This document shows positions 1 to 40,514 of a DNA stretch of 40,514 nucleotides, in pieces. The stretch lies in the NCBI GenBank assembly GCA_017440765.1, contig JAFSGO010000038.1, positions 1 through 40,514 of the forward strand. The letters are read 5' to 3'. Both the position numbers and the translations under genes were made by a program. The DNA is from Clostridia bacterium. Lineage in GTDB: Bacteria; Bacillota; Clostridia; Oscillospirales; Acutalibacteraceae. The first letter of the stretch is position 1, and each line of letters opens with the position of its first letter. Below the pieces are notes generated by a model, which did no database searches, was not told where the DNA came from, and was given only the letters and a program-made list of their open reading frames with translations.

Positions 1-908
1 GCGATTCCGGCAGCGTTGTCCGCCGAATACATGGGTGGTGCGAAAATGCCGTTAAAACGTTCTTGCAGAGCGGCGCGCAACAGCGTGTTGGACATCACTC
101 CACCGGCATACACCACCGGCAGATCGCCGTACTGTGCCAGCAGTTGCTCCGTCATACTAACAAGCGCCGACTCAACACTGAGCAAGCAAAAACGCGCCAC
201 TTCGGCGGGCTGTGCACCGTCAGCAAGTAGGCGGCGGCACTGATTTTCCACACCCGAAAGATGGCAACAAGCACCCTCCATGGACGGTTTAGGCAAGCGA
301 GTAGCTTTCGCGTTCTGTGACAACTCATCCAGAGCGGGACCCGCCGGGAACGGCAAGCCCAACAGACCGCCGACGCGGTCGATAAGCTGTCCCGCTTTAA
401 GATCCAACGAACGGGCAACCGAGGTGCATGAAATAACCGTTTCCGTGTGTGGCTTAACAAGCAACGCTTCGGTCGTGCCACCGGATACGTGAAACGCCAA
501 AAACGGCTTGTGCCGCAACGATAATCGCTCGGCACCGTACAGCGCCGCCATGACGTGACCTTGCTGATGGGTAAACCGATACAGCGGTTTTGCGGTAGCG
601 GCCGCAAGCGCACGCGCCGTCCCCTCACCTGCTAAAAAGCAGGGCATATACGAGCCCTCTGCCTCCATCGGTCGATCCGACACGCCAAAGGCCTCAGGCG
701 ATACGATTTCCGTTTCGGCAAACAGCTGCTCAACCAGTGTCGGCAACTGCTTAACATGATGAAAGACCGCGTCACTTTGACGAAGCCCCAGTTCACCCGC
801 CTTGACCGGTAAAAGTTGTTTTACTTGCCAAAGCGCCCCCGTCGCTGCATTAAAAGCCGCGGCGGAGGTCGTATAATTGCTGGTATCCAGCCCTATATAA
901 AAACTCAT
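1..908 (-). CDS. Kae1/TsaD-family (ASKHA fold, peptidase M22-like) protein, truncated by the window edge
   Basis: Absent from the ORF track because it runs off the window. The reverse-strand ATG at 906-908 opens a frame to position 1: MSFYIGLDTSNYTTSAAAF...RFTHQQGHVMAA...FHVSGGTTE...VYAGGVMSN. The N-terminal DTSN loop and HxxGH metal motif fit the family. Confidence 0.6.
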   Translation of the reverse strand, partial: MSFYIGLDTSNYTTSAAAFNAATGALWQVKQLLPVKAGELGLRQSDAVFHHVKQLPTLVEQLFAETEIVSPEAFGVSDRPMEAEGSYMPCFLAGEGTARALAAATAKPLYRFTHQQGHVMAALYGAERLSLRHKPFLAFHVSGGTTEALLVKPHTETVISCTSVARSLDLKAGQLIDRVGGLLGLPFPAGPALDELSQNAKATRLPKPSMEGACCHLSGVENQCRRLLADGAQPAEVARFCLLSVESALVSMTEQLLAQYGDLPVVYAGGVMSNTLLRAALQERFNGIFAPPMYSADNAAGI

Positions 909-909
909 A

Positions 910-1308
910 TTACGCCTCGTGTCGGCGAGCAATACCGCCTAACACGCCGTTGATAAACGAGGCGTCGGCATCGCCGCCGTAACGTTTGGCAAGCTCAACC
1001 GCCTCATTAATAGAGACACTGACGGGAATCGAACTTTCCCACAGCATCTCATAGATCGCAAGACGTAAAATCGCCAACGCGATACGGGATAAGCGTTCTT
1101 TACTCCATTTATGGGAAAATTCCGAGATCTGTGCATCGATCTCCTCGGTGTGTGCCAAGACACCCTCGGTGAGCAACAGCGCAAACGGGTCACGCACGAT
1201 CTCTCTGGCTTCACCGGCATTTTCTAATATTTCATCAAGCGGTGTGTCCGAAAAACTCTTTTCGAACAGCAACACAAATGCAAGTTCTCTTGATTCCCGT
1301 CGCGTCAT
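910..1308 (-). CDS. nusB: Transcription antitermination factor NusB
   Basis: MTRRESRELAFVLLFE...RLAIYEMLW...INEAVELAKRYGGDADASFINGVLG is a textbook NusB sequence. I chose the internal ATG (MTRRE) over the longer ORF-track start. Confidence 0.9.
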   Translation of the reverse strand: MTRRESRELAFVLLFEKSFSDTPLDEILENAGEAREIVRDPFALLLTEGVLAHTEEIDAQISEFSHKWSKERLSRIALAILRLAIYEMLWESSIPVSVSINEAVELAKRYGGDADASFINGVLGGIARRHEA

Positions 1309-1380
1309 ACTACGCCCTTGCCTTTCCTTAATACAGAGACAGAGCAAAAGCCCTCTACAAAACTGCAGAGGGTCGTACTC

Positions 1381-1764
1381 TTATTCTGCTTTTTCTTTAT
1401 TTTCTGCTTCCTTTTTTTCTTCCAGTACGATACCGGCAATATGAATATTAACCTTGGTAACCGGACGACCCGTCATAGACTGAACCTCGTCCTTGACAAC
1501 GCGTTGCACTTCACCGGCAACATCCGGAATACGCACGCCTGCTTTCAAATTGATATACAAGTCCACGATGGTTTCGCTCTCATTATTGACGACCGCCACG
1601 CACTTGGTAGCAGAATTACCGACCAGTCCGCGCAGGTCTTTGATGCGGGGTGCCATACCTGCCACGCCCGGCACTTCAACAGCCGCAGTGCTGGCAATTG
1701 TTGCAATCACTTCTTCAGAAATGATGCAGCGCCCTTCCGGAGTTTGATATCCTTTGTCACCCAT
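1381..1764 (-). CDS. Asp23/Gls24-family alkaline shock protein
   Basis: MGDKGYQTPEGRCIISEEVIATIASTAAVEVPGVAGM...VNIHIAGI, with a Lys/Glu-rich tail. AGGAGG lies upstream of the ATG at 1764. Confidence 0.85.
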   Translation of the reverse strand: MGDKGYQTPEGRCIISEEVIATIASTAAVEVPGVAGMAPRIKDLRGLVGNSATKCVAVVNNESETIVDLYINLKAGVRIPDVAGEVQRVVKDEVQSMTGRPVTKVNIHIAGIVLEEKKEAENKEKAE

Positions 1765-1834
1765 AACGATGACCTCCTTTGCATTTATGGCTATATTATA
1801 TACCATAAAGTACCCGAAGGGCAACTGTTTTTTA

Positions 1835-2386
1835 TTATTTTACGGTTACAATATTGATATTTTGTGCCGGAATGTCTGCCTGAGAGGTGACAACCTGCGA
1901 AATTTTAGCCGTATCCTGCACCGTCAAGCTATCACTTTGTACCACCACGCTGCATGATCCGTCTGCAATGTACACCACACAATCCGCAAACCCTTTCGCC
2001 TTGATAATGCTTTCTATATTGCTCTCCTGTTCGATCGCCTTGGTAATGGCAATCACCTCAGCGGTAGCGGTCTTTTTCTGCTCATCGGTAATCTTGACAT
2101 CATTCAGCAGATCTTTCACCGTCTGCACCGCTTCTTCGCGGGCAGCTTTTCTGCTTCCCCGTGCCTGCTCAAAATACTCTTTTGCCGTCGGGGTATCGGC
2201 AGTTCCGTTAACATTGATCGCCTCGCCCAGCGTTTTATCGTCGCTTGGCTGTTCGCTCTGTGTGTTGCTGTTATCCACTATACCGGTTGGCCCCTCCGCA
2301 AAAAAATAATTGAGATAGATCGCCACACCGAGAGCAAGTATCAAGGTGCCGAGCAGCACCGTCTTTTTCCCAAGAAACTTTTTCAT
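1835..2386 (-). CDS. spoIIIAH: Stage III sporulation protein AH
   Basis: Last gene of the spoIIIA operon by position. It has an N-terminal TM helix (MKKFLGKKTVLLGTLILALGVAIYL) followed by a soluble domain. AAGGAG lies 8 nt before the ATG at 2386. Confidence 0.7.
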   Translation of the reverse strand: MKKFLGKKTVLLGTLILALGVAIYLNYFFAEGPTGIVDNSNTQSEQPSDDKTLGEAINVNGTADTPTAKEYFEQARGSRKAAREEAVQTVKDLLNDVKITDEQKKTATAEVIAITKAIEQESNIESIIKAKGFADCVVYIADGSCSVVVQSDSLTVQDTAKISQVVTSQADIPAQNINIVTVK

Positions 2387-2399
2387 AACACGAACTCCT

Positions 2400-2954
2400 T
2401 TATGATAATTTTGTAACACAAACACGTTTGGAAGAAATGTTCAAGGCAACTGTCACCGCTTGCGACACGCGAGCACGCACCTCCTCGTTATCGCCGCCCT
2501 CACAGACCACCACTACGCCGCGCACGGTCGGTTGAATTTCGGTCACAAGAAGGCCCTTATTACCGTTGTCGGTTTCGATAAGGATCGCCGCGCTTTCGCT
2601 GTCGTCCCGCTGTGTTAACCGCGTATCCCCATCGCTGGTATCTTCCTCGCGGTCGGAATTACTTCTTTGCTCGGTCGCGTAAACGTATTCCACACCGTTT
2701 TCCAGCGTTACCATGACCTGACACGCTCCCGCACCGTCAATACTCCCGATCAAAGCGGCCAACCGTTTCTCCGTACGACAAATAAAATCGTCGGCGGTCA
2801 GCACTTCCGTTTTTTCAACCTTTTCGGGGATAAGTTCCGGGATAACCAGTAACGCCACGCCAAGGATACCGCAAACAATAAGTGCCGTGCGCGCTTTGCC
2901 GGACGTTGAAAACGCTCGCAAGCGCCCCGACCATGCCGATAGAATTTCCTGCAT
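2400..2954 (-). CDS. spoIIIAG: Stage III sporulation protein AG
   Basis: Single N-terminal TM helix, an acidic linker and a C-terminal VRGVVVVCEGGDNEEVRARV...ISSKRVCV block typical of SpoIIIAG. Operon position agrees. Confidence 0.8.
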   Translation of the reverse strand: MQEILSAWSGRLRAFSTSGKARTALIVCGILGVALLVIPELIPEKVEKTEVLTADDFICRTEKRLAALIGSIDGAGACQVMVTLENGVEYVYATEQRSNSDREEDTSDGDTRLTQRDDSESAAILIETDNGNKGLLVTEIQPTVRGVVVVCEGGDNEEVRARVSQAVTVALNISSKRVCVTKLS

Positions 2955-2960
2955 TTCTCA

Positions 2961-3434
2961 TCACTCCTCTGTTTTAAGAACAATCGTTGTCCCCAAACTT
3001 TTTTCCAACACCTCCCGTACCACTGCCGCCAAAGGGACACTTTGTTTGTCCACGTGGATCGTAATCTGCTTCATATATATGCCTCCCGATTCCGAAGTAT
3101 CCGTCATAACCTCCACTTTTTTGGGAGTGACATTTCGTGCCGTCATCGCCTCCTCCACAAAAGAGACGGCAGCCGTTTTAACCTGTTCCGTCAATTGTTC
3201 GGTCACGCGTTCTTCAAGCAATCCCGTGACGATATCCGGCGGTAACAGATCTATCTCCGGTTCCGGTAATGAGCGAATATTCAACAACGGCAAAGCCAAC
3301 GCACACAGAAAAAACGATGCCGTTATCAATGAAAACAGTTTCCCGCTGCCCACCTTTGGTGCAAGCAAACGGATAGCTGAACAGCCGAGCGCCGCCATAC
3401 AAACGGCGGCACTCCACGCGCGGATCTCATTCAT
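2961..3434 (-). CDS. spoIIIAF: Stage III sporulation protein AF
   Basis: MNEIRAWSAAVCMAALGCSAIRLLAP..., two N-terminal TM helices plus a soluble domain. The start overlaps the spoIIIAE stop as ATGA. Confidence 0.7.
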   Translation of the reverse strand: MNEIRAWSAAVCMAALGCSAIRLLAPKVGSGKLFSLITASFFLCALALPLLNIRSLPEPEIDLLPPDIVTGLLEERVTEQLTEQVKTAAVSFVEEAMTARNVTPKKVEVMTDTSESGGIYMKQITIHVDKQSVPLAAVVREVLEKSLGTTIVLKTEE

Positions 3435-4570
3435 GTCGTTCCTCCCACTGCAACGGCAATGACCGTCAGCGATACCGTTAGCAAGAGTCCGCTGACGCAC
3501 AGCACTCCTACCAAGCACCGCATGATACCGTGTGCTGTTTTAAGAAGTTCCGAAAACGATGACAAGCCGAACAGTTCGGCAGCCATTTCGCCAACCGATA
3601 ACATTAGATTCCAAATCAAGCACGACAACAACGGCGGCAATACGATGATAAGCGTCGCCGCGACACCGAAGCACCCCACGGTTGACCGCAGCAGATGCAG
3701 GCACCCTCGGATGGTAGAAAACGCTTCACTGATCGATCCGCCTACCACCGGCACAAAATGAGCAATCGAAAATCGCAAAGCACGGTCACTGAGTTTATCC
3801 GCCGCGCCGCCTACAAACGTCTGCAAGGACAGCACACCGGTAAAGAGAACCATTCCCAGTGTCAATATCCAGGTCGCCGCCTTTCCGGTCATCGCACCGA
3901 CTCGACCGAGTTTCAACTCCGGTGTGAGCGAACCGGTCAGCCCCAATGCCAACGAAATAGACAAAAGCGGTACGATCAACGACCCCGCTATCCAAGACAA
4001 CAGTTCGGCAGCGTACAGGATGATCGATTGGAACGATACGGCAGCCGACAGTTGCCCTCCGCTCACAAGGATCCCCGCATATACCGGAACAAAACTGGAC
4101 ATAAACACCGACACCGATTTCATCGCCTCGCTTACGCGCTCCAGTTGACCGGCAATGGGCATCATCACCGATCCGCACGCCGCCAGTGCGCAGATAACGC
4201 CGAATACAGACGAGACCTCCTCAGTGCGCAGCGTTTGACGCATACCGTCTACCCACGCATAAATGAGCAAAATACCCAGCACCGTCCCACACGCCGCCAG
4301 CGGCTCACCCGCCGCCGTTTTAAACAACTCCCACAATTCGCCGAGAAACGAATTGGTATCCAACTCCGTAAAGGTGTCCGCTTGCAACGAATCGATGTTT
4401 AAGCGCCGAAGAAGTTCCCGCGTTTCCTCCGGCAAGGAGTCTAACAGGGCTTCTCCACCGCTCGCCTCCAGTTGTTCGCGGTACAACTCGTCAAGCGTCT
4501 GCGCCCGCGCAGGGCAGGCGCACAGCGCCAGTAATACCAGAATGCATATTCCCGCTTTTACCGTCCTCAT
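3431..4570 (-). CDS. spoIIIAE: Stage III sporulation protein AE (polytopic membrane protein)
   Basis: 379 aa with a signal peptide and multiple TM helices. Size and position match SpoIIIAE. Confidence 0.85.
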   Translation of the reverse strand: MRTVKAGICILVLLALCACPARAQTLDELYREQLEASGGEALLDSLPEETRELLRRLNIDSLQADTFTELDTNSFLGELWELFKTAAGEPLAACGTVLGILLIYAWVDGMRQTLRTEEVSSVFGVICALAACGSVMMPIAGQLERVSEAMKSVSVFMSSFVPVYAGILVSGGQLSAAVSFQSIILYAAELLSWIAGSLIVPLLSISLALGLTGSLTPELKLGRVGAMTGKAATWILTLGMVLFTGVLSLQTFVGGAADKLSDRALRFSIAHFVPVVGGSISEAFSTIRGCLHLLRSTVGCFGVAATLIIVLPPLLSCLIWNLMLSVGEMAAELFGLSSFSELLKTAHGIMRCLVGVLCVSGLLLTVSLTVIAVAVGGTT

Positions 4571-4573
4571 CGC

Positions 4574-4966
4574 TTACCCCTTTTCAATGAGCGACAGCGC
4601 AATACTGCCGATCTTTTGAAATAGCGGCAGCGCCAACGTAAGCAAAGTCAGCTTACCGGCAAACTCAGTTTTGGCCGCAAGGCCTTGCTCACCTGCATCG
4701 CGACAGGCATCGGATGCCAACTGCGTGATCACACAAATACCCAGCGCTTTAAACAAAATTTGTATGTATTCTCCGGCAAGACCGCTCGCTTTCAACATTT
4801 CTCGAATATCGCCGAGTAACGGTGCCATAACTCCAAGCGCTGCCGCCACCATCAAGATCCCGGCAATCAACGTCACTGCCATCGCCTGTTCGGGGTGTGA
4901 CCGCCGAAGCATCACTGCCAAGAATGCGGTGATAACCGCCACCGCCGCAACCGCCATCCACTCCAT
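4574..4966 (-). CDS. spoIIIAD: Stage III sporulation protein AD
   Basis: 130-aa membrane protein with ...YIQILFKALGICVITQLASDACRDAGEQGLA..., characteristic of SpoIIIAD. Confidence 0.85.
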   Translation of the reverse strand: MEWMAVAAVAVITAFLAVMLRRSHPEQAMAVTLIAGILMVAAALGVMAPLLGDIREMLKASGLAGEYIQILFKALGICVITQLASDACRDAGEQGLAAKTEFAGKLTLLTLALPLFQKIGSIALSLIEKG

Positions 4967-4968
4967 CG

Positions 4969-5163
4969 TTATAACCCAAACACTGATTTGACCATGCGAA
5001 ACAGATCGCTGATCTCCGTTACGATCATGCTTAACACCACGATCAATCCCGCCAACGTCGTCAGCATTGCCTGCTCCTCACGGCCGGATCGTATCAACAC
5101 TTGATTCAGCACCGCCACGATAATGCCGATCGCCGCGATCTTAAAAATCAGATCCACTTCCAT
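4969..5163 (-). CDS. spoIIIAC: Stage III sporulation protein AC
   Basis: 64-aa two-TM protein: MEVDLIFKIAAIGIIVAVLNQVLIRSGREEQAMLTTLAGLIVVL. The longer ORF-track version is an upstream extension. Confidence 0.85.
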   Translation of the reverse strand: MEVDLIFKIAAIGIIVAVLNQVLIRSGREEQAMLTTLAGLIVVLSMIVTEISDLFRMVKSVFGL

Positions 5164-5182
5164 CGTTCTTCGCCTCTCTTTT

Positions 5183-5692
5183 TTACAAAAGCAGAAGTGC
5201 CGCCGCACTACTGCCGCAAAGCCCGAGCGCCATATACAGCCCGCCTCGGGCACGCGCTTCTTGCTTGCGTTCTTCCAAGCACTCCCGAACCCTTCGGGAA
5301 TAGTACTCGCAATGTTGAACCTCGCCGAGGATATCCGTTGTGCCAAGCACATCTGCAAAATCAAGAAACAACTTCGTTTCTTCTTCAGATAGCGCCCATG
5401 CACGACACTGTTTCTCTACTGCAGACCGCCACGCCACGCGGAATTCACCGTCGGCAGACAGGTGTTTTACCGTCTCCTGCAAGGGCACAAACGCTGAAAA
5501 TTCCGGCATCGCCGCCAATACGCGCAGCACGTCGGCAACCGACATTGCTGTATAGCGAATCCGTTCCGAAAGTCCTTTTACAAAACGTTCAAACAACGAC
5601 AGCATGTTGACGCGGTGTTTCAAAGTGTGCTGCGCGGTCAATCCGGCTCCAAAACCCGTCAGCAGCAATGCCACGATTCCGAACATTTTCAC
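5183..5692 (-). CDS. spoIIIAB: Stage III sporulation protein AB
   Basis: (V)KMFGIVALLLTGFGAGLTAQ TM helix followed by a helical domain. GGAGGA lies 8 nt before the GTG at 5692; the ATG at 5686 is an alternative start. Confidence 0.75.
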   Translation of the reverse strand: MKMFGIVALLLTGFGAGLTAQHTLKHRVNMLSLFERFVKGLSERIRYTAMSVADVLRVLAAMPEFSAFVPLQETVKHLSADGEFRVAWRSAVEKQCRAWALSEEETKLFLDFADVLGTTDILGEVQHCEYYSRRVRECLEERKQEARARGGLYMALGLCGSSAAALLLL

Positions 5693-6590
5693 GTAACCAT
5701 TCCTCCGTTCGCAAGACCTGCGCAATTTCGCCCGGTGCTTGCCGTCCGTGCAGTTGAATCAGATACTCAAACACTCCACGCTCTAACACGTCCCGCAACC
5801 CGTCACGCCGATACAGCTCCTCAAACGATCGCGCGTGCACCGTGGCAACCGTCGGCACACCTCGCAAAAAGCCGTCATATACCGCCGATAACTCATCCGC
5901 ATCTCCCAATTCATCCAATAACACCGCACGCGGTGCCAAACAACGCACCGCCTGTTCGATCCCGGCCGCCTTGGGGGTGTAACACAATACGTCACAACCG
6001 AGAAGCGATCTGCCGCCCGACAGTTCTCCGCGTTCATCGATGACCGTTATCGGCAATCGGCGCTGCGCTAATTGAGTGGCAAGATCACGTAAAACACTGG
6101 TTTTCCCACCGGCAGGTTCGCTGCATATCAGTGCACTGTGTACGCCATCGTCACACAGAAACGGCATCAACCTTTCAGCACAACCGTCATGCTCTCGCCT
6201 CACACGAATACATAAGGCACTGATTGCGCGATAACCGGCAACCGCACCGCTGTCCAGCACCGCCGTTCCGGCAATACCGACGCGGCATCCGCCCGCCGTC
6301 ACAAATCCGCGCCGCAATTCTTCCCAGTGCGCATATACCGAATACTCCAGCAGGCGGTCGGCAGTCTGCCGAAGCAGTGCTTCACTGCATACGATTCCGC
6401 ACGCACGTTGTCCGGTTGTCTTTCCGGCAGCGGTAACAAACCATTCTTCACCGCCAAACCCCAGTGAAACGGCCTGTCCCGACCGTAGACGGATCTCCTG
6501 CACACGGCTGCCGACCGTCTTATCCAACAAAAGCAACGGCACTTGCAATTCCTTCGGTAACAAGGATACCGCCGTTATATACCCGTTCAT
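5589..6590 (-). CDS. spoIIIAA: Stage III sporulation protein AA (AAA+/secretion-type ATPase)
   Basis: MNGYITAVSLLPKELQ..., Walker A EPAGGKTSVLRDLA and Walker B LLDELG. The 3' end overlaps spoIIIAB by about 100 nt. Confidence 0.85.
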   Translation of the reverse strand: MNGYITAVSLLPKELQVPLLLLDKTVGSRVQEIRLRSGQAVSLGFGGEEWFVTAAGKTTGQRACGIVCSEALLRQTADRLLEYSVYAHWEELRRGFVTAGGCRVGIAGTAVLDSGAVAGYRAISALCIRVRREHDGCAERLMPFLCDDGVHSALICSEPAGGKTSVLRDLATQLAQRRLPITVIDERGELSGGRSLLGCDVLCYTPKAAGIEQAVRCLAPRAVLLDELGDADELSAVYDGFLRGVPTVATVHARSFEELYRRDGLRDVLERGVFEYLIQLHGRQAPGEIAQVLRTEEWLRENVRNRGIAADGFWSRIDRAAHFETPRQHAVVV

Positions 6591-6650
6591 GTTCCTCTCC
6601 ACCTGCCTGTCCTATTCCTATGCATGTCCTTGTTCGGTTAGAACAAAAAT

Positions 6651-6692
6651 GAAAAAAGCAACGGGCTTGCCTTTCAGCAAGCCCGTTGCTTT
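6651..6692 (-). terminator. Perfect 14-bp hairpin with a U-tract on the minus strand (orphan intrinsic terminator)
   Basis: agcaacgggcttgc (6657-6670) pairs with gcaagcccgttgct (6677-6690) around a 6-nt loop. The A6 run at 6652-6657 reads as U6 after the stem on the minus strand. Confidence 0.45.
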
Positions 6693-6848
6693 AGTTAGAG
6701 GGGTGTTTTGAGGAGGGGTAATGCACCCAGCTTAACGAAACAGTTCCGGTGCGGCTCCATCCCTGCTCCCTGAGTACGTTTTCAGTGTAACAGACAATTG
6801 CTTGGGGAATGTGAATTGAGTGTGAATAAACTGTAATAAAATTTTTAT

Positions 6849-6884
6849 TCTCAAAAAAACAAACAAATGTTTGCTTTTTTGAGA
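6849..6884. promoter_or_regulatory. LexA (SOS/Cheo-type) operator within a 36-bp near-perfect palindrome
   Basis: The core CAAAC-AAAT-GTTTG (6860-6873) has the CGAAC-N4-GTTCG architecture with symmetric substitutions. It is flanked by TCTCAAAAAA and TTTTTTGAGA arms and overlaps the lexA -35 box. Confidence 0.6.
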
Positions 6885-6899
6885 AAGATGTGTTATACT
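6871..6899 (+). promoter_or_regulatory. lexA sigma-A type promoter
   Basis: TTGCTT (6871-6876), a 17-nt spacer, then TGt-TATACT (6894-6899). It lies 24 nt upstream of the lexA ATG region. Confidence 0.55.
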
Positions 6900-6922
6900 A
6901 TCCTACGAAAGGGTGATACAGT

Positions 6923-7510
6923 ATGAAACCTTTGAACGAAAAACAACAGAAAATGTTAGCTTTTTTAAAAGAGCGTATACGGACCGGTGTCCCTCCCACC
7001 GTGCGCGAAATTTGCGCCGCCGCAGGAATCAAATCCACCTCAACCGTGCACAACTATCTTCAAAAATTCCAAGAAGCCGGGTATATTGACCGCGACACGG
7101 GGTTGACCCGTTCCATTCGTATGCCGGGTGAATCGGTGTCACACGTGCCGTTGCTCGGTAAAGTCACCGCCGGCCTGCCAATTTTAGCGATTGAGGAAGT
7201 CGAGGACTACGTCCCCTACTCCGGCGGCGGATATCCGACCGAGGAGTTGTTTGCCCTGCGCGTGTCGGGTACCAGTATGCTGAACGCCGGCATTTTGGAT
7301 CGTGATATCGTCATCGTTCACAAAACCCCCGCCGCCAATAACGGCGATATCGTGGTGGCGCTCGTCGGCGACGAAGCAACGGTCAAGCGCATTTATTTTG
7401 AGCGGGATCATATTCGCCTGCAACCGGAAAACGATGCATTTGAGCCAATCATTGTCAAAGAAGCGATCGTGCTCGGCAAAGTTGTGTCATTGCTGCGCAA
7501 TTTCGGTTGA
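6923..7510 (+). CDS. lexA: LexA repressor (S24 autopeptidase)
   Basis: Winged-HTH N-domain (PPTVREICAAAGIKSTSTVHNYL), an Ala-Gly cleavage site (KVTAGLP), and the Ser (VSGTSM) and Lys (ATVKR) dyad. Confidence 0.95.
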   Translation: MKPLNEKQQKMLAFLKERIRTGVPPTVREICAAAGIKSTSTVHNYLQKFQEAGYIDRDTGLTRSIRMPGESVSHVPLLGKVTAGLPILAIEEVEDYVPYSGGGYPTEELFALRVSGTSMLNAGILDRDIVIVHKTPAANNGDIVVALVGDEATVKRIYFERDHIRLQPENDAFEPIIVKEAIVLGKVVSLLRNFG

Positions 7511-7535
7511 CAAACACAAAAAATTTGCCTATACT
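7507..7535 (+). promoter_or_regulatory. ssrA promoter
   Basis: TTGACA (7507-7512), a 17-nt spacer, then TATACT (7530-7535). A 9-bp leader hairpin (ccgccgtgt/acacggcgg) follows, before the mature 5' end. Confidence 0.55.
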
Positions 7536-7572
7536 GATACTCCGCCGTGTTTGAGAGCACACGGCGGCATAT

Positions 7573-7924
7573 GGGGACGTAAAGGTTTCGACGGGGACCG
7601 TGAGCCCTGGTAAGCGAGTAGCGGTGCAGGACCGCTATAAACCCTGCAATCTTTTCAAAATAAACGACAACAATAAAGTTGCTCTCGCTGCTTAATTAAA
7701 AGCAGCCGTTCCGCCCCGAAGTACCGCGATCAGGGTTGGAGCGTCGATTAGCGGTGAACGTGAACAAAGCGCTGTCGCGTGCTTTGTCATGACCATGCGA
7801 CTACCGTAACCGAAAGCCTGCCTATCGGCGTTCGGCGAGGGGAATCCCAATTGATCGGCTGCACTCGGAGAAAACCACGGTAAATGATTTTCGGACAGGG
7901 GTTCGATTCCCCTCGTCTCCACCA
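7573..7924 (+). ncRNA. ssrA: tmRNA (transfer-messenger RNA)
   Basis: The 5' end GGGGACGUAAAGGUUUCGACGGGG pairs with the 3' end CGUCUCCACCA, including G3:U. The T-arm is GGGGUUCGAUUCCCC. The tag frame ends ...NNKVALAA with TAA at 7693-7695. Confidence 0.92.
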
Positions 7925-7932
7925 GAAAGACA

Positions 7933-7965
7933 GAAAAGCCGCTAAACAAGCGGCTTTTCTTCGTT
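7933..7965 (+). terminator. ssrA intrinsic terminator
   Basis: gaaaagccgc (7933-7942) pairs with gcggcttttc (7950-7959), followed by a T-rich tail. Confidence 0.6.
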
Positions 7966-8084
7966 TCGCAACGTGGTTGGCATGAATTTGGCAGGAATTT
8001 ACGGGCGCAAATTTTACAACCGCCTGTATATCGTCTGTCAATCAAAGAATATCTTTCCTATGCTTTTTGGCAGGGAGGGATATT

Positions 8085-8501
8085 ATGTCAATTCCGCAGG
8101 AGATCGGTCGAAACATTGTGTTTATGCGCAGCAAGATCGGGGTTACTCAGGAATGGCTCTCACTCGAAACAGAGATTGCCGGCTCTTATTTGCGAGAGAT
8201 CGAGCACGGCCGAGCAAACCCAACCATTGATGTCTTAGGACGCATCGCGCAGGCACTGCAAATCCCGCTCGATCTTCTTGTCACCGAAGGCCTTGAGCAA
8301 AACTACGACCGATATTTCCCCGACAAAGAATTTGATCGCGTTCTTTTCACTGAGGTTGAAGTCTTGTTTTTACACTACATCCTCAAGCAAAGACTTTGCT
8401 CCGACTGCCAGTCTATGGTGGAAACCGAGCGGCAACGATTCAAAAAGACGCATCAGGCGAATGACATCTCTCTCCTCAGTCAGTATATGGGGAGGCGATA
8501 A
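8085..8501 (+). CDS. XRE-family HTH transcriptional regulator
   Basis: MSIPQEIGRNIVFMRSKIGVTQEWLSLETEIAGSYLREIEHGRANPTIDVLGRIAQAL is a canonical XRE HTH. GGAGGG lies upstream of the ATG at 8085. Confidence 0.75.
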   Translation: MSIPQEIGRNIVFMRSKIGVTQEWLSLETEIAGSYLREIEHGRANPTIDVLGRIAQALQIPLDLLVTEGLEQNYDRYFPDKEFDRVLFTEVEVLFLHYILKQRLCSDCQSMVETERQRFKKTHQANDISLLSQYMGRR

Positions 8502-8502
8502 T

Positions 8503-8715
8503 ATGGTTTTGTATAAGCTGCGAATCGATAAGGTGAAGGACGAACAAAATCGGACGCACGCCGTATACGGTGTGGACGTCTTCCAACGCGTCCAGTCTGT
8601 TCCTGACATCTTTACCGACGATCAGAGTGCCGAACGGTTCGTCAACCTGTGCAATCGATTGCAGCTTGCACCGATTCATCTTCACGACGTTATTGAGGAT
8701 ACATTAGCGAAATGA
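8503..8715 (+). CDS. Small conserved hypothetical protein (70 aa), translationally coupled to the XRE gene
   Basis: MVLYKLRIDKVKDEQNRTHAVYGVDVF...LCNRLQLAPIHLHDVIEDTL. GGAGG lies 6 nt upstream. It resembles a small Clostridia-wide family of unknown function, recalled from memory only. Confidence 0.55.
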   Translation: MVLYKLRIDKVKDEQNRTHAVYGVDVFQRVQSVPDIFTDDQSAERFVNLCNRLQLAPIHLHDVIEDTLAK

Positions 8716-8717
8716 CA

Positions 8718-8749
8718 ATACCCTCGCCATTTTGGCGAGGGTATTTGTT
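8718..8749. terminator. Bidirectional terminator between convergent genes
   Basis: ataccctcgcc (8718-8728) pairs with ggcgagggtat (8734-8744), with T/A runs on both sides. Confidence 0.6.
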
Positions 8750-9170
8750 ATCGCTTTTCGTTAGCCATTGTCGAAAGGGTCAAATAAGCAATTTGTAAAA
8801 TTACCAAGCCAAAAGAGGTGAGTATAGAAAACTGAAAACCACTGGTCGCAAATGTATGAATCATGTTATATATATAACGAATCAGTTGTATAACTCCCAA
8901 AATAATAACTCCGTAATTCCAGTTTGTTTTTGTCAGCTCACAGAAAAATTTGCAGATTAATAGCCCCACAAGTATTTCTGAAAAAGAAATACCAACCATA
9001 GCATACCATTCGTAATCTACAGGCCAACTCAACAGTTTAGGGATAATTGGTATCATCGGTACCAAAGACAATAGTATCCACTGCACTATCAGAAATACAA
9101 GTGTCCCTCCTGCATACCCTAAAACAACACCAACTGTGTTAGATAAGATTGTTTTCAACGTCTTCATCAT
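8748..9170 (-). CDS. Hypothetical 140-aa membrane protein (four predicted TM helices), prophage cargo
   Basis: MMKTLKTILSNTVGVVLGYAGGTLVFLIVQWILLSLV..., with AGGAGG 5 nt upstream. The DNA is AT-rich and I recognise no family. Confidence 0.65.
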   Translation of the reverse strand: MMKTLKTILSNTVGVVLGYAGGTLVFLIVQWILLSLVPMIPIIPKLLSWPVDYEWYAMVGISFSEILVGLLICKFFCELTKTNWNYGVIILGVIQLIRYIYNMIHTFATSGFQFSILTSFGLVILQIAYLTLSTMANEKR

Positions 9171-9340
9171 TGTTCCTCCTCAAAATAAAAAAGTGCGCAG
9201 CCATCATAGCTACGCACCGAAAAACGTATGCTATGATTCCTGCGCCACACAGTTCATTTCTCAGAGAGACATGACAAATCAAAGCATACGTTTTTACACA
9301 AATAGTATGCTCTCCGAGAAAAATATTAAACTGTGTGGCA
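9171..9340 (-). promoter_or_regulatory. Structured ~170-nt 5' leader (candidate attenuator or riboswitch) of the 140-aa membrane protein gene
   Basis: Contains an 11-bp perfect long-range helix (9243-9253 with 9329-9339), a nested 9-bp helix, a 13-nt segment (9283-9295) with two alternative partners (9220-9232 or 9305-9311), and a terminator. Confidence 0.45.
9182..9217 (-). terminator. Intrinsic terminator at the 3' end of the leader, 11 nt before the RBS
   Basis: On the minus-strand RNA, GUGCGUAGC pairs with GCUGCGCAC (9 bp, one G-U) around a 7-nt loop, followed by UUUUUUAUUUU. Confidence 0.6.
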
Positions 9341-9346
9341 ATTGTC

Positions 9347-9374
9347 ATTATAGCACACTGAAATTAAAAATCAA
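9347..9374 (-). promoter_or_regulatory. Sigma-A type promoter for the leader and 140-aa gene
   Basis: Minus strand: TTGATT (9369-9374), a 16-nt spacer, then TGc-TATAAT (9347-9352). Confidence 0.55.
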
Positions 9375-9380
9375 GAGCAT

Positions 9381-9413
9381 GTATAAAAGGAGGAGAGTAC
9401 TACACTCTCCTCC
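9381..9413 (-). terminator. Terminator downstream of the 332-aa gene
   Basis: ggaggagagt (9389-9398) pairs with actctcctcc (9404-9413), a 10-bp perfect stem, followed by UUUUAUAC on the minus strand. Confidence 0.6.
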
Positions 9414-9438
9414 GATAATCATTCACTGATTACTATGT

Positions 9439-10437
9439 TCAGTTTTTGTTATGCGCTGACAATTTAGCTTTATAGCATCTTAAAAGAATAATGCCAACAA
9501 TTATTATTGCAAGTCCTATACTCCCAAAAAGCCACCTACACGCTATTCCGCTGGATAGAATTTGTGGGATTATTCCAGTTTTAATGCCAACCAACACTGC
9601 GACACAAATTAGCAGAGCAACCAAAAGACAATAATTGCAAATAAACACTAACGGATATTTTTGAATCGCATTTCCAGTTTGCAAAGATAGCTCGGGTTTC
9701 TTTCCTGTAATATTCAAGATAAAATACATAAACGCAAATAAAAGATTTAAAATGCAAAAACTCCAAGCAATTGCAACAATAACAACATGTATAACAGATT
9801 CGCTTGAATTTTGAGGTATAAATGCGAACAAGCTTTCCAAAGACGAAATACCGCCAAAGATAATAAAGGAAAGCGCCGTAAAAATCGCTACAAGACCTAC
9901 CAATTGTGAGGTTAGTTCCTTTGAAGATTTTGCTAAAGCCGGCTCTAATTTTTTATCGATTGCAGCTTCTAAACCTTTTTGATTTTGTGTAAACAGGGCG
10001 AACTGCATATGTGCTAGCTGGATATGATCATAAAACTTTAAAAGAACGCGAATACGATTAGAGCGCACAGAGTCCGGATTGTTGTCGCTCACTTGATCCA
10101 TTTCATAGTCCAACACATTTTCAATGTTTGTCGCGAAAGTGGTAAACCCTTCATCTTGCAATCCGAAAATATAATTGCTAATACTTGAATATAACAATCG
10201 GTCATATTCGCCTATATAATGATCAAATGCTTCTATCCATCGTTCTCGCGAAAAGAGCTCAGAAGAGCCAGATAGTTCATAGCATAAACGCAATATCTCA
10301 TCATCCATACGCATTCGGCGCTGTTTCCACGGATTAGCATGCGCATTATCGCCTTCTACACTACTCGTACCGAAAGAATTTCCTTTCGTAATGTCTATTT
10401 GCTGTATTATTTTTTTATTAGAAGAAAAAAGTGCCAT
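9439..10437 (-). CDS. Uncharacterised 332-aa protein with a helical cytoplasmic N-domain and four C-terminal TM helices; candidate Panacea-associated toxin or Abi effector
   Basis: A clean ORF starting 6 nt after the Panacea gene. TM segments: LVGLVAIFTALSFIIFGGI, VIHVVIVAIAWSFCILNLLFAFMYFIL, YPLVFICNYCLLVALLICVAVLVGI and WLFGSIGLAIIIVGIILL. I recognise no family. The confidence is for the CDS, not the function. Confidence 0.7.
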   Translation of the reverse strand: MALFSSNKKIIQQIDITKGNSFGTSSVEGDNAHANPWKQRRMRMDDEILRLCYELSGSSELFSRERWIEAFDHYIGEYDRLLYSSISNYIFGLQDEGFTTFATNIENVLDYEMDQVSDNNPDSVRSNRIRVLLKFYDHIQLAHMQFALFTQNQKGLEAAIDKKLEPALAKSSKELTSQLVGLVAIFTALSFIIFGGISSLESLFAFIPQNSSESVIHVVIVAIAWSFCILNLLFAFMYFILNITGKKPELSLQTGNAIQKYPLVFICNYCLLVALLICVAVLVGIKTGIIPQILSSGIACRWLFGSIGLAIIIVGIILLRCYKAKLSAHNKN

Positions 10438-10443
10438 TATTAA

Positions 10444-10872
10444 TCAACCCCCAAAGAAATCTCGAATCGATTGATTGGAGATTGTTTTATCAAAAGGATT
10501 TTGATGAGCTTCCCTCCATGGCTTTTGATCGTGCGTTAACGAAACCAATGATGTAGTTGAATACTGTGCACACTCCTCGAGAATAAGATTAATCACATAC
10601 TTATCTTCATCCTCAATACCAAAATCGCCTTCAGCGATACTTTCCGGAATTCTGGCACCACCAAACATCTTATATTCTCGGTATACGTTAGGAACAACCG
10701 GCCCAAAATCCCACGCTTCTATACGATCTGAAAAGCAAGGGGTATGAATCGAAAATAAAAATTGGGCCTGAATAAAATAAAGCAACTTCTGTAGACGCAA
10801 ATTACTTACTGATCGATTTCGACTAGCTTCATAGCGAATCACATACCTTGCTATCTTAATTGCATCATACAT
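10444..10872 (-). CDS. Panacea / DUF4065 (SocA, GepA, PanA-like) antitoxin-domain protein
   Basis: MYDAIKIARYVI...LRLQKLLYFIQAQFL...RIEAWDFGPVVPNVYREYK...LVSLTHDQKPWREAH matches the DUF4065 signature. GGAGGTG lies upstream of the ATG at 10872. Confidence 0.85.
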   Translation of the reverse strand: MYDAIKIARYVIRYEASRNRSVSNLRLQKLLYFIQAQFLFSIHTPCFSDRIEAWDFGPVVPNVYREYKMFGGARIPESIAEGDFGIEDEDKYVINLILEECAQYSTTSLVSLTHDQKPWREAHQNPFDKTISNQSIRDFFGG

Positions 10873-10963
10873 TTCCCCACCTCCCATTTTTATTGTACAC
10901 GAATATTTTATAAATTTCCACCTTTTTTTACATCTAACGCTTATAACTTATCGTTTAGTATTC

Positions 10964-10997
10964 TATAAAATAGAAAAAAGGCCTATACAAATGACTT
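10964..10997 (-). terminator. Terminator of the lysis operon
   Basis: On the minus-strand RNA, AGGUCUAUGCAA pairs with UUGUAUAGGCCU (12 bp, two G-U), followed by UUUUUU. Confidence 0.55.
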
Positions 10998-11028
10998 GCA
11001 TAGACCTCATTGCTATTATTTTGTATAC

Positions 11029-11232
11029 TTAACTTTTAATTTCAGGCAATCCTGCTACGCTGGTAAGTAAGGATAAAATACCCGCCAACGCAGCGGCGCT
11101 TGCCACCATTATCCAGTTCACATCTCCCATGACAGCGCTTGTGCCAATAGTGGCAATAGCGGTTTGCGCCACCGTTTTGACAGCACGAATACCTGCTGCT
11201 TTTGCCCATCTTAAAACCTTATCCATATTCAT
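11029..11232 (-). CDS. Phage holin (r1t-holin-like small membrane protein)
   Basis: [59 protein letters not shown]. It sits at the end of the lysis cassette. Confidence 0.65.
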
Positions 11233-11239
11233 CTCCCCT

Positions 11240-11536
11240 TTATTTTACTACCAGCGCGATGATCGCGCCGGCTAATGCCCCAACAACGGCAGTGATCGAC
11301 GCCGTGACAACTGTTTTCCAGTGACCTGCAGGAACGGCCAACAGACTCTTGATATCCGATTTCACCTCTCGGACGTCGCCTTCCATATCCACCTGCTTCT
11401 GCGCAATTGTCGCCACACTCTTGACGAGATCACTCATTTCCCCATGTTGCTTTTCCAAGTCATCTAAACGACGGGAATTAGATTTTGCACGATCCTCTAC
11501 GTTTGAAAGACGATGCTCAAGCTTTACCTCGTCCAT
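11240..11536 (-). CDS. XhlA-like lysis-associated protein (coiled coil plus C-terminal TM anchor)
   Basis: [34 protein letters not shown]...[35 protein letters not shown] lies upstream of the ATG at 11536. The longer ORF-track form overlaps the endolysin gene. Confidence 0.55.
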
Positions 11537-11549
11537 GGTCTGCTCCTCC

Positions 11550-12371
11550 TTACTTTTTAACGATCTTGATCTGGATACAGTCAATCGCTTTCCCGAATAC
11601 GCCCGCGTAGCCGTCACCGGTCTTGTCCGATAATCCGGTACACCAGCCGTACCATCTGGCGTTTTGAGCAGCAGACACACGGTACTGCACTTCGTAGCCG
11701 TCTGCACCGATGAGTTGCATTTGCAGCGCATCGATTGCCTCCCCCTTATTGCCCGCGTAATCAGCGTCGTTTTCCACCCACGGCAACCAACGATTTTCAT
11801 CTAGCAAATGTACGCGATAACGCAAGGTACCGACGCTCGGTACTGCCTGCAATGCGGTCATACGCTTATTGACAACGCCGGCATAGCCGTTCGAATCTTT
11901 GTCGTTGCAGTTTGTTACAGGAGCCAACCACTTGTTTGTGTAAACCTTATATGTAACGTTGTGCTGCTGCAGATCGGCCTCCAGGAACGGTGTCGGATCA
12001 ATACGCGTGTTATGCAAACGCACCTCAAAATGTAAATGCGCGCCGTAGCTGCGCCCCGTATTACCCATCGTGCCGATCTCCTGCCCCGCTTTCACGGTTT
12101 GTCCGAGCTTTACGTACACAAGCGCAAGGTGAGCATATAGGGTACTGTATCCGTTACCGTGATCGATCTTCACACAGTTGCCGTAGCTCGCATTACCGAC
12201 AGCCAGTTTATTGTTTTTCTTTCCCGTTTGGCAGAAAACAACTTTACCGTCGCTGTGCGCGACGATCGTATCGAGCTGTGAGCGGTACTTCACCACGTCC
12301 ACCGCTTTGTGCCCTGCGCTGAATTTGGTAGTGATTTGGTTTTCACCGGTTTTTAATACTCTGCTTGCCAT
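11550..12371 (-). CDS. Endolysin: M23 (LytM) metallopeptidase with three ChW-type wall-binding repeats
   Basis: HKAVD, YAHL and GAHLHFEV are M23 motifs. The C-terminal repeats NKWLAPV..GYAGVVNKRMTALQ, ENRWLPWV..YAGNKGEAIDALQMQL and NARWYGWC..GYAGVFGKAIDCIQIKI resemble clostridial hydrophobic-W repeats. Confidence 0.85.
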   Translation of the reverse strand: MASRVLKTGENQITTKFSAGHKAVDVVKYRSQLDTIVAHSDGKVVFCQTGKKNNKLAVGNASYGNCVKIDHGNGYSTLYAHLALVYVKLGQTVKAGQEIGTMGNTGRSYGAHLHFEVRLHNTRIDPTPFLEADLQQHNVTYKVYTNKWLAPVTNCNDKDSNGYAGVVNKRMTALQAVPSVGTLRYRVHLLDENRWLPWVENDADYAGNKGEAIDALQMQLIGADGYEVQYRVSAAQNARWYGWCTGLSDKTGDGYAGVFGKAIDCIQIKIVKK

Positions 12372-13732
12372 TAGATATTACCTCCTAACTCTCTTACTGC
12401 CTGTTTCAACTGCTCGATTTGCTCGAGGAGTCCGTCAACATACTGTTTTGTTACAACAGAATTGGCGGTTGTACCTTGTGTTCTGACTTCGGCATGACCG
12501 TCGGTATAGGCAGAGAAAGCATTTCTATATTCATTTGTTCCATCCCCGGGGTTGCCTGTACCATCACCGATACCGAACACCATATCTTCTGTCATTCGAG
12601 AGAATTTACCAAAGACAGCTTGATGCGGTGCCGCGTCACTGTTAAGGTCACCACAAACAAAGCTATAATCATAATTTGCGCGGCACATCGAACCGATCGC
12701 CGCTGAGTATCTGCCACGCGCTATACACTCGTTACCAAGTGAGGCGGCACCTTCGGCGTCTGCTTCTGTCAACGACTTGTACCCGAACACAACGGAATAT
12801 TTGCCGTTTGCTGTCACTTTTTCACCGTGCGTAAATGAAGCAAACCCATGCGCTTTGGCACCTAAACCGAAAGCGGCGGCCGCATAAGCATCCGGACCGG
12901 TGTAAGCACTAATACCACTGGCAAAAGATCCTTCAGCATTTGCTTCTGAAAGTTGACCGGATGCAAAAGAGACGTTGCTATTCGCCTTTGCGCGGTCACC
13001 CAGCGCCACAGAAAAGATACCTTTTGCAATGTTGTTACAACCAGCCGAAAAAGCATAATGCCCCATCACTGTATTGCCAAAACCACCGGCAAAAGCACAA
13101 TAGCCCGTTTTATTGTTTCTTCCGACTGTGCCCGAATAGTTTCCGATTGCTTGGTTTCCTCTTCCGGCGGCAACAGTGCCTCGACCGGCAGCTATGTTAC
13201 TGTCGCCAAAGACAGCAACCGCCTTTTGATTAGTGATCGGCAAGCCAACCCATTTTCCTACAACCCATAACCAGTTCTCCGCGGGGTCACTGTCAAGAGC
13301 AACATCATGAGTGATCTCTACATTTGACGAATTTGCAAGTTGCAAGACCGTGTTTCCGTCGGCGTTTTTACTTTTTCCAATGATTTTAAAAATGTTATAC
13401 CAATGTTGCTTAGCATCCCACTGTACATATTCACCGACGGCGTAATGGTCGTGTGCTTTTTCTTCTAACTCTCGGTCGGCCAGAACAACCGACATGCTTT
13501 TTGAGTCAGCTGAAAGAGTTACATCACTGATGGGAAAGCCCTTGTACCCCGCCATGGTATTGGTTCCAAATCCCACCGAGCACTTTGCCAGGATCTCGTT
13601 GTTATCGTAGTCATTAAACACTGCGCAATTATTAGGCAGGTTCTTACCTGCGCCCGGTTCGCCTTTTAACGCCACGATCTCACGTTCTTGTCCGTTCTCG
13701 TCACGGATTCTTAAAATAGCCATTTCACTCAC
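12371..13732 (-). CDS. Tail fibre or receptor-binding protein with YadA-head-like repeats
   Basis: Runs of about 14-residue G/A/S/N repeats (AAGRGTVAAGRGNQAIGNYSGTVGRNN..FAGGFGNTVMGHYAFSAGCNN...) and a C-terminal coiled coil. The stop overlaps the endolysin start as TAATG. Confidence 0.7.
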   Translation of the reverse strand: MSEMAILRIRDENGQEREIVALKGEPGAGKNLPNNCAVFNDYDNNEILAKCSVGFGTNTMAGYKGFPISDVTLSADSKSMSVVLADRELEEKAHDHYAVGEYVQWDAKQHWYNIFKIIGKSKNADGNTVLQLANSSNVEITHDVALDSDPAENWLWVVGKWVGLPITNQKAVAVFGDSNIAAGRGTVAAGRGNQAIGNYSGTVGRNNKTGYCAFAGGFGNTVMGHYAFSAGCNNIAKGIFSVALGDRAKANSNVSFASGQLSEANAEGSFASGISAYTGPDAYAAAAFGLGAKAHGFASFTHGEKVTANGKYSVVFGYKSLTEADAEGAASLGNECIARGRYSAAIGSMCRANYDYSFVCGDLNSDAAPHQAVFGKFSRMTEDMVFGIGDGTGNPGDGTNEYRNAFSAYTDGHAEVRTQGTTANSVVTKQYVDGLLEQIEQLKQAVRELGGNI

Positions 13733-15695
13733 CCTCCAACTTGCTTAATCGAGCGTTAACGACATCTAATTGACTTTGTAGATCTTCGTTAATGGCATAA
13801 ACGTTATCGAGCTGATTCAATAAATGCTTACAAGCTGTTAAAGCCGTAACAGCCAGAGGTATCGCTTGCAAACCCAGTACCCGTTTCTTTTCGGTCACGG
13901 TTTCTTCAATCAAGTTACCCTGTTCATCATACTTCGCCGGAGTCACTTCGACATCTGTTGCATAGTCAATGCCCACGTATTTATATACCGGGTGTTCTGC
14001 GATGTCGTCTGCGATAAGGCCGAGCTGTTCTGCGTCTGGGCTGCCGTCCCCTTTATAGTTAAAGGTTACCGGTTGAAGGTTGCGCACAAAATCCACGAGA
14101 GTTTCCTCGGTAATATCACTTGTTTCAACCGGCTCATCGCGCAAGGACATTGTCATTGGTGTAAACTCGCTTATGACGTTCTTGATGTTTTCTTTAGCAT
14201 CCCTGGAGGAGGTTTGAATGGTGCCACTGGTGGTATACACTGCAGACCAAGGAGTCCCACTACTCCCTAAACGCACACTTGATGTATGACCATTACTCCA
14301 AGGGAGTACATATCCTATTGTTTGTATAACATCATCCACTGTTAAAACCTTTATGCCAGAACCTCCAGCAACTGTATCACTACTAAAATGTGAGCTAAGG
14401 TACAACTCAGGTCCTCGTGTCTCTACGTTCGCTGTATAAACATTATCAGCATTAACATTCTTAGTATCAACTTGATACTTTCCCCAATGCTCCCAAGGCC
14501 CGAATTCATTCGCAAGTATAGATCGTCTTAAACCGCTTCCCTGATATGAGTGCGTTTCGATGGTGCCGTAACTCAAATTCTTGGTGACAGTCTTATACAT
14601 GCGAATAAGATTATTTCCTGGAGCTGCCGTGCTTTTGTTTGTGTTCACGATCAACGTGAAGAATTCGACAGAATCAGACGGCATCGCATCCCACCACGCT
14701 TGCAGTTGCTTATCTACCGCGGCATCAACCTCTGCCTTTGTCATATCAGACGAACCCAAGGATGCCCAACCGCCATACATCACACGAGAAAACTTTGCGT
14801 CCAGTGCGGGGATTTCAGTATTGTGTTTTTTAGTTAGTTCCTCAATAGCTTTTTCATTCTCACCAACTCGCGTCTCAAGTGTACCAACTGCGTTTTCAGT
14901 ATCACCAACTCTCTCGCCAAGCCCCCCAATTGCCACTGCGACCGCGCTATTGGCAACAGGATTCACGCTCTCCGCGTTCAGTTCCGCGTCCATCTCAAGT
15001 ACAGCCCCATCAGGATCGATCTGGACACTGTACCCATCCGGCATATTCCCAGATCCTACATACACACCGGAGATTCCTTGCGGCCCTCTTACTGCACCCA
15101 CATCCACAAACGCAACGCCATCAAATACGTAGAGGTGATCATCATCTGCCAAATAACCGTCACCGGCAACTGCGGTGGGTATTTTTGTCTCAAGCTCTGA
15201 CACATCCGCAACAGAACCCTTAATGTAAATTGATTTACCATCCAACTCACCGTTTTCTAATTTTTGCTGCAAATCAGCGAGAAAACGTGTAAGAGCGTTA
15301 AATTCATTCGACGATTCAACGATCGGCTGCTCGTTATACAAGAGATCTGCTACTACGATATTGAAAGAAGGCGTCGTAATAACGGTGCCATCTGTTCCGA
15401 TCAACCGAATTTGGCATGATACGTTTCCTTCCTTTGCTATTGTTTGGTCGGTAATTTGATACGCAATAGTGTTGCTTTCAACTTCGACTTCGCAATCGTT
15501 ATAAATAAAATGTCCGTCCGGCTTTAAAGCGGTAAATTTCGCTGTGCAACCGGCACCGATCTCATACGGTCTTTCGTTTTCTGTCAGCGAAATAACAAGC
15601 TTTCGATTGGTATCGCCTCTGACCATAGATAAAACCTGCTGTGAACCAACCTTATACACATCAAGAGATACATTGTAAACAACCGGATTCATCAT
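13725..15695 (-). CDS. Tail fibre or baseplate protein: BppU-like N-domain plus C-terminal S74 intramolecular-chaperone autoprotease domain
   Basis: The N-terminus VRGDTNRKLVISLTENERPYEIGAGCTAKFTALKPDGHF...FNIVV is BppU-like. SSRDAKENI (Ser codon at 14208-14210), followed by LQPVTFNYK...LGLIADDI, resembles the S74 Ser/Lys site. AGGAG lies 10 nt before the ATG at 15695. Confidence 0.8.
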   Translation of the reverse strand: MMNPVVYNVSLDVYKVGSQQVLSMVRGDTNRKLVISLTENERPYEIGAGCTAKFTALKPDGHFIYNDCEVEVESNTIAYQITDQTIAKEGNVSCQIRLIGTDGTVITTPSFNIVVADLLYNEQPIVESSNEFNALTRFLADLQQKLENGELDGKSIYIKGSVADVSELETKIPTAVAGDGYLADDDHLYVFDGVAFVDVGAVRGPQGISGVYVGSGNMPDGYSVQIDPDGAVLEMDAELNAESVNPVANSAVAVAIGGLGERVGDTENAVGTLETRVGENEKAIEELTKKHNTEIPALDAKFSRVMYGGWASLGSSDMTKAEVDAAVDKQLQAWWDAMPSDSVEFFTLIVNTNKSTAAPGNNLIRMYKTVTKNLSYGTIETHSYQGSGLRRSILANEFGPWEHWGKYQVDTKNVNADNVYTANVETRGPELYLSSHFSSDTVAGGSGIKVLTVDDVIQTIGYVLPWSNGHTSSVRLGSSGTPWSAVYTTSGTIQTSSRDAKENIKNVISEFTPMTMSLRDEPVETSDITEETLVDFVRNLQPVTFNYKGDGSPDAEQLGLIADDIAEHPVYKYVGIDYATDVEVTPAKYDEQGNLIEETVTEKKRVLGLQAIPLAVTALTACKHLLNQLDNVYAINEDLQSQLDVVNARLSKLEGE

Positions 15696-15727
15696 GAATA
15701 TCAACTCCTATCATTAATAAAAATAAC

Positions 15728-15760
15728 ATACAGGGGAGGTTATCCTAAACCCCCCCTGTA
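15728..15760 (-). other. Intergenic hairpin with a G7/C7 tract between the giant gene and the fibre genes
   Basis: tacagggg (15729-15736) pairs with cccctgta (15753-15760). It contains the 15-mer tcctaaaccccccct (15743-15757), which also occurs at 35811-35825. Confidence 0.45.
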
Positions 15761-15771
15761 CTTAGTCGTTG

Positions 15772-18700
15772 CTATTCAGCTCTCCACTTTTTCAGCGTTT
15801 CATCCAGTTCACTGAGTGTACCATACAGACCCGTTGCATATAAGAGCTTACGTATACGATTCATCTCTGTATGGTCTCGGCTTTCCACTGCTTTGAGATA
15901 TTGCTTCTTAAAAGTAGCGGTAAAGGATGTACGCACAGCTGATCGCGCTTCCTTTTCAGTCTTGCCGGCTTTAACCTTCCTTTCGACTTGATCGGCAACT
16001 GTGCTCTTCACCGTCGCGGTATCTCCTCGTCCCGCAGCATTCTCTGACCGCTCGATCGCGGAAGTCTCATCTCCTGTGACACCTTCTTCAACTGCCTCTG
16101 CAATACCATACCACGTAAATTCCACTCCATTAGTAAAACTTTTATAGGTATTGCTCACGCCTTTCAGATCTCGCAAAATATTTTCGACAGGAACACCGAC
16201 AATAGCGGATACGGCAGATAGAACACCCAGCAGCTGATCGCTGAACGATTTGTTTTCATTGAAGCAATCCTTAACCGCTTTAACCAGGTTTCCCAGGATT
16301 GTTGTATCCATTCTTTCTATGTCGTATCCTTGTAGAATCGAAACAAGATCTTTGGCGTACGGGATATACATAAGCGGATTAAACGAGTCGATAATACCTT
16401 CCGTAACGTCAGCGATATATTTTTCCAACCATGTTTCATCCTCGTCATCATCCCGTCCGGCAGTCACCAGCGACCTGGCAAGTGCGTTCAGAACGTTTGA
16501 GGCAACTACCGCGGAAACCGTCCGGAATATTGTTTTTCGTCCTTCTTTTCCGCCTACTCGTTTCCCTTGAATAACCGAATCAGCCAACATATTTATGGTA
16601 GTGGTAGACTCTGCCATAAAAGCAGTCGCCATTTTCGCCAAACTGCTCCGACTTCTCATCGCTTCACTGCGAGAAAAAACGGAATCATAAACCTGAGTAA
16701 GCGTGATAACCTCGGTAAACCGTTCACCGCAGCGCTTTAAAAACTCCTCCGATTCTCTGTCCAGATCGGTTGTTGCTGCGATTTCGTTTTTCACTGCATG
16801 CCATATCTCGATCCAACCGACCTCGTCCATGAATGCTGGCAATCGGGAAAGCTTCTCATCACGGTAATCCCCATCCGTAAATAATGCCTTCAGCTTCTCT
16901 CGGCGTTCCTCATACTCGTCTGCCACAATCCAATCAACCGAGCTCTGCCCAACACCGGTATCAAAATATCCCATTTCCTTGATACCTGCTATCGGCGCAT
17001 ACGCTTTCAATTCTTCCCAGTCGCGGTTGTGCTCTTTAAGGTTAAGCGCCTTCACAGCCGCCGTCACAAAATATTTCTTGTCGATTTGCGAACATGCGCG
17101 TGCAACAGCGGTAGGCTGCTGGATCGCAACCGACAATGACAGGTATGTCGCGCCTTTTTTGGTAAGTGCTATCATTTTGTCAGCTGTAGCATCCTTCGAC
17201 GCCTTAATTCCGCCGTTAATATCCTGCAAAAGCGTCTTTACATATTCCGTTGCACCGGACCCGTACGCATTCTGCAAAATTGCTTTGACGGTTTCATTTT
17301 CACCTGTTCTTTGTCTGAAGTTAAAAACCCGGTTAAAATCCTCAAGCGGCAACACAAACGCATGGTACATAGACATATCGTTCACGTGCTTACCCCACAC
17401 GCCGGTAAAATCACTCAGCACAATAGGACTGGTGGAATTCGCGACCGTACTTTCTGTAAATCCGGAATTGATAAGCTTACGCTCTCCGACCTCATCCGGC
17501 TTAAAATCCATATAGTACGCGGAGGTTTTAAGCGGAAAATAATGCTCTTCCGTAAACAGCTTCACTCCGTATAGAGCCACGGAAACCTCGTTACCCTTCG
17601 CCCCCATGGTATCAGACAAATACGCCTGCATATCGTTTACGTATGCCTTTTGCTCCTCGCTCAAACTGGCAACAATATCCGTAAGAATATCCTCCGACAG
17701 CACGTAACGATTTGCCGTGTTCACCTGATACTTGATCGGGATCCCTCTCACGTTTTCTGTAACAATAACGTTCTGATCAAAAATGAAACCGCCGTTTGTC
17801 AAGTGATCTATGGCTTGTTTACCTCTCTGGGAATACGCATACAACGACAGCATTTGTTCAAGCGACAGCGTAAATAATTTCCCGTTCTCCGCTTCAAAGG
17901 TATACTGTTTTTTAAAATCCCACGCAGAGAATCCGTACTTTTTATTCATTTCCAAACGGAAGCACTGCGCATCCTTTGCATCACGATACCAGATATCCTC
18001 GCCCTCGCGAATGTTATTGTACAGATCTACAAGCGTTTTGGAACCGATTGTGCGGAAAGCGTAGATGGGCTTTAGGTTCTGCCACCCCACTTTTTTAATG
18101 TATGCAGCGACCTTTGTTTGCTTATCGATTGATTTGCTCACTGAACGGATTTCATTGATAACAGTATGTGCGGTATCCTCAACACCTTGTGTTGCCTGTA
18201 ACTTGAAAAATTTGTTAGCATTCTTAACGGTTGTTAGCACCATTTTATAGGTGTCATACACTTCCTGTAGCTGTACAATGCTCATATCCTTCACAGCCGT
18301 CCCCTGAACCGAATCCTTGAGCACAAGGATCCTGTTATAAAGGTGCTCGTTATATGCCTGAGCAACAGCAAGCTGTTCGGAGTTTTTGATAGATGCATAC
18401 GCATCTGCAAGCGATTGGAGCGCAGACGACACCGTCGCCTGATTCAACCTGGCACGTTCCCGAGCAAAGACATCAGAAAGATCCCGGTTATATCGTTTGA
18501 TTTTCGCATCAACCTTGTCCAGCATCTCCTGAATATCGAAGATCTGATCGCTGATACGAACGTCGCTCGCCATTTTACTAAGTGCCTCTATCTTGTCAAG
18601 ATATCCGTCCCGCACTTCTAACAAATCAGCATACCGTTTGAGAAGTTCCCCCTCTTTTGCGGTTACGGCGTCCACTCCGTTTCGCACGATCTCTTCATTC

Positions 18701-21700
18701 GTGACTTCCGATGTAAACATGAGCTCAGCAACCGCCAACGCCGATGCGACCGTATCCTTTAGATCCTCCTTAATATTCTGCTTTTTGTTTCCGTGCGCAA
18801 GTAGGTGCTTCAGCTCACGAACAACGCGCTTGATCTTGTGGCGCATTTCTGTCTTGCGTCTTCCCTCAACACCTCTTTCACGCATTTCCCGGTTATGCTG
18901 AATGATTTCCTGTATCCGGTCGGCATCCTTTTGCTTAAGAGAAGCAAGGGCCTCTCGCCCCTTTGCTTCCGCTCTCTTACGCACCATTTCCTTTTCTCGT
19001 TCGAGCAAACTCTTCATATGCTTAGTGGCCTCAAGACTGAGAAGCTTGCGGTCATAAATATTGATTCTGTTTGCTGTCTTGACCTTCTCCTCATTGAGTT
19101 GTTTAAGCCTTGCGGCATCCTTCTTGCCTTTGCTAAAAGAGAGCCTGTAGATTTCACTTTTAATCTCAGCAAGGTGTGACTCAAGTTCTTCAATCTTCGC
19201 GATGTTCTCTTGGTACTGCTGCAAAACATGAAGCTCGTTTTCGCCCACTTTGGTAGAGGTGTCTATCATTTCCGCCAAAGCATTTGCTAAAATAGTGCGA
19301 TTCGTGAGTTTTTTCTTCTGACTCTTGACAGAACCATAGGACATCCCCTTTTCGGGAATATCCTGCTCCTGTTGGTTCTTGACACCGTTGTCTGGTTGTG
19401 TTATACTTACATTGAAAAAAGGCGAATCGTTTAATAGCGAAGGCACAATGCTGCTGGAACTTCTTTGCGATCCGTCTTTTTTCTTATCAAAAATGACTTC
19501 GTTCTTAGGGTTTTCCAGCAGTTTCTTCAATTCCCCTGAATCAGGGGGGAAAGTCGTGACAAGGATGTTATATAATCCACCCTCATAGCCATTCATATAA
19601 ACAGAGTCTTTATCTTCGCCTATTTCCAGTACAGCAAACGCTTTTCTGCCACTTCGCGATGTATAGCCTATAACCTCGACATATCTATCGTTTCCGCCTT
19701 GGTACACGATATATTGCGGATCGCTCATTCCTTTAATAACAGAGATTATATCATCCACAGACATTTTATGAGGCCTTCCCTCTGTGTCCTGTCCGCTTCT
19801 TGCCATTGCTTGATAAGCTTTTTCGGCATCAATCGCAATTGGGTTATTGTCAATGACATCCCCGCGCCGAGACTTCGCCCAATGGATGAGAGGATAAGGG
19901 GTGTTGGTTCGAATTGGAAAATATGTATGCCCGTAAATTCTCCCCGATCTTACGCCTTCAAGCAACTCCCTAACGTCCTCTTCAGTTACTGTTCGCGGAT
20001 CGAATTTGCCATTTCCCTTCTTCTTCGCCTGTTTCTTGATACCGTTATAAGGCTGTGTTATACTCTTTTCATCGCCAACGGTTATATGACCTACCTCCGT
20101 ACGGTTTTTAGCGCTTGCAGGCGAACCGTTGGCCTTTTCATTTGTATAAGCCCCAAATTTGCTTTTCTCCGCCTGATAGTCATCGCCGACTTTTTCTGTG
20201 TCAATCTGTTTTTTCTGACTCTTGACGGAATCGTCCGCCTGTGCTATACTGCGAATGAGCCCAAATTTGGTTCCCCCTAACGGGACTTGTATCCCACAGG
20301 CATGGAACCACTTTTGGGTTCTTTTCTTGTCTTCGTCAAGGTACAGAACGGCGCCATCGGTAATTAGTTTTCCAACATCACGTCTTGCATTAAACGTTCG
20401 CACCTTACTTATGATGTTTCCACCTCTATCTTTTGAGATGGTTACACCCACCATCATAGGAGAACCGTTAACAAAGATGTTTCCAAAAACGCTTATGGTG
20501 TTCTCCTCACTATACTCACTTATCGCTACGGGGTTTGAGATGATACTTGGGATATTATTCAGCAAATCAACGTTAAGATAGTCTCCGTGGTCAACCATAT
20601 TTCGTTTGAGTTTATCAACATCATAGCGAATAACTCCACTAGGCATTCCAACCATGACCAAAGGACTGGCCTCTCCCAACGTCCCAACCTTGACAAAAGA
20701 ACCATGTTTCAGTGTTTTCCACTTTTGTATTTGTGATTTAAAATACTTATCTTCTGTGAAAACTTCACTGGCTGTCTGTTTCTTCTGAAATTTAGGGCTT
20801 ACAGGTTTTGCTTGATCACTTGACCGCAGATGTTCATTGCCTCCTGCGGTGTCATCTTGAAGTCCTTGGTTTCCAGGCGATCCAGCATTTCTATCATCAT
20901 TTCCTCGGTTTTGAGAAAACTGCAAATCCCACAAACCTCGTCTTGGCTCAGACCGAGCCGTTTTAATATCCGCATGAATGCCCCTATCTTCTTCTGCGTG
21001 TACTCGTTCATACAATGCCCTCATTTCTTCATAAGTTCCTGCAACAACCTCAAAATACCCATCTTCCATAGCCTCGATAAGAATATATTTCTTTCTTCTG
21101 CCATCGTAGATGATGGTATTGTCACCGCTTTGACGAGTGGTTTTGTTCGCCCATATCATTGCCGCCGTTGCAAATTCATTATAGACTGACCTTTTTTTCT
21201 TTGCAAGGCTTTTCTTCACCTGCCTCTTGAGGTCACCCTCAGTTTTACTGTTAACATCATTACCCGTCGCCGCCTGAAAACTCTGTGCCGCATCGACAGC
21301 CATATCCTCAAACAATTCATAAAACTTACTTAAGACATCATCCATCCGTTGGAGAGCCTTCGCTTCATCCGACAAACGTTCATCATAGCCGAGCGCATTA
21401 TACTCACCACGGATCTTATCCAAAACCTGGCAGATGTGTTGCTTGATTTTCTCCCACAAAGCATGGTCTTTCTGTTTCAACTGTGCAAGCTTCTCCATCG
21501 CATTGCTGTCAAGAAGCATTCTCTCGCAAGCATCGCATACCATTTCCTCAAATGCAACGTCGAGATCTTTCGTACCAAGCTCCGCCATCTTGAGTTTAAG
21601 TAAATCCGAGGTGGACACATTATGGTCGGCATACTGTTCCATTAGAAAATCAGCAAACACCTTGAACTTCGCGGGAGACCACACCTTAATGAAATGTGTT

Positions 21701-24700
21701 AATTCGTGAGCCATTGTAAACGCAATGGTTTTAGAATCATTTAAGCCTTTCTGAAGGTCAAGATGGATGCTATTGTCATTGGGATCAAAGTATCCATTAG
21801 AATCGCTGCCATATGTTCCGGCAATCGTAGAATCGTAGAACACGATGTCAATACCGAGCGCACTTGCAAGTTGTTTTGCAAGCGCAATCACTCTTTTTTG
21901 CGATTGCGTTGTTACCTTGGCTCCCTTTTCAAATCGAACCCTGCCTTTTTTGTGAGCACCGTTTTTGGAAGCGGTGCTTTTTTTATCATCTACCGCTTTT
22001 TGCGCAGCCTTAATACGTGCTTCAGAAGCGGCCTTACCAATGTTGTATGCCGCCTGTTTCTGTATGGGTGTAAGAGTGGAGATGAAAGTGCCGCGCGCTG
22101 TTTTCTTGATCGGATAGGAATACTCGCCGTAACGATACGCCTCTTGAATGCCGAGAATATAGTCGGTTACGTTACCGCCCTGCTTTTTAAAGTTATTAAC
22201 AAGCACGTTGGCATCGTCAACACTGACTCCCATATCCAGAACAGCCGAATACAGAAGCCCTTCATCATCGGAAGCAAATTCAACGTCTTCCGCGCTGACC
22301 GTTTCACCGTTGCTCAGGCGAAGCATCATTTTCTTCCCTTGAATAGAATCGATCCCGCTGATCTCGACGACCTCACCTGTCGTCGTGTCAACCGTCACCC
22401 CACTGTCGGTCACTTTAAATCGGTTTTCGGGAACAACTTGCTGAACCGTACCTTTATACGGCGCAACCGCCTCCCCGTTTTCCCTGCGCCGCGCCGCTTC
22501 CGCGTTGGAATATGGAATAAAAGGCGCGTTCTCAGCCACATCATTCATCCCGGCAGACGAATCCGTTACCGTGTTTCCGTTGACCTCACCGGTAACCGCT
22601 TTATCAGTAAGACTCTTATGGAGATCCTGATATCCTTGCACCCGTTGGTTGACTGTGGAATTCGGGTTAATAATAACGTCACGCATCGTCTGTGCAATAA
22701 GTTCGTTTTCTTCGATTGCCCTTACCTGTGATTTTGTGAAATATCCGCCCTCCACAGCTTTGTTAAGCCATTTTGCAATTGTTTGAGCGTGACTCGGTGC
22801 AATCCCCTTACGGGTAAGCGATTTGGTGATCTCCGCCAAATTCGTATCGGACAACGAATCTGCTCCCACCTCATGGAGAAGTCTGCCGATGGTATAAGCA
22901 CCGGTCTTCTCATTAACTTTGCCGGCAAGTCGATGCGCTACCGTATCGGCAGACATGGACTTGCCGAGCTTGACAAGGTTAGCTGTCTCACCTTTGCGGA
23001 TCACGTCTTTTCCTTTTTGATAGGTACTTACCTCCCCCGATACGATAGAGCCACCTTCTAACATACCGGCCGATATTGCGCCGAGCAGACCGGAATAGGC
23101 AACCTGCTGCCAGTCAACGTCTTTATCAGTATACAACACAAGGTTTTCAAAATACGGATTTAGGATTTCTTGTAAACCTTCCTCAAAACCTTCCGAAAGC
23201 AAGCTACCACCGAATTTAATGGCACCCCGTGCAAAGGCATTGTCAATACCAGATATCATTTTCGAGATAGCACCGTTGGTTAACGTACCGCCAAGCTTGC
23301 TGATACCGCCAAGAAGAAACTCCAGACCGGCTTCAGAACCGCCAACGAGTGCTGCATAGGAACGAGCCTGCCCTTTGTCATATCCCAGGTTTATCATCTC
23401 TTGATAGGCATTACCCGCAGCAGATGCACCCATCAAAGTGGCACCGACAACTTGGCCGGCCAACGGATTAATCAGACCAACAGCAGTCGACGTCAACACA
23501 GAAGGCAGCATGTTTCCCGTTGTGGTAGCGGCATCAAATCCAATTTGTCCAAGCGAGCTTCCCAAAATGTTCGTCCCAACGTCGTAAAGATCATCCCTCA
23601 CCATGCCGGATGTCATCTGCATAGAAGACACCGGAATATAGTCGTCACCGTTAAAAAAATTAGCCACACCGGAAGCGAATTGATCAATACCCGCTCCAAA
23701 ACCGAAGGCAATTTCAAGAAACGTGTTGTCCTTTAATTTCTCAAACCGTTCCTCCGCTTCTCTTCTGTTCAACGACTCTTCAATGCTGCCAAGATATTCA
23801 TTCGCTTTATCTTCACCAGAAGCGCCATAATAGTAGCAATAGGTTTGGTATTCCTTATCGCTCATATACTTTGCTGCATGTTCTTCAGGTGACAGAGGAG
23901 TTGCATTACCGTCCCTGTTATACAGATAGTGATATGGTGTTCCGTCCTCATCGCGGTTATTTCGGAAAGCGATAATAGCGTTATTGACATCGGAACCAAA
24001 CACTGTACCTCTACCATTGGTTCCCAAGAACGCATCGTGAGTTGCAAGTCCCTTGCTTTCACCGATAGCAGCCTTGTTTTCGAAATCAGGATCATAATTT
24101 TTCGATTCAGGATCAGCAACAGATGCCATTTCGATGCTCTTCTGGATACGGGAAGCCACGTTGTAATACTGTGTCTTATCGGACAGAGTTTTATCAATGT
24201 CTACTCCGCCAAACTTTCCATTGGCGGCTTCCCTTGCCTTTCTTCTTGCCGTATCGGCCATATATCCTTTTTTTAGATATTCAGTTAGATTTTCGGCATA
24301 ATAAACATCCCATTGACGCTTTTTCCCCTTCAGATCTTCGATTTCCGCGCTCAAAGCAGGAAGGTCAGCAACCTTTTGCTCTTCGTAGACCTTCAAAGCC
24401 TCCAAATCGGCTTTGTACGCATCCTCCGTGTTCCATTGCGACCAATAATCAAAATCACTTTTATATGTCTCAGAAATACTGGTATAGTTTTCTTTCGCGC
24501 TCTTCAGCCAATCACGAATACCGGCTGCCGTCTCAGCATCATAAAGATCACTATATTGATTGAGCGCATTTAATATTCGTTGAGACTCCGCATCAAACTT
24601 GGACTTTTGCGCGGAAAAAGAAGTATATGCTTCCTCCGTATCCCCACGAAAACGATCGTTGATGAACTCCTCATTTTCATTGAAAAAGCGCGTTTTGTAA

Positions 24701-24876
24701 GAATCGTAGACTTCATTGCTTTCCTTTATCAAGTTTTCTATGCTAAGAGAAGCATTGACACGTTCTTGTCTTTGATAATCACCTAAGGATGTAACACCCT
24801 TCGACCGTCTTCCTAGCATCTGAAAATACTGTTCTGTTGTCATCCCGCTTTTTTGCAGATATTCTGATAATTTCAT
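15772..24876 (-). CDS. Giant (3,034 aa) polyvalent virion or ejection protein with a zincin-like HExxH metallopeptidase module
   Basis: A single open frame. AAGGGGAGAG lies before the ATG at 24876 (MKLSEYLQ...). Modules seen: a Gly/Ala-rich hydrophobic segment (~23040-23720), TMAHELTHF (HELTHF at 21691-21708), two paralogous alpha/beta modules (~20245-20700 and ~19480-20010), a long K/E/R coiled coil (~17900-19300) and a large C-terminal domain. Confidence 0.85.
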   Translation of the reverse strand: MKLSEYLQKSGMTTEQYFQMLGRRSKGVTSLGDYQRQERVNASLSIENLIKESNEVYDSYKTRFFNENEEFINDRFRGDTEEAYTSFSAQKSKFDAESQRILNALNQYSDLYDAETAAGIRDWLKSAKENYTSISETYKSDFDYWSQWNTEDAYKADLEALKVYEEQKVADLPALSAEIEDLKGKKRQWDVYYAENLTEYLKKGYMADTARRKAREAANGKFGGVDIDKTLSDKTQYYNVASRIQKSIEMASVADPESKNYDPDFENKAAIGESKGLATHDAFLGTNGRGTVFGSDVNNAIIAFRNNRDEDGTPYHYLYNRDGNATPLSPEEHAAKYMSDKEYQTYCYYYGASGEDKANEYLGSIEESLNRREAEERFEKLKDNTFLEIAFGFGAGIDQFASGVANFFNGDDYIPVSSMQMTSGMVRDDLYDVGTNILGSSLGQIGFDAATTTGNMLPSVLTSTAVGLINPLAGQVVGATLMGASAAGNAYQEMINLGYDKGQARSYAALVGGSEAGLEFLLGGISKLGGTLTNGAISKMISGIDNAFARGAIKFGGSLLSEGFEEGLQEILNPYFENLVLYTDKDVDWQQVAYSGLLGAISAGMLEGGSIVSGEVSTYQKGKDVIRKGETANLVKLGKSMSADTVAHRLAGKVNEKTGAYTIGRLLHEVGADSLSDTNLAEITKSLTRKGIAPSHAQTIAKWLNKAVEGGYFTKSQVRAIEENELIAQTMRDVIINPNSTVNQRVQGYQDLHKSLTDKAVTGEVNGNTVTDSSAGMNDVAENAPFIPYSNAEAARRRENGEAVAPYKGTVQQVVPENRFKVTDSGVTVDTTTGEVVEISGIDSIQGKKMMLRLSNGETVSAEDVEFASDDEGLLYSAVLDMGVSVDDANVLVNNFKKQGGNVTDYILGIQEAYRYGEYSYPIKKTARGTFISTLTPIQKQAAYNIGKAASEARIKAAQKAVDDKKSTASKNGAHKKGRVRFEKGAKVTTQSQKRVIALAKQLASALGIDIVFYDSTIAGTYGSDSNGYFDPNDNSIHLDLQKGLNDSKTIAFTMAHELTHFIKVWSPAKFKVFADFLMEQYADHNVSTSDLLKLKMAELGTKDLDVAFEEMVCDACERMLLDSNAMEKLAQLKQKDHALWEKIKQHICQVLDKIRGEYNALGYDERLSDEAKALQRMDDVLSKFYELFEDMAVDAAQSFQAATGNDVNSKTEGDLKRQVKKSLAKKKRSVYNEFATAAMIWANKTTRQSGDNTIIYDGRRKKYILIEAMEDGYFEVVAGTYEEMRALYERVHAEEDRGIHADIKTARSEPRRGLWDLQFSQNRGNDDRNAGSPGNQGLQDDTAGGNEHLRSSDQAKPVSPKFQKKQTASEVFTEDKYFKSQIQKWKTLKHGSFVKVGTLGEASPLVMVGMPSGVIRYDVDKLKRNMVDHGDYLNVDLLNNIPSIISNPVAISEYSEENTISVFGNIFVNGSPMMVGVTISKDRGGNIISKVRTFNARRDVGKLITDGAVLYLDEDKKRTQKWFHACGIQVPLGGTKFGLIRSIAQADDSVKSQKKQIDTEKVGDDYQAEKSKFGAYTNEKANGSPASAKNRTEVGHITVGDEKSITQPYNGIKKQAKKKGNGKFDPRTVTEEDVRELLEGVRSGRIYGHTYFPIRTNTPYPLIHWAKSRRGDVIDNNPIAIDAEKAYQAMARSGQDTEGRPHKMSVDDIISVIKGMSDPQYIVYQGGNDRYVEVIGYTSRSGRKAFAVLEIGEDKDSVYMNGYEGGLYNILVTTFPPDSGELKKLLENPKNEVIFDKKKDGSQRSSSSIVPSLLNDSPFFNVSITQPDNGVKNQQEQDIPEKGMSYGSVKSQKKKLTNRTILANALAEMIDTSTKVGENELHVLQQYQENIAKIEELESHLAEIKSEIYRLSFSKGKKDAARLKQLNEEKVKTANRINIYDRKLLSLEATKHMKSLLEREKEMVRKRAEAKGREALASLKQKDADRIQEIIQHNREMRERGVEGRRKTEMRHKIKRVVRELKHLLAHGNKKQNIKEDLKDTVASALAVAELMFTSEVTNEEIVRNGVDAVTAKEGELLKRYADLLEVRDGYLDKIEALSKMASDVRISDQIFDIQEMLDKVDAKIKRYNRDLSDVFARERARLNQATVSSALQSLADAYASIKNSEQLAVAQAYNEHLYNRILVLKDSVQGTAVKDMSIVQLQEVYDTYKMVLTTVKNANKFFKLQATQGVEDTAHTVINEIRSVSKSIDKQTKVAAYIKKVGWQNLKPIYAFRTIGSKTLVDLYNNIREGEDIWYRDAKDAQCFRLEMNKKYGFSAWDFKKQYTFEAENGKLFTLSLEQMLSLYAYSQRGKQAIDHLTNGGFIFDQNVIVTENVRGIPIKYQVNTANRYVLSEDILTDIVASLSEEQKAYVNDMQAYLSDTMGAKGNEVSVALYGVKLFTEEHYFPLKTSAYYMDFKPDEVGERKLINSGFTESTVANSTSPIVLSDFTGVWGKHVNDMSMYHAFVLPLEDFNRVFNFRQRTGENETVKAILQNAYGSGATEYVKTLLQDINGGIKASKDATADKMIALTKKGATYLSLSVAIQQPTAVARACSQIDKKYFVTAAVKALNLKEHNRDWEELKAYAPIAGIKEMGYFDTGVGQSSVDWIVADEYEERREKLKALFTDGDYRDEKLSRLPAFMDEVGWIEIWHAVKNEIAATTDLDRESEEFLKRCGERFTEVITLTQVYDSVFSRSEAMRSRSSLAKMATAFMAESTTTINMLADSVIQGKRVGGKEGRKTIFRTVSAVVASNVLNALARSLVTAGRDDDEDETWLEKYIADVTEGIIDSFNPLMYIPYAKDLVSILQGYDIERMDTTILGNLVKAVKDCFNENKSFSDQLLGVLSAVSAIVGVPVENILRDLKGVSNTYKSFTNGVEFTWYGIAEAVEEGVTGDETSAIERSENAAGRGDTATVKSTVADQVERKVKAGKTEKEARSAVRTSFTATFKKQYLKAVESRDHTEMNRIRKLLYATGLYGTLSELDETLKKWRAE
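19379..19407 (+). promoter_or_regulatory. Near-consensus sigma-A promoter motif antisense to the giant gene (copy A)
   Basis: TTGACA (19379-19384), a 17-nt spacer, then TGt-TATACT (19402-19407). On the sense strand it encodes SITQPDNGVK. Confidence 0.35.
20036..20064 (+). promoter_or_regulatory. Near-consensus sigma-A promoter motif antisense to the giant gene (copy B)
   Basis: TTGATA (20036-20041), a 17-nt spacer, then TGt-TATACT (20059-20064). On the sense strand it encodes SITQPYNGIK. Confidence 0.35.
20222..20250 (+). promoter_or_regulatory. Near-consensus sigma-A promoter motif antisense to the giant gene (copy C)
   Basis: TTGACG (20222-20227), a 17-nt spacer, then TGc-TATACT (20245-20250). 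On the sense strand it encodes SIAQADDSVK. Confidence 0.35.
20799..21011 (-). CDS. Candidate nested (overprinted) 70-aa gene in the +1 frame of the giant gene
   Basis: MNEYTQKKIGAFMRILKRLGLSQDEVCGICSFLKTEEMMIEMLDRLETKDFKMTPQEAMNICGQVIKQNL has a helical, globular-looking composition. GAGGG lies 6 nt upstream of the ATG. The main frame is compositionally aberrant over exactly this span. Confidence 0.3.
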   Translation of the reverse strand: MNEYTQKKIGAFMRILKRLGLSQDEVCGICSFLKTEEMMIEMLDRLETKDFKMTPQEAMNICGQVIKQNL

Positions 24877-24894
24877 AATGCTCTCCCCTTGCAA

Positions 24895-26034
24895 TTATCC
24901 ATTTAATGCAGCATACAAGTCTTTGGCACCCGGCGTTTGGAGCCCCAAGAAACTTGTTGCCCCAATTCTGTAATATTTTGTCGTATCGTTTGTTGTTTGC
25001 TTAACATACATTTTTCCGTCGTAAGTAACAACCTGTCCACTTTTGGCAGTGATTTTATCAAGCTCGCCTGTAGTGCTTGTATCCGTTTCTTCTCCATGGT
25101 TTTCAACGCGATATTTTTTACCGGCAACCTCGACGTCAAAATTATCCCCACTTTTGGTTTTAAATTGAGAGACATCCCCGGTAGTGCTAACATTGCCGAT
25201 TGGTTTATTAGGACTGAAAATAACATTCCCATCCAAATCCTCTAAGTCACCGTTTTCATTAACATTTATATTATCCGGATTAATCCACCCAGCATACTTA
25301 GACTCAATATTGTTCTGCTCCTTCTCCCAATCAAACTGATCTTGTTGCAGTTTTAGTTGCTGACTTGCAAGATCATTCGCGATTTGATCCTGCTCCGCTT
25401 GATACCCCGCATTGTACTCGTTCCAGTACTGCGTCGTGTCGTGGGTGCGATTATCATTCCATACAGCATAATCTTTGTTATAGGCGGCATCATATCTATT
25501 ACCGTAATAATCTCGATCTGCAACAAGCTTGTTGTATTTTGATTCGTAATCACTGCGCGCCTCTGAGCGATCGGTTGCAAGAAGGTTGTAATTGGTTGCC
25601 AGACGATCACCTTCCGCGTTATATCGGTCAAGAGCCATTTGATACAGTTCGGGAATAACGTTGTTTAAGTTCTGCAAATATCCTTGATAGGTTTGATTCC
25701 CGACGGTTGCGGCATACGAGTTTCCGTAACCGCCGGTCATTGCCGCAGCTTGTCCCATCGTATCCATCATGGCTTGTTTACCCTGATTGATATAGTTATC
25801 CTTGTACTGCTGATACAGGGCATCGCCGTTGAGATCATACGAAAAGCCCTTGCGATTCAAAATGGCGTTCATCGCGTTGTCGTACTCTGATTGTTTACCG
25901 TATTGAAAATCACCGTAATTATTGACAGCGTTTTCTGCGGTCAACTGTTTCTGCTTTGCCAGTCTAACCTCATCCGATTCTTGATAACCGTTATCGTATT
26001 TGGAAAGATCAATATTCGTATATTTGTTTCCCAT
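24895..26034 (-). CDS. Phage structural or ejection protein candidate, N/Q/Y/D-rich (379 aa)
   Basis: Low-complexity central region (YNAEGDRLATNYNLL...DYYGNRYDAAYNKDYAVWNDNRTHDTTQYWNEYNAGYQAEQDQ). It lies immediately upstream of the giant gene in the structural block. Confidence 0.6.
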   Translation of the reverse strand: MGNKYTNIDLSKYDNGYQESDEVRLAKQKQLTAENAVNNYGDFQYGKQSEYDNAMNAILNRKGFSYDLNGDALYQQYKDNYINQGKQAMMDTMGQAAAMTGGYGNSYAATVGNQTYQGYLQNLNNVIPELYQMALDRYNAEGDRLATNYNLLATDRSEARSDYESKYNKLVADRDYYGNRYDAAYNKDYAVWNDNRTHDTTQYWNEYNAGYQAEQDQIANDLASQQLKLQQDQFDWEKEQNNIESKYAGWINPDNINVNENGDLEDLDGNVIFSPNKPIGNVSTTGDVSQFKTKSGDNFDVEVAGKKYRVENHGEETDTSTTGELDKITAKSGQVVTYDGKMYVKQTTNDTTKYYRIGATSFLGLQTPGAKDLYAALNG

Positions 26035-26046
26035 GGTTGTTCCCCC

Positions 26047-26829
26047 TTATTTCCATTTCGCTAAAATATAGACTGCCACCTCGGCAGTGGTGTTTTCTGC
26101 AAATTTTCCGGTACTGCTGTGCACTCTGACCGTGCAGGACACGGTATCGTTTTTTTCGATACTTATGTTTCCGTTTAGTGCCGAATTGAGAGTTCCCGCA
26201 ACGCTGATAATTTCGGTCAGTTTAAGCTCAGACGGATAGGCAAGCTGCAGAGACAACACTCCAGTGTTTTCCTCTTCGGATAGTTTCGCAGAATACCAAA
26301 GTTCCGCAAGCCCGCTTTTGTAAGACTTACGATATCGCCACCCTGTATCGGTAACACCGACATCACATTGAAAGTCTGCAAGCGGTGTGCCGCCAAGCAT
26401 CAGATCCGCGCCGGTAAACCTTGCCAACGGTATATCTCCGTCCTTACCTTCTATACCGATCTCAACACCATGCTCTTCATCCGAGATCCCGATTTTGATA
26501 TACGAACCCCCCTGACGGATCTCTTGAACACTTACGGCGCCGTCTTCCAACTTGGTGACCCTGTCACCAATGCTTATCTTAAAATTGCTGAAATCAGCGT
26601 TTTTTACATACTGCGATACGAATTTATTGCCAACAATCTTATAGACCTCGTTGATCATGTTCTCCGTGATCTGCGCCGCATTATCGTTTGCGGCAGAATT
26701 CGAACCGCTTCCGGCTTTTGTAATGGCGAAATTGAGCTGATCCACAAGCTGATGCAGATACACTTTAATTTGATCCAACTGCCCTTCCGCTGTGGTTGCC
26801 GTTATGTTCGGGCGTCGAATATCACTCAT
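26047..26829 (-). CDS. Phage structural protein (260 aa), function unassigned
   Basis: A clean ORF in the structural operon; its stop region is coupled to the upstream gene as TAATG. The position is analogous to a tail plug or needle in P22-like layouts, which is inference only. Confidence 0.6.
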   Translation of the reverse strand: MSDIRRPNITATTAEGQLDQIKVYLHQLVDQLNFAITKAGSGSNSAANDNAAQITENMINEVYKIVGNKFVSQYVKNADFSNFKISIGDRVTKLEDGAVSVQEIRQGGSYIKIGISDEEHGVEIGIEGKDGDIPLARFTGADLMLGGTPLADFQCDVGVTDTGWRYRKSYKSGLAELWYSAKLSEEENTGVLSLQLAYPSELKLTEIISVAGTLNSALNGNISIEKNDTVSCTVRVHSSTGKFAENTTAEVAVYILAKWK

Positions 26830-28619
26830 TACACGTCACTCCCCTGCTCGGTGATCTTGGAAATCGAAAATATCTTTGCTTCACCTATACCTTCGAAGCG
26901 AAGCTTAAAATGATCACATCGTTTCGGGCGGATCGGCAGCGTAAAGGTTTTTAGATTATATCCTGTTAACATACTGGCTGTTTCCCACACACCGGATGAA
27001 TCATATTGAATAGAGAGCAGGACAGTCGCCCCGATATCAATCGACATTTTGATTGAAATACGGGAAATGTAGCGTTTATCAGGCGACGTACATCCGATAA
27101 TACCGGTTTCTGCCATCCACGCGACAGGCGCCTCGTCCTTGGCATCACTGCCGAATATGTTCTTGATTGTATGTGGCTCCGTATCAAGATAATAGATCTC
27201 ATCGCCGATTGAACAGAAATCTTTCACTTGCAGAGCATCTTCTTTGTGCCATAGCCCTTTTTTGGTATCACACACAAACAGTACGTGATCTTCTGTTTCG
27301 ACGTCCTTCATGGAAACGTAATATTTGCCCTTGTGATAGCATGCCACCGCATTCGAATAGGATTTTTCCCCAAGCGCAGCCGAAACCTCTGTAGGCAGTG
27401 CACCGCTGTATGCACAGATTCCCGTGCGCGACTTGTAGTACAGCACCTCATTGACCATGGCCAGACTCTTTTCGCTGCCTTTCTGCACACCGCGGCAAGC
27501 AGTATCCTGCACCTGATACTCAGCCGGATAATTGCCGTACACTGTATGGAGGCAGTTTTCTTTAAAGAACAAAGGATATCCTAAATATGAGATTGCACCC
27601 GTAAAGTCACCGTCCGTACCTAATGACACGTAATAACTGTCGGTAGAGATACCCATAAAACAATTCCAGTTTTTGAAATCGCCCAGTTTGCAAGCATATA
27701 ATTCGTTAACAATGTTTCCTTTGTTGTTTTTACCGTAACGGCATCCCCACAATCGGTTATTGCTTTCAACAACAAAGTCCATTGCCGGCATGCGTCTTTC
27801 CACTGTGATCTGGTCCGTTTGCGTCACACACACGGATCCCTCGATCAAGCCCGTAACAACAAGATAGTCATCTCCCTTGGCGTACACAACCATACTGCCG
27901 GTAACCGTATCTTTTAGCGATTCAATCGTAACGCCGGAAATATCCACGCCGTCATATTGCTCAAATTTTTCACCGATACCTTGACAGCCTATTTTAAGGT
28001 AAGTTGTCGCCACTGCTGACCACATACCACTATCTTTAGAATATTGCTTCAAAGAGTTTGGCGTTTGGCTGGTATCGAGCCAGGTGTACCCATTCGCGAT
28101 CGTTTCTGTGTCCGGTTCGTCCGGCCCGGTTTTATCCACCTTATATTCGGTTCCGTCCATTTTGCACAGCGTAAAGGTGATTGCAACACCTTCAGGAGAT
28201 TGGTAAGTAGTTTCTATTTCTCCTCGATCTTGGGTATCAAGAGTGTTTATGTATTTTTTGTCCGGCATCACGATCACGTAAGCACCCATAGAGGTAAGAG
28301 AACGCGTAGTTTTGTGATCGACTAAGGTTTCACCCAAGTCATAGCTCTCGCCTTCCATAACAAAATATAAACGTCCATTCGAGGCCGTAACGTAGCAAAG
28401 ACCATTCTTATCGATCAGACCGACAGGAAAGACGTCTTCAGCCGTTTGAACTGACTTCCCACGTTGCTTGCGCGGTGCCAAGACTGGATAATATGTCGAC
28501 GTCAAGTTTTGCATGTCGTAAAACTCGCCTTCGTTGATACGAAGATTGTGATTATAGCCGCCGAAAATCTCCACCAAATCTCTTGAGGTAGACAACTCAC
28601 TCAGTTCAGGTAATTTCAT
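26829..28619 (-). CDS. Phage tail structural protein (596 aa), possibly nozzle- or tubular-type
   Basis: A large beta-rich protein directly after the connector gene. I recognise no family; the assignment rests on position. Confidence 0.55.
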   Translation of the reverse strand: MKLPELSELSTSRDLVEIFGGYNHNLRINEGEFYDMQNLTSTYYPVLAPRKQRGKSVQTAEDVFPVGLIDKNGLCYVTASNGRLYFVMEGESYDLGETLVDHKTTRSLTSMGAYVIVMPDKKYINTLDTQDRGEIETTYQSPEGVAITFTLCKMDGTEYKVDKTGPDEPDTETIANGYTWLDTSQTPNSLKQYSKDSGMWSAVATTYLKIGCQGIGEKFEQYDGVDISGVTIESLKDTVTGSMVVYAKGDDYLVVTGLIEGSVCVTQTDQITVERRMPAMDFVVESNNRLWGCRYGKNNKGNIVNELYACKLGDFKNWNCFMGISTDSYYVSLGTDGDFTGAISYLGYPLFFKENCLHTVYGNYPAEYQVQDTACRGVQKGSEKSLAMVNEVLYYKSRTGICAYSGALPTEVSAALGEKSYSNAVACYHKGKYYVSMKDVETEDHVLFVCDTKKGLWHKEDALQVKDFCSIGDEIYYLDTEPHTIKNIFGSDAKDEAPVAWMAETGIIGCTSPDKRYISRISIKMSIDIGATVLLSIQYDSSGVWETASMLTGYNLKTFTLPIRPKRCDHFKLRFEGIGEAKIFSISKITEQGSDV

Positions 28620-28635
28620 TGATGCCGACCTCCGA

Positions 28636-29007
28636 TCAGAAATATTTGAAGCTTTGGCCGAGAGGCATATGATTACGATTATAATACCTCTCGTAAGCGG
28701 AATATGCTGCGTTATACATTGTCATGCTGTTGGAATACCTGCCGTATTCGCCATTGTTATAATCGATCTGCGCTTCAAGCCAGCGAACGTAGATGTCCTC
28801 ATAGGGAGTGGGAACGAGCAGTTCCGTGGTGGTAGGCGTGTCAGAATCGTATCCGGTAAAAGTAACGGATTCAGCGCCTTCATGTGTATCGATAATCTCG
28901 CTCTTTATCATCCCATCGATCGTTGATAACCATGAGATTTTCGTTTTTTGATCGTAGTTGTTCGGCTTAAGTGCATCGACCCTGTTGATTGCTTCAATAA
29001 TTGTCAT
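28636..29007 (-). CDS. Head-tail connector or adaptor-like protein (123 aa)
   Basis: MTIIEAINRVDALKPNNYDQKTKISWLSTIDGMIKSEI...YVRWLEAQIDYNNGEYGRYSNS. GGAGGTGG lies upstream of the ATG at 29007, downstream of the capsid genes. Confidence 0.55.
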   Translation of the reverse strand: MTIIEAINRVDALKPNNYDQKTKISWLSTIDGMIKSEIIDTHEGAESVTFTGYDSDTPTTTELLVPTPYEDIYVRWLEAQIDYNNGEYGRYSNSMTMYNAAYSAYERYYNRNHMPLGQSFKYF

Positions 29008-29072
29008 TTGGTTTCCACCTCCGTATTTTAAAAAAGGGGAGTCTTGCAACTCCTCCCCTCTTTTCATATTCC

Positions 29073-29315
29073 TCAATGGCTCTTCGGTTTTGTTGCTTCC
29101 TCTTCAAAGGCCATTGCTTTTTCCGCCATTTCCTGCTGATGCAGAAGAACCTCAGCAACACATGCGGGAACTTCGACTTCCACACCGCGCTGAATCAACC
29201 ACGTGCGGTTGTTAACCGACACAAACACATCTTCCTGATGCTCCTTCGTTTTCGGGATACGAACCTTAACCATTTTTTCTTTTGCCGCCGTTTCGGCTTT
29301 GTTGGCAGTTGCCAT
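29073..29315 (-). CDS. Small head-associated protein (80 aa)
   Basis: A clean ORF directly after the major capsid gene, with AAGGAGGAG upstream. Confidence 0.55.
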   Translation of the reverse strand: MATANKAETAAKEKMVKVRIPKTKEHQEDVFVSVNNRTWLIQRGVEVEVPACVAEVLLHQQEMAEKAMAFEEEATKPKSH

Positions 29316-29339
29316 AAGTAATCTCCTCCTTAGAATATT

Positions 29340-29365
29340 GGGGAGAGGGAAGCTTCCCCCTCCCC
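29340..29365 (-). other. GC-rich hairpin after the major capsid gene
   Basis: On the minus-strand RNA, GGGGAGGGGGAA pairs with UUCCCUCUCCCC (one G-U). There is no U-tract, so this is more likely an attenuator or stabiliser than a full terminator. Confidence 0.4.
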
Positions 29366-29391
29366 TTTGTCAACTCAAACAGCGAAAACGA

Positions 29392-30384
29392 TTAGTTTTC
29401 TTTTAGATCTGCAGAGAAAGCTGCGGACTTCGATTCCACACGAACAATGTAGTTCGGGATCAGAAGCTCCGCAGTTTTAATTGCTTTCCAGCCAACCGAG
29501 CTTCTCTGATCGAGAGGATCGGCAGTGCCGGCGGATCCTTTTTGCTTCACGATGGTCTGCAAACCGCCGCCGGTGATCTCCGTAACACCGTAAGCGCCTT
29601 CACCAAAAATCAATGTACCGAAAACCCCGCCCTCGTAGATCTTCGCTTCAGAAGTCTGTACAAAACGAACACCGGCAACCTCGCCGATCTCGCCTTCATA
29701 CAAATTGGTAGGCGTTGCATACTTATGCGCCTCAATCCACTCTGGATCGCGCATAAGGTCATACGCAGCATACGGATGGATGATTGCCACATACTTACCG
29801 TCAATAGTAGGTGCATTCTGCGAGCGCAACTTGGCAACGACCTGTTGAATGACCTTAACCGTCAACTGAGCTGTCTCATCCAGATCCCCACGGGACTCAA
29901 CAACAGTCTCGGTGCCGTCGGCAGCTACCTTCGGGCAATAGGTAACGTTCGTACCACCCTGCAGAACGTTGCGTGTTACCGTATCCAAAGTCGCACCTGC
30001 TTGCCGGCCCAGAAGCTTGGTCGCCTCAAGGATGGTATTGTCCAAGGAGGTCAGCTCCAGGACGTCGGACTGTACGATATAGTCACCGTACTGTTCTACG
30101 GTAGCGGTGATGTTCGTCACCGTCAAGCTATTGCCAGAGGGAGTCACACCTTCTACCAACGGCGTGGAAGCTTTTTCAAGCGGTGAGAATTTACGGAACT
30201 CGATCGTTTTGCCGCTACCCTGCGGAATCGGACGCTTCTGACCGAACTGATCATGAACAAGCGCTGCGGAAGCCTCGTCAATAAGCGTCATGTCATAAAA
30301 GGTCTTCATCTCTGCAGAGAGAGAATCCTGCGTGGTAACCTGTGTTGCAAATAACTGCAGATTGATAGCTAATACATTTTTCAT
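29392..30384 (-). CDS. Major capsid protein (HK97-like) with an N-terminal Prp-cleavable leader
   Basis: MKNVLAINLQLFA|TQVTTQDSLSAEMKTFYD..., 330 aa. Its position after the scaffold is typical. The start was chosen at the ATG at 30384, which has AAAGGGGA upstream. Confidence 0.85.
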   Translation of the reverse strand: MKNVLAINLQLFATQVTTQDSLSAEMKTFYDMTLIDEASAALVHDQFGQKRPIPQGSGKTIEFRKFSPLEKASTPLVEGVTPSGNSLTVTNITATVEQYGDYIVQSDVLELTSLDNTILEATKLLGRQAGATLDTVTRNVLQGGTNVTYCPKVAADGTETVVESRGDLDETAQLTVKVIQQVVAKLRSQNAPTIDGKYVAIIHPYAAYDLMRDPEWIEAHKYATPTNLYEGEIGEVAGVRFVQTSEAKIYEGGVFGTLIFGEGAYGVTEITGGGLQTIVKQKGSAGTADPLDQRSSVGWKAIKTAELLIPNYIVRVESKSAAFSADLKEN

Positions 30385-30452
30385 TTTATAATCCCCTTTC
30401 TTATTGTTCCGATCAATGTCGGAAGATAACCTGAGGAGATTGGACAAGGTTA

Positions 30453-31418
30453 TCAAAACCGTATCTTTTCTCCTCGTGCGACACGTCGGATAATTTCCCG
30501 ACGATCATCTTTGGAGAGCTGTGACACATCGCTCTTCACTACTGCTGCAGACTGATCGCTCATTCCGTTTTCCGTAGGTCTTGCTCCGTTTGCCATAATT
30601 CTATTGGCAATTTTCTGCTCTACAGTTTTGGCCGTGAACTGCATCGCGCCGGCGATAATTTCGTCTTTATGTATCAGTTCGTATGCTGTCCTCACATCAA
30701 CGCCTGGTACTCTGAGCAAGTCTCCGAACTTAGGGTTTTGCAATTCAGTCTCCAGATTAAACGAAGGATACACCGTCTTAAGCTGTTCCGCTTGTTGCAT
30801 CCACTCGCCGTAAATGCGACGCGAATTATCCTTGACGGATTGTTCCTGCATCCGCTTCTTAAGAGCAGCGTTTTCGCGTTCCATGCGGCGAATCTCTTTG
30901 AGCTGCTGAACGGTCACGCCCATCTCCATAGCTTCATCCTCATAATAGGAATCGTCTTCTTCAATCGCTTTGTTCAAAGCTTTTGTATCAGAAGCATCGA
31001 CACCGTATTTTTTGGAAAGCATTTCAAGCATAGGAGCAAGAGCTTCGTATTTTTCGACGGTTTCCTTCGTACTTTTCAGCCTCTTTTGAATGGCATCCTG
31101 CATTCTCGCATCGAAGAGATCTTTATACTCGCCTTTGATAAGTTTTTCAAATTCAGCATTCCGATCCAGCACTAGCACTGCCTTGTCATTCGTATCGGCT
31201 GGTTGTGTTTGCACATCGGCGGCTTGTGCAGGCTCCTCTTGGATCCCGTATTTCACATCGGAAAGAGGACTCTTTTTTACGCCCTTCGTTTGAGACACGG
31301 CGGCTGCCCCTGTTTCGCCCGTTGTTCCTACCGCACCTGTGCCACCGTCTCCGCCCGATCCGGTACCTTCGCCGAACAATTGAAGATTGAGGTGATTCGG
31401 AAAAATGTTGTCTTTCAT
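30453..31418 (-). CDS. Capsid scaffolding protein with an N-terminal Prp-cleavable leader
   Basis: MKDNIFPNHLNLQLFG|EGTGSGGDGG..., followed by a long charged helical region. It lies between the portal/Prp genes and the capsid gene. Confidence 0.8.
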   Translation of the reverse strand: MKDNIFPNHLNLQLFGEGTGSGGDGGTGAVGTTGETGAAAVSQTKGVKKSPLSDVKYGIQEEPAQAADVQTQPADTNDKAVLVLDRNAEFEKLIKGEYKDLFDARMQDAIQKRLKSTKETVEKYEALAPMLEMLSKKYGVDASDTKALNKAIEEDDSYYEDEAMEMGVTVQQLKEIRRMERENAALKKRMQEQSVKDNSRRIYGEWMQQAEQLKTVYPSFNLETELQNPKFGDLLRVPGVDVRTAYELIHKDEIIAGAMQFTAKTVEQKIANRIMANGARPTENGMSDQSAAVVKSDVSQLSKDDRREIIRRVARGEKIRF

Positions 31419-31472
31419 AGAAAGTTCCTTTCTGTCCGTAAGTGGACGAGTCTTTTGACATATATTAAGGCC

Positions 31473-31817
31473 TTACGCCTTGCCAAACGGTTTCAACTTC
31501 ACATGATCGGGATATGCCTGTTCAAGTAGCGAATACCCGACCTCTGCAACTAAAAGAATGTGAAGCGCTTCCTCATGGAAGGCCTCTTTCGGCTTGCAAA
31601 TTACGGTTGCATTCCCATCCTCTAGGATCACATTCGGTTTCTTATACAGTTTCTTTTCTTCATACATAAAGCTAACGGCCTTGGCTACCGTATATGTAAG
31701 AATGGAAACAGCAGAACAAACAATATCCTTACCATACTCGTCAAAATCAGCATGACCCTTCACCTTTAAGCAATAGACCCCTTTGAGTGCATCTTGTTCA
31801 AATTCAATCGTAATCAT
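31473..31817 (-). CDS. Prp-family cysteine protease (ribosomal-processing cysteine protease homologue), phage-encoded
   Basis: KVKGHADFDEYGKDIVCSAVSIL matches the GHA...G.DIVC(A/S)AVS His/Cys catalytic signature of Prp (DUF464). 114 aa. Confidence 0.85.
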   Translation of the reverse strand: MITIEFEQDALKGVYCLKVKGHADFDEYGKDIVCSAVSILTYTVAKAVSFMYEEKKLYKKPNVILEDGNATVICKPKEAFHEEALHILLVAEVGYSLLEQAYPDHVKLKPFGKA

Positions 31818-31826
31818 AGATCCTCT

Positions 31827-33863
31827 TTATGCCGGATCGGTCGACTCTGCTACTCGTTGGCGCGCTTTTTTGGTACCGGCGGTTTCTCCGCCTGCGTTTT
31901 TGCCACCAAGCGCTTCAGTTTCATCAACTTTTTTAGCAACACCTAATCCCCCATTAAGTGATGCCGCGGGGACTTGTCCACCAAACTGAGTAGCCAGCTG
32001 CCCGGCAATATTACTGCCTCTTAATTGATCCAGCATCTGAGCCAGCATCATCATTTGCTGTTGCATTGCCATCATTCGTTGATACATGCCGCCGTTTTGA
32101 GCGACTTTTTGGATCACGAACTGCTTCCTGTCAAAATCCATCATATCAAGACAAGCGAGTGCTTGATCGGCAATCTGAGGATTGAAGAAACCTGCCCCAA
32201 AGAACTGTAATGCCATTTCATTTTGGCTCATTTTCGAATAAGGACTTTGTTTTTGTGCCGTTACCTCAATGTCAAACAACGGAATCCTCATACCCATATC
32301 GACACCGAAGTCCATGCCCTGCTGTTGGGGCATGATACCGGCATTACTGTACTGCACATACCGCGCTGCACCGTTTTCACCCATAATACGAAAACATCTC
32401 GGAAGATCGTAAAACTGTCGAATCAGCTCAATAATCATTAGCACCATCTTGCGATAGCTTCGGTATGCTGCTTTGTTGTTGTCACGTGACAACTTAGATC
32501 CTGCTTCCTGCATTGCAGCAATAGCAGATGCTGCTGTAACGCCCGAACTGGTTCCGCCGGTGGAGATATCGCGGTTACCGGTGGTTTCTTTCAGTTCATC
32601 GATCTTGTTGTTGATAACAGAGACGTAGATACTGTTGAGAGGTTTCCCCTGCACCGGCAAAACACTGTCTTGCCCCAAAGAACCTTCAACGTGAATAAAA
32701 TCCTTGCTGAGATCCGCATACTCTTCCTCATTGACACCACCGTCATTACGGATGAAGTGACGCGGCTTTGCATTTGCAAGCATATTTGCCATGATTGCCT
32801 GGTTGCCACGATCTATATAGGCCTGTGCGTCTTTTCCGACATCAATATAGCCAAACCCGGCTGGTGTGCCTTCAACGTTGAAAAGCGTGTCAAAAACGAA
32901 AGGATATTGACCATGATTGTAAAGACCCGTCTGAGCAAAATTCGGATCATTCTCGGTTGCGAACAGCACCTCATCGTTTACGAACTTGCAGTAGTGCAAA
33001 ACGTACTTCCCGTTTTGGGATTTTTTATAGTACCAATCAACGACTGCCGATTTGTTTGTTGTGTCGACCGTATCATCATAGACATATTTGCTGATGTCCA
33101 GAGTCGCAGTCCCTAATTTACCCTGCAACTGCGGATATGCGGACACGAGCATATCGTTATCTGTGAGTTCTACATGAAATACATTACGGGATCTCTGAAT
33201 GTCGGTAATGCCAGACTCCCAAAACAAGTTGATGATATCAATCTTTCTGATCGAAATGTCGCCCAGACCATTGAGTTTGGACTTGTCCCAGAACACCCCA
33301 TAGATACCGGTACCCGATTTAAGCTTGTAATTCCACACCTCACTGTACGTTTGCTCAAATTCGCACTGGTCAAGTATTACCGGGATAATTGAGGTAAGCA
33401 TCTCTGCTTCACTTTTATCACTTTCCTCTCGCGGAAGGATATTCGGACACGGGAAGTTGTCCATAGCATCAGCATGCTTATTAGCGATACAGTTAAATAG
33501 CCACGCTGATGTCGGCTGGATCTCGCTCTTTTTGTCTCGCATGCACTCCCAATGGCGAAGTTTGTACCACTGCTCATTGTCAATGATGCGTCGCTCAAGA
33601 TTAGCCTTTCCTTCTTTGTATTTAAGAAGAGTCTGATATGCCTTCTGCACTTGCTCTTTTCCAATCACTTGTGCCAGCGCAGAAAACCCGTTAATTGCAT
33701 CTGAGTGATTAATGCCCTGCCCTTTGCTCTGCATCAGGCGCATTGCTTCCGTTTCTGCAGTAGGTTTAGGCGCTGACTGCCGAGCCAGCATTTGCTCCTC
33801 GTTTGTACGTTGCCGCTGCGGTTCTTCCTTTTCACTTTTCTTTTTATTATTAAACAGTGCCAT
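31827..33863 (-). CDS. Phage portal protein
   Basis: 678 aa, immediately downstream of terL and overlapping its end by 14 nt. Conserved core with a Q/M-rich C-terminal tail. Confidence 0.8.
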   Translation of the reverse strand: MALFNNKKKSEKEEPQRQRTNEEQMLARQSAPKPTAETEAMRLMQSKGQGINHSDAINGFSALAQVIGKEQVQKAYQTLLKYKEGKANLERRIIDNEQWYKLRHWECMRDKKSEIQPTSAWLFNCIANKHADAMDNFPCPNILPREESDKSEAEMLTSIIPVILDQCEFEQTYSEVWNYKLKSGTGIYGVFWDKSKLNGLGDISIRKIDIINLFWESGITDIQRSRNVFHVELTDNDMLVSAYPQLQGKLGTATLDISKYVYDDTVDTTNKSAVVDWYYKKSQNGKYVLHYCKFVNDEVLFATENDPNFAQTGLYNHGQYPFVFDTLFNVEGTPAGFGYIDVGKDAQAYIDRGNQAIMANMLANAKPRHFIRNDGGVNEEEYADLSKDFIHVEGSLGQDSVLPVQGKPLNSIYVSVINNKIDELKETTGNRDISTGGTSSGVTAASAIAAMQEAGSKLSRDNNKAAYRSYRKMVLMIIELIRQFYDLPRCFRIMGENGAARYVQYSNAGIMPQQQGMDFGVDMGMRIPLFDIEVTAQKQSPYSKMSQNEMALQFFGAGFFNPQIADQALACLDMMDFDRKQFVIQKVAQNGGMYQRMMAMQQQMMMLAQMLDQLRGSNIAGQLATQFGGQVPAASLNGGLGVAKKVDETEALGGKNAGGETAGTKKARQRVAESTDPA

Positions 33864-35289
33864 CAGTACCTCCGCTTATAATTATTCTCGGTTGCTTTGC
33901 TCGCGCTTTAACATCCTCTTTCGGTATGTCAAGGAATATGTTCAGAGGATTATTCGCATATTCATCCGGCTTTTTGGCTTTCCTCGGTTTAATCGGTCGG
34001 CTCATCAGGAAATATCGCACCTCATCGGCCACGTGGTCTTCCCCGTCTGTATCTAAATCCTCCACCTTATGATCATCGTACTGTAAAAGCGGTATTGTCC
34101 TGATAAACGCTTTGCAGTTTTTGAACACGTACATCATCGGGTATCCATTTTCATCAAATGCAAATCGATAATGCATCTGCATCCATCCGGGGAGTCTCTT
34201 ATGATCTCCCGGTTGGAAATACACGCCGTACCGTGCTGCAACGTCGGCTATCGATTCGCCCGTTTCGGCATCCCATATCGCAGGATCGGCAACGCCGATG
34301 ATTTTTTTATTTCGCAGCCAACGATGTTCATTTTCTATACGGTGTATCTCTTCAAACACCTTTGGCGGTGTCCATTTCACACCCTCATTGGGGGTTTTGG
34401 TACAACCATACAATTCCAAGATCCGGTAAACTATCCCGTCATAATCGACCGCCCACCAACCACAGGAAAACGGTTTGTTATATCCCCAGTCAAAGGACCG
34501 ATAGATTTTCCAACCGTCAGGCATCTCAAACGGCTCAATAACGTGTGTCCATTGACGATCTTCGTAATGATCGGGCTTGTCCATGAAATCTTCAAAAAAC
34601 TGCCCTTCAAAGATATCCCAGTTTCCGTGTAGCCATGCCTCACGAAGCTTGGGCGGTAACGCTTCCAGCTGTTCAAGATATTCCGGCTGTTCTTTGAGAA
34701 GTGCTTTGTTATCAGTCACAAGTGACTGAATAAAACTGTATTCTTCACCTTTTTCAGCCGGCTCGTAATTTTTTGAAATAAACAAACGCTTCACCCATTG
34801 GTGACCCACGCCGCCCGGATTACAAGTCAGATAGATTCTTTTAGGGAAACCATTCACACCACGAACGCAAGCAACTAGCTTTTTGTACTGGCTCTCAGTA
34901 AATTGAGTGGCCTCATCTATAAAGAGAATGTCACATTCTGTTCCCTGGAAATTATCCAAATCCTTCTCATTAGCGCAAAATCTGAAAATGATCTGCGATC
35001 CATTCTTAAAGAATAACCGCTTCTTAGAATCGTTGTATCGATAGCTGCCCAAAGGAAGCATTTCCTTGAACGGTATAATATGGTTTGCTTCAAGCTCCGG
35101 ATATGATCTACGCAGAATCATGATTTTAATACCAGGAAAGCGTGCCATAAGGAAAATACTTTTAACTCTCACAGACCAAGATTTCCCACCTCCGCGAGCG
35201 CCTCCGAATGCCACGTATTTATGCTTATCCGATAGGAACAGCGCTTGCCGCGGGTTTGGAGGTGGAATTTTTATATTCAGCTTTGCCAT
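33850..35289 (-). CDS. terL: Terminase large subunit
   Basis: Walker A FGGARGGGKSW, Walker B-like ILFIDEATQF and a C-terminal nuclease-fold region. 479 aa. Confidence 0.9.
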   Translation of the reverse strand: MAKLNIKIPPPNPRQALFLSDKHKYVAFGGARGGGKSWSVRVKSIFLMARFPGIKIMILRRSYPELEANHIIPFKEMLPLGSYRYNDSKKRLFFKNGSQIIFRFCANEKDLDNFQGTECDILFIDEATQFTESQYKKLVACVRGVNGFPKRIYLTCNPGGVGHQWVKRLFISKNYEPAEKGEEYSFIQSLVTDNKALLKEQPEYLEQLEALPPKLREAWLHGNWDIFEGQFFEDFMDKPDHYEDRQWTHVIEPFEMPDGWKIYRSFDWGYNKPFSCGWWAVDYDGIVYRILELYGCTKTPNEGVKWTPPKVFEEIHRIENEHRWLRNKKIIGVADPAIWDAETGESIADVAARYGVYFQPGDHKRLPGWMQMHYRFAFDENGYPMMYVFKNCKAFIRTIPLLQYDDHKVEDLDTDGEDHVADEVRYFLMSRPIKPRKAKKPDEYANNPLNIFLDIPKEDVKARAKQPRIIISGGTDGTV

Positions 35290-35756
35290 TCAACATCTCC
35301 ACCTTCAACTGTGATAACAATCTCGTCAGTTCCTTCGCTATCCTCTTTTGCCTGTCTTTTAAGATTGGAGATCCGCGCCTTCTGCTCCTCAATATCAAGC
35401 TGCGTCTTAATATTCTGGATCTCCTTAATATCCTTAATCGTGCCGGAAAGGGCTTTCAATGCATTTTTATCCAACAACAATTCTCCGGCTTGAAACTTGT
35501 GGACAGCATCCTCGACCGCATCCAGCAGAATGTCGGAAACACTCAACAATCGTCTCATCCTATCAGCTTGTTTATTGGATTCGATTTCGACGATTTTCGT
35601 AGCCGCTTTTGAGCGCGTTTCATCCTGAAGCTTCTTCCAACCTTCTTTTGCTGCTACCTTCCTCAAAGTGTGGAAAGAAACATTATGCTTTTCGGCTAGT
35701 TTCCTGTAGCTCGTTCCACCGGCAATATACTCCGCCTTCAACTTCTTCCAATCCAC
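35277..35756 (-). CDS. terS: Terminase small subunit
   Basis: N-terminal HTH (YIAGGTSYRKLAEKHNVSFHTLRKVAAKEGW) plus an oligomerisation coiled coil. It overlaps terL by 13 nt. Confidence 0.8.
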   Translation of the reverse strand: MDWKKLKAEYIAGGTSYRKLAEKHNVSFHTLRKVAAKEGWKKLQDETRSKAATKIVEIESNKQADRMRRLLSVSDILLDAVEDAVHKFQAGELLLDKNALKALSGTIKDIKEIQNIKTQLDIEEQKARISNLKRQAKEDSEGTDEIVITVEGGDVEWQS

Positions 35757-35831
35757 AGAAAACTCCTCTCTTCATTTCTATACTGATATTGTAATACAGG
35801 AACTCCTAATTCCTAAACCCCCCCTATACGC

Positions 35832-35860
35832 AAAAAAAGAGGGGGTTTTTCACTCCCTCT
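35832..35860 (-). terminator. Weak terminator between the early and late blocks
   Basis: On the minus strand, a GAGGG...CCCUC stem is followed by U7. Competing pairings with the adjacent G7 tract are possible. Confidence 0.4.
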
Positions 35861-35869
35861 TAATTTTGA

Positions 35870-36088
35870 TTATTCTGCCTCATATTTTTCATATAACGCT
35901 TTCGCTACCATACAGAATTCATAGTTGGAATAGCATATGGATTTCATGTAAATCCGCCGTTCTTCCGGAGAAGAAAATGCCAAATGTATGGAGGATCTTT
36001 CCTGCACGCCTTCGCAACATATTTTACACCCGTCATAGTAACGAAAAAACGGGCATTCAACATATGCTGATATATTGTGCTTTGGCAT
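35870..36088 (-). CDS. Cys-rich small protein (72 aa) immediately upstream of terS
   Basis: MPKHNISAYVECPFFRYYDGCKICCEGVQ... GGGAGG lies upstream of the ATG at 36088. Confidence 0.6.
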   Translation of the reverse strand: MPKHNISAYVECPFFRYYDGCKICCEGVQERSSIHLAFSSPEERRIYMKSICYSNYEFCMVAKALYEKYEAE

Positions 36089-36154
36089 GAAATTACCTCC
36101 CTTTCGGATAACGATCAATTTGTTTTTCCTCTCCATATAAATTCATCCGGACAA

Positions 36155-36547
36155 TTATCCGCTAGCTCCTGTTCCTTCTGTCGGATCCATCGGTCCAATC
36201 GCCTTGTAGTTATCGCCGTCGCGCATCGGCGGTTGCGGCATCGGCATCCAGTGGGTTATTTTTTCGCCCTCGGCTTCCCAGTAACGTGCAGCACACAGGA
36301 AATCGATTCCGTCCCAAACTGCAACCATAGCCTTTCGGTTATCCGTCCACACAATTACTGCTTCGGAATATGCCGTGCCTGCGTTACATGGTATCAGTTC
36401 CGGCAGCTTGTCCGCCACCGAGATCCACCCTGTAACCGTTGACTCATCCTCGATAAATTTCACAATCGCGTCTTTGCCGGCGACTGATATATACCGTTTC
36501 ACCCGCTCGGCCAACGCATTCGCGTCGATCAACCTGACTTCACCCAT
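36155..36547 (-). CDS. DUF551-like phage protein with an RLIDANAL N-terminal module
   Basis: MGEVRLIDANALAERV... followed by GWISVADKLPE...ITHWMPMPQPP, a DUF551-type signature. Confidence 0.7.
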   Translation of the reverse strand: MGEVRLIDANALAERVKRYISVAGKDAIVKFIEDESTVTGWISVADKLPELIPCNAGTAYSEAVIVWTDNRKAMVAVWDGIDFLCAARYWEAEGEKITHWMPMPQPPMRDGDNYKAIGPMDPTEGTGASG

Positions 36548-36734
36548 CTCGTTTATCTCCTTTGTCTGCCAAGCTCTTATTTCGGCGACTAACTAAATCG
36601 TAAGCATTTTTGAGTAGCAACGGAATACAACCAATTGTTCCTTTTATCGGACACTCTCCACAACGTTTGTGTATCCAGTGGGCGTCATAATCTGCACAAC
36701 ACTCCAACGCCTTTATAATCTCGTTATCGGTCAT
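36540..36734 (-). CDS. Small Cys-rich phage protein with an IIKALECC N-terminal module
   Basis: MTDNEIIKALECCADYDAHWIHKRCGECP... The ATG overlaps the upstream stop as TGATG. Confidence 0.6.
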   Translation of the reverse strand: MTDNEIIKALECCADYDAHWIHKRCGECPIKGTIGCIPLLLKNAYDLVSRRNKSLADKGDKRDG

Positions 36735-36865
36735 CACACCAACCGCCTTTCCACCAATTTCCCGTGTTTCTGTTCCTCAACCGCCAACTCTTGTTCGGAA
36801 AACCCACGAACACATGCCGCATATCCATCGGCGAAGATATACCAGTAAAATTTAAAATCGCTCAT
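36734..36865 (-). CDS. 43-aa ORF below the ORF-track threshold
   Basis: MSDFKFYWYIFADGYAACVRGFSEQELAVEEQKHGKLVERRLV. It fills an otherwise empty gap and is coupled to the next gene. Confidence 0.45.
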   Translation of the reverse strand: MSDFKFYWYIFADGYAACVRGFSEQELAVEEQKHGKLVERRLV

Positions 36866-36871
36866 TCTGTA

Positions 36872-37426
36872 TCACTCCTCAACATATCCCCAAGATTGAA
36901 AAGGTCTTTTTATCGGCTTTAATCCATCACAACCGCAGTCGCTTTCGTCATATTCATAACCTCTGCCGTCAATGAAATACTCGCATTCTTCACAATGCTC
37001 GCCATCATAAAACTTTGTGCAAAAGGTATGAAATTCGTATAACTCTCTCGGCTTGTCATAGATTACAAGGTCGGATATGTGCCAACCGTAGCCCGTTTTG
37101 TTTGCTCCAACATATTTAGCGACCTCATCAAGAGAAAGGCAAGACCTTGATAATTCATACCACATCCAGTTTTGAACCGCATAATTGGAATGCACTTTAA
37201 TCGGGTATATCTCATCACACACAAACTCGCCTATGACTTTGCCCCGCTCAAAATTTTCTGCAAGATAGTCTCTTGGCATCTTTTTAATTCCGCCAACGGT
37301 GCAATAGATATAACACTTGAACGGCGTTTTCAGTTTCGGTCTTGTCTTTCGCACCTCAACCGTCTTTTTGCCGCTTGCTATCAGTTCGCACCATTTCGGC
37401 TGTATGCTTATCAATACGGATTTCAT
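36872..37426 (-). CDS. ASCH (PUA-like) domain protein with a Cys-rich C-terminal extension
   Basis: MKSVLISIQPKWCELIASGKKTVEVRKT...GKVIGEFVCDEIY is typical of ASCH. The tail is CTKFYDGEHCEECEYF...CGCDG. Confidence 0.75.
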   Translation of the reverse strand: MKSVLISIQPKWCELIASGKKTVEVRKTRPKLKTPFKCYIYCTVGGIKKMPRDYLAENFERGKVIGEFVCDEIYPIKVHSNYAVQNWMWYELSRSCLSLDEVAKYVGANKTGYGWHISDLVIYDKPRELYEFHTFCTKFYDGEHCEECEYFIDGRGYEYDESDCGCDGLKPIKRPFQSWGYVEE

Positions 37427-37438
37427 TGGAAACACCCC

Positions 37439-37618
37439 CTAAACTTCCGTGCTTATAACGCCACCGTCGAAATCGCAAATATCAAGCGTTAAGTGGTAAA
37501 GACCTTTGTCGATCTCGTCACCTTGCATAAGTTCTTCTATCGTAAGACAAACACTAACCTTGATATTTTCATTTGCTTTGGCTTCGCTTAACAGTGTCAT
37601 GAGTTCATAATTTTTCAT
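37439..37618 (-). CDS. Hypothetical small phage protein (59 aa)
   Basis: MKNYELMTLLSEAKANENIKVSV... The start overlaps the upstream stop as TGATG. Confidence 0.5.
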   Translation of the reverse strand: MKNYELMTLLSEAKANENIKVSVCLTIEELMQGDEIDKGLYHLTLDICDFDGGVISTEV

Positions 37619-37872
37619 CACTCCGCACCGTCCTTTCGTTCGCCGTAACTACAAAAATGCAAACCGCTCATTTGTATCTCGTTGAATTTAGAACACTTTA
37701 ATTTTGAGCCGGTGGTGTGTTTGCAATCTTTACAGTACACTATTGGTTTGGCATCAGCGGTAGGCGCTTCCTTTACGCTTTTAATCACAGCAAGAGCCAT
37801 ATCCAAAACTGTGCAACCTTTTTCCAAACTTAACCCTTCTAATTTCAGCGCATCCGCATCAATCAGCCGCAT
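37618..37872 (-). CDS. Cys-rich phage protein with an RLIDADAL N-terminal module
   Basis: MRLIDADALKLEG...VYCKDCKH...HFCSYGERKDG. Confidence 0.6.
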   Translation of the reverse strand: MRLIDADALKLEGLSLEKGCTVLDMALAVIKSVKEAPTADAKPIVYCKDCKHTTGSKLKCSKFNEIQMSGLHFCSYGERKDGAE

Positions 37873-38281
37873 TGTCCTCACCCTTTCCGTCCATCTTTGC
37901 ACCGCAGTTGGGGCAATATTGTCCACCGACAAACCTATATGGGTTTATACCCTTACTCCCACCAAGATTGTCATTCTTTACGTGGCACAAAGAACATTCC
38001 CAAGCGCCGATATTCCAGTCCATTCCATCAGGATTGTATACCCACTCCCCGTGCCGTGCCTCTGCCACGCTCGCTTTTTCATCATTCATTAACTTCTGAA
38101 TCGTATGCTCCTGACATTCAATAACGGCGTCTTTGAAACGGATATATGCAACGGCCGCACGCTTTAACTTACTGCTGCACTCACAATCATCATCGTTCGG
38201 ATCATACAACGCGCACCTTTCACACGTTCTATTAGGATCCGCACAATATTCCAAAGCTTTTATGATCTTGTGATCAGACAT
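37859..38281 (-). CDS. Cys-rich phage protein with an IIKALEYC N-terminal module and a C-terminal zinc ribbon
   Basis: MSDHKIIKALEYCADPNRTCERCALYD...HGEWVYNP...WECSLCH...YCPNCGAKM. AAGGAGA lies upstream of the ATG at 38281. Confidence 0.65.
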   Translation of the reverse strand: MSDHKIIKALEYCADPNRTCERCALYDPNDDDCECSSKLKRAAVAYIRFKDAVIECQEHTIQKLMNDEKASVAEARHGEWVYNPDGMDWNIGAWECSLCHVKNDNLGGSKGINPYRFVGGQYCPNCGAKMDGKGEDNAAD

Positions 38282-38298
38282 TATCCACATTCTCCTTT

Positions 38299-38439
38299 GC
38301 TTTATGCCTTCACTCCACGCACCATTGCAAGCAACCGTCGAACCAACTTGAGCTTGTGTCTGCATGCGCTACAGATATGTCCGTGTGTCGTTCTGCCGCA
38401 ATACCGGCAGGTATAAACGTATTTATCAACTGTCGCCAT
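38299..38439 (-). CDS. 46-aa zinc-ribbon ORF below the ORF-track threshold
   Basis: MATVDKYVYTCRYCGRTTHGHICSACRHKLKLVRRLLAMVRGVKA (CxxC...CxxC). It explains the region better than the N-terminal extension of the 168-aa ORF does. Confidence 0.5.
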
Positions 38440-38447
38440 CGTTATGT

Positions 38448-38762
38448 TCATCCTTTCTCCCACAAATTCGGCATCACACGTTTGATATCATGATATGAAA
38501 GCGGAAGATCCGCAAACTCATCACCGGCAACACCGCACAGTATGATCGTGCCGACGAAATTGACACCGCAGATCTCGCAGTTCCACGGCAACCCTTTGTA
38601 TCGACCTTCCTCATTGCAAATGATCACGCAGTCCTGCGTGATCGTAACCGTTTCGATAAATCCACCAACCGTCTTTTGCAAATTCGTAAGCGTATTGGAA
38701 ATATTGACACTCCGCGGCTTCTTGCCGGGATCCTTGATCAGAACGTGAATTTTACGATTCAT
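38448..38762 (-). CDS. DUF3846-like phage protein
   Basis: MNRKIHVLIKDPGKKPRSVNISNTLTNLQKTVGGFIETV...ICNEEGRYKGLPWN. GAGGAGG lies upstream of the ATG at 38762. Confidence 0.65.
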   Translation of the reverse strand: MNRKIHVLIKDPGKKPRSVNISNTLTNLQKTVGGFIETVTITQDCVIICNEEGRYKGLPWNCEICGVNFVGTIILCGVAGDEFADLPLSYHDIKRVMPNLWEKG

Positions 38763-38970
38763 AACAATCCTCCTCGTAGTTGCGACAACACCCGGGGCAA
38801 ACCGTATCGTCACCGTCGCCATTATGGTAATGCCGGCACCCGACGCAGCTTTGCCCGTCTTCAAAAACTCCAAGCCGCTGCACCAAGTCATCCTTCTTCA
38901 CACCCGGCGCGGCACAGTAATGCGGCTTACGTAGCGCGTCGCCAACAGCCCAATATGTTAATCTTTTCAT
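38752..38970 (-). CDS. Cys-rich small phage protein (72 aa)
   Basis: MKRLTYWAVGDALRKPHYCAAPG...CVGCRHYHNGDGDDTVCPGCCRNYEEDCY. The start overlaps the upstream stop as ATGA. Confidence 0.55.
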   Translation of the reverse strand: MKRLTYWAVGDALRKPHYCAAPGVKKDDLVQRLGVFEDGQSCVGCRHYHNGDGDDTVCPGCCRNYEEDCYES

Positions 38971-39488
38971 TCTTTTCCCTCCAGTATGCCAACGATCTGA
39001 GCACCTGTCTCTGTCTTTTTGCAGAACCGCCATTCCACACCGTATTTTTCTGCGACTGTCTTCATTGCTTTTTCTAAAACATCACTGCTTGCCGGAGGTT
39101 TCGGCGCGATTTTCCGATCCAGTGCATATCCTTTCTGATGCATGGCATATAACCGAAACCATCTGTCACGCCGCAAATTTCGCCATGTATGCACCTCATC
39201 CACTGAATTGATCTCTTCTTCCTCGACTAACACAATCAATCGGATCCCGTTGTCGTGTGCTCTCGTACACTCGTCTATAAACCGCTTATGCTGCTTACCG
39301 ATCAGATTGCCGTATACCTCCTGTAGTCCGATTGTCTTGGTATCAATACAAACATCCTGCTTATCCAGCCGCGTCCAATCCCCGCAAAACAACTTGGACC
39401 GTACAACGCGGATCCCGTGCTCAGATAGGTAACTCAGAATATGCTCCTTTTTCCCCGCTTGCTCGCGAGTATCCTGAACAATGATCAT
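38967..39488 (-). CDS. ERCC4/Mus81-type (PD-(D/E)xK) nuclease, likely a recombination-junction resolvase
   Basis: MIIVQDTREQ...LFCGDWTR...VCIDTKTIGLQEVYGNL parallels the ERCC4 VDxRE...GDY...ERK pattern. Confidence 0.65.
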   Translation of the reverse strand: MIIVQDTREQAGKKEHILSYLSEHGIRVVRSKLFCGDWTRLDKQDVCIDTKTIGLQEVYGNLIGKQHKRFIDECTRAHDNGIRLIVLVEEEEINSVDEVHTWRNLRRDRWFRLYAMHQKGYALDRKIAPKPPASSDVLEKAMKTVAEKYGVEWRFCKKTETGAQIVGILEGKE

Positions 39489-39751
39489 TTCTTTACCTCC
39501 TGTTCCATCCGTACGACCGCCTTGCCATAACTCAGCAGGACACCTGTCTCTTTTTGTACTTGATCGATATATGCCTGAACATCGCGAAAACTACTACCCG
39601 ATCGAGCACACGCCGTTGCAGCTTGTTTACTTTTCCTATATTGCTGCGCTTTTTCATTCGTAGCGTCCCGCTTGCAACCTGGGCTGCAGTATTTCTGTAT
39701 TCCCCGGATCTTTTTATACGATTTTCCGCACCATTCACATTCCGCTATCAT
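39485..39751 (-). CDS. Zinc-ribbon small protein (88 aa)
   Basis: MIAECEWCGKSYKKIRGIQKYCSPGCKRD... GAGGTGA lies upstream. Confidence 0.55.
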   Translation of the reverse strand: MIAECEWCGKSYKKIRGIQKYCSPGCKRDATNEKAQQYRKSKQAATACARSGSSFRDVQAYIDQVQKETGVLLSYGKAVVRMEQEVKK

Positions 39752-39757
39752 CCGCGC

Positions 39758-40514
39758 TCACCTCTTTTTCTTTCGATACGTCGGCACATAATCCTGTACC
39801 ATCTGTTCATACTCGCTGTCATGTGGATCGGACTTTTTATTTGAGTTTCGTTTTTCGTTTACCGCCCAAATGCGGATACACGCCTTCCAGTCTTGCATCG
39901 GCGTCCCATCTCCAACGATCCATCCGTTTGTAGAATAATAATCATGAAATCTTTGAGCATTCACATGAAGTCCTAATTCATCACAATATGTTTGGATGAT
40001 TTCGACAGTAGGTGGTTGGAAGTTGTCGGATAGTGCGTCAGTACTATCCTTTACTTTACTATAATCTCTTCTCTTTTCTTTTCTTTTACTTTGTTTGGAA
40101 ATGTCAGCATTTTTCGAAGAAATGTATACATTTTCGCCCGAAATGTTCACATTTTTAAAATTTTGAGTATTGCAAAGCAAGAGGTACGCTTTTTTAATCG
40201 TCACTTCTTTACGACGGGTACAAGCCTCCAAGTATCGTTTTTGGATCCCGACGCTCGTCAGGATCCCATACTTTTCATAAAGTGTCGAATCAAAAATACC
40301 TCTTTTGATAGCTGCCATCACTATTTCCGAAACAACGTTGATACCCAACATACAACCTTTGCTGAACATCAATGCAACCTCGTTTGTCCATTCACAGTAA
40401 TAACCTTGCTGTCCGTAAATTCGTTGGAACAGCTTAACGATCACCGCAAATCCTTTCAACCCAAATTCGGCCTCTATCAACTCAAACTTTTCGTCAAGAT
40501 GAACATCGAGCGGA
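39758..40514 (-). CDS. Phage replisome organiser or replication protein (DUF4373-type N-domain plus conserved phage C-terminal domain), 5' end outside the window
   Basis: The frame stays open upstream of the ORF-track start to the window edge (..PLDVHLDEKFELIEAEFGLKGFAVIVKLFQRIYGQQGYY). The C-terminus is FQPPTVEIIQTYCDELGLHVNAQRFHDYYSTNGW. Confidence 0.7.
   Translation of the reverse strand, partial: PLDVHLDEKFELIEAEFGLKGFAVIVKLFQRIYGQQGYYCEWTNEVALMFSKGCMLGINVVSEIVMAAIKRGIFDSTLYEKYGILTSVGIQKRYLEACTRRKEVTIKKAYLLLCNTQNFKNVNISGENVYISSKNADISKQSKRKEKRRDYSKVKDSTDALSDNFQPPTVEIIQTYCDELGLHVNAQRFHDYYSTNGWIVGDGTPMQDWKACIRIWAVNEKRNSNKKSDPHDSEYEQMVQDYVPTYRKKKR

Follow-up and report, generated by a model that had tools for sequence, protein, structure and literature searches.

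A Panacea gene coupled to a four-helix membrane protein in a gut Clostridia prophage: a probable PanAT cassette from a widespread family

The window analysed here is a stretch of 40,514 nucleotides from a Clostridia bacterium of the Acutalibacteraceae (GenBank assembly GCA_017440765.1, contig JAFSGO010000038.1). Near one end of its prophage lie two adjacent genes, panA and panT (Table 1). A preliminary description of the letters had set this pair between the lysis genes and the prophage end, and our annotation agrees, with the holin and endolysin genes on one side and, on the other, the tmRNA gene that forms the host junction. Beyond the tmRNA, sister contigs carry LexA and SpoIIIAA. The tmRNA was the only match in an Rfam scan of the locus, and no att repeat of its 3' end was found inside the window. 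The pair is also AT-rich, as had been noticed, with a GC content of 0.366-0.371 over positions 9001-11000 against 0.43-0.50 in the structural genes and 0.49-0.57 in the host flank. A downstream 140-aa TM gene was considered as a third component of the cassette and rejected, given that it has no counterpart in 50 related loci.

The two genes are spaced by 6 nt, exactly as first reported (panA stop at 10446-10444, panT start at 10437, both on the minus strand), and a Shine-Dalgarno-like G-run for panT lies inside the 3' end of panA. For panA itself the longest open reading frame spans 10444-10887 (147 aa), but the start at 10872 that had been proposed is the better one, because the sequence GGAGGTG (10884-10878) precedes this ATG with a 5-nt spacer and because gene callers also predict the 142-aa form on four independent contigs. 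A promoter-like site, which is a consensus match only (9 of 12 positions), is flanked by the holin terminator on one side and the panA ribosome-binding site on the other. Hairpins had been described on both sides of the pair; they are present, although we place them at 11008-10978 and 9413-9389 and not at 10964-10997 and 9381-9413. The terminator-like hairpin behind the holin gene would insulate the pair from transcription of the lysis genes. The two genes are thus tightly coupled as one unit, which apparently carries transcription signals of its own.

Table 1 Features of the panA-panT cassette and its surroundings in the window.
Feature	Position	Strand	Evidence or details
tmRNA gene, host junction at the prophage end nearest panA-panT	7573..7924	+	ARAGORN; Rfam RF00023, 162 bits
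Intrinsic-terminator-like hairpin closing the panA-panT unit	9389..9413	-	11-bp stem with 6 GC pairs, then T-run
panT, 332-aa putative membrane toxin	9439..10437	-	ORF, phrog_5763, AF2 model, topology, PanA pairing
panA, 142-aa standalone Panacea protein (DUF4065/PF13274), putative antitoxin	10444..10872	-	Pfam, phrog_1281, Shine-Dalgarno sequence, sister-contig calls, AF2 model
Promoter-like site upstream of panA (TGGAAA, 17-nt spacer, TACAAT)	10892..10920	-	Consensus scan
Terminator-like hairpin after the holin gene	10978..11008	-	14-bp stem, then T-run
r1t-type holin, last lysis gene upstream of the cassette	11029..11232	-	PF16945, E 1.8e-13; phrog_443 holin
M23 endolysin	11550-12371		Lysis gene near the cassette

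PanA matches Pfam SocA_Panacea with 69.6 bits (E 5.5e-19; gathering score 25.7 bits) and phrog_1281 with an E value of 8.5e-39. This bears out the DUF4065/Panacea identity that had been read from the motifs LQKLLYFIQAQ, IEAWDFGPVVPNVY and LTHDQKPW, all of which are found in the product. The AF2 model (pLDDT 95.8, pTM 0.91) is one compact domain without an added module, and neither the fold of the model nor the sequence gave a significant match in the PDB. A conserved face of PanA comprises W54, G57-V59 and H114-W119, and H114 may correspond to H120 of the Bartonella PanA.

PanT has the topology of an inner-membrane protein with four TM helices (N-in, C-in) and a large helical domain in the cytoplasm, in keeping with the architecture first suggested for it. 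A disordered tail (residues 1-32) is followed by a helical cytoplasmic domain (36-114) and a stalk helix (123-205) that continues into TM1, and the TM segments occupy residues 176-200, 216-240, 263-287 and 301-322. Positive charges are distributed to match: 20 K/R in the N-domain (1-175), none in either outside loop, three in the inside loop and three in the C-tail. The AF2 model is all-helical (pLDDT 80.5). Across the 241 sequences of the family, K134, D137, H138, L141, A142 and Q145 are nearly invariant, and the mean consensus frequency reaches 0.80 in TM1 and 0.62 in TM2. That TM1, TM2 and the stalk are so strongly conserved suits a specific machine, not necessarily a toxin, and counts against a toxin reading.

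Searches with PanT against Pfam, NCBIfam and PADLOC gave no family above threshold. For one relative, P0110, a precomputed match to Pfam PF28305 is on record. BrkB (19 bits) and DUF4153 were rejected as sub-threshold hydrophobic matches, and the PADLOC model 'C3a194', which matches the family over TM1 only (50 residues, at most 18 bits), was judged an artefact. Foldseek of the model against the PDB returned nothing, the best match being CorA (4ev6_B) at an E value of 1.1 and a TM-score of 0.17, and voltage-gated channels appeared as noise only. A profile search of PDB sequences gave GPCR TM noise only, and BFVD yielded uncharacterised phage proteins only. The preliminary description had named a confident match to a housekeeping transporter or sensor as one outcome that would speak against its reading, and none was found by Foldseek or by the profile search. 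A CorA-like funnel channel was rejected on the low TM-score and the lack of a GMN motif in the PanT sequence. The likeness to such channels is one of layout only, a stalk helix continuing into TM1, and Pfam CorA reaches 18.9 bits at most, only in the PanT counterpart of Moraxella phage Mcat28 described below.

The coupling of the two genes is seen far beyond the window. In 48 of 50 related loci panT is directly preceded, on its own strand, by a PanA homologue; the gaps run from -35 to +7 nt, save for one of 44 nt. The two unpaired loci are L019, in which a contig end hides the upstream region, and L049, a truncated remnant. Three remote relatives all have PanA upstream, and the genes are likewise coupled in prophages of Coprococcus comes and Blautia obeum, where strains with a WP_117835773.1-type pair occur, and in Gemmiger and Mediterraneibacter records. 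The proposal that homologues would keep synteny with Panacea genes is thus almost always borne out, and the antitoxin-first order, the conserved two-gene unit and its status as prophage accessory cargo hold with it. Pairwise identities of PanA and PanT are correlated with r = 0.91, a value reached in none of 2,000 Mantel permutations; co-inheritance at this strength is what argues for a physical complex, which the two proteins may form. Among the loci examined, no intact panT without PanA was found where the upstream region could be read. By contrast, panT is split or truncated beside an intact panA in four or more independent backgrounds, phages or contigs (L018; L063; L064-L066; and L068 with 153-168-aa members of its cluster). 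This asymmetry is expected if PanT is harmful when unguarded.

The genes around the pair vary from locus to locus, and there is no conserved operon of more than three genes. Most relatives lie upstream of a small terminase gene or in a non-phage context. Mobile surroundings include phage packaging and replication genes, integrase or IS66 and a contig with a RepB-type regulator, and defence-type surroundings include GmrSD with a helicase, HsdR, and an nSTAND NTPase with AAA_15/21 genes. Across phages and other mobile elements that number in the hundreds, panA and panT are inherited as a pair.

PanT had been called unclassifiable, but it belongs to the phrog_5763 superfamily (E 5.6e-11 over residues 80-279), in a match that covers N-domain, stalk and TM region; hhalign gives a probability of 93-94%. 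The PanT family itself comprises at least 1,141 clusters at 50% identity. A core member of phrog_5763 (E 1.6e-92) is gp52 of Streptococcus phage P9 (YP_001469232.1), which scores 40 bits with the PanT family HMM; the Mcat28 protein scores 69 bits. Starting from P9 gp52, phmmer found, at E <= 1e-3, 190 of the 242 sequences in a set made up of 241 family members and the Mcat28 partner, with the best shuffled decoy used as control at E 0.13, and jackhmmer recruited every real sequence and no decoy. As judged from these sequence comparisons, PanT and P9 gp52 are members of the same superfamily. The suggestion that the module is a new PanA-PanT system is therefore not supported, given that the superfamily already includes a listed PanT: in Table S1 of Kurata et al. 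2022 (PMC8832971), P9 gp51/gp52 appears among the PanAT pairs, its toxin being of the 'membrane' kind and toxic in Escherichia coli. In the same study P9 PanA failed to neutralise gp52 in E. coli, which counts against an antitoxin role in the gp52 family, and other predicted 'membrane' PanTs, for example that of Clostridioides difficile, were not toxic (PMC8832971). In Dataset S1 of Kurata et al., cluster T4 is a plausible candidate match for the PanT family; its rows list Lachnospiraceae and Ruminococcaceae, antitoxin-toxin order, gaps between -1 and 4 nt, and CDD matches of coiled-coil type (PMC8832971).

The P9 pair (YP_001469231.1 / YP_001469232.1) resembles the window pair in several respects. 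In both, PanA comes first, with a membrane protein of the phrog_5763 superfamily adjoining or overlapping it, and the slot is shared as well, behind holin and endolysin where the prophage ends. The two membrane proteins have in common a helical N-domain, a stalk motif like K..(D/E)H..LAQ.Q and a first TM helix of the form IF..L.F..FGG.S.L. However, the similarity is remote, at about 40 bits to the family HMM, and P9 gp52 is a protein of 269 aa with three hydrophobic segments as read from the sequence, compared with 332 aa and four TM segments in PanT. The PanAs differ in length (173 aa in P9, 142 aa in the window) and the hosts differ as well, Streptococcus against a gut Clostridia-type bacterium. 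Phage Mcat28 (AKI28246/AKI28245; phrog_38724) offers a second likeness, a PanA (PF13274, E 1.3e-15) overlapping the start of a 293-aa membrane protein that keeps the stalk motif KF.EH..LAQ.Q of the PanT family. This pair differs in its proteobacterial host, in an N-terminal extension of about 75 aa on PanA and in the three hydrophobic segments, again read from the sequence, of the partner.

SocAB, the Caulobacter type VI toxin-antitoxin system, shares with the window an antitoxin with a Panacea/SocA domain. It was rejected as the identity of the pair: PanA scores 76.6 bits with the NCBIfam SocA equivalog against a cut-off of 190, and its partner is a TM protein with no likeness to SocB. SocA is a ClpXP adaptor, and we know of no demonstration of this mechanism for standalone PanAs.

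Membrane PanTs have been validated from E. coli (T3), Bartonella apis/choladocola (T12/D11) and Helicobacter sp. 13S00482-2 (Kurata et al. 2022, PMC8832971; Ernits et al. 2023, PMC10440598). These toxins have TM segments, collapse the membrane potential and are neutralised by Panacea, and they were placed in separate clusters (PMC8832971). By description, the Helicobacter toxin is like PanT in having a helical N-terminal region and C-terminal TM helices, whereas T3 and T12 are described as small peptides; this comparison is of descriptions and not of sequences. In the Bartonella pair a standalone Panacea neutralises directly, binding a cytoplasmic segment before the TM region of the toxin (PMC10440598).

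Under the PanAT criteria of Kurata et al. 2022 (PMC8832971), the window pair has a Panacea domain above the gathering score, tight gene spacing and conserved coupling; the nearest relatives of its putative toxin adjoin PanA in every examined case with the upstream region present, with the exception of the truncated remnant L049, and there is no operon of more than three genes. A PanA-PanT reading is strongly supported. We consider the pair a probable toxin-antitoxin cassette of PanAT type (type II-like), part of the accessory cargo of a temperate phage from a spore-forming gut Firmicute. PanT would then act at the cytoplasmic membrane, most likely by depolarising it, and the nearly invariant TM1, TM2 and stalk helix suggest that depolarisation may proceed via a specific oligomeric assembly. 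By analogy with other standalone Panacea antitoxins, direct binding of PanA to the cytoplasmic part of PanT would keep the latter inactive. Should PanA be lost or inactivated, whether by phage infection, with the element itself or by a cue sensed by Panacea, PanT would be set free and growth would stop; the benefit could lie in abortive infection, in excluding competing phages, or else in stabilising the prophage. This mode of action rests on topology and analogy, because neither window protein matches any defence-system model in PADLOC-DB 2.0 and no structural analogue of PanT was found.

The pair might instead be mainly an addiction or stabilisation cassette that keeps the prophage or element in its host by post-segregational killing and is not directed at other phages, a view we hold to be unlikely. 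Its relatives are always on mobile DNA, be it prophages, integrase or IS66 neighbourhoods or the RepB-type regulator contig, stabilising genetic elements is a classical toxin-antitoxin function (PMC8832971), and the lack of a PADLOC match points the same way. However, segregation rarely removes an integrated prophage, several copies adjoin restriction, GmrSD or nSTAND genes as defence genes do, and the window copy sits in a post-lysis moron slot, apparently with its own promoter and terminators. Addiction and the PanAT reading are not mutually exclusive.

Less likely still, PanT could work at the membrane in a non-lethal way, for example as a superinfection-exclusion factor, a channel or a sensor, and the Panacea protein could regulate it or act as its partner. 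Simple membrane-disrupting toxins do not usually show near-invariance like that of TM1, TM2 and the stalk in so diverse a family. Moreover, not all predicted membrane PanTs were toxic and P9 PanA failed to neutralise gp52 (PMC8832971), and the NetFlax authors put Panacea forward as primarily a sensor (PMC10440598). On the other hand, the homologue P9 gp52 is toxic (PMC8832971), and the constant company of PanA beside intact panT, together with the recurrent broken copies next to intact PanA, argues for a harmful protein. That the pair is a lysis-cassette accessory, for example a holin/antiholin-like timing device, is very improbable: holin and endolysin genes do lie next to the pair, here as in phage P9, and 3 of 27 family members give weak Phage_holin_3_6 matches (best E 0.0026), but these fall below any threshold and cover hydrophobic segments only, a terminator separates the holin gene from the pair, and most relatives lie away from lysis genes in the contexts given above.

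Membrane-disrupting (depolarising) PanTs are an established and validated class (PMC8832971, PMC10440598), so the locus opens no new category. What it brings into view is one very large, strongly conserved family of putative membrane toxins that is faithfully coupled to standalone Panacea. Its members are common among the prophages that cultured gut Lachnospiraceae carry (Coprococcus comes, Blautia obeum, Mediterraneibacter faecis) and also in streptococcal phages, the tested phage P9 among them. Hence, it is a good and tractable target for learning how a standalone Panacea controls a polytopic membrane effector. More speculatively, and with a low probability in our view, PanT may, in place of crudely disrupting the membrane, be the founding member of a new class of gated oligomeric membrane channels that PanA keeps closed while sensing phage infection, with assembly proceeding from TM1 (FTALSF..FGG.SSL), W225 and N231 of TM2 and the K-DH-LA-Q face of the stalk. 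If so, these channels would be among the most widespread abortive-infection effectors in prophages of streptococci and of Clostridia from the human and ruminant gut.

The AT-rich end of the prophage carries two genes on the same strand, panA followed by panT, for which the low GC content (0.366–0.371 over 9001–11000) stands against 0.43–0.50 in the phage structural genes and 0.49–0.57 in the host flank. The preliminary description of this two-gene locus holds in every particular, that is, both open reading frames, their 6-nt spacing, the flanking hairpins, the AT-richness and the placement between the lysis genes and the prophage end. Its panA coordinates are also right: the longest open frame runs over 10444–10887 (147 aa, minus strand), but the start at 10872 is preferred because the Shine-Dalgarno-type motif GGAGGTG (10884–10878) precedes that ATG with a 5-nt spacer, and because gene callers predict a 142-aa product on four independent contigs with an identical locus (sister contigs). 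For panT, a G-run within the 3' end of panA is a possible ribosome-binding site. Downstream of the pair lie a 140-aa transmembrane (TM) ORF, a helix-turn-helix (HTH) and a DUF6514 gene on the opposite strand, and then the tmRNA gene, past which the sister contigs carry LexA and SpoIIIAA.

Features of the PanA-PanT locus and predicted segments of PanT (nucleotide positions in the window; residues where stated)
Feature	Position	Strand	Remarks
tmRNA gene	7573–7924	+	tag peptide DNNKVALAA
XRE-type HTH gene	8067–8501	+	PADLOC HTH_VI, E 1.7e-13
DUF6514 gene	~8503–8715	+	70 aa
140-aa ORF	8748–9170	-	same AT-rich island as the pair
Terminator-like hairpin	9218–9192		between promoter-like site and start codon of 140-aa ORF
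Promoter-like site of 140-aa ORF	9374–9347		best of region; 10/12 matches, extended -10 TG
Terminator-like hairpin after panT	9413–9389	-	same strand as pair
panT	9439–10437	-	332-aa ORF; start 6 nt past panA TGA
panA	10444–10872	-	Pfam PF13274, 69.6 bits (cut-off 25.7), E 5.5e-19; phrog_1281, E 8.5e-39
Promoter-like site	10920–10892	-	TGGAAA, 17 nt, TACAAT; upstream of panA
Terminator-like hairpin after holin gene	11008–10978	-	same strand as pair
r1t-type holin	11029–11232		upstream of pair
186-aa ORF	11240–11800	-	overlaps endolysin gene end
M23 endolysin	11550–12371		upstream of pair
3040-aa ORF	15772–24894	-	single ORF in structural region
PanT N-domain	residues 1–175		K/R 20
PanT TM1	residues 176–200		K/R 0
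PanT outside loop	residues 201–215		K/R 0
PanT TM2	residues 216–240		K/R 0
PanT inside loop	residues 241–262		K/R 3
PanT TM3	residues 263–287		K/R 1
PanT outside loop	residues 288–300		K/R 0
PanT TM4	residues 301–322		K/R 2
PanT C-tail	residues 323–332		K/R 3

Several neighbours deserve mention in their own right. The prophage probably integrated at the tmRNA gene, which has LexA just upstream and stands about 150 nt from the first cargo gene of the AT-rich region; its 3' end is not repeated in the window, so the second att site would lie outside the window. The strongly hydrophobic-looking 140-aa ORF has no family match anywhere and recurs on contigs of the same phage only. Between the tmRNA gene and the cargo, the XRE-type HTH gene and the DUF6514 gene directly after it could form a separate small regulatory or toxin-antitoxin-like pair. 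The 186-aa ORF between the endolysin and holin genes, called as only 98 aa on the sister contigs and with weak DUF7365 and XhlA-like coiled-coil matches, is probably a lysis accessory gene, and the 3040-aa ORF presumably encodes a giant tail or tape-measure-type protein.

PanA is clearly a Panacea (DUF4065) protein, modelled by AF2 with very high confidence as a single compact α/β domain (pLDDT 95.8, pTM 0.91) without an HTH, PAD1, ZBD or Phd-C extension. Neither its sequence nor its fold has a counterpart among solved structures. With 76.6 bits in NCBIfam, where the cut-off is 190, it does not count as a SocA equivalog. For PanT, searches of Pfam, NCBIfam and PADLOC returned nothing above threshold, Foldseek found no solved structure (best E 1.1) and a profile search of PDB sequences gave TM noise only; the outcome named beforehand as grounds for giving up the toxin reading, a confident resemblance to some housekeeping transporter or sensor, thus did not arise. 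Weak BrkB and PADLOC 'C3a194' matches to PanT and its family cover hydrophobic segments only. The view of PanT as unassignable and new is nevertheless not borne out. A word-indexed search found 169 relatives, all unnamed, an exhaustive profile search found 1,141 representatives of 50%-identity clusters at E ≤ 1e-3 (224 at E ≤ 1e-30), and residues 80–279 match the PHROG superfamily phrog_5763 (E 5.6e-11). One relative, P0110, has a precomputed match to Pfam PF28305.1, which may be a recently curated family covering PanT; rescanning with a Pfam copy that lacks this entry gave weak DUF4153 only.

Panacea was named by Kurata et al. 2022 (PMC8832971), who predicted 88 PanT clusters and validated nine pairs, three of them with membrane-depolarising toxins. 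Their Table S1 lists the Streptococcus phage P9 pair YP_001469232.1 / YP_001469231.1 as 'toxic; failed to neutralise; membrane', so that a toxic homologue of PanT exists, and neutralisation by PanA failed in the one heterologous test within the superfamily. The P9 toxin, gp52 (YP_001469232.1), is a core phrog_5763 member (E 1.6e-92); from taxa and gene order, cluster T4 of the Kurata dataset is a candidate for its cluster. The hhalign probability is 93% for gp52 and 94% for its counterpart in Moraxella phage Mcat28, which likewise encodes a PanA and TM-protein pair, and an HMM of 241 family sequences scores the two proteins at 40 and 69 bits, respectively. In the reverse direction, phmmer from gp52 recovers 190 of 242 sequences (the 241 family members and the Mcat28 partner) at E ≤ 1e-3, with the best shuffled decoy at E 0.13, and jackhmmer recruits all real sequences and zero decoys. 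Window PanT has four TM helices, whereas three hydrophobic segments were counted in the P9 and Mcat28 proteins. By these links PanT branches off, at some distance, within a superfamily that the PanAT authors had on record and had tested in part; it is a new divergent member of a recorded family, and support for reading the pair as PanA-PanT is good.

The main test of the pairing was the survey of homologue neighbourhoods proposed in the preliminary description, and it shows the pairing to be conserved. Among 50 PanT loci from metagenomes, GTDB genomes and IMG/VR, 48 have panT directly preceded, in the same orientation, by a PanA homologue (E 1e-38 to 1e-60), with gaps of -35 to +7 nt plus one of 44 nt; at one related locus the PanA ORF is present but was missed by the gene caller. 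The exceptions are L019, whose upstream region is cut by the contig end, and L049, a 220-aa remnant without N-domain and without PanA. PanA also precedes PanT in all three remote representatives, in the contexts of an integrase and AraC regulator, a type I HsdR and an IS66 element, and a 314-aa family member (hhalign probability 100%, E 5.6e-56) comes after the widespread WP_117835773.1-type PanA of Coprococcus comes, Blautia obeum and Mediterraneibacter faecis. Conservation beside related pairs does not extend to the 140-aa gene downstream, so the cassette is a two-gene module. Pairwise identities of PanA and PanT correlate closely (r = 0.91 over 33 non-redundant pairs, 0/2000 Mantel permutations as high); the two are inherited as a unit, without partner swapping inside the PanT family. 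Loci L001 and L003 carry, about 1 kb downstream of the pair, a second Panacea gene (6057–6509) overlapping an unrelated 198-aa gene (6487–7083), which puts two different PanAT-like pairs into one accessory region of the same phage. Locus L020 (NZ_JAUNXX010000127.1), a 2.4-kb contig binned as Methanobrevibacter sp., has most likely been mis-binned and would be of phage or bacterial, not archaeal, origin.

Broken copies are one-sided. No intact panT without PanA was seen among loci with a readable upstream region, but at least four phage or contig backgrounds, independent of one another, have split or truncated panT beside intact PanA (L018; L063; L064–L066; and L068 with the 153–168-aa members of the Coprococcus-type cluster). 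This is the pattern predicted by a toxin-antitoxin relationship, and no other indirect evidence here speaks as strongly for PanT being harmful when unguarded. Loci L065 and L066 encode the N-domain in an 85-aa ORF of its own, a form found in several samples.

Hydropathy and charge predict an N-in, C-in protein with four TM helices. The AF2 model (27 homologues, pLDDT 80.5, pTM 0.49) has a disordered tail (residues 1–32), a helical domain (36–114, pLDDT ~95) and a very long helix (123–205) continuing straight into TM1, followed by three more long hydrophobic helices. Conservation among 241 aligned members is strikingly uneven: mean consensus frequency is 0.80 in TM1, with F186, T187, F191, F194 and G195 invariant, and 0.62 in TM2, with W225 invariant and N231 at 0.98. 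One face of the stalk helix (K134, D137, H138, L141, A142, Q145) is near-invariant, and so are three N-domain residues (R80, Y83, N104); TM4, the C-tail and the N-terminal tail (0.13) vary freely.

We have high confidence in the identity of the module as PanA-PanT and moderate confidence in membrane toxicity and direct neutralisation. PanT would act at the cytoplasmic membrane, most likely by depolarisation, and, because TM1, TM2 and one stalk face are near-invariant, it would do so as a defined oligomeric assembly and not by non-specific disruption. PanA may bind the cytoplasmic N-domain or stalk and keep PanT silent, with loss or inactivation of PanA releasing it. Ernits et al. 2023 (PMC10440598) found that a standalone Panacea neutralises directly, touching the cytoplasmic segment before the TM region of a Bartonella toxin, and suggested Panacea as a possible sensor.

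In the window and in phage P9 the pair follows the lysis genes at the prophage end; its usual place in phages is just upstream of the packaging genes, not beside lysis genes, which argues against a lysis function. The flanks of 26 non-redundant loci hold mainly small and large terminase, portal, RusA, primase and serine recombinase genes. Some copies adjoin GmrSD and helicase, HsdR, or nSTAND and AAA_15/21 genes, neighbours that fit a defence role without proving it. What the loci show is a mobile unit, carried mostly by phages, in which a gene for a standalone Panacea is obligately coupled to one for a polytopic membrane protein. Its benefit may, with low confidence in the specific role, lie either in abortive infection or the shutting out of other phages, or in keeping the element stable.

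Follow-up and report, generated by a model that had tools for sequence, protein, structure and literature searches.

The 3,034-residue protein encoded by the minus strand of a 40,514-nucleotide stretch of Clostridia DNA (the window) is probably a virion-packaged, host-injected polyvalent protein, in which a conserved chassis carries an exchangeable cargo slot on a plan resembling that of N4 gp50. Its layout has three parts: an N scaffold, a variable cassette and a C scaffold. Assignment to the polyvalent proteins as defined by Iyer, Burroughs, Anand, de Souza and Aravind (2017; PMC5512222) is supported by the predicted domains and the late-gene location. One chain joins two MuF_C/PBECR-type modules and other domains to an HExxH domain of zincin type, and the phage gene encoding them lies next to late/virion genes. 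Proteins of this kind are already known, and the present one is a well-dissected example that adds little conceptually. An earlier note on this DNA had called it a polyvalent virion-type protein, an identification that was largely correct: it is borne out by a MuF_C match above threshold, by the HExxH motif with an invariant Glu and by the place of the gene in the virion-gene block. The features of the gene and its product are as follows.

15772-24876, minus strand: whole gene, 3,034 codons plus stop, starting at the ATG at 24876 with the ribosome-binding site (RBS) AAGGGGAGAG
23725-24876, minus strand: charged alpha-helical N-terminal region (aa 1-384), with family conservation from about aa 100 (BLAST coverage)
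22957-23724, minus strand: Gly/Ala/Ser-rich, nearly charge-free helical segment (aa 385-640), from composition, conservation and AlphaFold2
22426-22605, minus strand: predicted disordered linker (aa 758-817), pLDDT 24-43 in the AlphaFold2 model
21397-21951, minus strand: zincin-like metallopeptidase domain (aa 976-1160), from invariant residues, predicted secondary structure and sub-threshold profile matches
19300-21276, minus strand: variable cargo cassette (aa 1201-1859), from the coverage profile and cassette lengths of relatives
20842-21264, minus strand: small, rare domain (aa 1205-1345), found in 6 of the 285 proteins of the local set
20197-20760, minus strand: MuF_C module 1 (aa 1373-1560), PBECR-type and a predicted RNase, Pfam PF18819
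19387-20019, minus strand: divergent MuF_C/PBECR-like module 2 (aa 1620-1830), linked by iterated HMM search
19312-20250, minus strand: repeated junction peptides at module borders, from protein- and DNA-level repeats
18427-19299, minus strand: conserved K/E/R-rich, Pro/Gly-poor stretch at the start of the C scaffold (aa 1860-2150), from coverage and composition
16027-18426, minus strand: conserved all-alpha C-terminal module (aa 2151-2950), from PHROG 22978 and AlphaFold2
15728-15761, minus strand: terminator-like hairpin immediately beyond the stop codon, with a 14-pair stem and then a T-run

The reading frame is a single uninterrupted one, as had been described, whether taken from a TTG (15772-24894) or from the ATG (15772-24876). 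The start is probably 24876, because AAGGGGAGAG lies 6-7 nt 5' of the ATG and the ATG comes after the upstream gene has reached its stop codon. To the right of the tmRNA gene approximately 32.5 kb of prophage can be seen, and the gene accounts for 9.1 kb of this, or about 28%, matching the earlier estimate of over a quarter. Large size alone would speak for an artefact, in which several genes had been joined by mis-assembly or a pseudogene was decaying, and the earlier note had itself raised a false joining of genes. Such an origin is now vanishingly improbable: the frame stays open for 9.1 kb, the identical protein occurs on three contigs, and dozens of residues over both scaffolds are invariant in the family. 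Since both ends are common to more than 200 full-length relatives with the same N and C scaffolds, an assembly artefact is excluded, and the 3,034-residue ORF is one genuine protein. Long antisense ORFs inside the gene (e.g. 21763-22731) reflect a stop-free, codon-aligned antisense frame; they were rejected as genes and attributed to codon usage because the same frame is open at other positions in the gene of a relative.

The prophage lies beside the tmRNA gene (7573-7924). Upstream of the giant gene lie genes for a terminase, a P22-like portal and a major capsid protein, together with neighbours of 596, 260 and 379 aa, the first of which has a match to an 'internal virion protein' PHROG; the downstream gene encodes a BppU_N fibre. 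The location first proposed, between structural genes and fibre genes, is confirmed. Gene order around the giant gene is the same in its closest relative, a homologue of the 379-aa protein is found upstream in 41 of 80 genome loci, and where 2.5 kb or more of downstream sequence is available (54 loci), 35 have a BppU_N homologue. All close relatives of the protein come from metagenomes or MAGs. A megablast of 24 kb against GenBank phages gave no match, tblastn of the C-terminal module found one unannotated faecal contig, and the nearest cultured relatives of the portal are 23-24% identical and uninformative.

A protein that is no virion component, expressed late or in the lysogen and acting inside the cell (e.g. 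in superinfection exclusion or as a toxin) from a gene within the structural block, would suit the strong terminator after the gene, and host capture of polyvalent proteins was noted by Iyer et al. (PMC5512222). We nevertheless consider this improbable, given that the position and strand of the gene, between tail and fibre genes, are kept in dozens of loci, that a gap of 18 nt separates it from the upstream gene, with an RBS of its own and no evident promoter, and that the analogous giants N4 gp50 and phi24B gp47 are in virions.

No tube, sheath, tape-measure or chaperone gene was detected in the prophage with Pfam, PHROG and NCBIfam; the 596-, 260- and 379-aa upstream proteins bear no tube or chaperone signature, and none of the three matches a PDB sequence. 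From this absence of detectable long-tail genes we infer a short-tailed phage. The same designation in the earlier note stands as a reading of gene content, from which the morphology is deduced. The families BppU_N, encoded by the next gene, and DUF859, carried by a relative, are best known from siphoviruses, and Gly-rich hydrophobic and charged helical stretches occur in tape-measure proteins as they do here. A purely structural tail protein or tape measure of a long-tailed phage, with the enzyme-like modules as decorations, is nonetheless very unlikely. Neither Pfam nor PHROG nor NCBIfam returns a tape-measure family. In addition, no tube, sheath or chaperone gene was found, the portal is P22-like, and differences in length within the family (2,300-4,650 aa) arise in the domain cassette rather than in the helical parts. 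Moreover, with the usual 1.5 Å of tail length per residue, approximately 3,000 residues would mean a tail of about 450 nm.

The division into scaffolds and cassette emerges from the relatives, which in BLAST cover aa ~100-1200 and ~1850-2950 but in few cases aa 1250-1850. Among the 119 relatives listed, about 26 align at aa 1201-1250, 1-3 at 1251-1600 and 8-16 at 1601-1850. Cassette length runs from 33 to 2,087 aa across 205 relatives, whereas the scaffolds remain close to 1,200 and 1,290 aa. The conserved N scaffold spans about 1,200 aa and comprises helices, the Gly/Ala/Ser-rich segment and the zincin-like domain; the C scaffold has about 1,170 aa here and a median of about 1,290 aa in relatives.

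Within the N scaffold, AlphaFold2 predicts helices in the N-terminal region, with low pLDDT for aa 1-90. The Gly/Ala/Ser-rich hydrophobic segment reported earlier is present at aa 385-640, with weak hydropathy peaks, and many of its residues are invariant (G396, Q399, G403, ..., E562, E565, E566, Q569). For aa 401-500 the K/R/E fraction is 0.02 and that of G/A/S 0.34. The hydropathy peaks of the N scaffold are weakly transmembrane-like and modest, reaching at most 1.31 over 19 aa, a point against the main reading. The segment aa 385-640 is a candidate membrane-anchoring module. In HHalign the N scaffold shows weak similarity to N4-like N-terminal domains (at best P 62%, E 7.6e-5; P 21%, E 2.2e-4 in another run). 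Against full-length vRNAPs the alignment has E 0.0039, and the N-terminal region provides the sole match to N4 gp50. With an N4-family HMM, real proteins reach 8-16 bits at the corresponding position, and reversed decoys at most 7.4 bits.

These properties bear on a reading in which the protein is packaged cargo only, carried inside the head for anti-defence or takeover in the manner of P1 DarB/DdrB, with scaffolds that serve solely to target it to the capsid, a zincin that processes it inside the head before injection, and no role as membrane anchor or DNA conduit. P1 DdrB is processed before packaging, and processing at that stage is among the options in Iyer et al. (PMC5512222); the hydropathy of the N scaffold is modest, and Pfam and NCBIfam revealed neither a peptidoglycan hydrolase nor a pore-forming family. 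On the other hand, the similarity of the N scaffold to the N-terminal domain of N4 gp50, which binds lipid, is position-specific though weak, and a capsid-targeting tag would hardly account for some 250 aa of helices that are almost free of charge and contain invariant residues. We regard this reading as unlikely, though the strongest of the alternatives.

The zincin motif pointed out in the earlier note, HELTHF, lies at exactly 21691-21708 and is the sole HExxH in the protein. H1057, E1058 and H1061 (nt 21694-21708) are followed by E1111 (nt 21544-21546); H1057, H1061 and E1111 are invariant in two family alignments, and E1058 is fully conserved in one of them and almost so in the second. The AlphaFold2 model (pLDDT ~60-80) predicts a helix (991-1007), three strands (1011-14, 1028-31 and 1036-40), the HExxH helix (1047-66) and a helix containing E1111 (1105-22), an order which parallels the zincin core of a helix, a three-strand sheet and two helices described by Iyer et al. 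(PMC5512222). As modelled, the domain has the general features of a zincin, with an HExxH helix and a downstream Glu after a three-stranded sheet. The more specific assignment to the metallopeptidase module of polyvalent proteins agrees with the HExxH and the invariant downstream Glu, but the Pfam MPTase-PolyVal threshold is not reached: the protein scores 14-17.5 bits against a gathering threshold of 27.5 bits (PF18818). Among 10 relatives, the family matched the domain at 13.6-17.4 bits in three and gave nothing in seven, all below threshold. Other zincin families gave weak sub-threshold matches in the protein and its relatives. A Foldseek search of the PDB with both AlphaFold2 models yielded nothing below E 0.19, the zincins ACE2 and ERAP2 appearing at E 0.5-3.6. 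Correspondence with the HExxH of the N4 C-terminal domain (aa 2228) was considered and rejected, since the pairing of the motifs, seen at E 0.019, was lost with a deeper alignment.

The cassette itself differs among relatives, where it holds ART-PolyVal, LPD3, PBECR3, LPD23, MuF_C or C5-methylase domains. Of the two alpha/beta modules that the earlier note had compared, at low confidence, with MuF-C or PBECR-type nucleases, module 1 is MuF_C (PF18819, of the PBECR clade) with 40.8 bits (E 2.5e-10, aa 1429-1519) over a gathering threshold of 27.6 bits. Its conserved residues are H1430, K1491, R1493, T1494 and R1498, and its closest copies are 57-75% identical, compared with 33-57% for whole-protein relatives. 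Module 2 (conserved residues H1703, T1774, K1686 and R1731) is more distant. It has no Pfam match and no similarity to module 1 in pairwise BLAST, although an iterated HMM search of the 285-protein set reaches MuF_C modules from it via intermediates in rounds 1-4, with entry E-values of 3.7e-12 to 3.5e-05 and the first MuF_C-annotated entrant (P0120) at 1.1e-6. Direct HHalign of the two modules gives E 0.016 over the shared motif His...L.vD.L..I...P..I, and one relative (P0142) has a weak MuF_C match in module 2 (E 0.011). The proposed paralogy is tentatively favoured by the iterated link and by alignment of the motif first noticed, and finds no echo in Pfam or BLAST for module 2. H1430/T1494 and H1703/T1774 are conserved in their respective sub-families, and are the putative catalytic pair of the family, the PBECR active site consisting of His and Thr/Ser (PMC5512222). 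RNase activity of PBECR domains is a prediction in that literature (PMC5512222).

Short peptides recur where modules meet. SI[TA]Q..[ND][GS][VI]K.Q occurs three times (nt 19373-19407, 20030-20064 and 20216-20250) and SVKSQKK twice (nt 19312-19333 and 20209-20230); in relatives an analogous junction, [YF]S[DE]RD, occurs in the cassette at 25 times its density in the scaffolds.

The C scaffold begins with the K/E/R-rich stretch at aa 1860-2150, which is presumably helical. A crude heptad test did not single it out as a coiled coil; of the roughly 400 aa of K/E/R coiled coil once proposed, what stands is a K/E/R-rich stretch of about 300 aa, without a clear heptad signal. The C-terminal module that follows bears the invariant motifs TQVYDS..SRS..MRSK, AFMAEPTT and RDDDEDE and is modelled by AlphaFold2 with pLDDT 71 and pTM 0.69. 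Earlier described as belonging to no recognised family, it matches PHROG 22978 alone, itself a family of unknown function (E 4.5e-236, in three stretches, the best being aa 2169-2932). No Pfam match and no PDB fold match (Foldseek) was obtained for the module, and PDB sequence searches gave no match, whether the query was the protein alone or a profile of 17 sequences. BFVD contains 82 matches of the module to C-terminal pieces of giant viral proteins, and at E ≤ 1e-3 it is found in 3,944 cluster representatives, almost always close to the C-terminus of a protein of 2,000-4,650 aa. The view in the earlier note that fusing such cargo to an ejection-type protein of a short-tailed phage would be unusual is not supported: besides these representatives, N4 gp50, phi24B gp47 and the proteins surveyed by Iyer et al. 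2017 are precedents.

By analogy with N4 gp50 and phi24B gp47, packaging and injection of the protein are probable. We postulate that it would be made late and packed into the head, with the C scaffold, the N scaffold or both providing for packaging and portal contacts. On infection it could leave through the short tail as loosely connected domains on flexible linkers, as proposed for N4 gp50, and the charge-poor Gly/Ala/Ser-rich helices of the N scaffold may insert into the cytoplasmic membrane or dock on it. The zincin domain might then cut the chain, possibly at the repeated junction peptides bordering the modules, and the RNase-like modules set free in this way would target host or defence RNAs during the opening minutes of infection; swaps of the cassette between related phages could retune the cargo. 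A broader proposal, which we put forward tentatively and hold to be rather less likely than not to be right in full, is that of a general protein-injection chassis, represented by thousands of clusters among Oscillospirales phages of gut and rumen, and evolutionarily related to N4 gp50. Its membrane-anchoring N module would be common with the N4 N-terminal domain, its zincin would cut the junctions (SI.Q....[VI]K.Q and SVKSQKK, or [YF]S[DE]RD in relatives), and these junctions would be the in-frame recombination joints for effector swaps.

Injected phage proteins act before phage gene expression, and therefore decide whether an infection gets past host defences. The family described here is very abundant in uncultured gut Clostridia phages. 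With two constant scaffolds and one hypervariable slot, it amounts to a natural catalogue of early-acting effectors, containing RNase-like modules, ADP-ribosyltransferases, methylases and further domains, and the scaffold chassis could double as a delivery vehicle. The value of the giant protein is that of a mapped template for experiments.

Among known systems, polyvalent proteins were predicted to be injected cargo in 2017, in a survey that started from N4 gp50, a 3,500-aa injected virion protein (PMC5512222). Large polyvalent proteins likewise lie among late virion genes and combine in one giant polypeptide a zincin-type peptidase with PBECR/MuF_C predicted RNases (PMC5512222). In relatives of our protein the cassette slot is occupied by ART-PolyVal, LPD3, LPD23, PBECR3 and methylase domains, and its BFVD structural relatives are named 'PolyVal ADP-ribosyltransferase', 'MuF C-terminal domain-containing' and 'LPD-containing'. 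It differs in that about 2,400 of its 3,034 residues form two conserved scaffolds without a Pfam polyvalent-protein match, and the fixed order of N scaffold, cassette and C scaffold, with its junction peptides, is not described in the part of Iyer et al. 2017 available to us.

The virion RNA polymerase gp50 of coliphage N4 (Schitoviridae) is an injected, beads-on-a-string protein whose N-terminal domain binds lipid (PMC13434306). It is of similar size and follows a similar three-part plan of N-terminal module, central cargo and large C-terminal module with flexible linkers, and it also has an HExxH motif. In the giant protein, however, the zincin precedes the cargo instead of following it, and RNase-like modules take the place of the T7-like single-subunit RNA polymerase domain of gp50. 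An N4-like or crAss-like virion RNA polymerase was rejected as an identity, no polymerase domain being found with Pfam or NCBIfam. HHalign detects no sequence-profile similarity between the C scaffold and the N4 C-terminal domain, and the phage differs from N4 in its Gram-positive Clostridia host, its genome of ~40-45 kb and its temperate lifestyle.

The Stx phage phi24B, also temperate and short-tailed, encodes gp47 (2,811 aa, with LPD domains and MuF_C), which mass spectrometry detected in virions and for which a role as an ejection protein was proposed (bioRxiv 10.64898/2026.04.10.717836). This protein is likewise giant, has MuF_C and is encoded at the end of the structural block, but carries LPD5, LPD1 and LPD38 and has no detectable similarity to either scaffold or to the N-scaffold profile. 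Prophages phi1 and phi4 of Clostridium clostridioforme LM41, of ~41 kb with an 8-kb ORF, were predicted to be podovirus-like, and particles of podovirus-like form were observed in electron micrographs (PMC11318856); likened here by description only, they too are gut Clostridia prophages in which one ORF, with LPD3 polyvalent-protein similarity, takes up about 20% of the genome. Lastly, phage Mu gp30 (MuF) and MuF-fused toxins have the MuF_C/PBECR domain type in common with the giant protein, which is without the Phage_Mu_F N-terminal head domain. The Mu copy of MuF_C is predicted by Iyer et al. to be inactive (PMC5512222), whereas both copies in the giant protein keep the His/Thr pair.

A single ORF runs uninterrupted along the minus strand, confirming the earlier note's claim of one giant gene in the window, and hundreds of relatives were found for it. 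The gene fills 9.1 kb of the ~32.5 kb of visible prophage, with these limits:

15772-24894, minus strand: giant ORF counted from the first TTG, single and uninterrupted
15772-24876, minus strand: giant ORF counted from the ATG, 3,034 codons plus stop
15728-15761, minus strand: terminator-like hairpin, 14 GC-rich pairs then a T-run, immediately 3' of the giant stop and ahead of the fibre gene

The ATG at 24876 is the likely start because it lies 6-7 nt downstream of AAGGGGAGAG and 18 nt past the stop codon of the upstream gene; the hairpin is the strongest terminator-like site across 11.5 kb. The exact protein occurs on three contigs. A word-indexed search returned 398 relatives, the best 120 being 2,300-4,600 aa long and mostly on 40-45 kb contigs. 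With the last 801 aa as query, exhaustive phmmer recovered 3,944 cluster representatives at E<=1e-3, of which 2,758 reach E<=1e-30. The best 150 listed carry the match towards their C-terminal end; most of them are 2,000-4,650 aa long, and the shorter ones look like fragments. Scanning one genome per species gave 105 loci, every one of them in a MAG of Oscillospirales or other Clostridia (Acutalibacteraceae, Faecousia, Oscillospiraceae, Ruminococcaceae) from gut or rumen. The sole match among GenBank phage records was an unannotated faecal contig, and no cultured, characterised member was found in those records or in the MAG genome scan. Because word-indexed, phmmer and genome searches all recover this family, the ORF is not the assembly artefact that the earlier note had allowed for. 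Long stop-free stretches on the plus strand (21745-22728, 19576-20277 and 23284-23733; 328, 234 and 150 codons) occupy the antisense frame that is codon-aligned with the giant gene. We rejected them as conserved genes and attribute them to codon usage, since the gene of a relative at locus L001 has similar stretches at other positions.

The left side of the window holds the host genes spoIIIAA, spoIIIAE and lexA and a tmRNA gene, so the host is a spore-forming member of the Clostridia. From ~8 kb to the window end every long ORF lies on the minus strand, and the prophage genes, in transcription order, follow the tmRNA gene in this list:

7573-7924: tmRNA gene, tag DNNKVALAA
33850-35289, minus strand: large terminase, first in transcription order
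31827-33863, minus strand: P22-like portal, second, after the terminase
between portal and major capsid protein, minus strand: 321-aa protein
29392-30456, minus strand: major capsid protein
after the major capsid protein, minus strand: two small proteins
after the two small proteins, minus strand: 596-aa protein with a match in its C-terminal half to a PHROG annotated 'internal virion protein'
directly ahead of the giant gene, minus strand: 260-aa and 379-aa proteins without match
13725-15704, minus strand: fibre with BppU_N and S74 chaperone domain, next after the giant gene
after the fibre, minus strand: 453-aa protein
11550-12371, minus strand: M23 peptidase, after the 453-aa protein

The M23 peptidase appears to be the lysis enzyme. 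Profile searches of Pfam, PHROG and NCBIfam gave no match to any family of tail tube, sheath, assembly chaperone or tape-measure proteins, and for that reason the virion is likely short-tailed. The same searches make an ordinary tape-measure protein, an outcome that the earlier note had considered, an unlikely reading of the giant gene. A non-virion role is likewise unlikely for a gene in this setting, which recurs among relatives. The closest relative (57% identity) has the window's gene order, running portal, capsid, giant gene, BppU_N fibre, holin, amidase and serine recombinase. A homologue of the 379-aa protein lies just upstream on the same strand in 41 of 80 genome loci, and 35 of the 54 loci that extend far enough downstream have a BppU_N domain there on the same strand, starting a median of 735 nt past the C-module match.

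Several features of the surroundings were also recorded. The prophage adjoins the tmRNA gene and its other end is beyond the window; no integrase was found between the tmRNA and lysis genes (8000-12400), and in the closest relative a serine recombinase follows the amidase. In L001 the small gene after the portal (1346-1687) encodes a Prp-type cysteine peptidase (PF04327), and a 114-aa ORF of the window (31473-31817, minus) takes its position. Contig JAFTXX010000014.1 carries two giant-protein loci (L024 and L025) ~40 kb apart, with C modules equally similar to the query, which points to a pair of related prophages lying in tandem or close together. A low-GC island at the prophage end (9439-10887, minus; GC 0.37 vs ~0.45 for the prophage), probably a toxin-antitoxin or defence moron, encodes:

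within 9439-10887, minus strand: 147-aa protein with a SocA/Panacea antitoxin domain
within 9439-10887, minus strand: 332-aa protein that weakly matches BrkB-like membrane proteins

BLAST coverage by 119 relatives revealed conserved blocks at aa ~100-1200 and ~1850-2950, with nearly none of the relatives aligning across aa ~1250-1850. In the 205 relatives with both scaffold anchors, an N scaffold of ~1,200 aa and a C scaffold of ~1,290 aa enclose a cassette of 33-2,087 aa (median 1,110; 660 aa in the window protein). ART-PolyVal occurs in the cassettes of roughly a third of the proteins listed, and others hold LPD3, PBECR3, LPD23, MuF_C, PF18814 or a C5 DNA methylase; these are the polyvalent-protein families of Iyer et al. 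2017 (PMC5512222). A further, unannotated cassette domain (motifs DFSTLCxKR, ACxLCYVE, QSxSDFxxxHxxDY and IDYxIPxHxSG), seen as a column consensus of alignments A1/A2 and not by individual protein, is common to at least half of the 24 aligned relatives and absent from the window protein. One relative, P0002, has no Pfam match at all; its cassette is 1,272 aa long and may or may not include this domain. The window's cassette comprises:

aa 1205-1345: small domain, in 6 of 285 proteins compared, no family match in the Pfam scan
aa 1373-1560: module 1, MuF_C domain, 40.8 bits
aa 1620-1830: module 2, no Pfam match

The closest copies of module 1 are 57-75% identical, against 33-57% for whole-protein relatives, which fits module exchange. 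The two modules may be paralogous, as the earlier note had proposed: BLAST finds no similarity between them and Pfam is silent on module 2, but direct profile alignment spans exactly the His...L.vD.L..I...P..I motif that the note had picked out. Within the 285 proteins, iterated HMM searching leads from module 2 through intermediates to Pfam-annotated MuF_C modules, and one close relative of module 2 has a weak MuF_C match. H1430/T1494 of module 1 and H1703/T1774 of module 2 are kept, along with basic residues; a His with a downstream Thr is the configuration that Iyer et al. (PMC5512222) assign to active PBECR RNases, whose activity is itself predicted. Both modules are putative RNase-like effectors. 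The peptide SI[TA]Q..[ND][GS][VI]K.Q occurs three times at module borders and SVKSQKK twice, both being DNA repeats as well (83-91% identity). The junction of relatives is of the [YF]S[DE]RD type; its density in cassettes is 25 times that in scaffolds, and a protein has up to five copies, the last typically 11 aa before the C scaffold. Such peptides may be linkers, recombination sites or cleavage sites. Three junction-repeat copies (19373-19407, 20030-20064 and 20216-20250, plus), which are not independent, match the sigma-70 promoter consensus antisense to the gene (TTGACA-17-TATACT and variants with a TG-extended -10, 10-11 of 12 positions); the region as a whole shows no excess of promoter-like sites (24 vs 18.6 +/- 4.2 in shuffles).

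An AlphaFold2 model of the N scaffold (24 relatives in the alignment, pLDDT 67, pTM 0.44) is helical up to aa 757 and continues with a disordered linker (aa 758-817) and a small beta-plus-helix domain. After these come a helix, three strands, the helix bearing H1057-E-L-T-H1061, and further helices, one with E1111. This predicted succession from the helix and three strands to the HExxH and E1111 helices is the zincin core set out by Iyer et al. (PMC5512222), and the family alignments show little or no variation at H1057, E1058, H1061 and E1111. Pfam MPTase-PolyVal scores 14-17.5 bits in the window protein vs a cut-off of 27.5, and in ten relatives this and other zincin families give only sub-threshold matches; we therefore class the domain as zincin-like, of a clade outside the reach of the Pfam model, and do not count it as a Pfam member.

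Further upstream, aa 385-640 are Gly/Ala/Ser-rich with many invariant residues, include 100 residues almost free of charge (K/R/E 0.02) and are modelled as eight helices. The aa 380-645 profile aligns with the N-terminal domain of N4-like virion RNA polymerases (vRNAPs): 24 sequences against 10 N4-like ones gave HHalign P 21%, E 2.2e-4, collinear across 251 columns; a 170-sequence profile gave P 62%, E 7.6e-5 over the core; and full-length vRNAPs matched at the same place (E 0.0039). The N4-family HMM scores 8-16 bits at the matching site in a dozen real proteins vs <=7.4 bits on reversed decoys. Two motifs are shared, G-A-x-x-A-G-x-A-Y-Q and E-x-x-E-E-G-[LIV]-Q: GAMEAGGAYQQ (aa ~295-305) and ETVEEGVQ (aa ~385-395) of N4 gp50 (L086) resemble GASAAGNAYQE and SEGFEEGLQE of the window protein, which are invariant in the family and similarly spaced. 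In N4, predicted membrane-spanning helices (aa 224-278) immediately precede the first motif, and on its own the N-terminal domain enters nanodiscs (PMC13434306); in the window N scaffold the most hydrophobic stretch (aa 466-484) lies directly ahead of the same motif. The two domains may be related, a weak link that is a lead and not proof. It is here that the main rival to our reading departs, keeping packaging and injection and denying a membrane role; we consider it unlikely, though not negligible.

In the C scaffold, the coiled coil described previously survives as a K/E/R-rich stretch almost without Pro or Gly (aa 1860-2150), which a simple heptad test does not mark as coiled coil. The remainder (aa 2151-2950) matches only PHROG 22978 and is modelled as an all-alpha domain (pLDDT 71, pTM 0.69) with no fold match in the PDB. 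Its 82 BFVD matches at E<=1e-3 are the C-terminal parts of giant proteins from viruses, which go by the names 'PolyVal ADP-ribosyltransferase', 'MuF C-terminal domain-containing', 'LPD-containing' or 'Nuclease'; the matches reach as far as environmental phages (10-15% identity, TM 0.55-0.68). Neither the N4 C-terminal domain nor phi24B gp47 showed any similarity to the C scaffold.

By the 2017 definition the giant protein is polyvalent, its domains and virion-gene setting bearing out the identity first proposed for it. From context and analogy we favour, with somewhat better than even confidence in the whole, a course of events in which it would be packaged in the head and would leave through a short tail as loosely linked domains; the N scaffold would anchor in the membrane, the zincin domain would cleave the chain, and two RNase-like effectors would be set free. 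The fixed chassis-and-slot layout of the family, the junction peptides and the weak link to the N4 N-terminal domain are what this analysis adds. The fusion of cargo to an ejection-type protein, which the earlier note had thought unusual, is a recognised and common arrangement, given the survey of Iyer et al. and the cases that follow. That survey started from N4 gp50 and places large polyvalent proteins among virion genes, as proteins probably packaged and injected (PMC5512222). N4 gp50 is injected and has a lipid-binding N-terminal domain and a beads-on-a-string organisation (PMC13434306); phi24B gp47 (2,811 aa; LPD5, LPD1, LPD38 and MuF_C) turned up in virions and has been put forward as an ejection protein (bioRxiv 10.64898/2026.04.10.717836); and podovirus-like particles are released by C. 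clostridioforme prophages that carry a polyvalent-like ORF of 8 kb (PMC11318856). N4 gp50 and phi24B gp47 are the two analogues studied by experiment.
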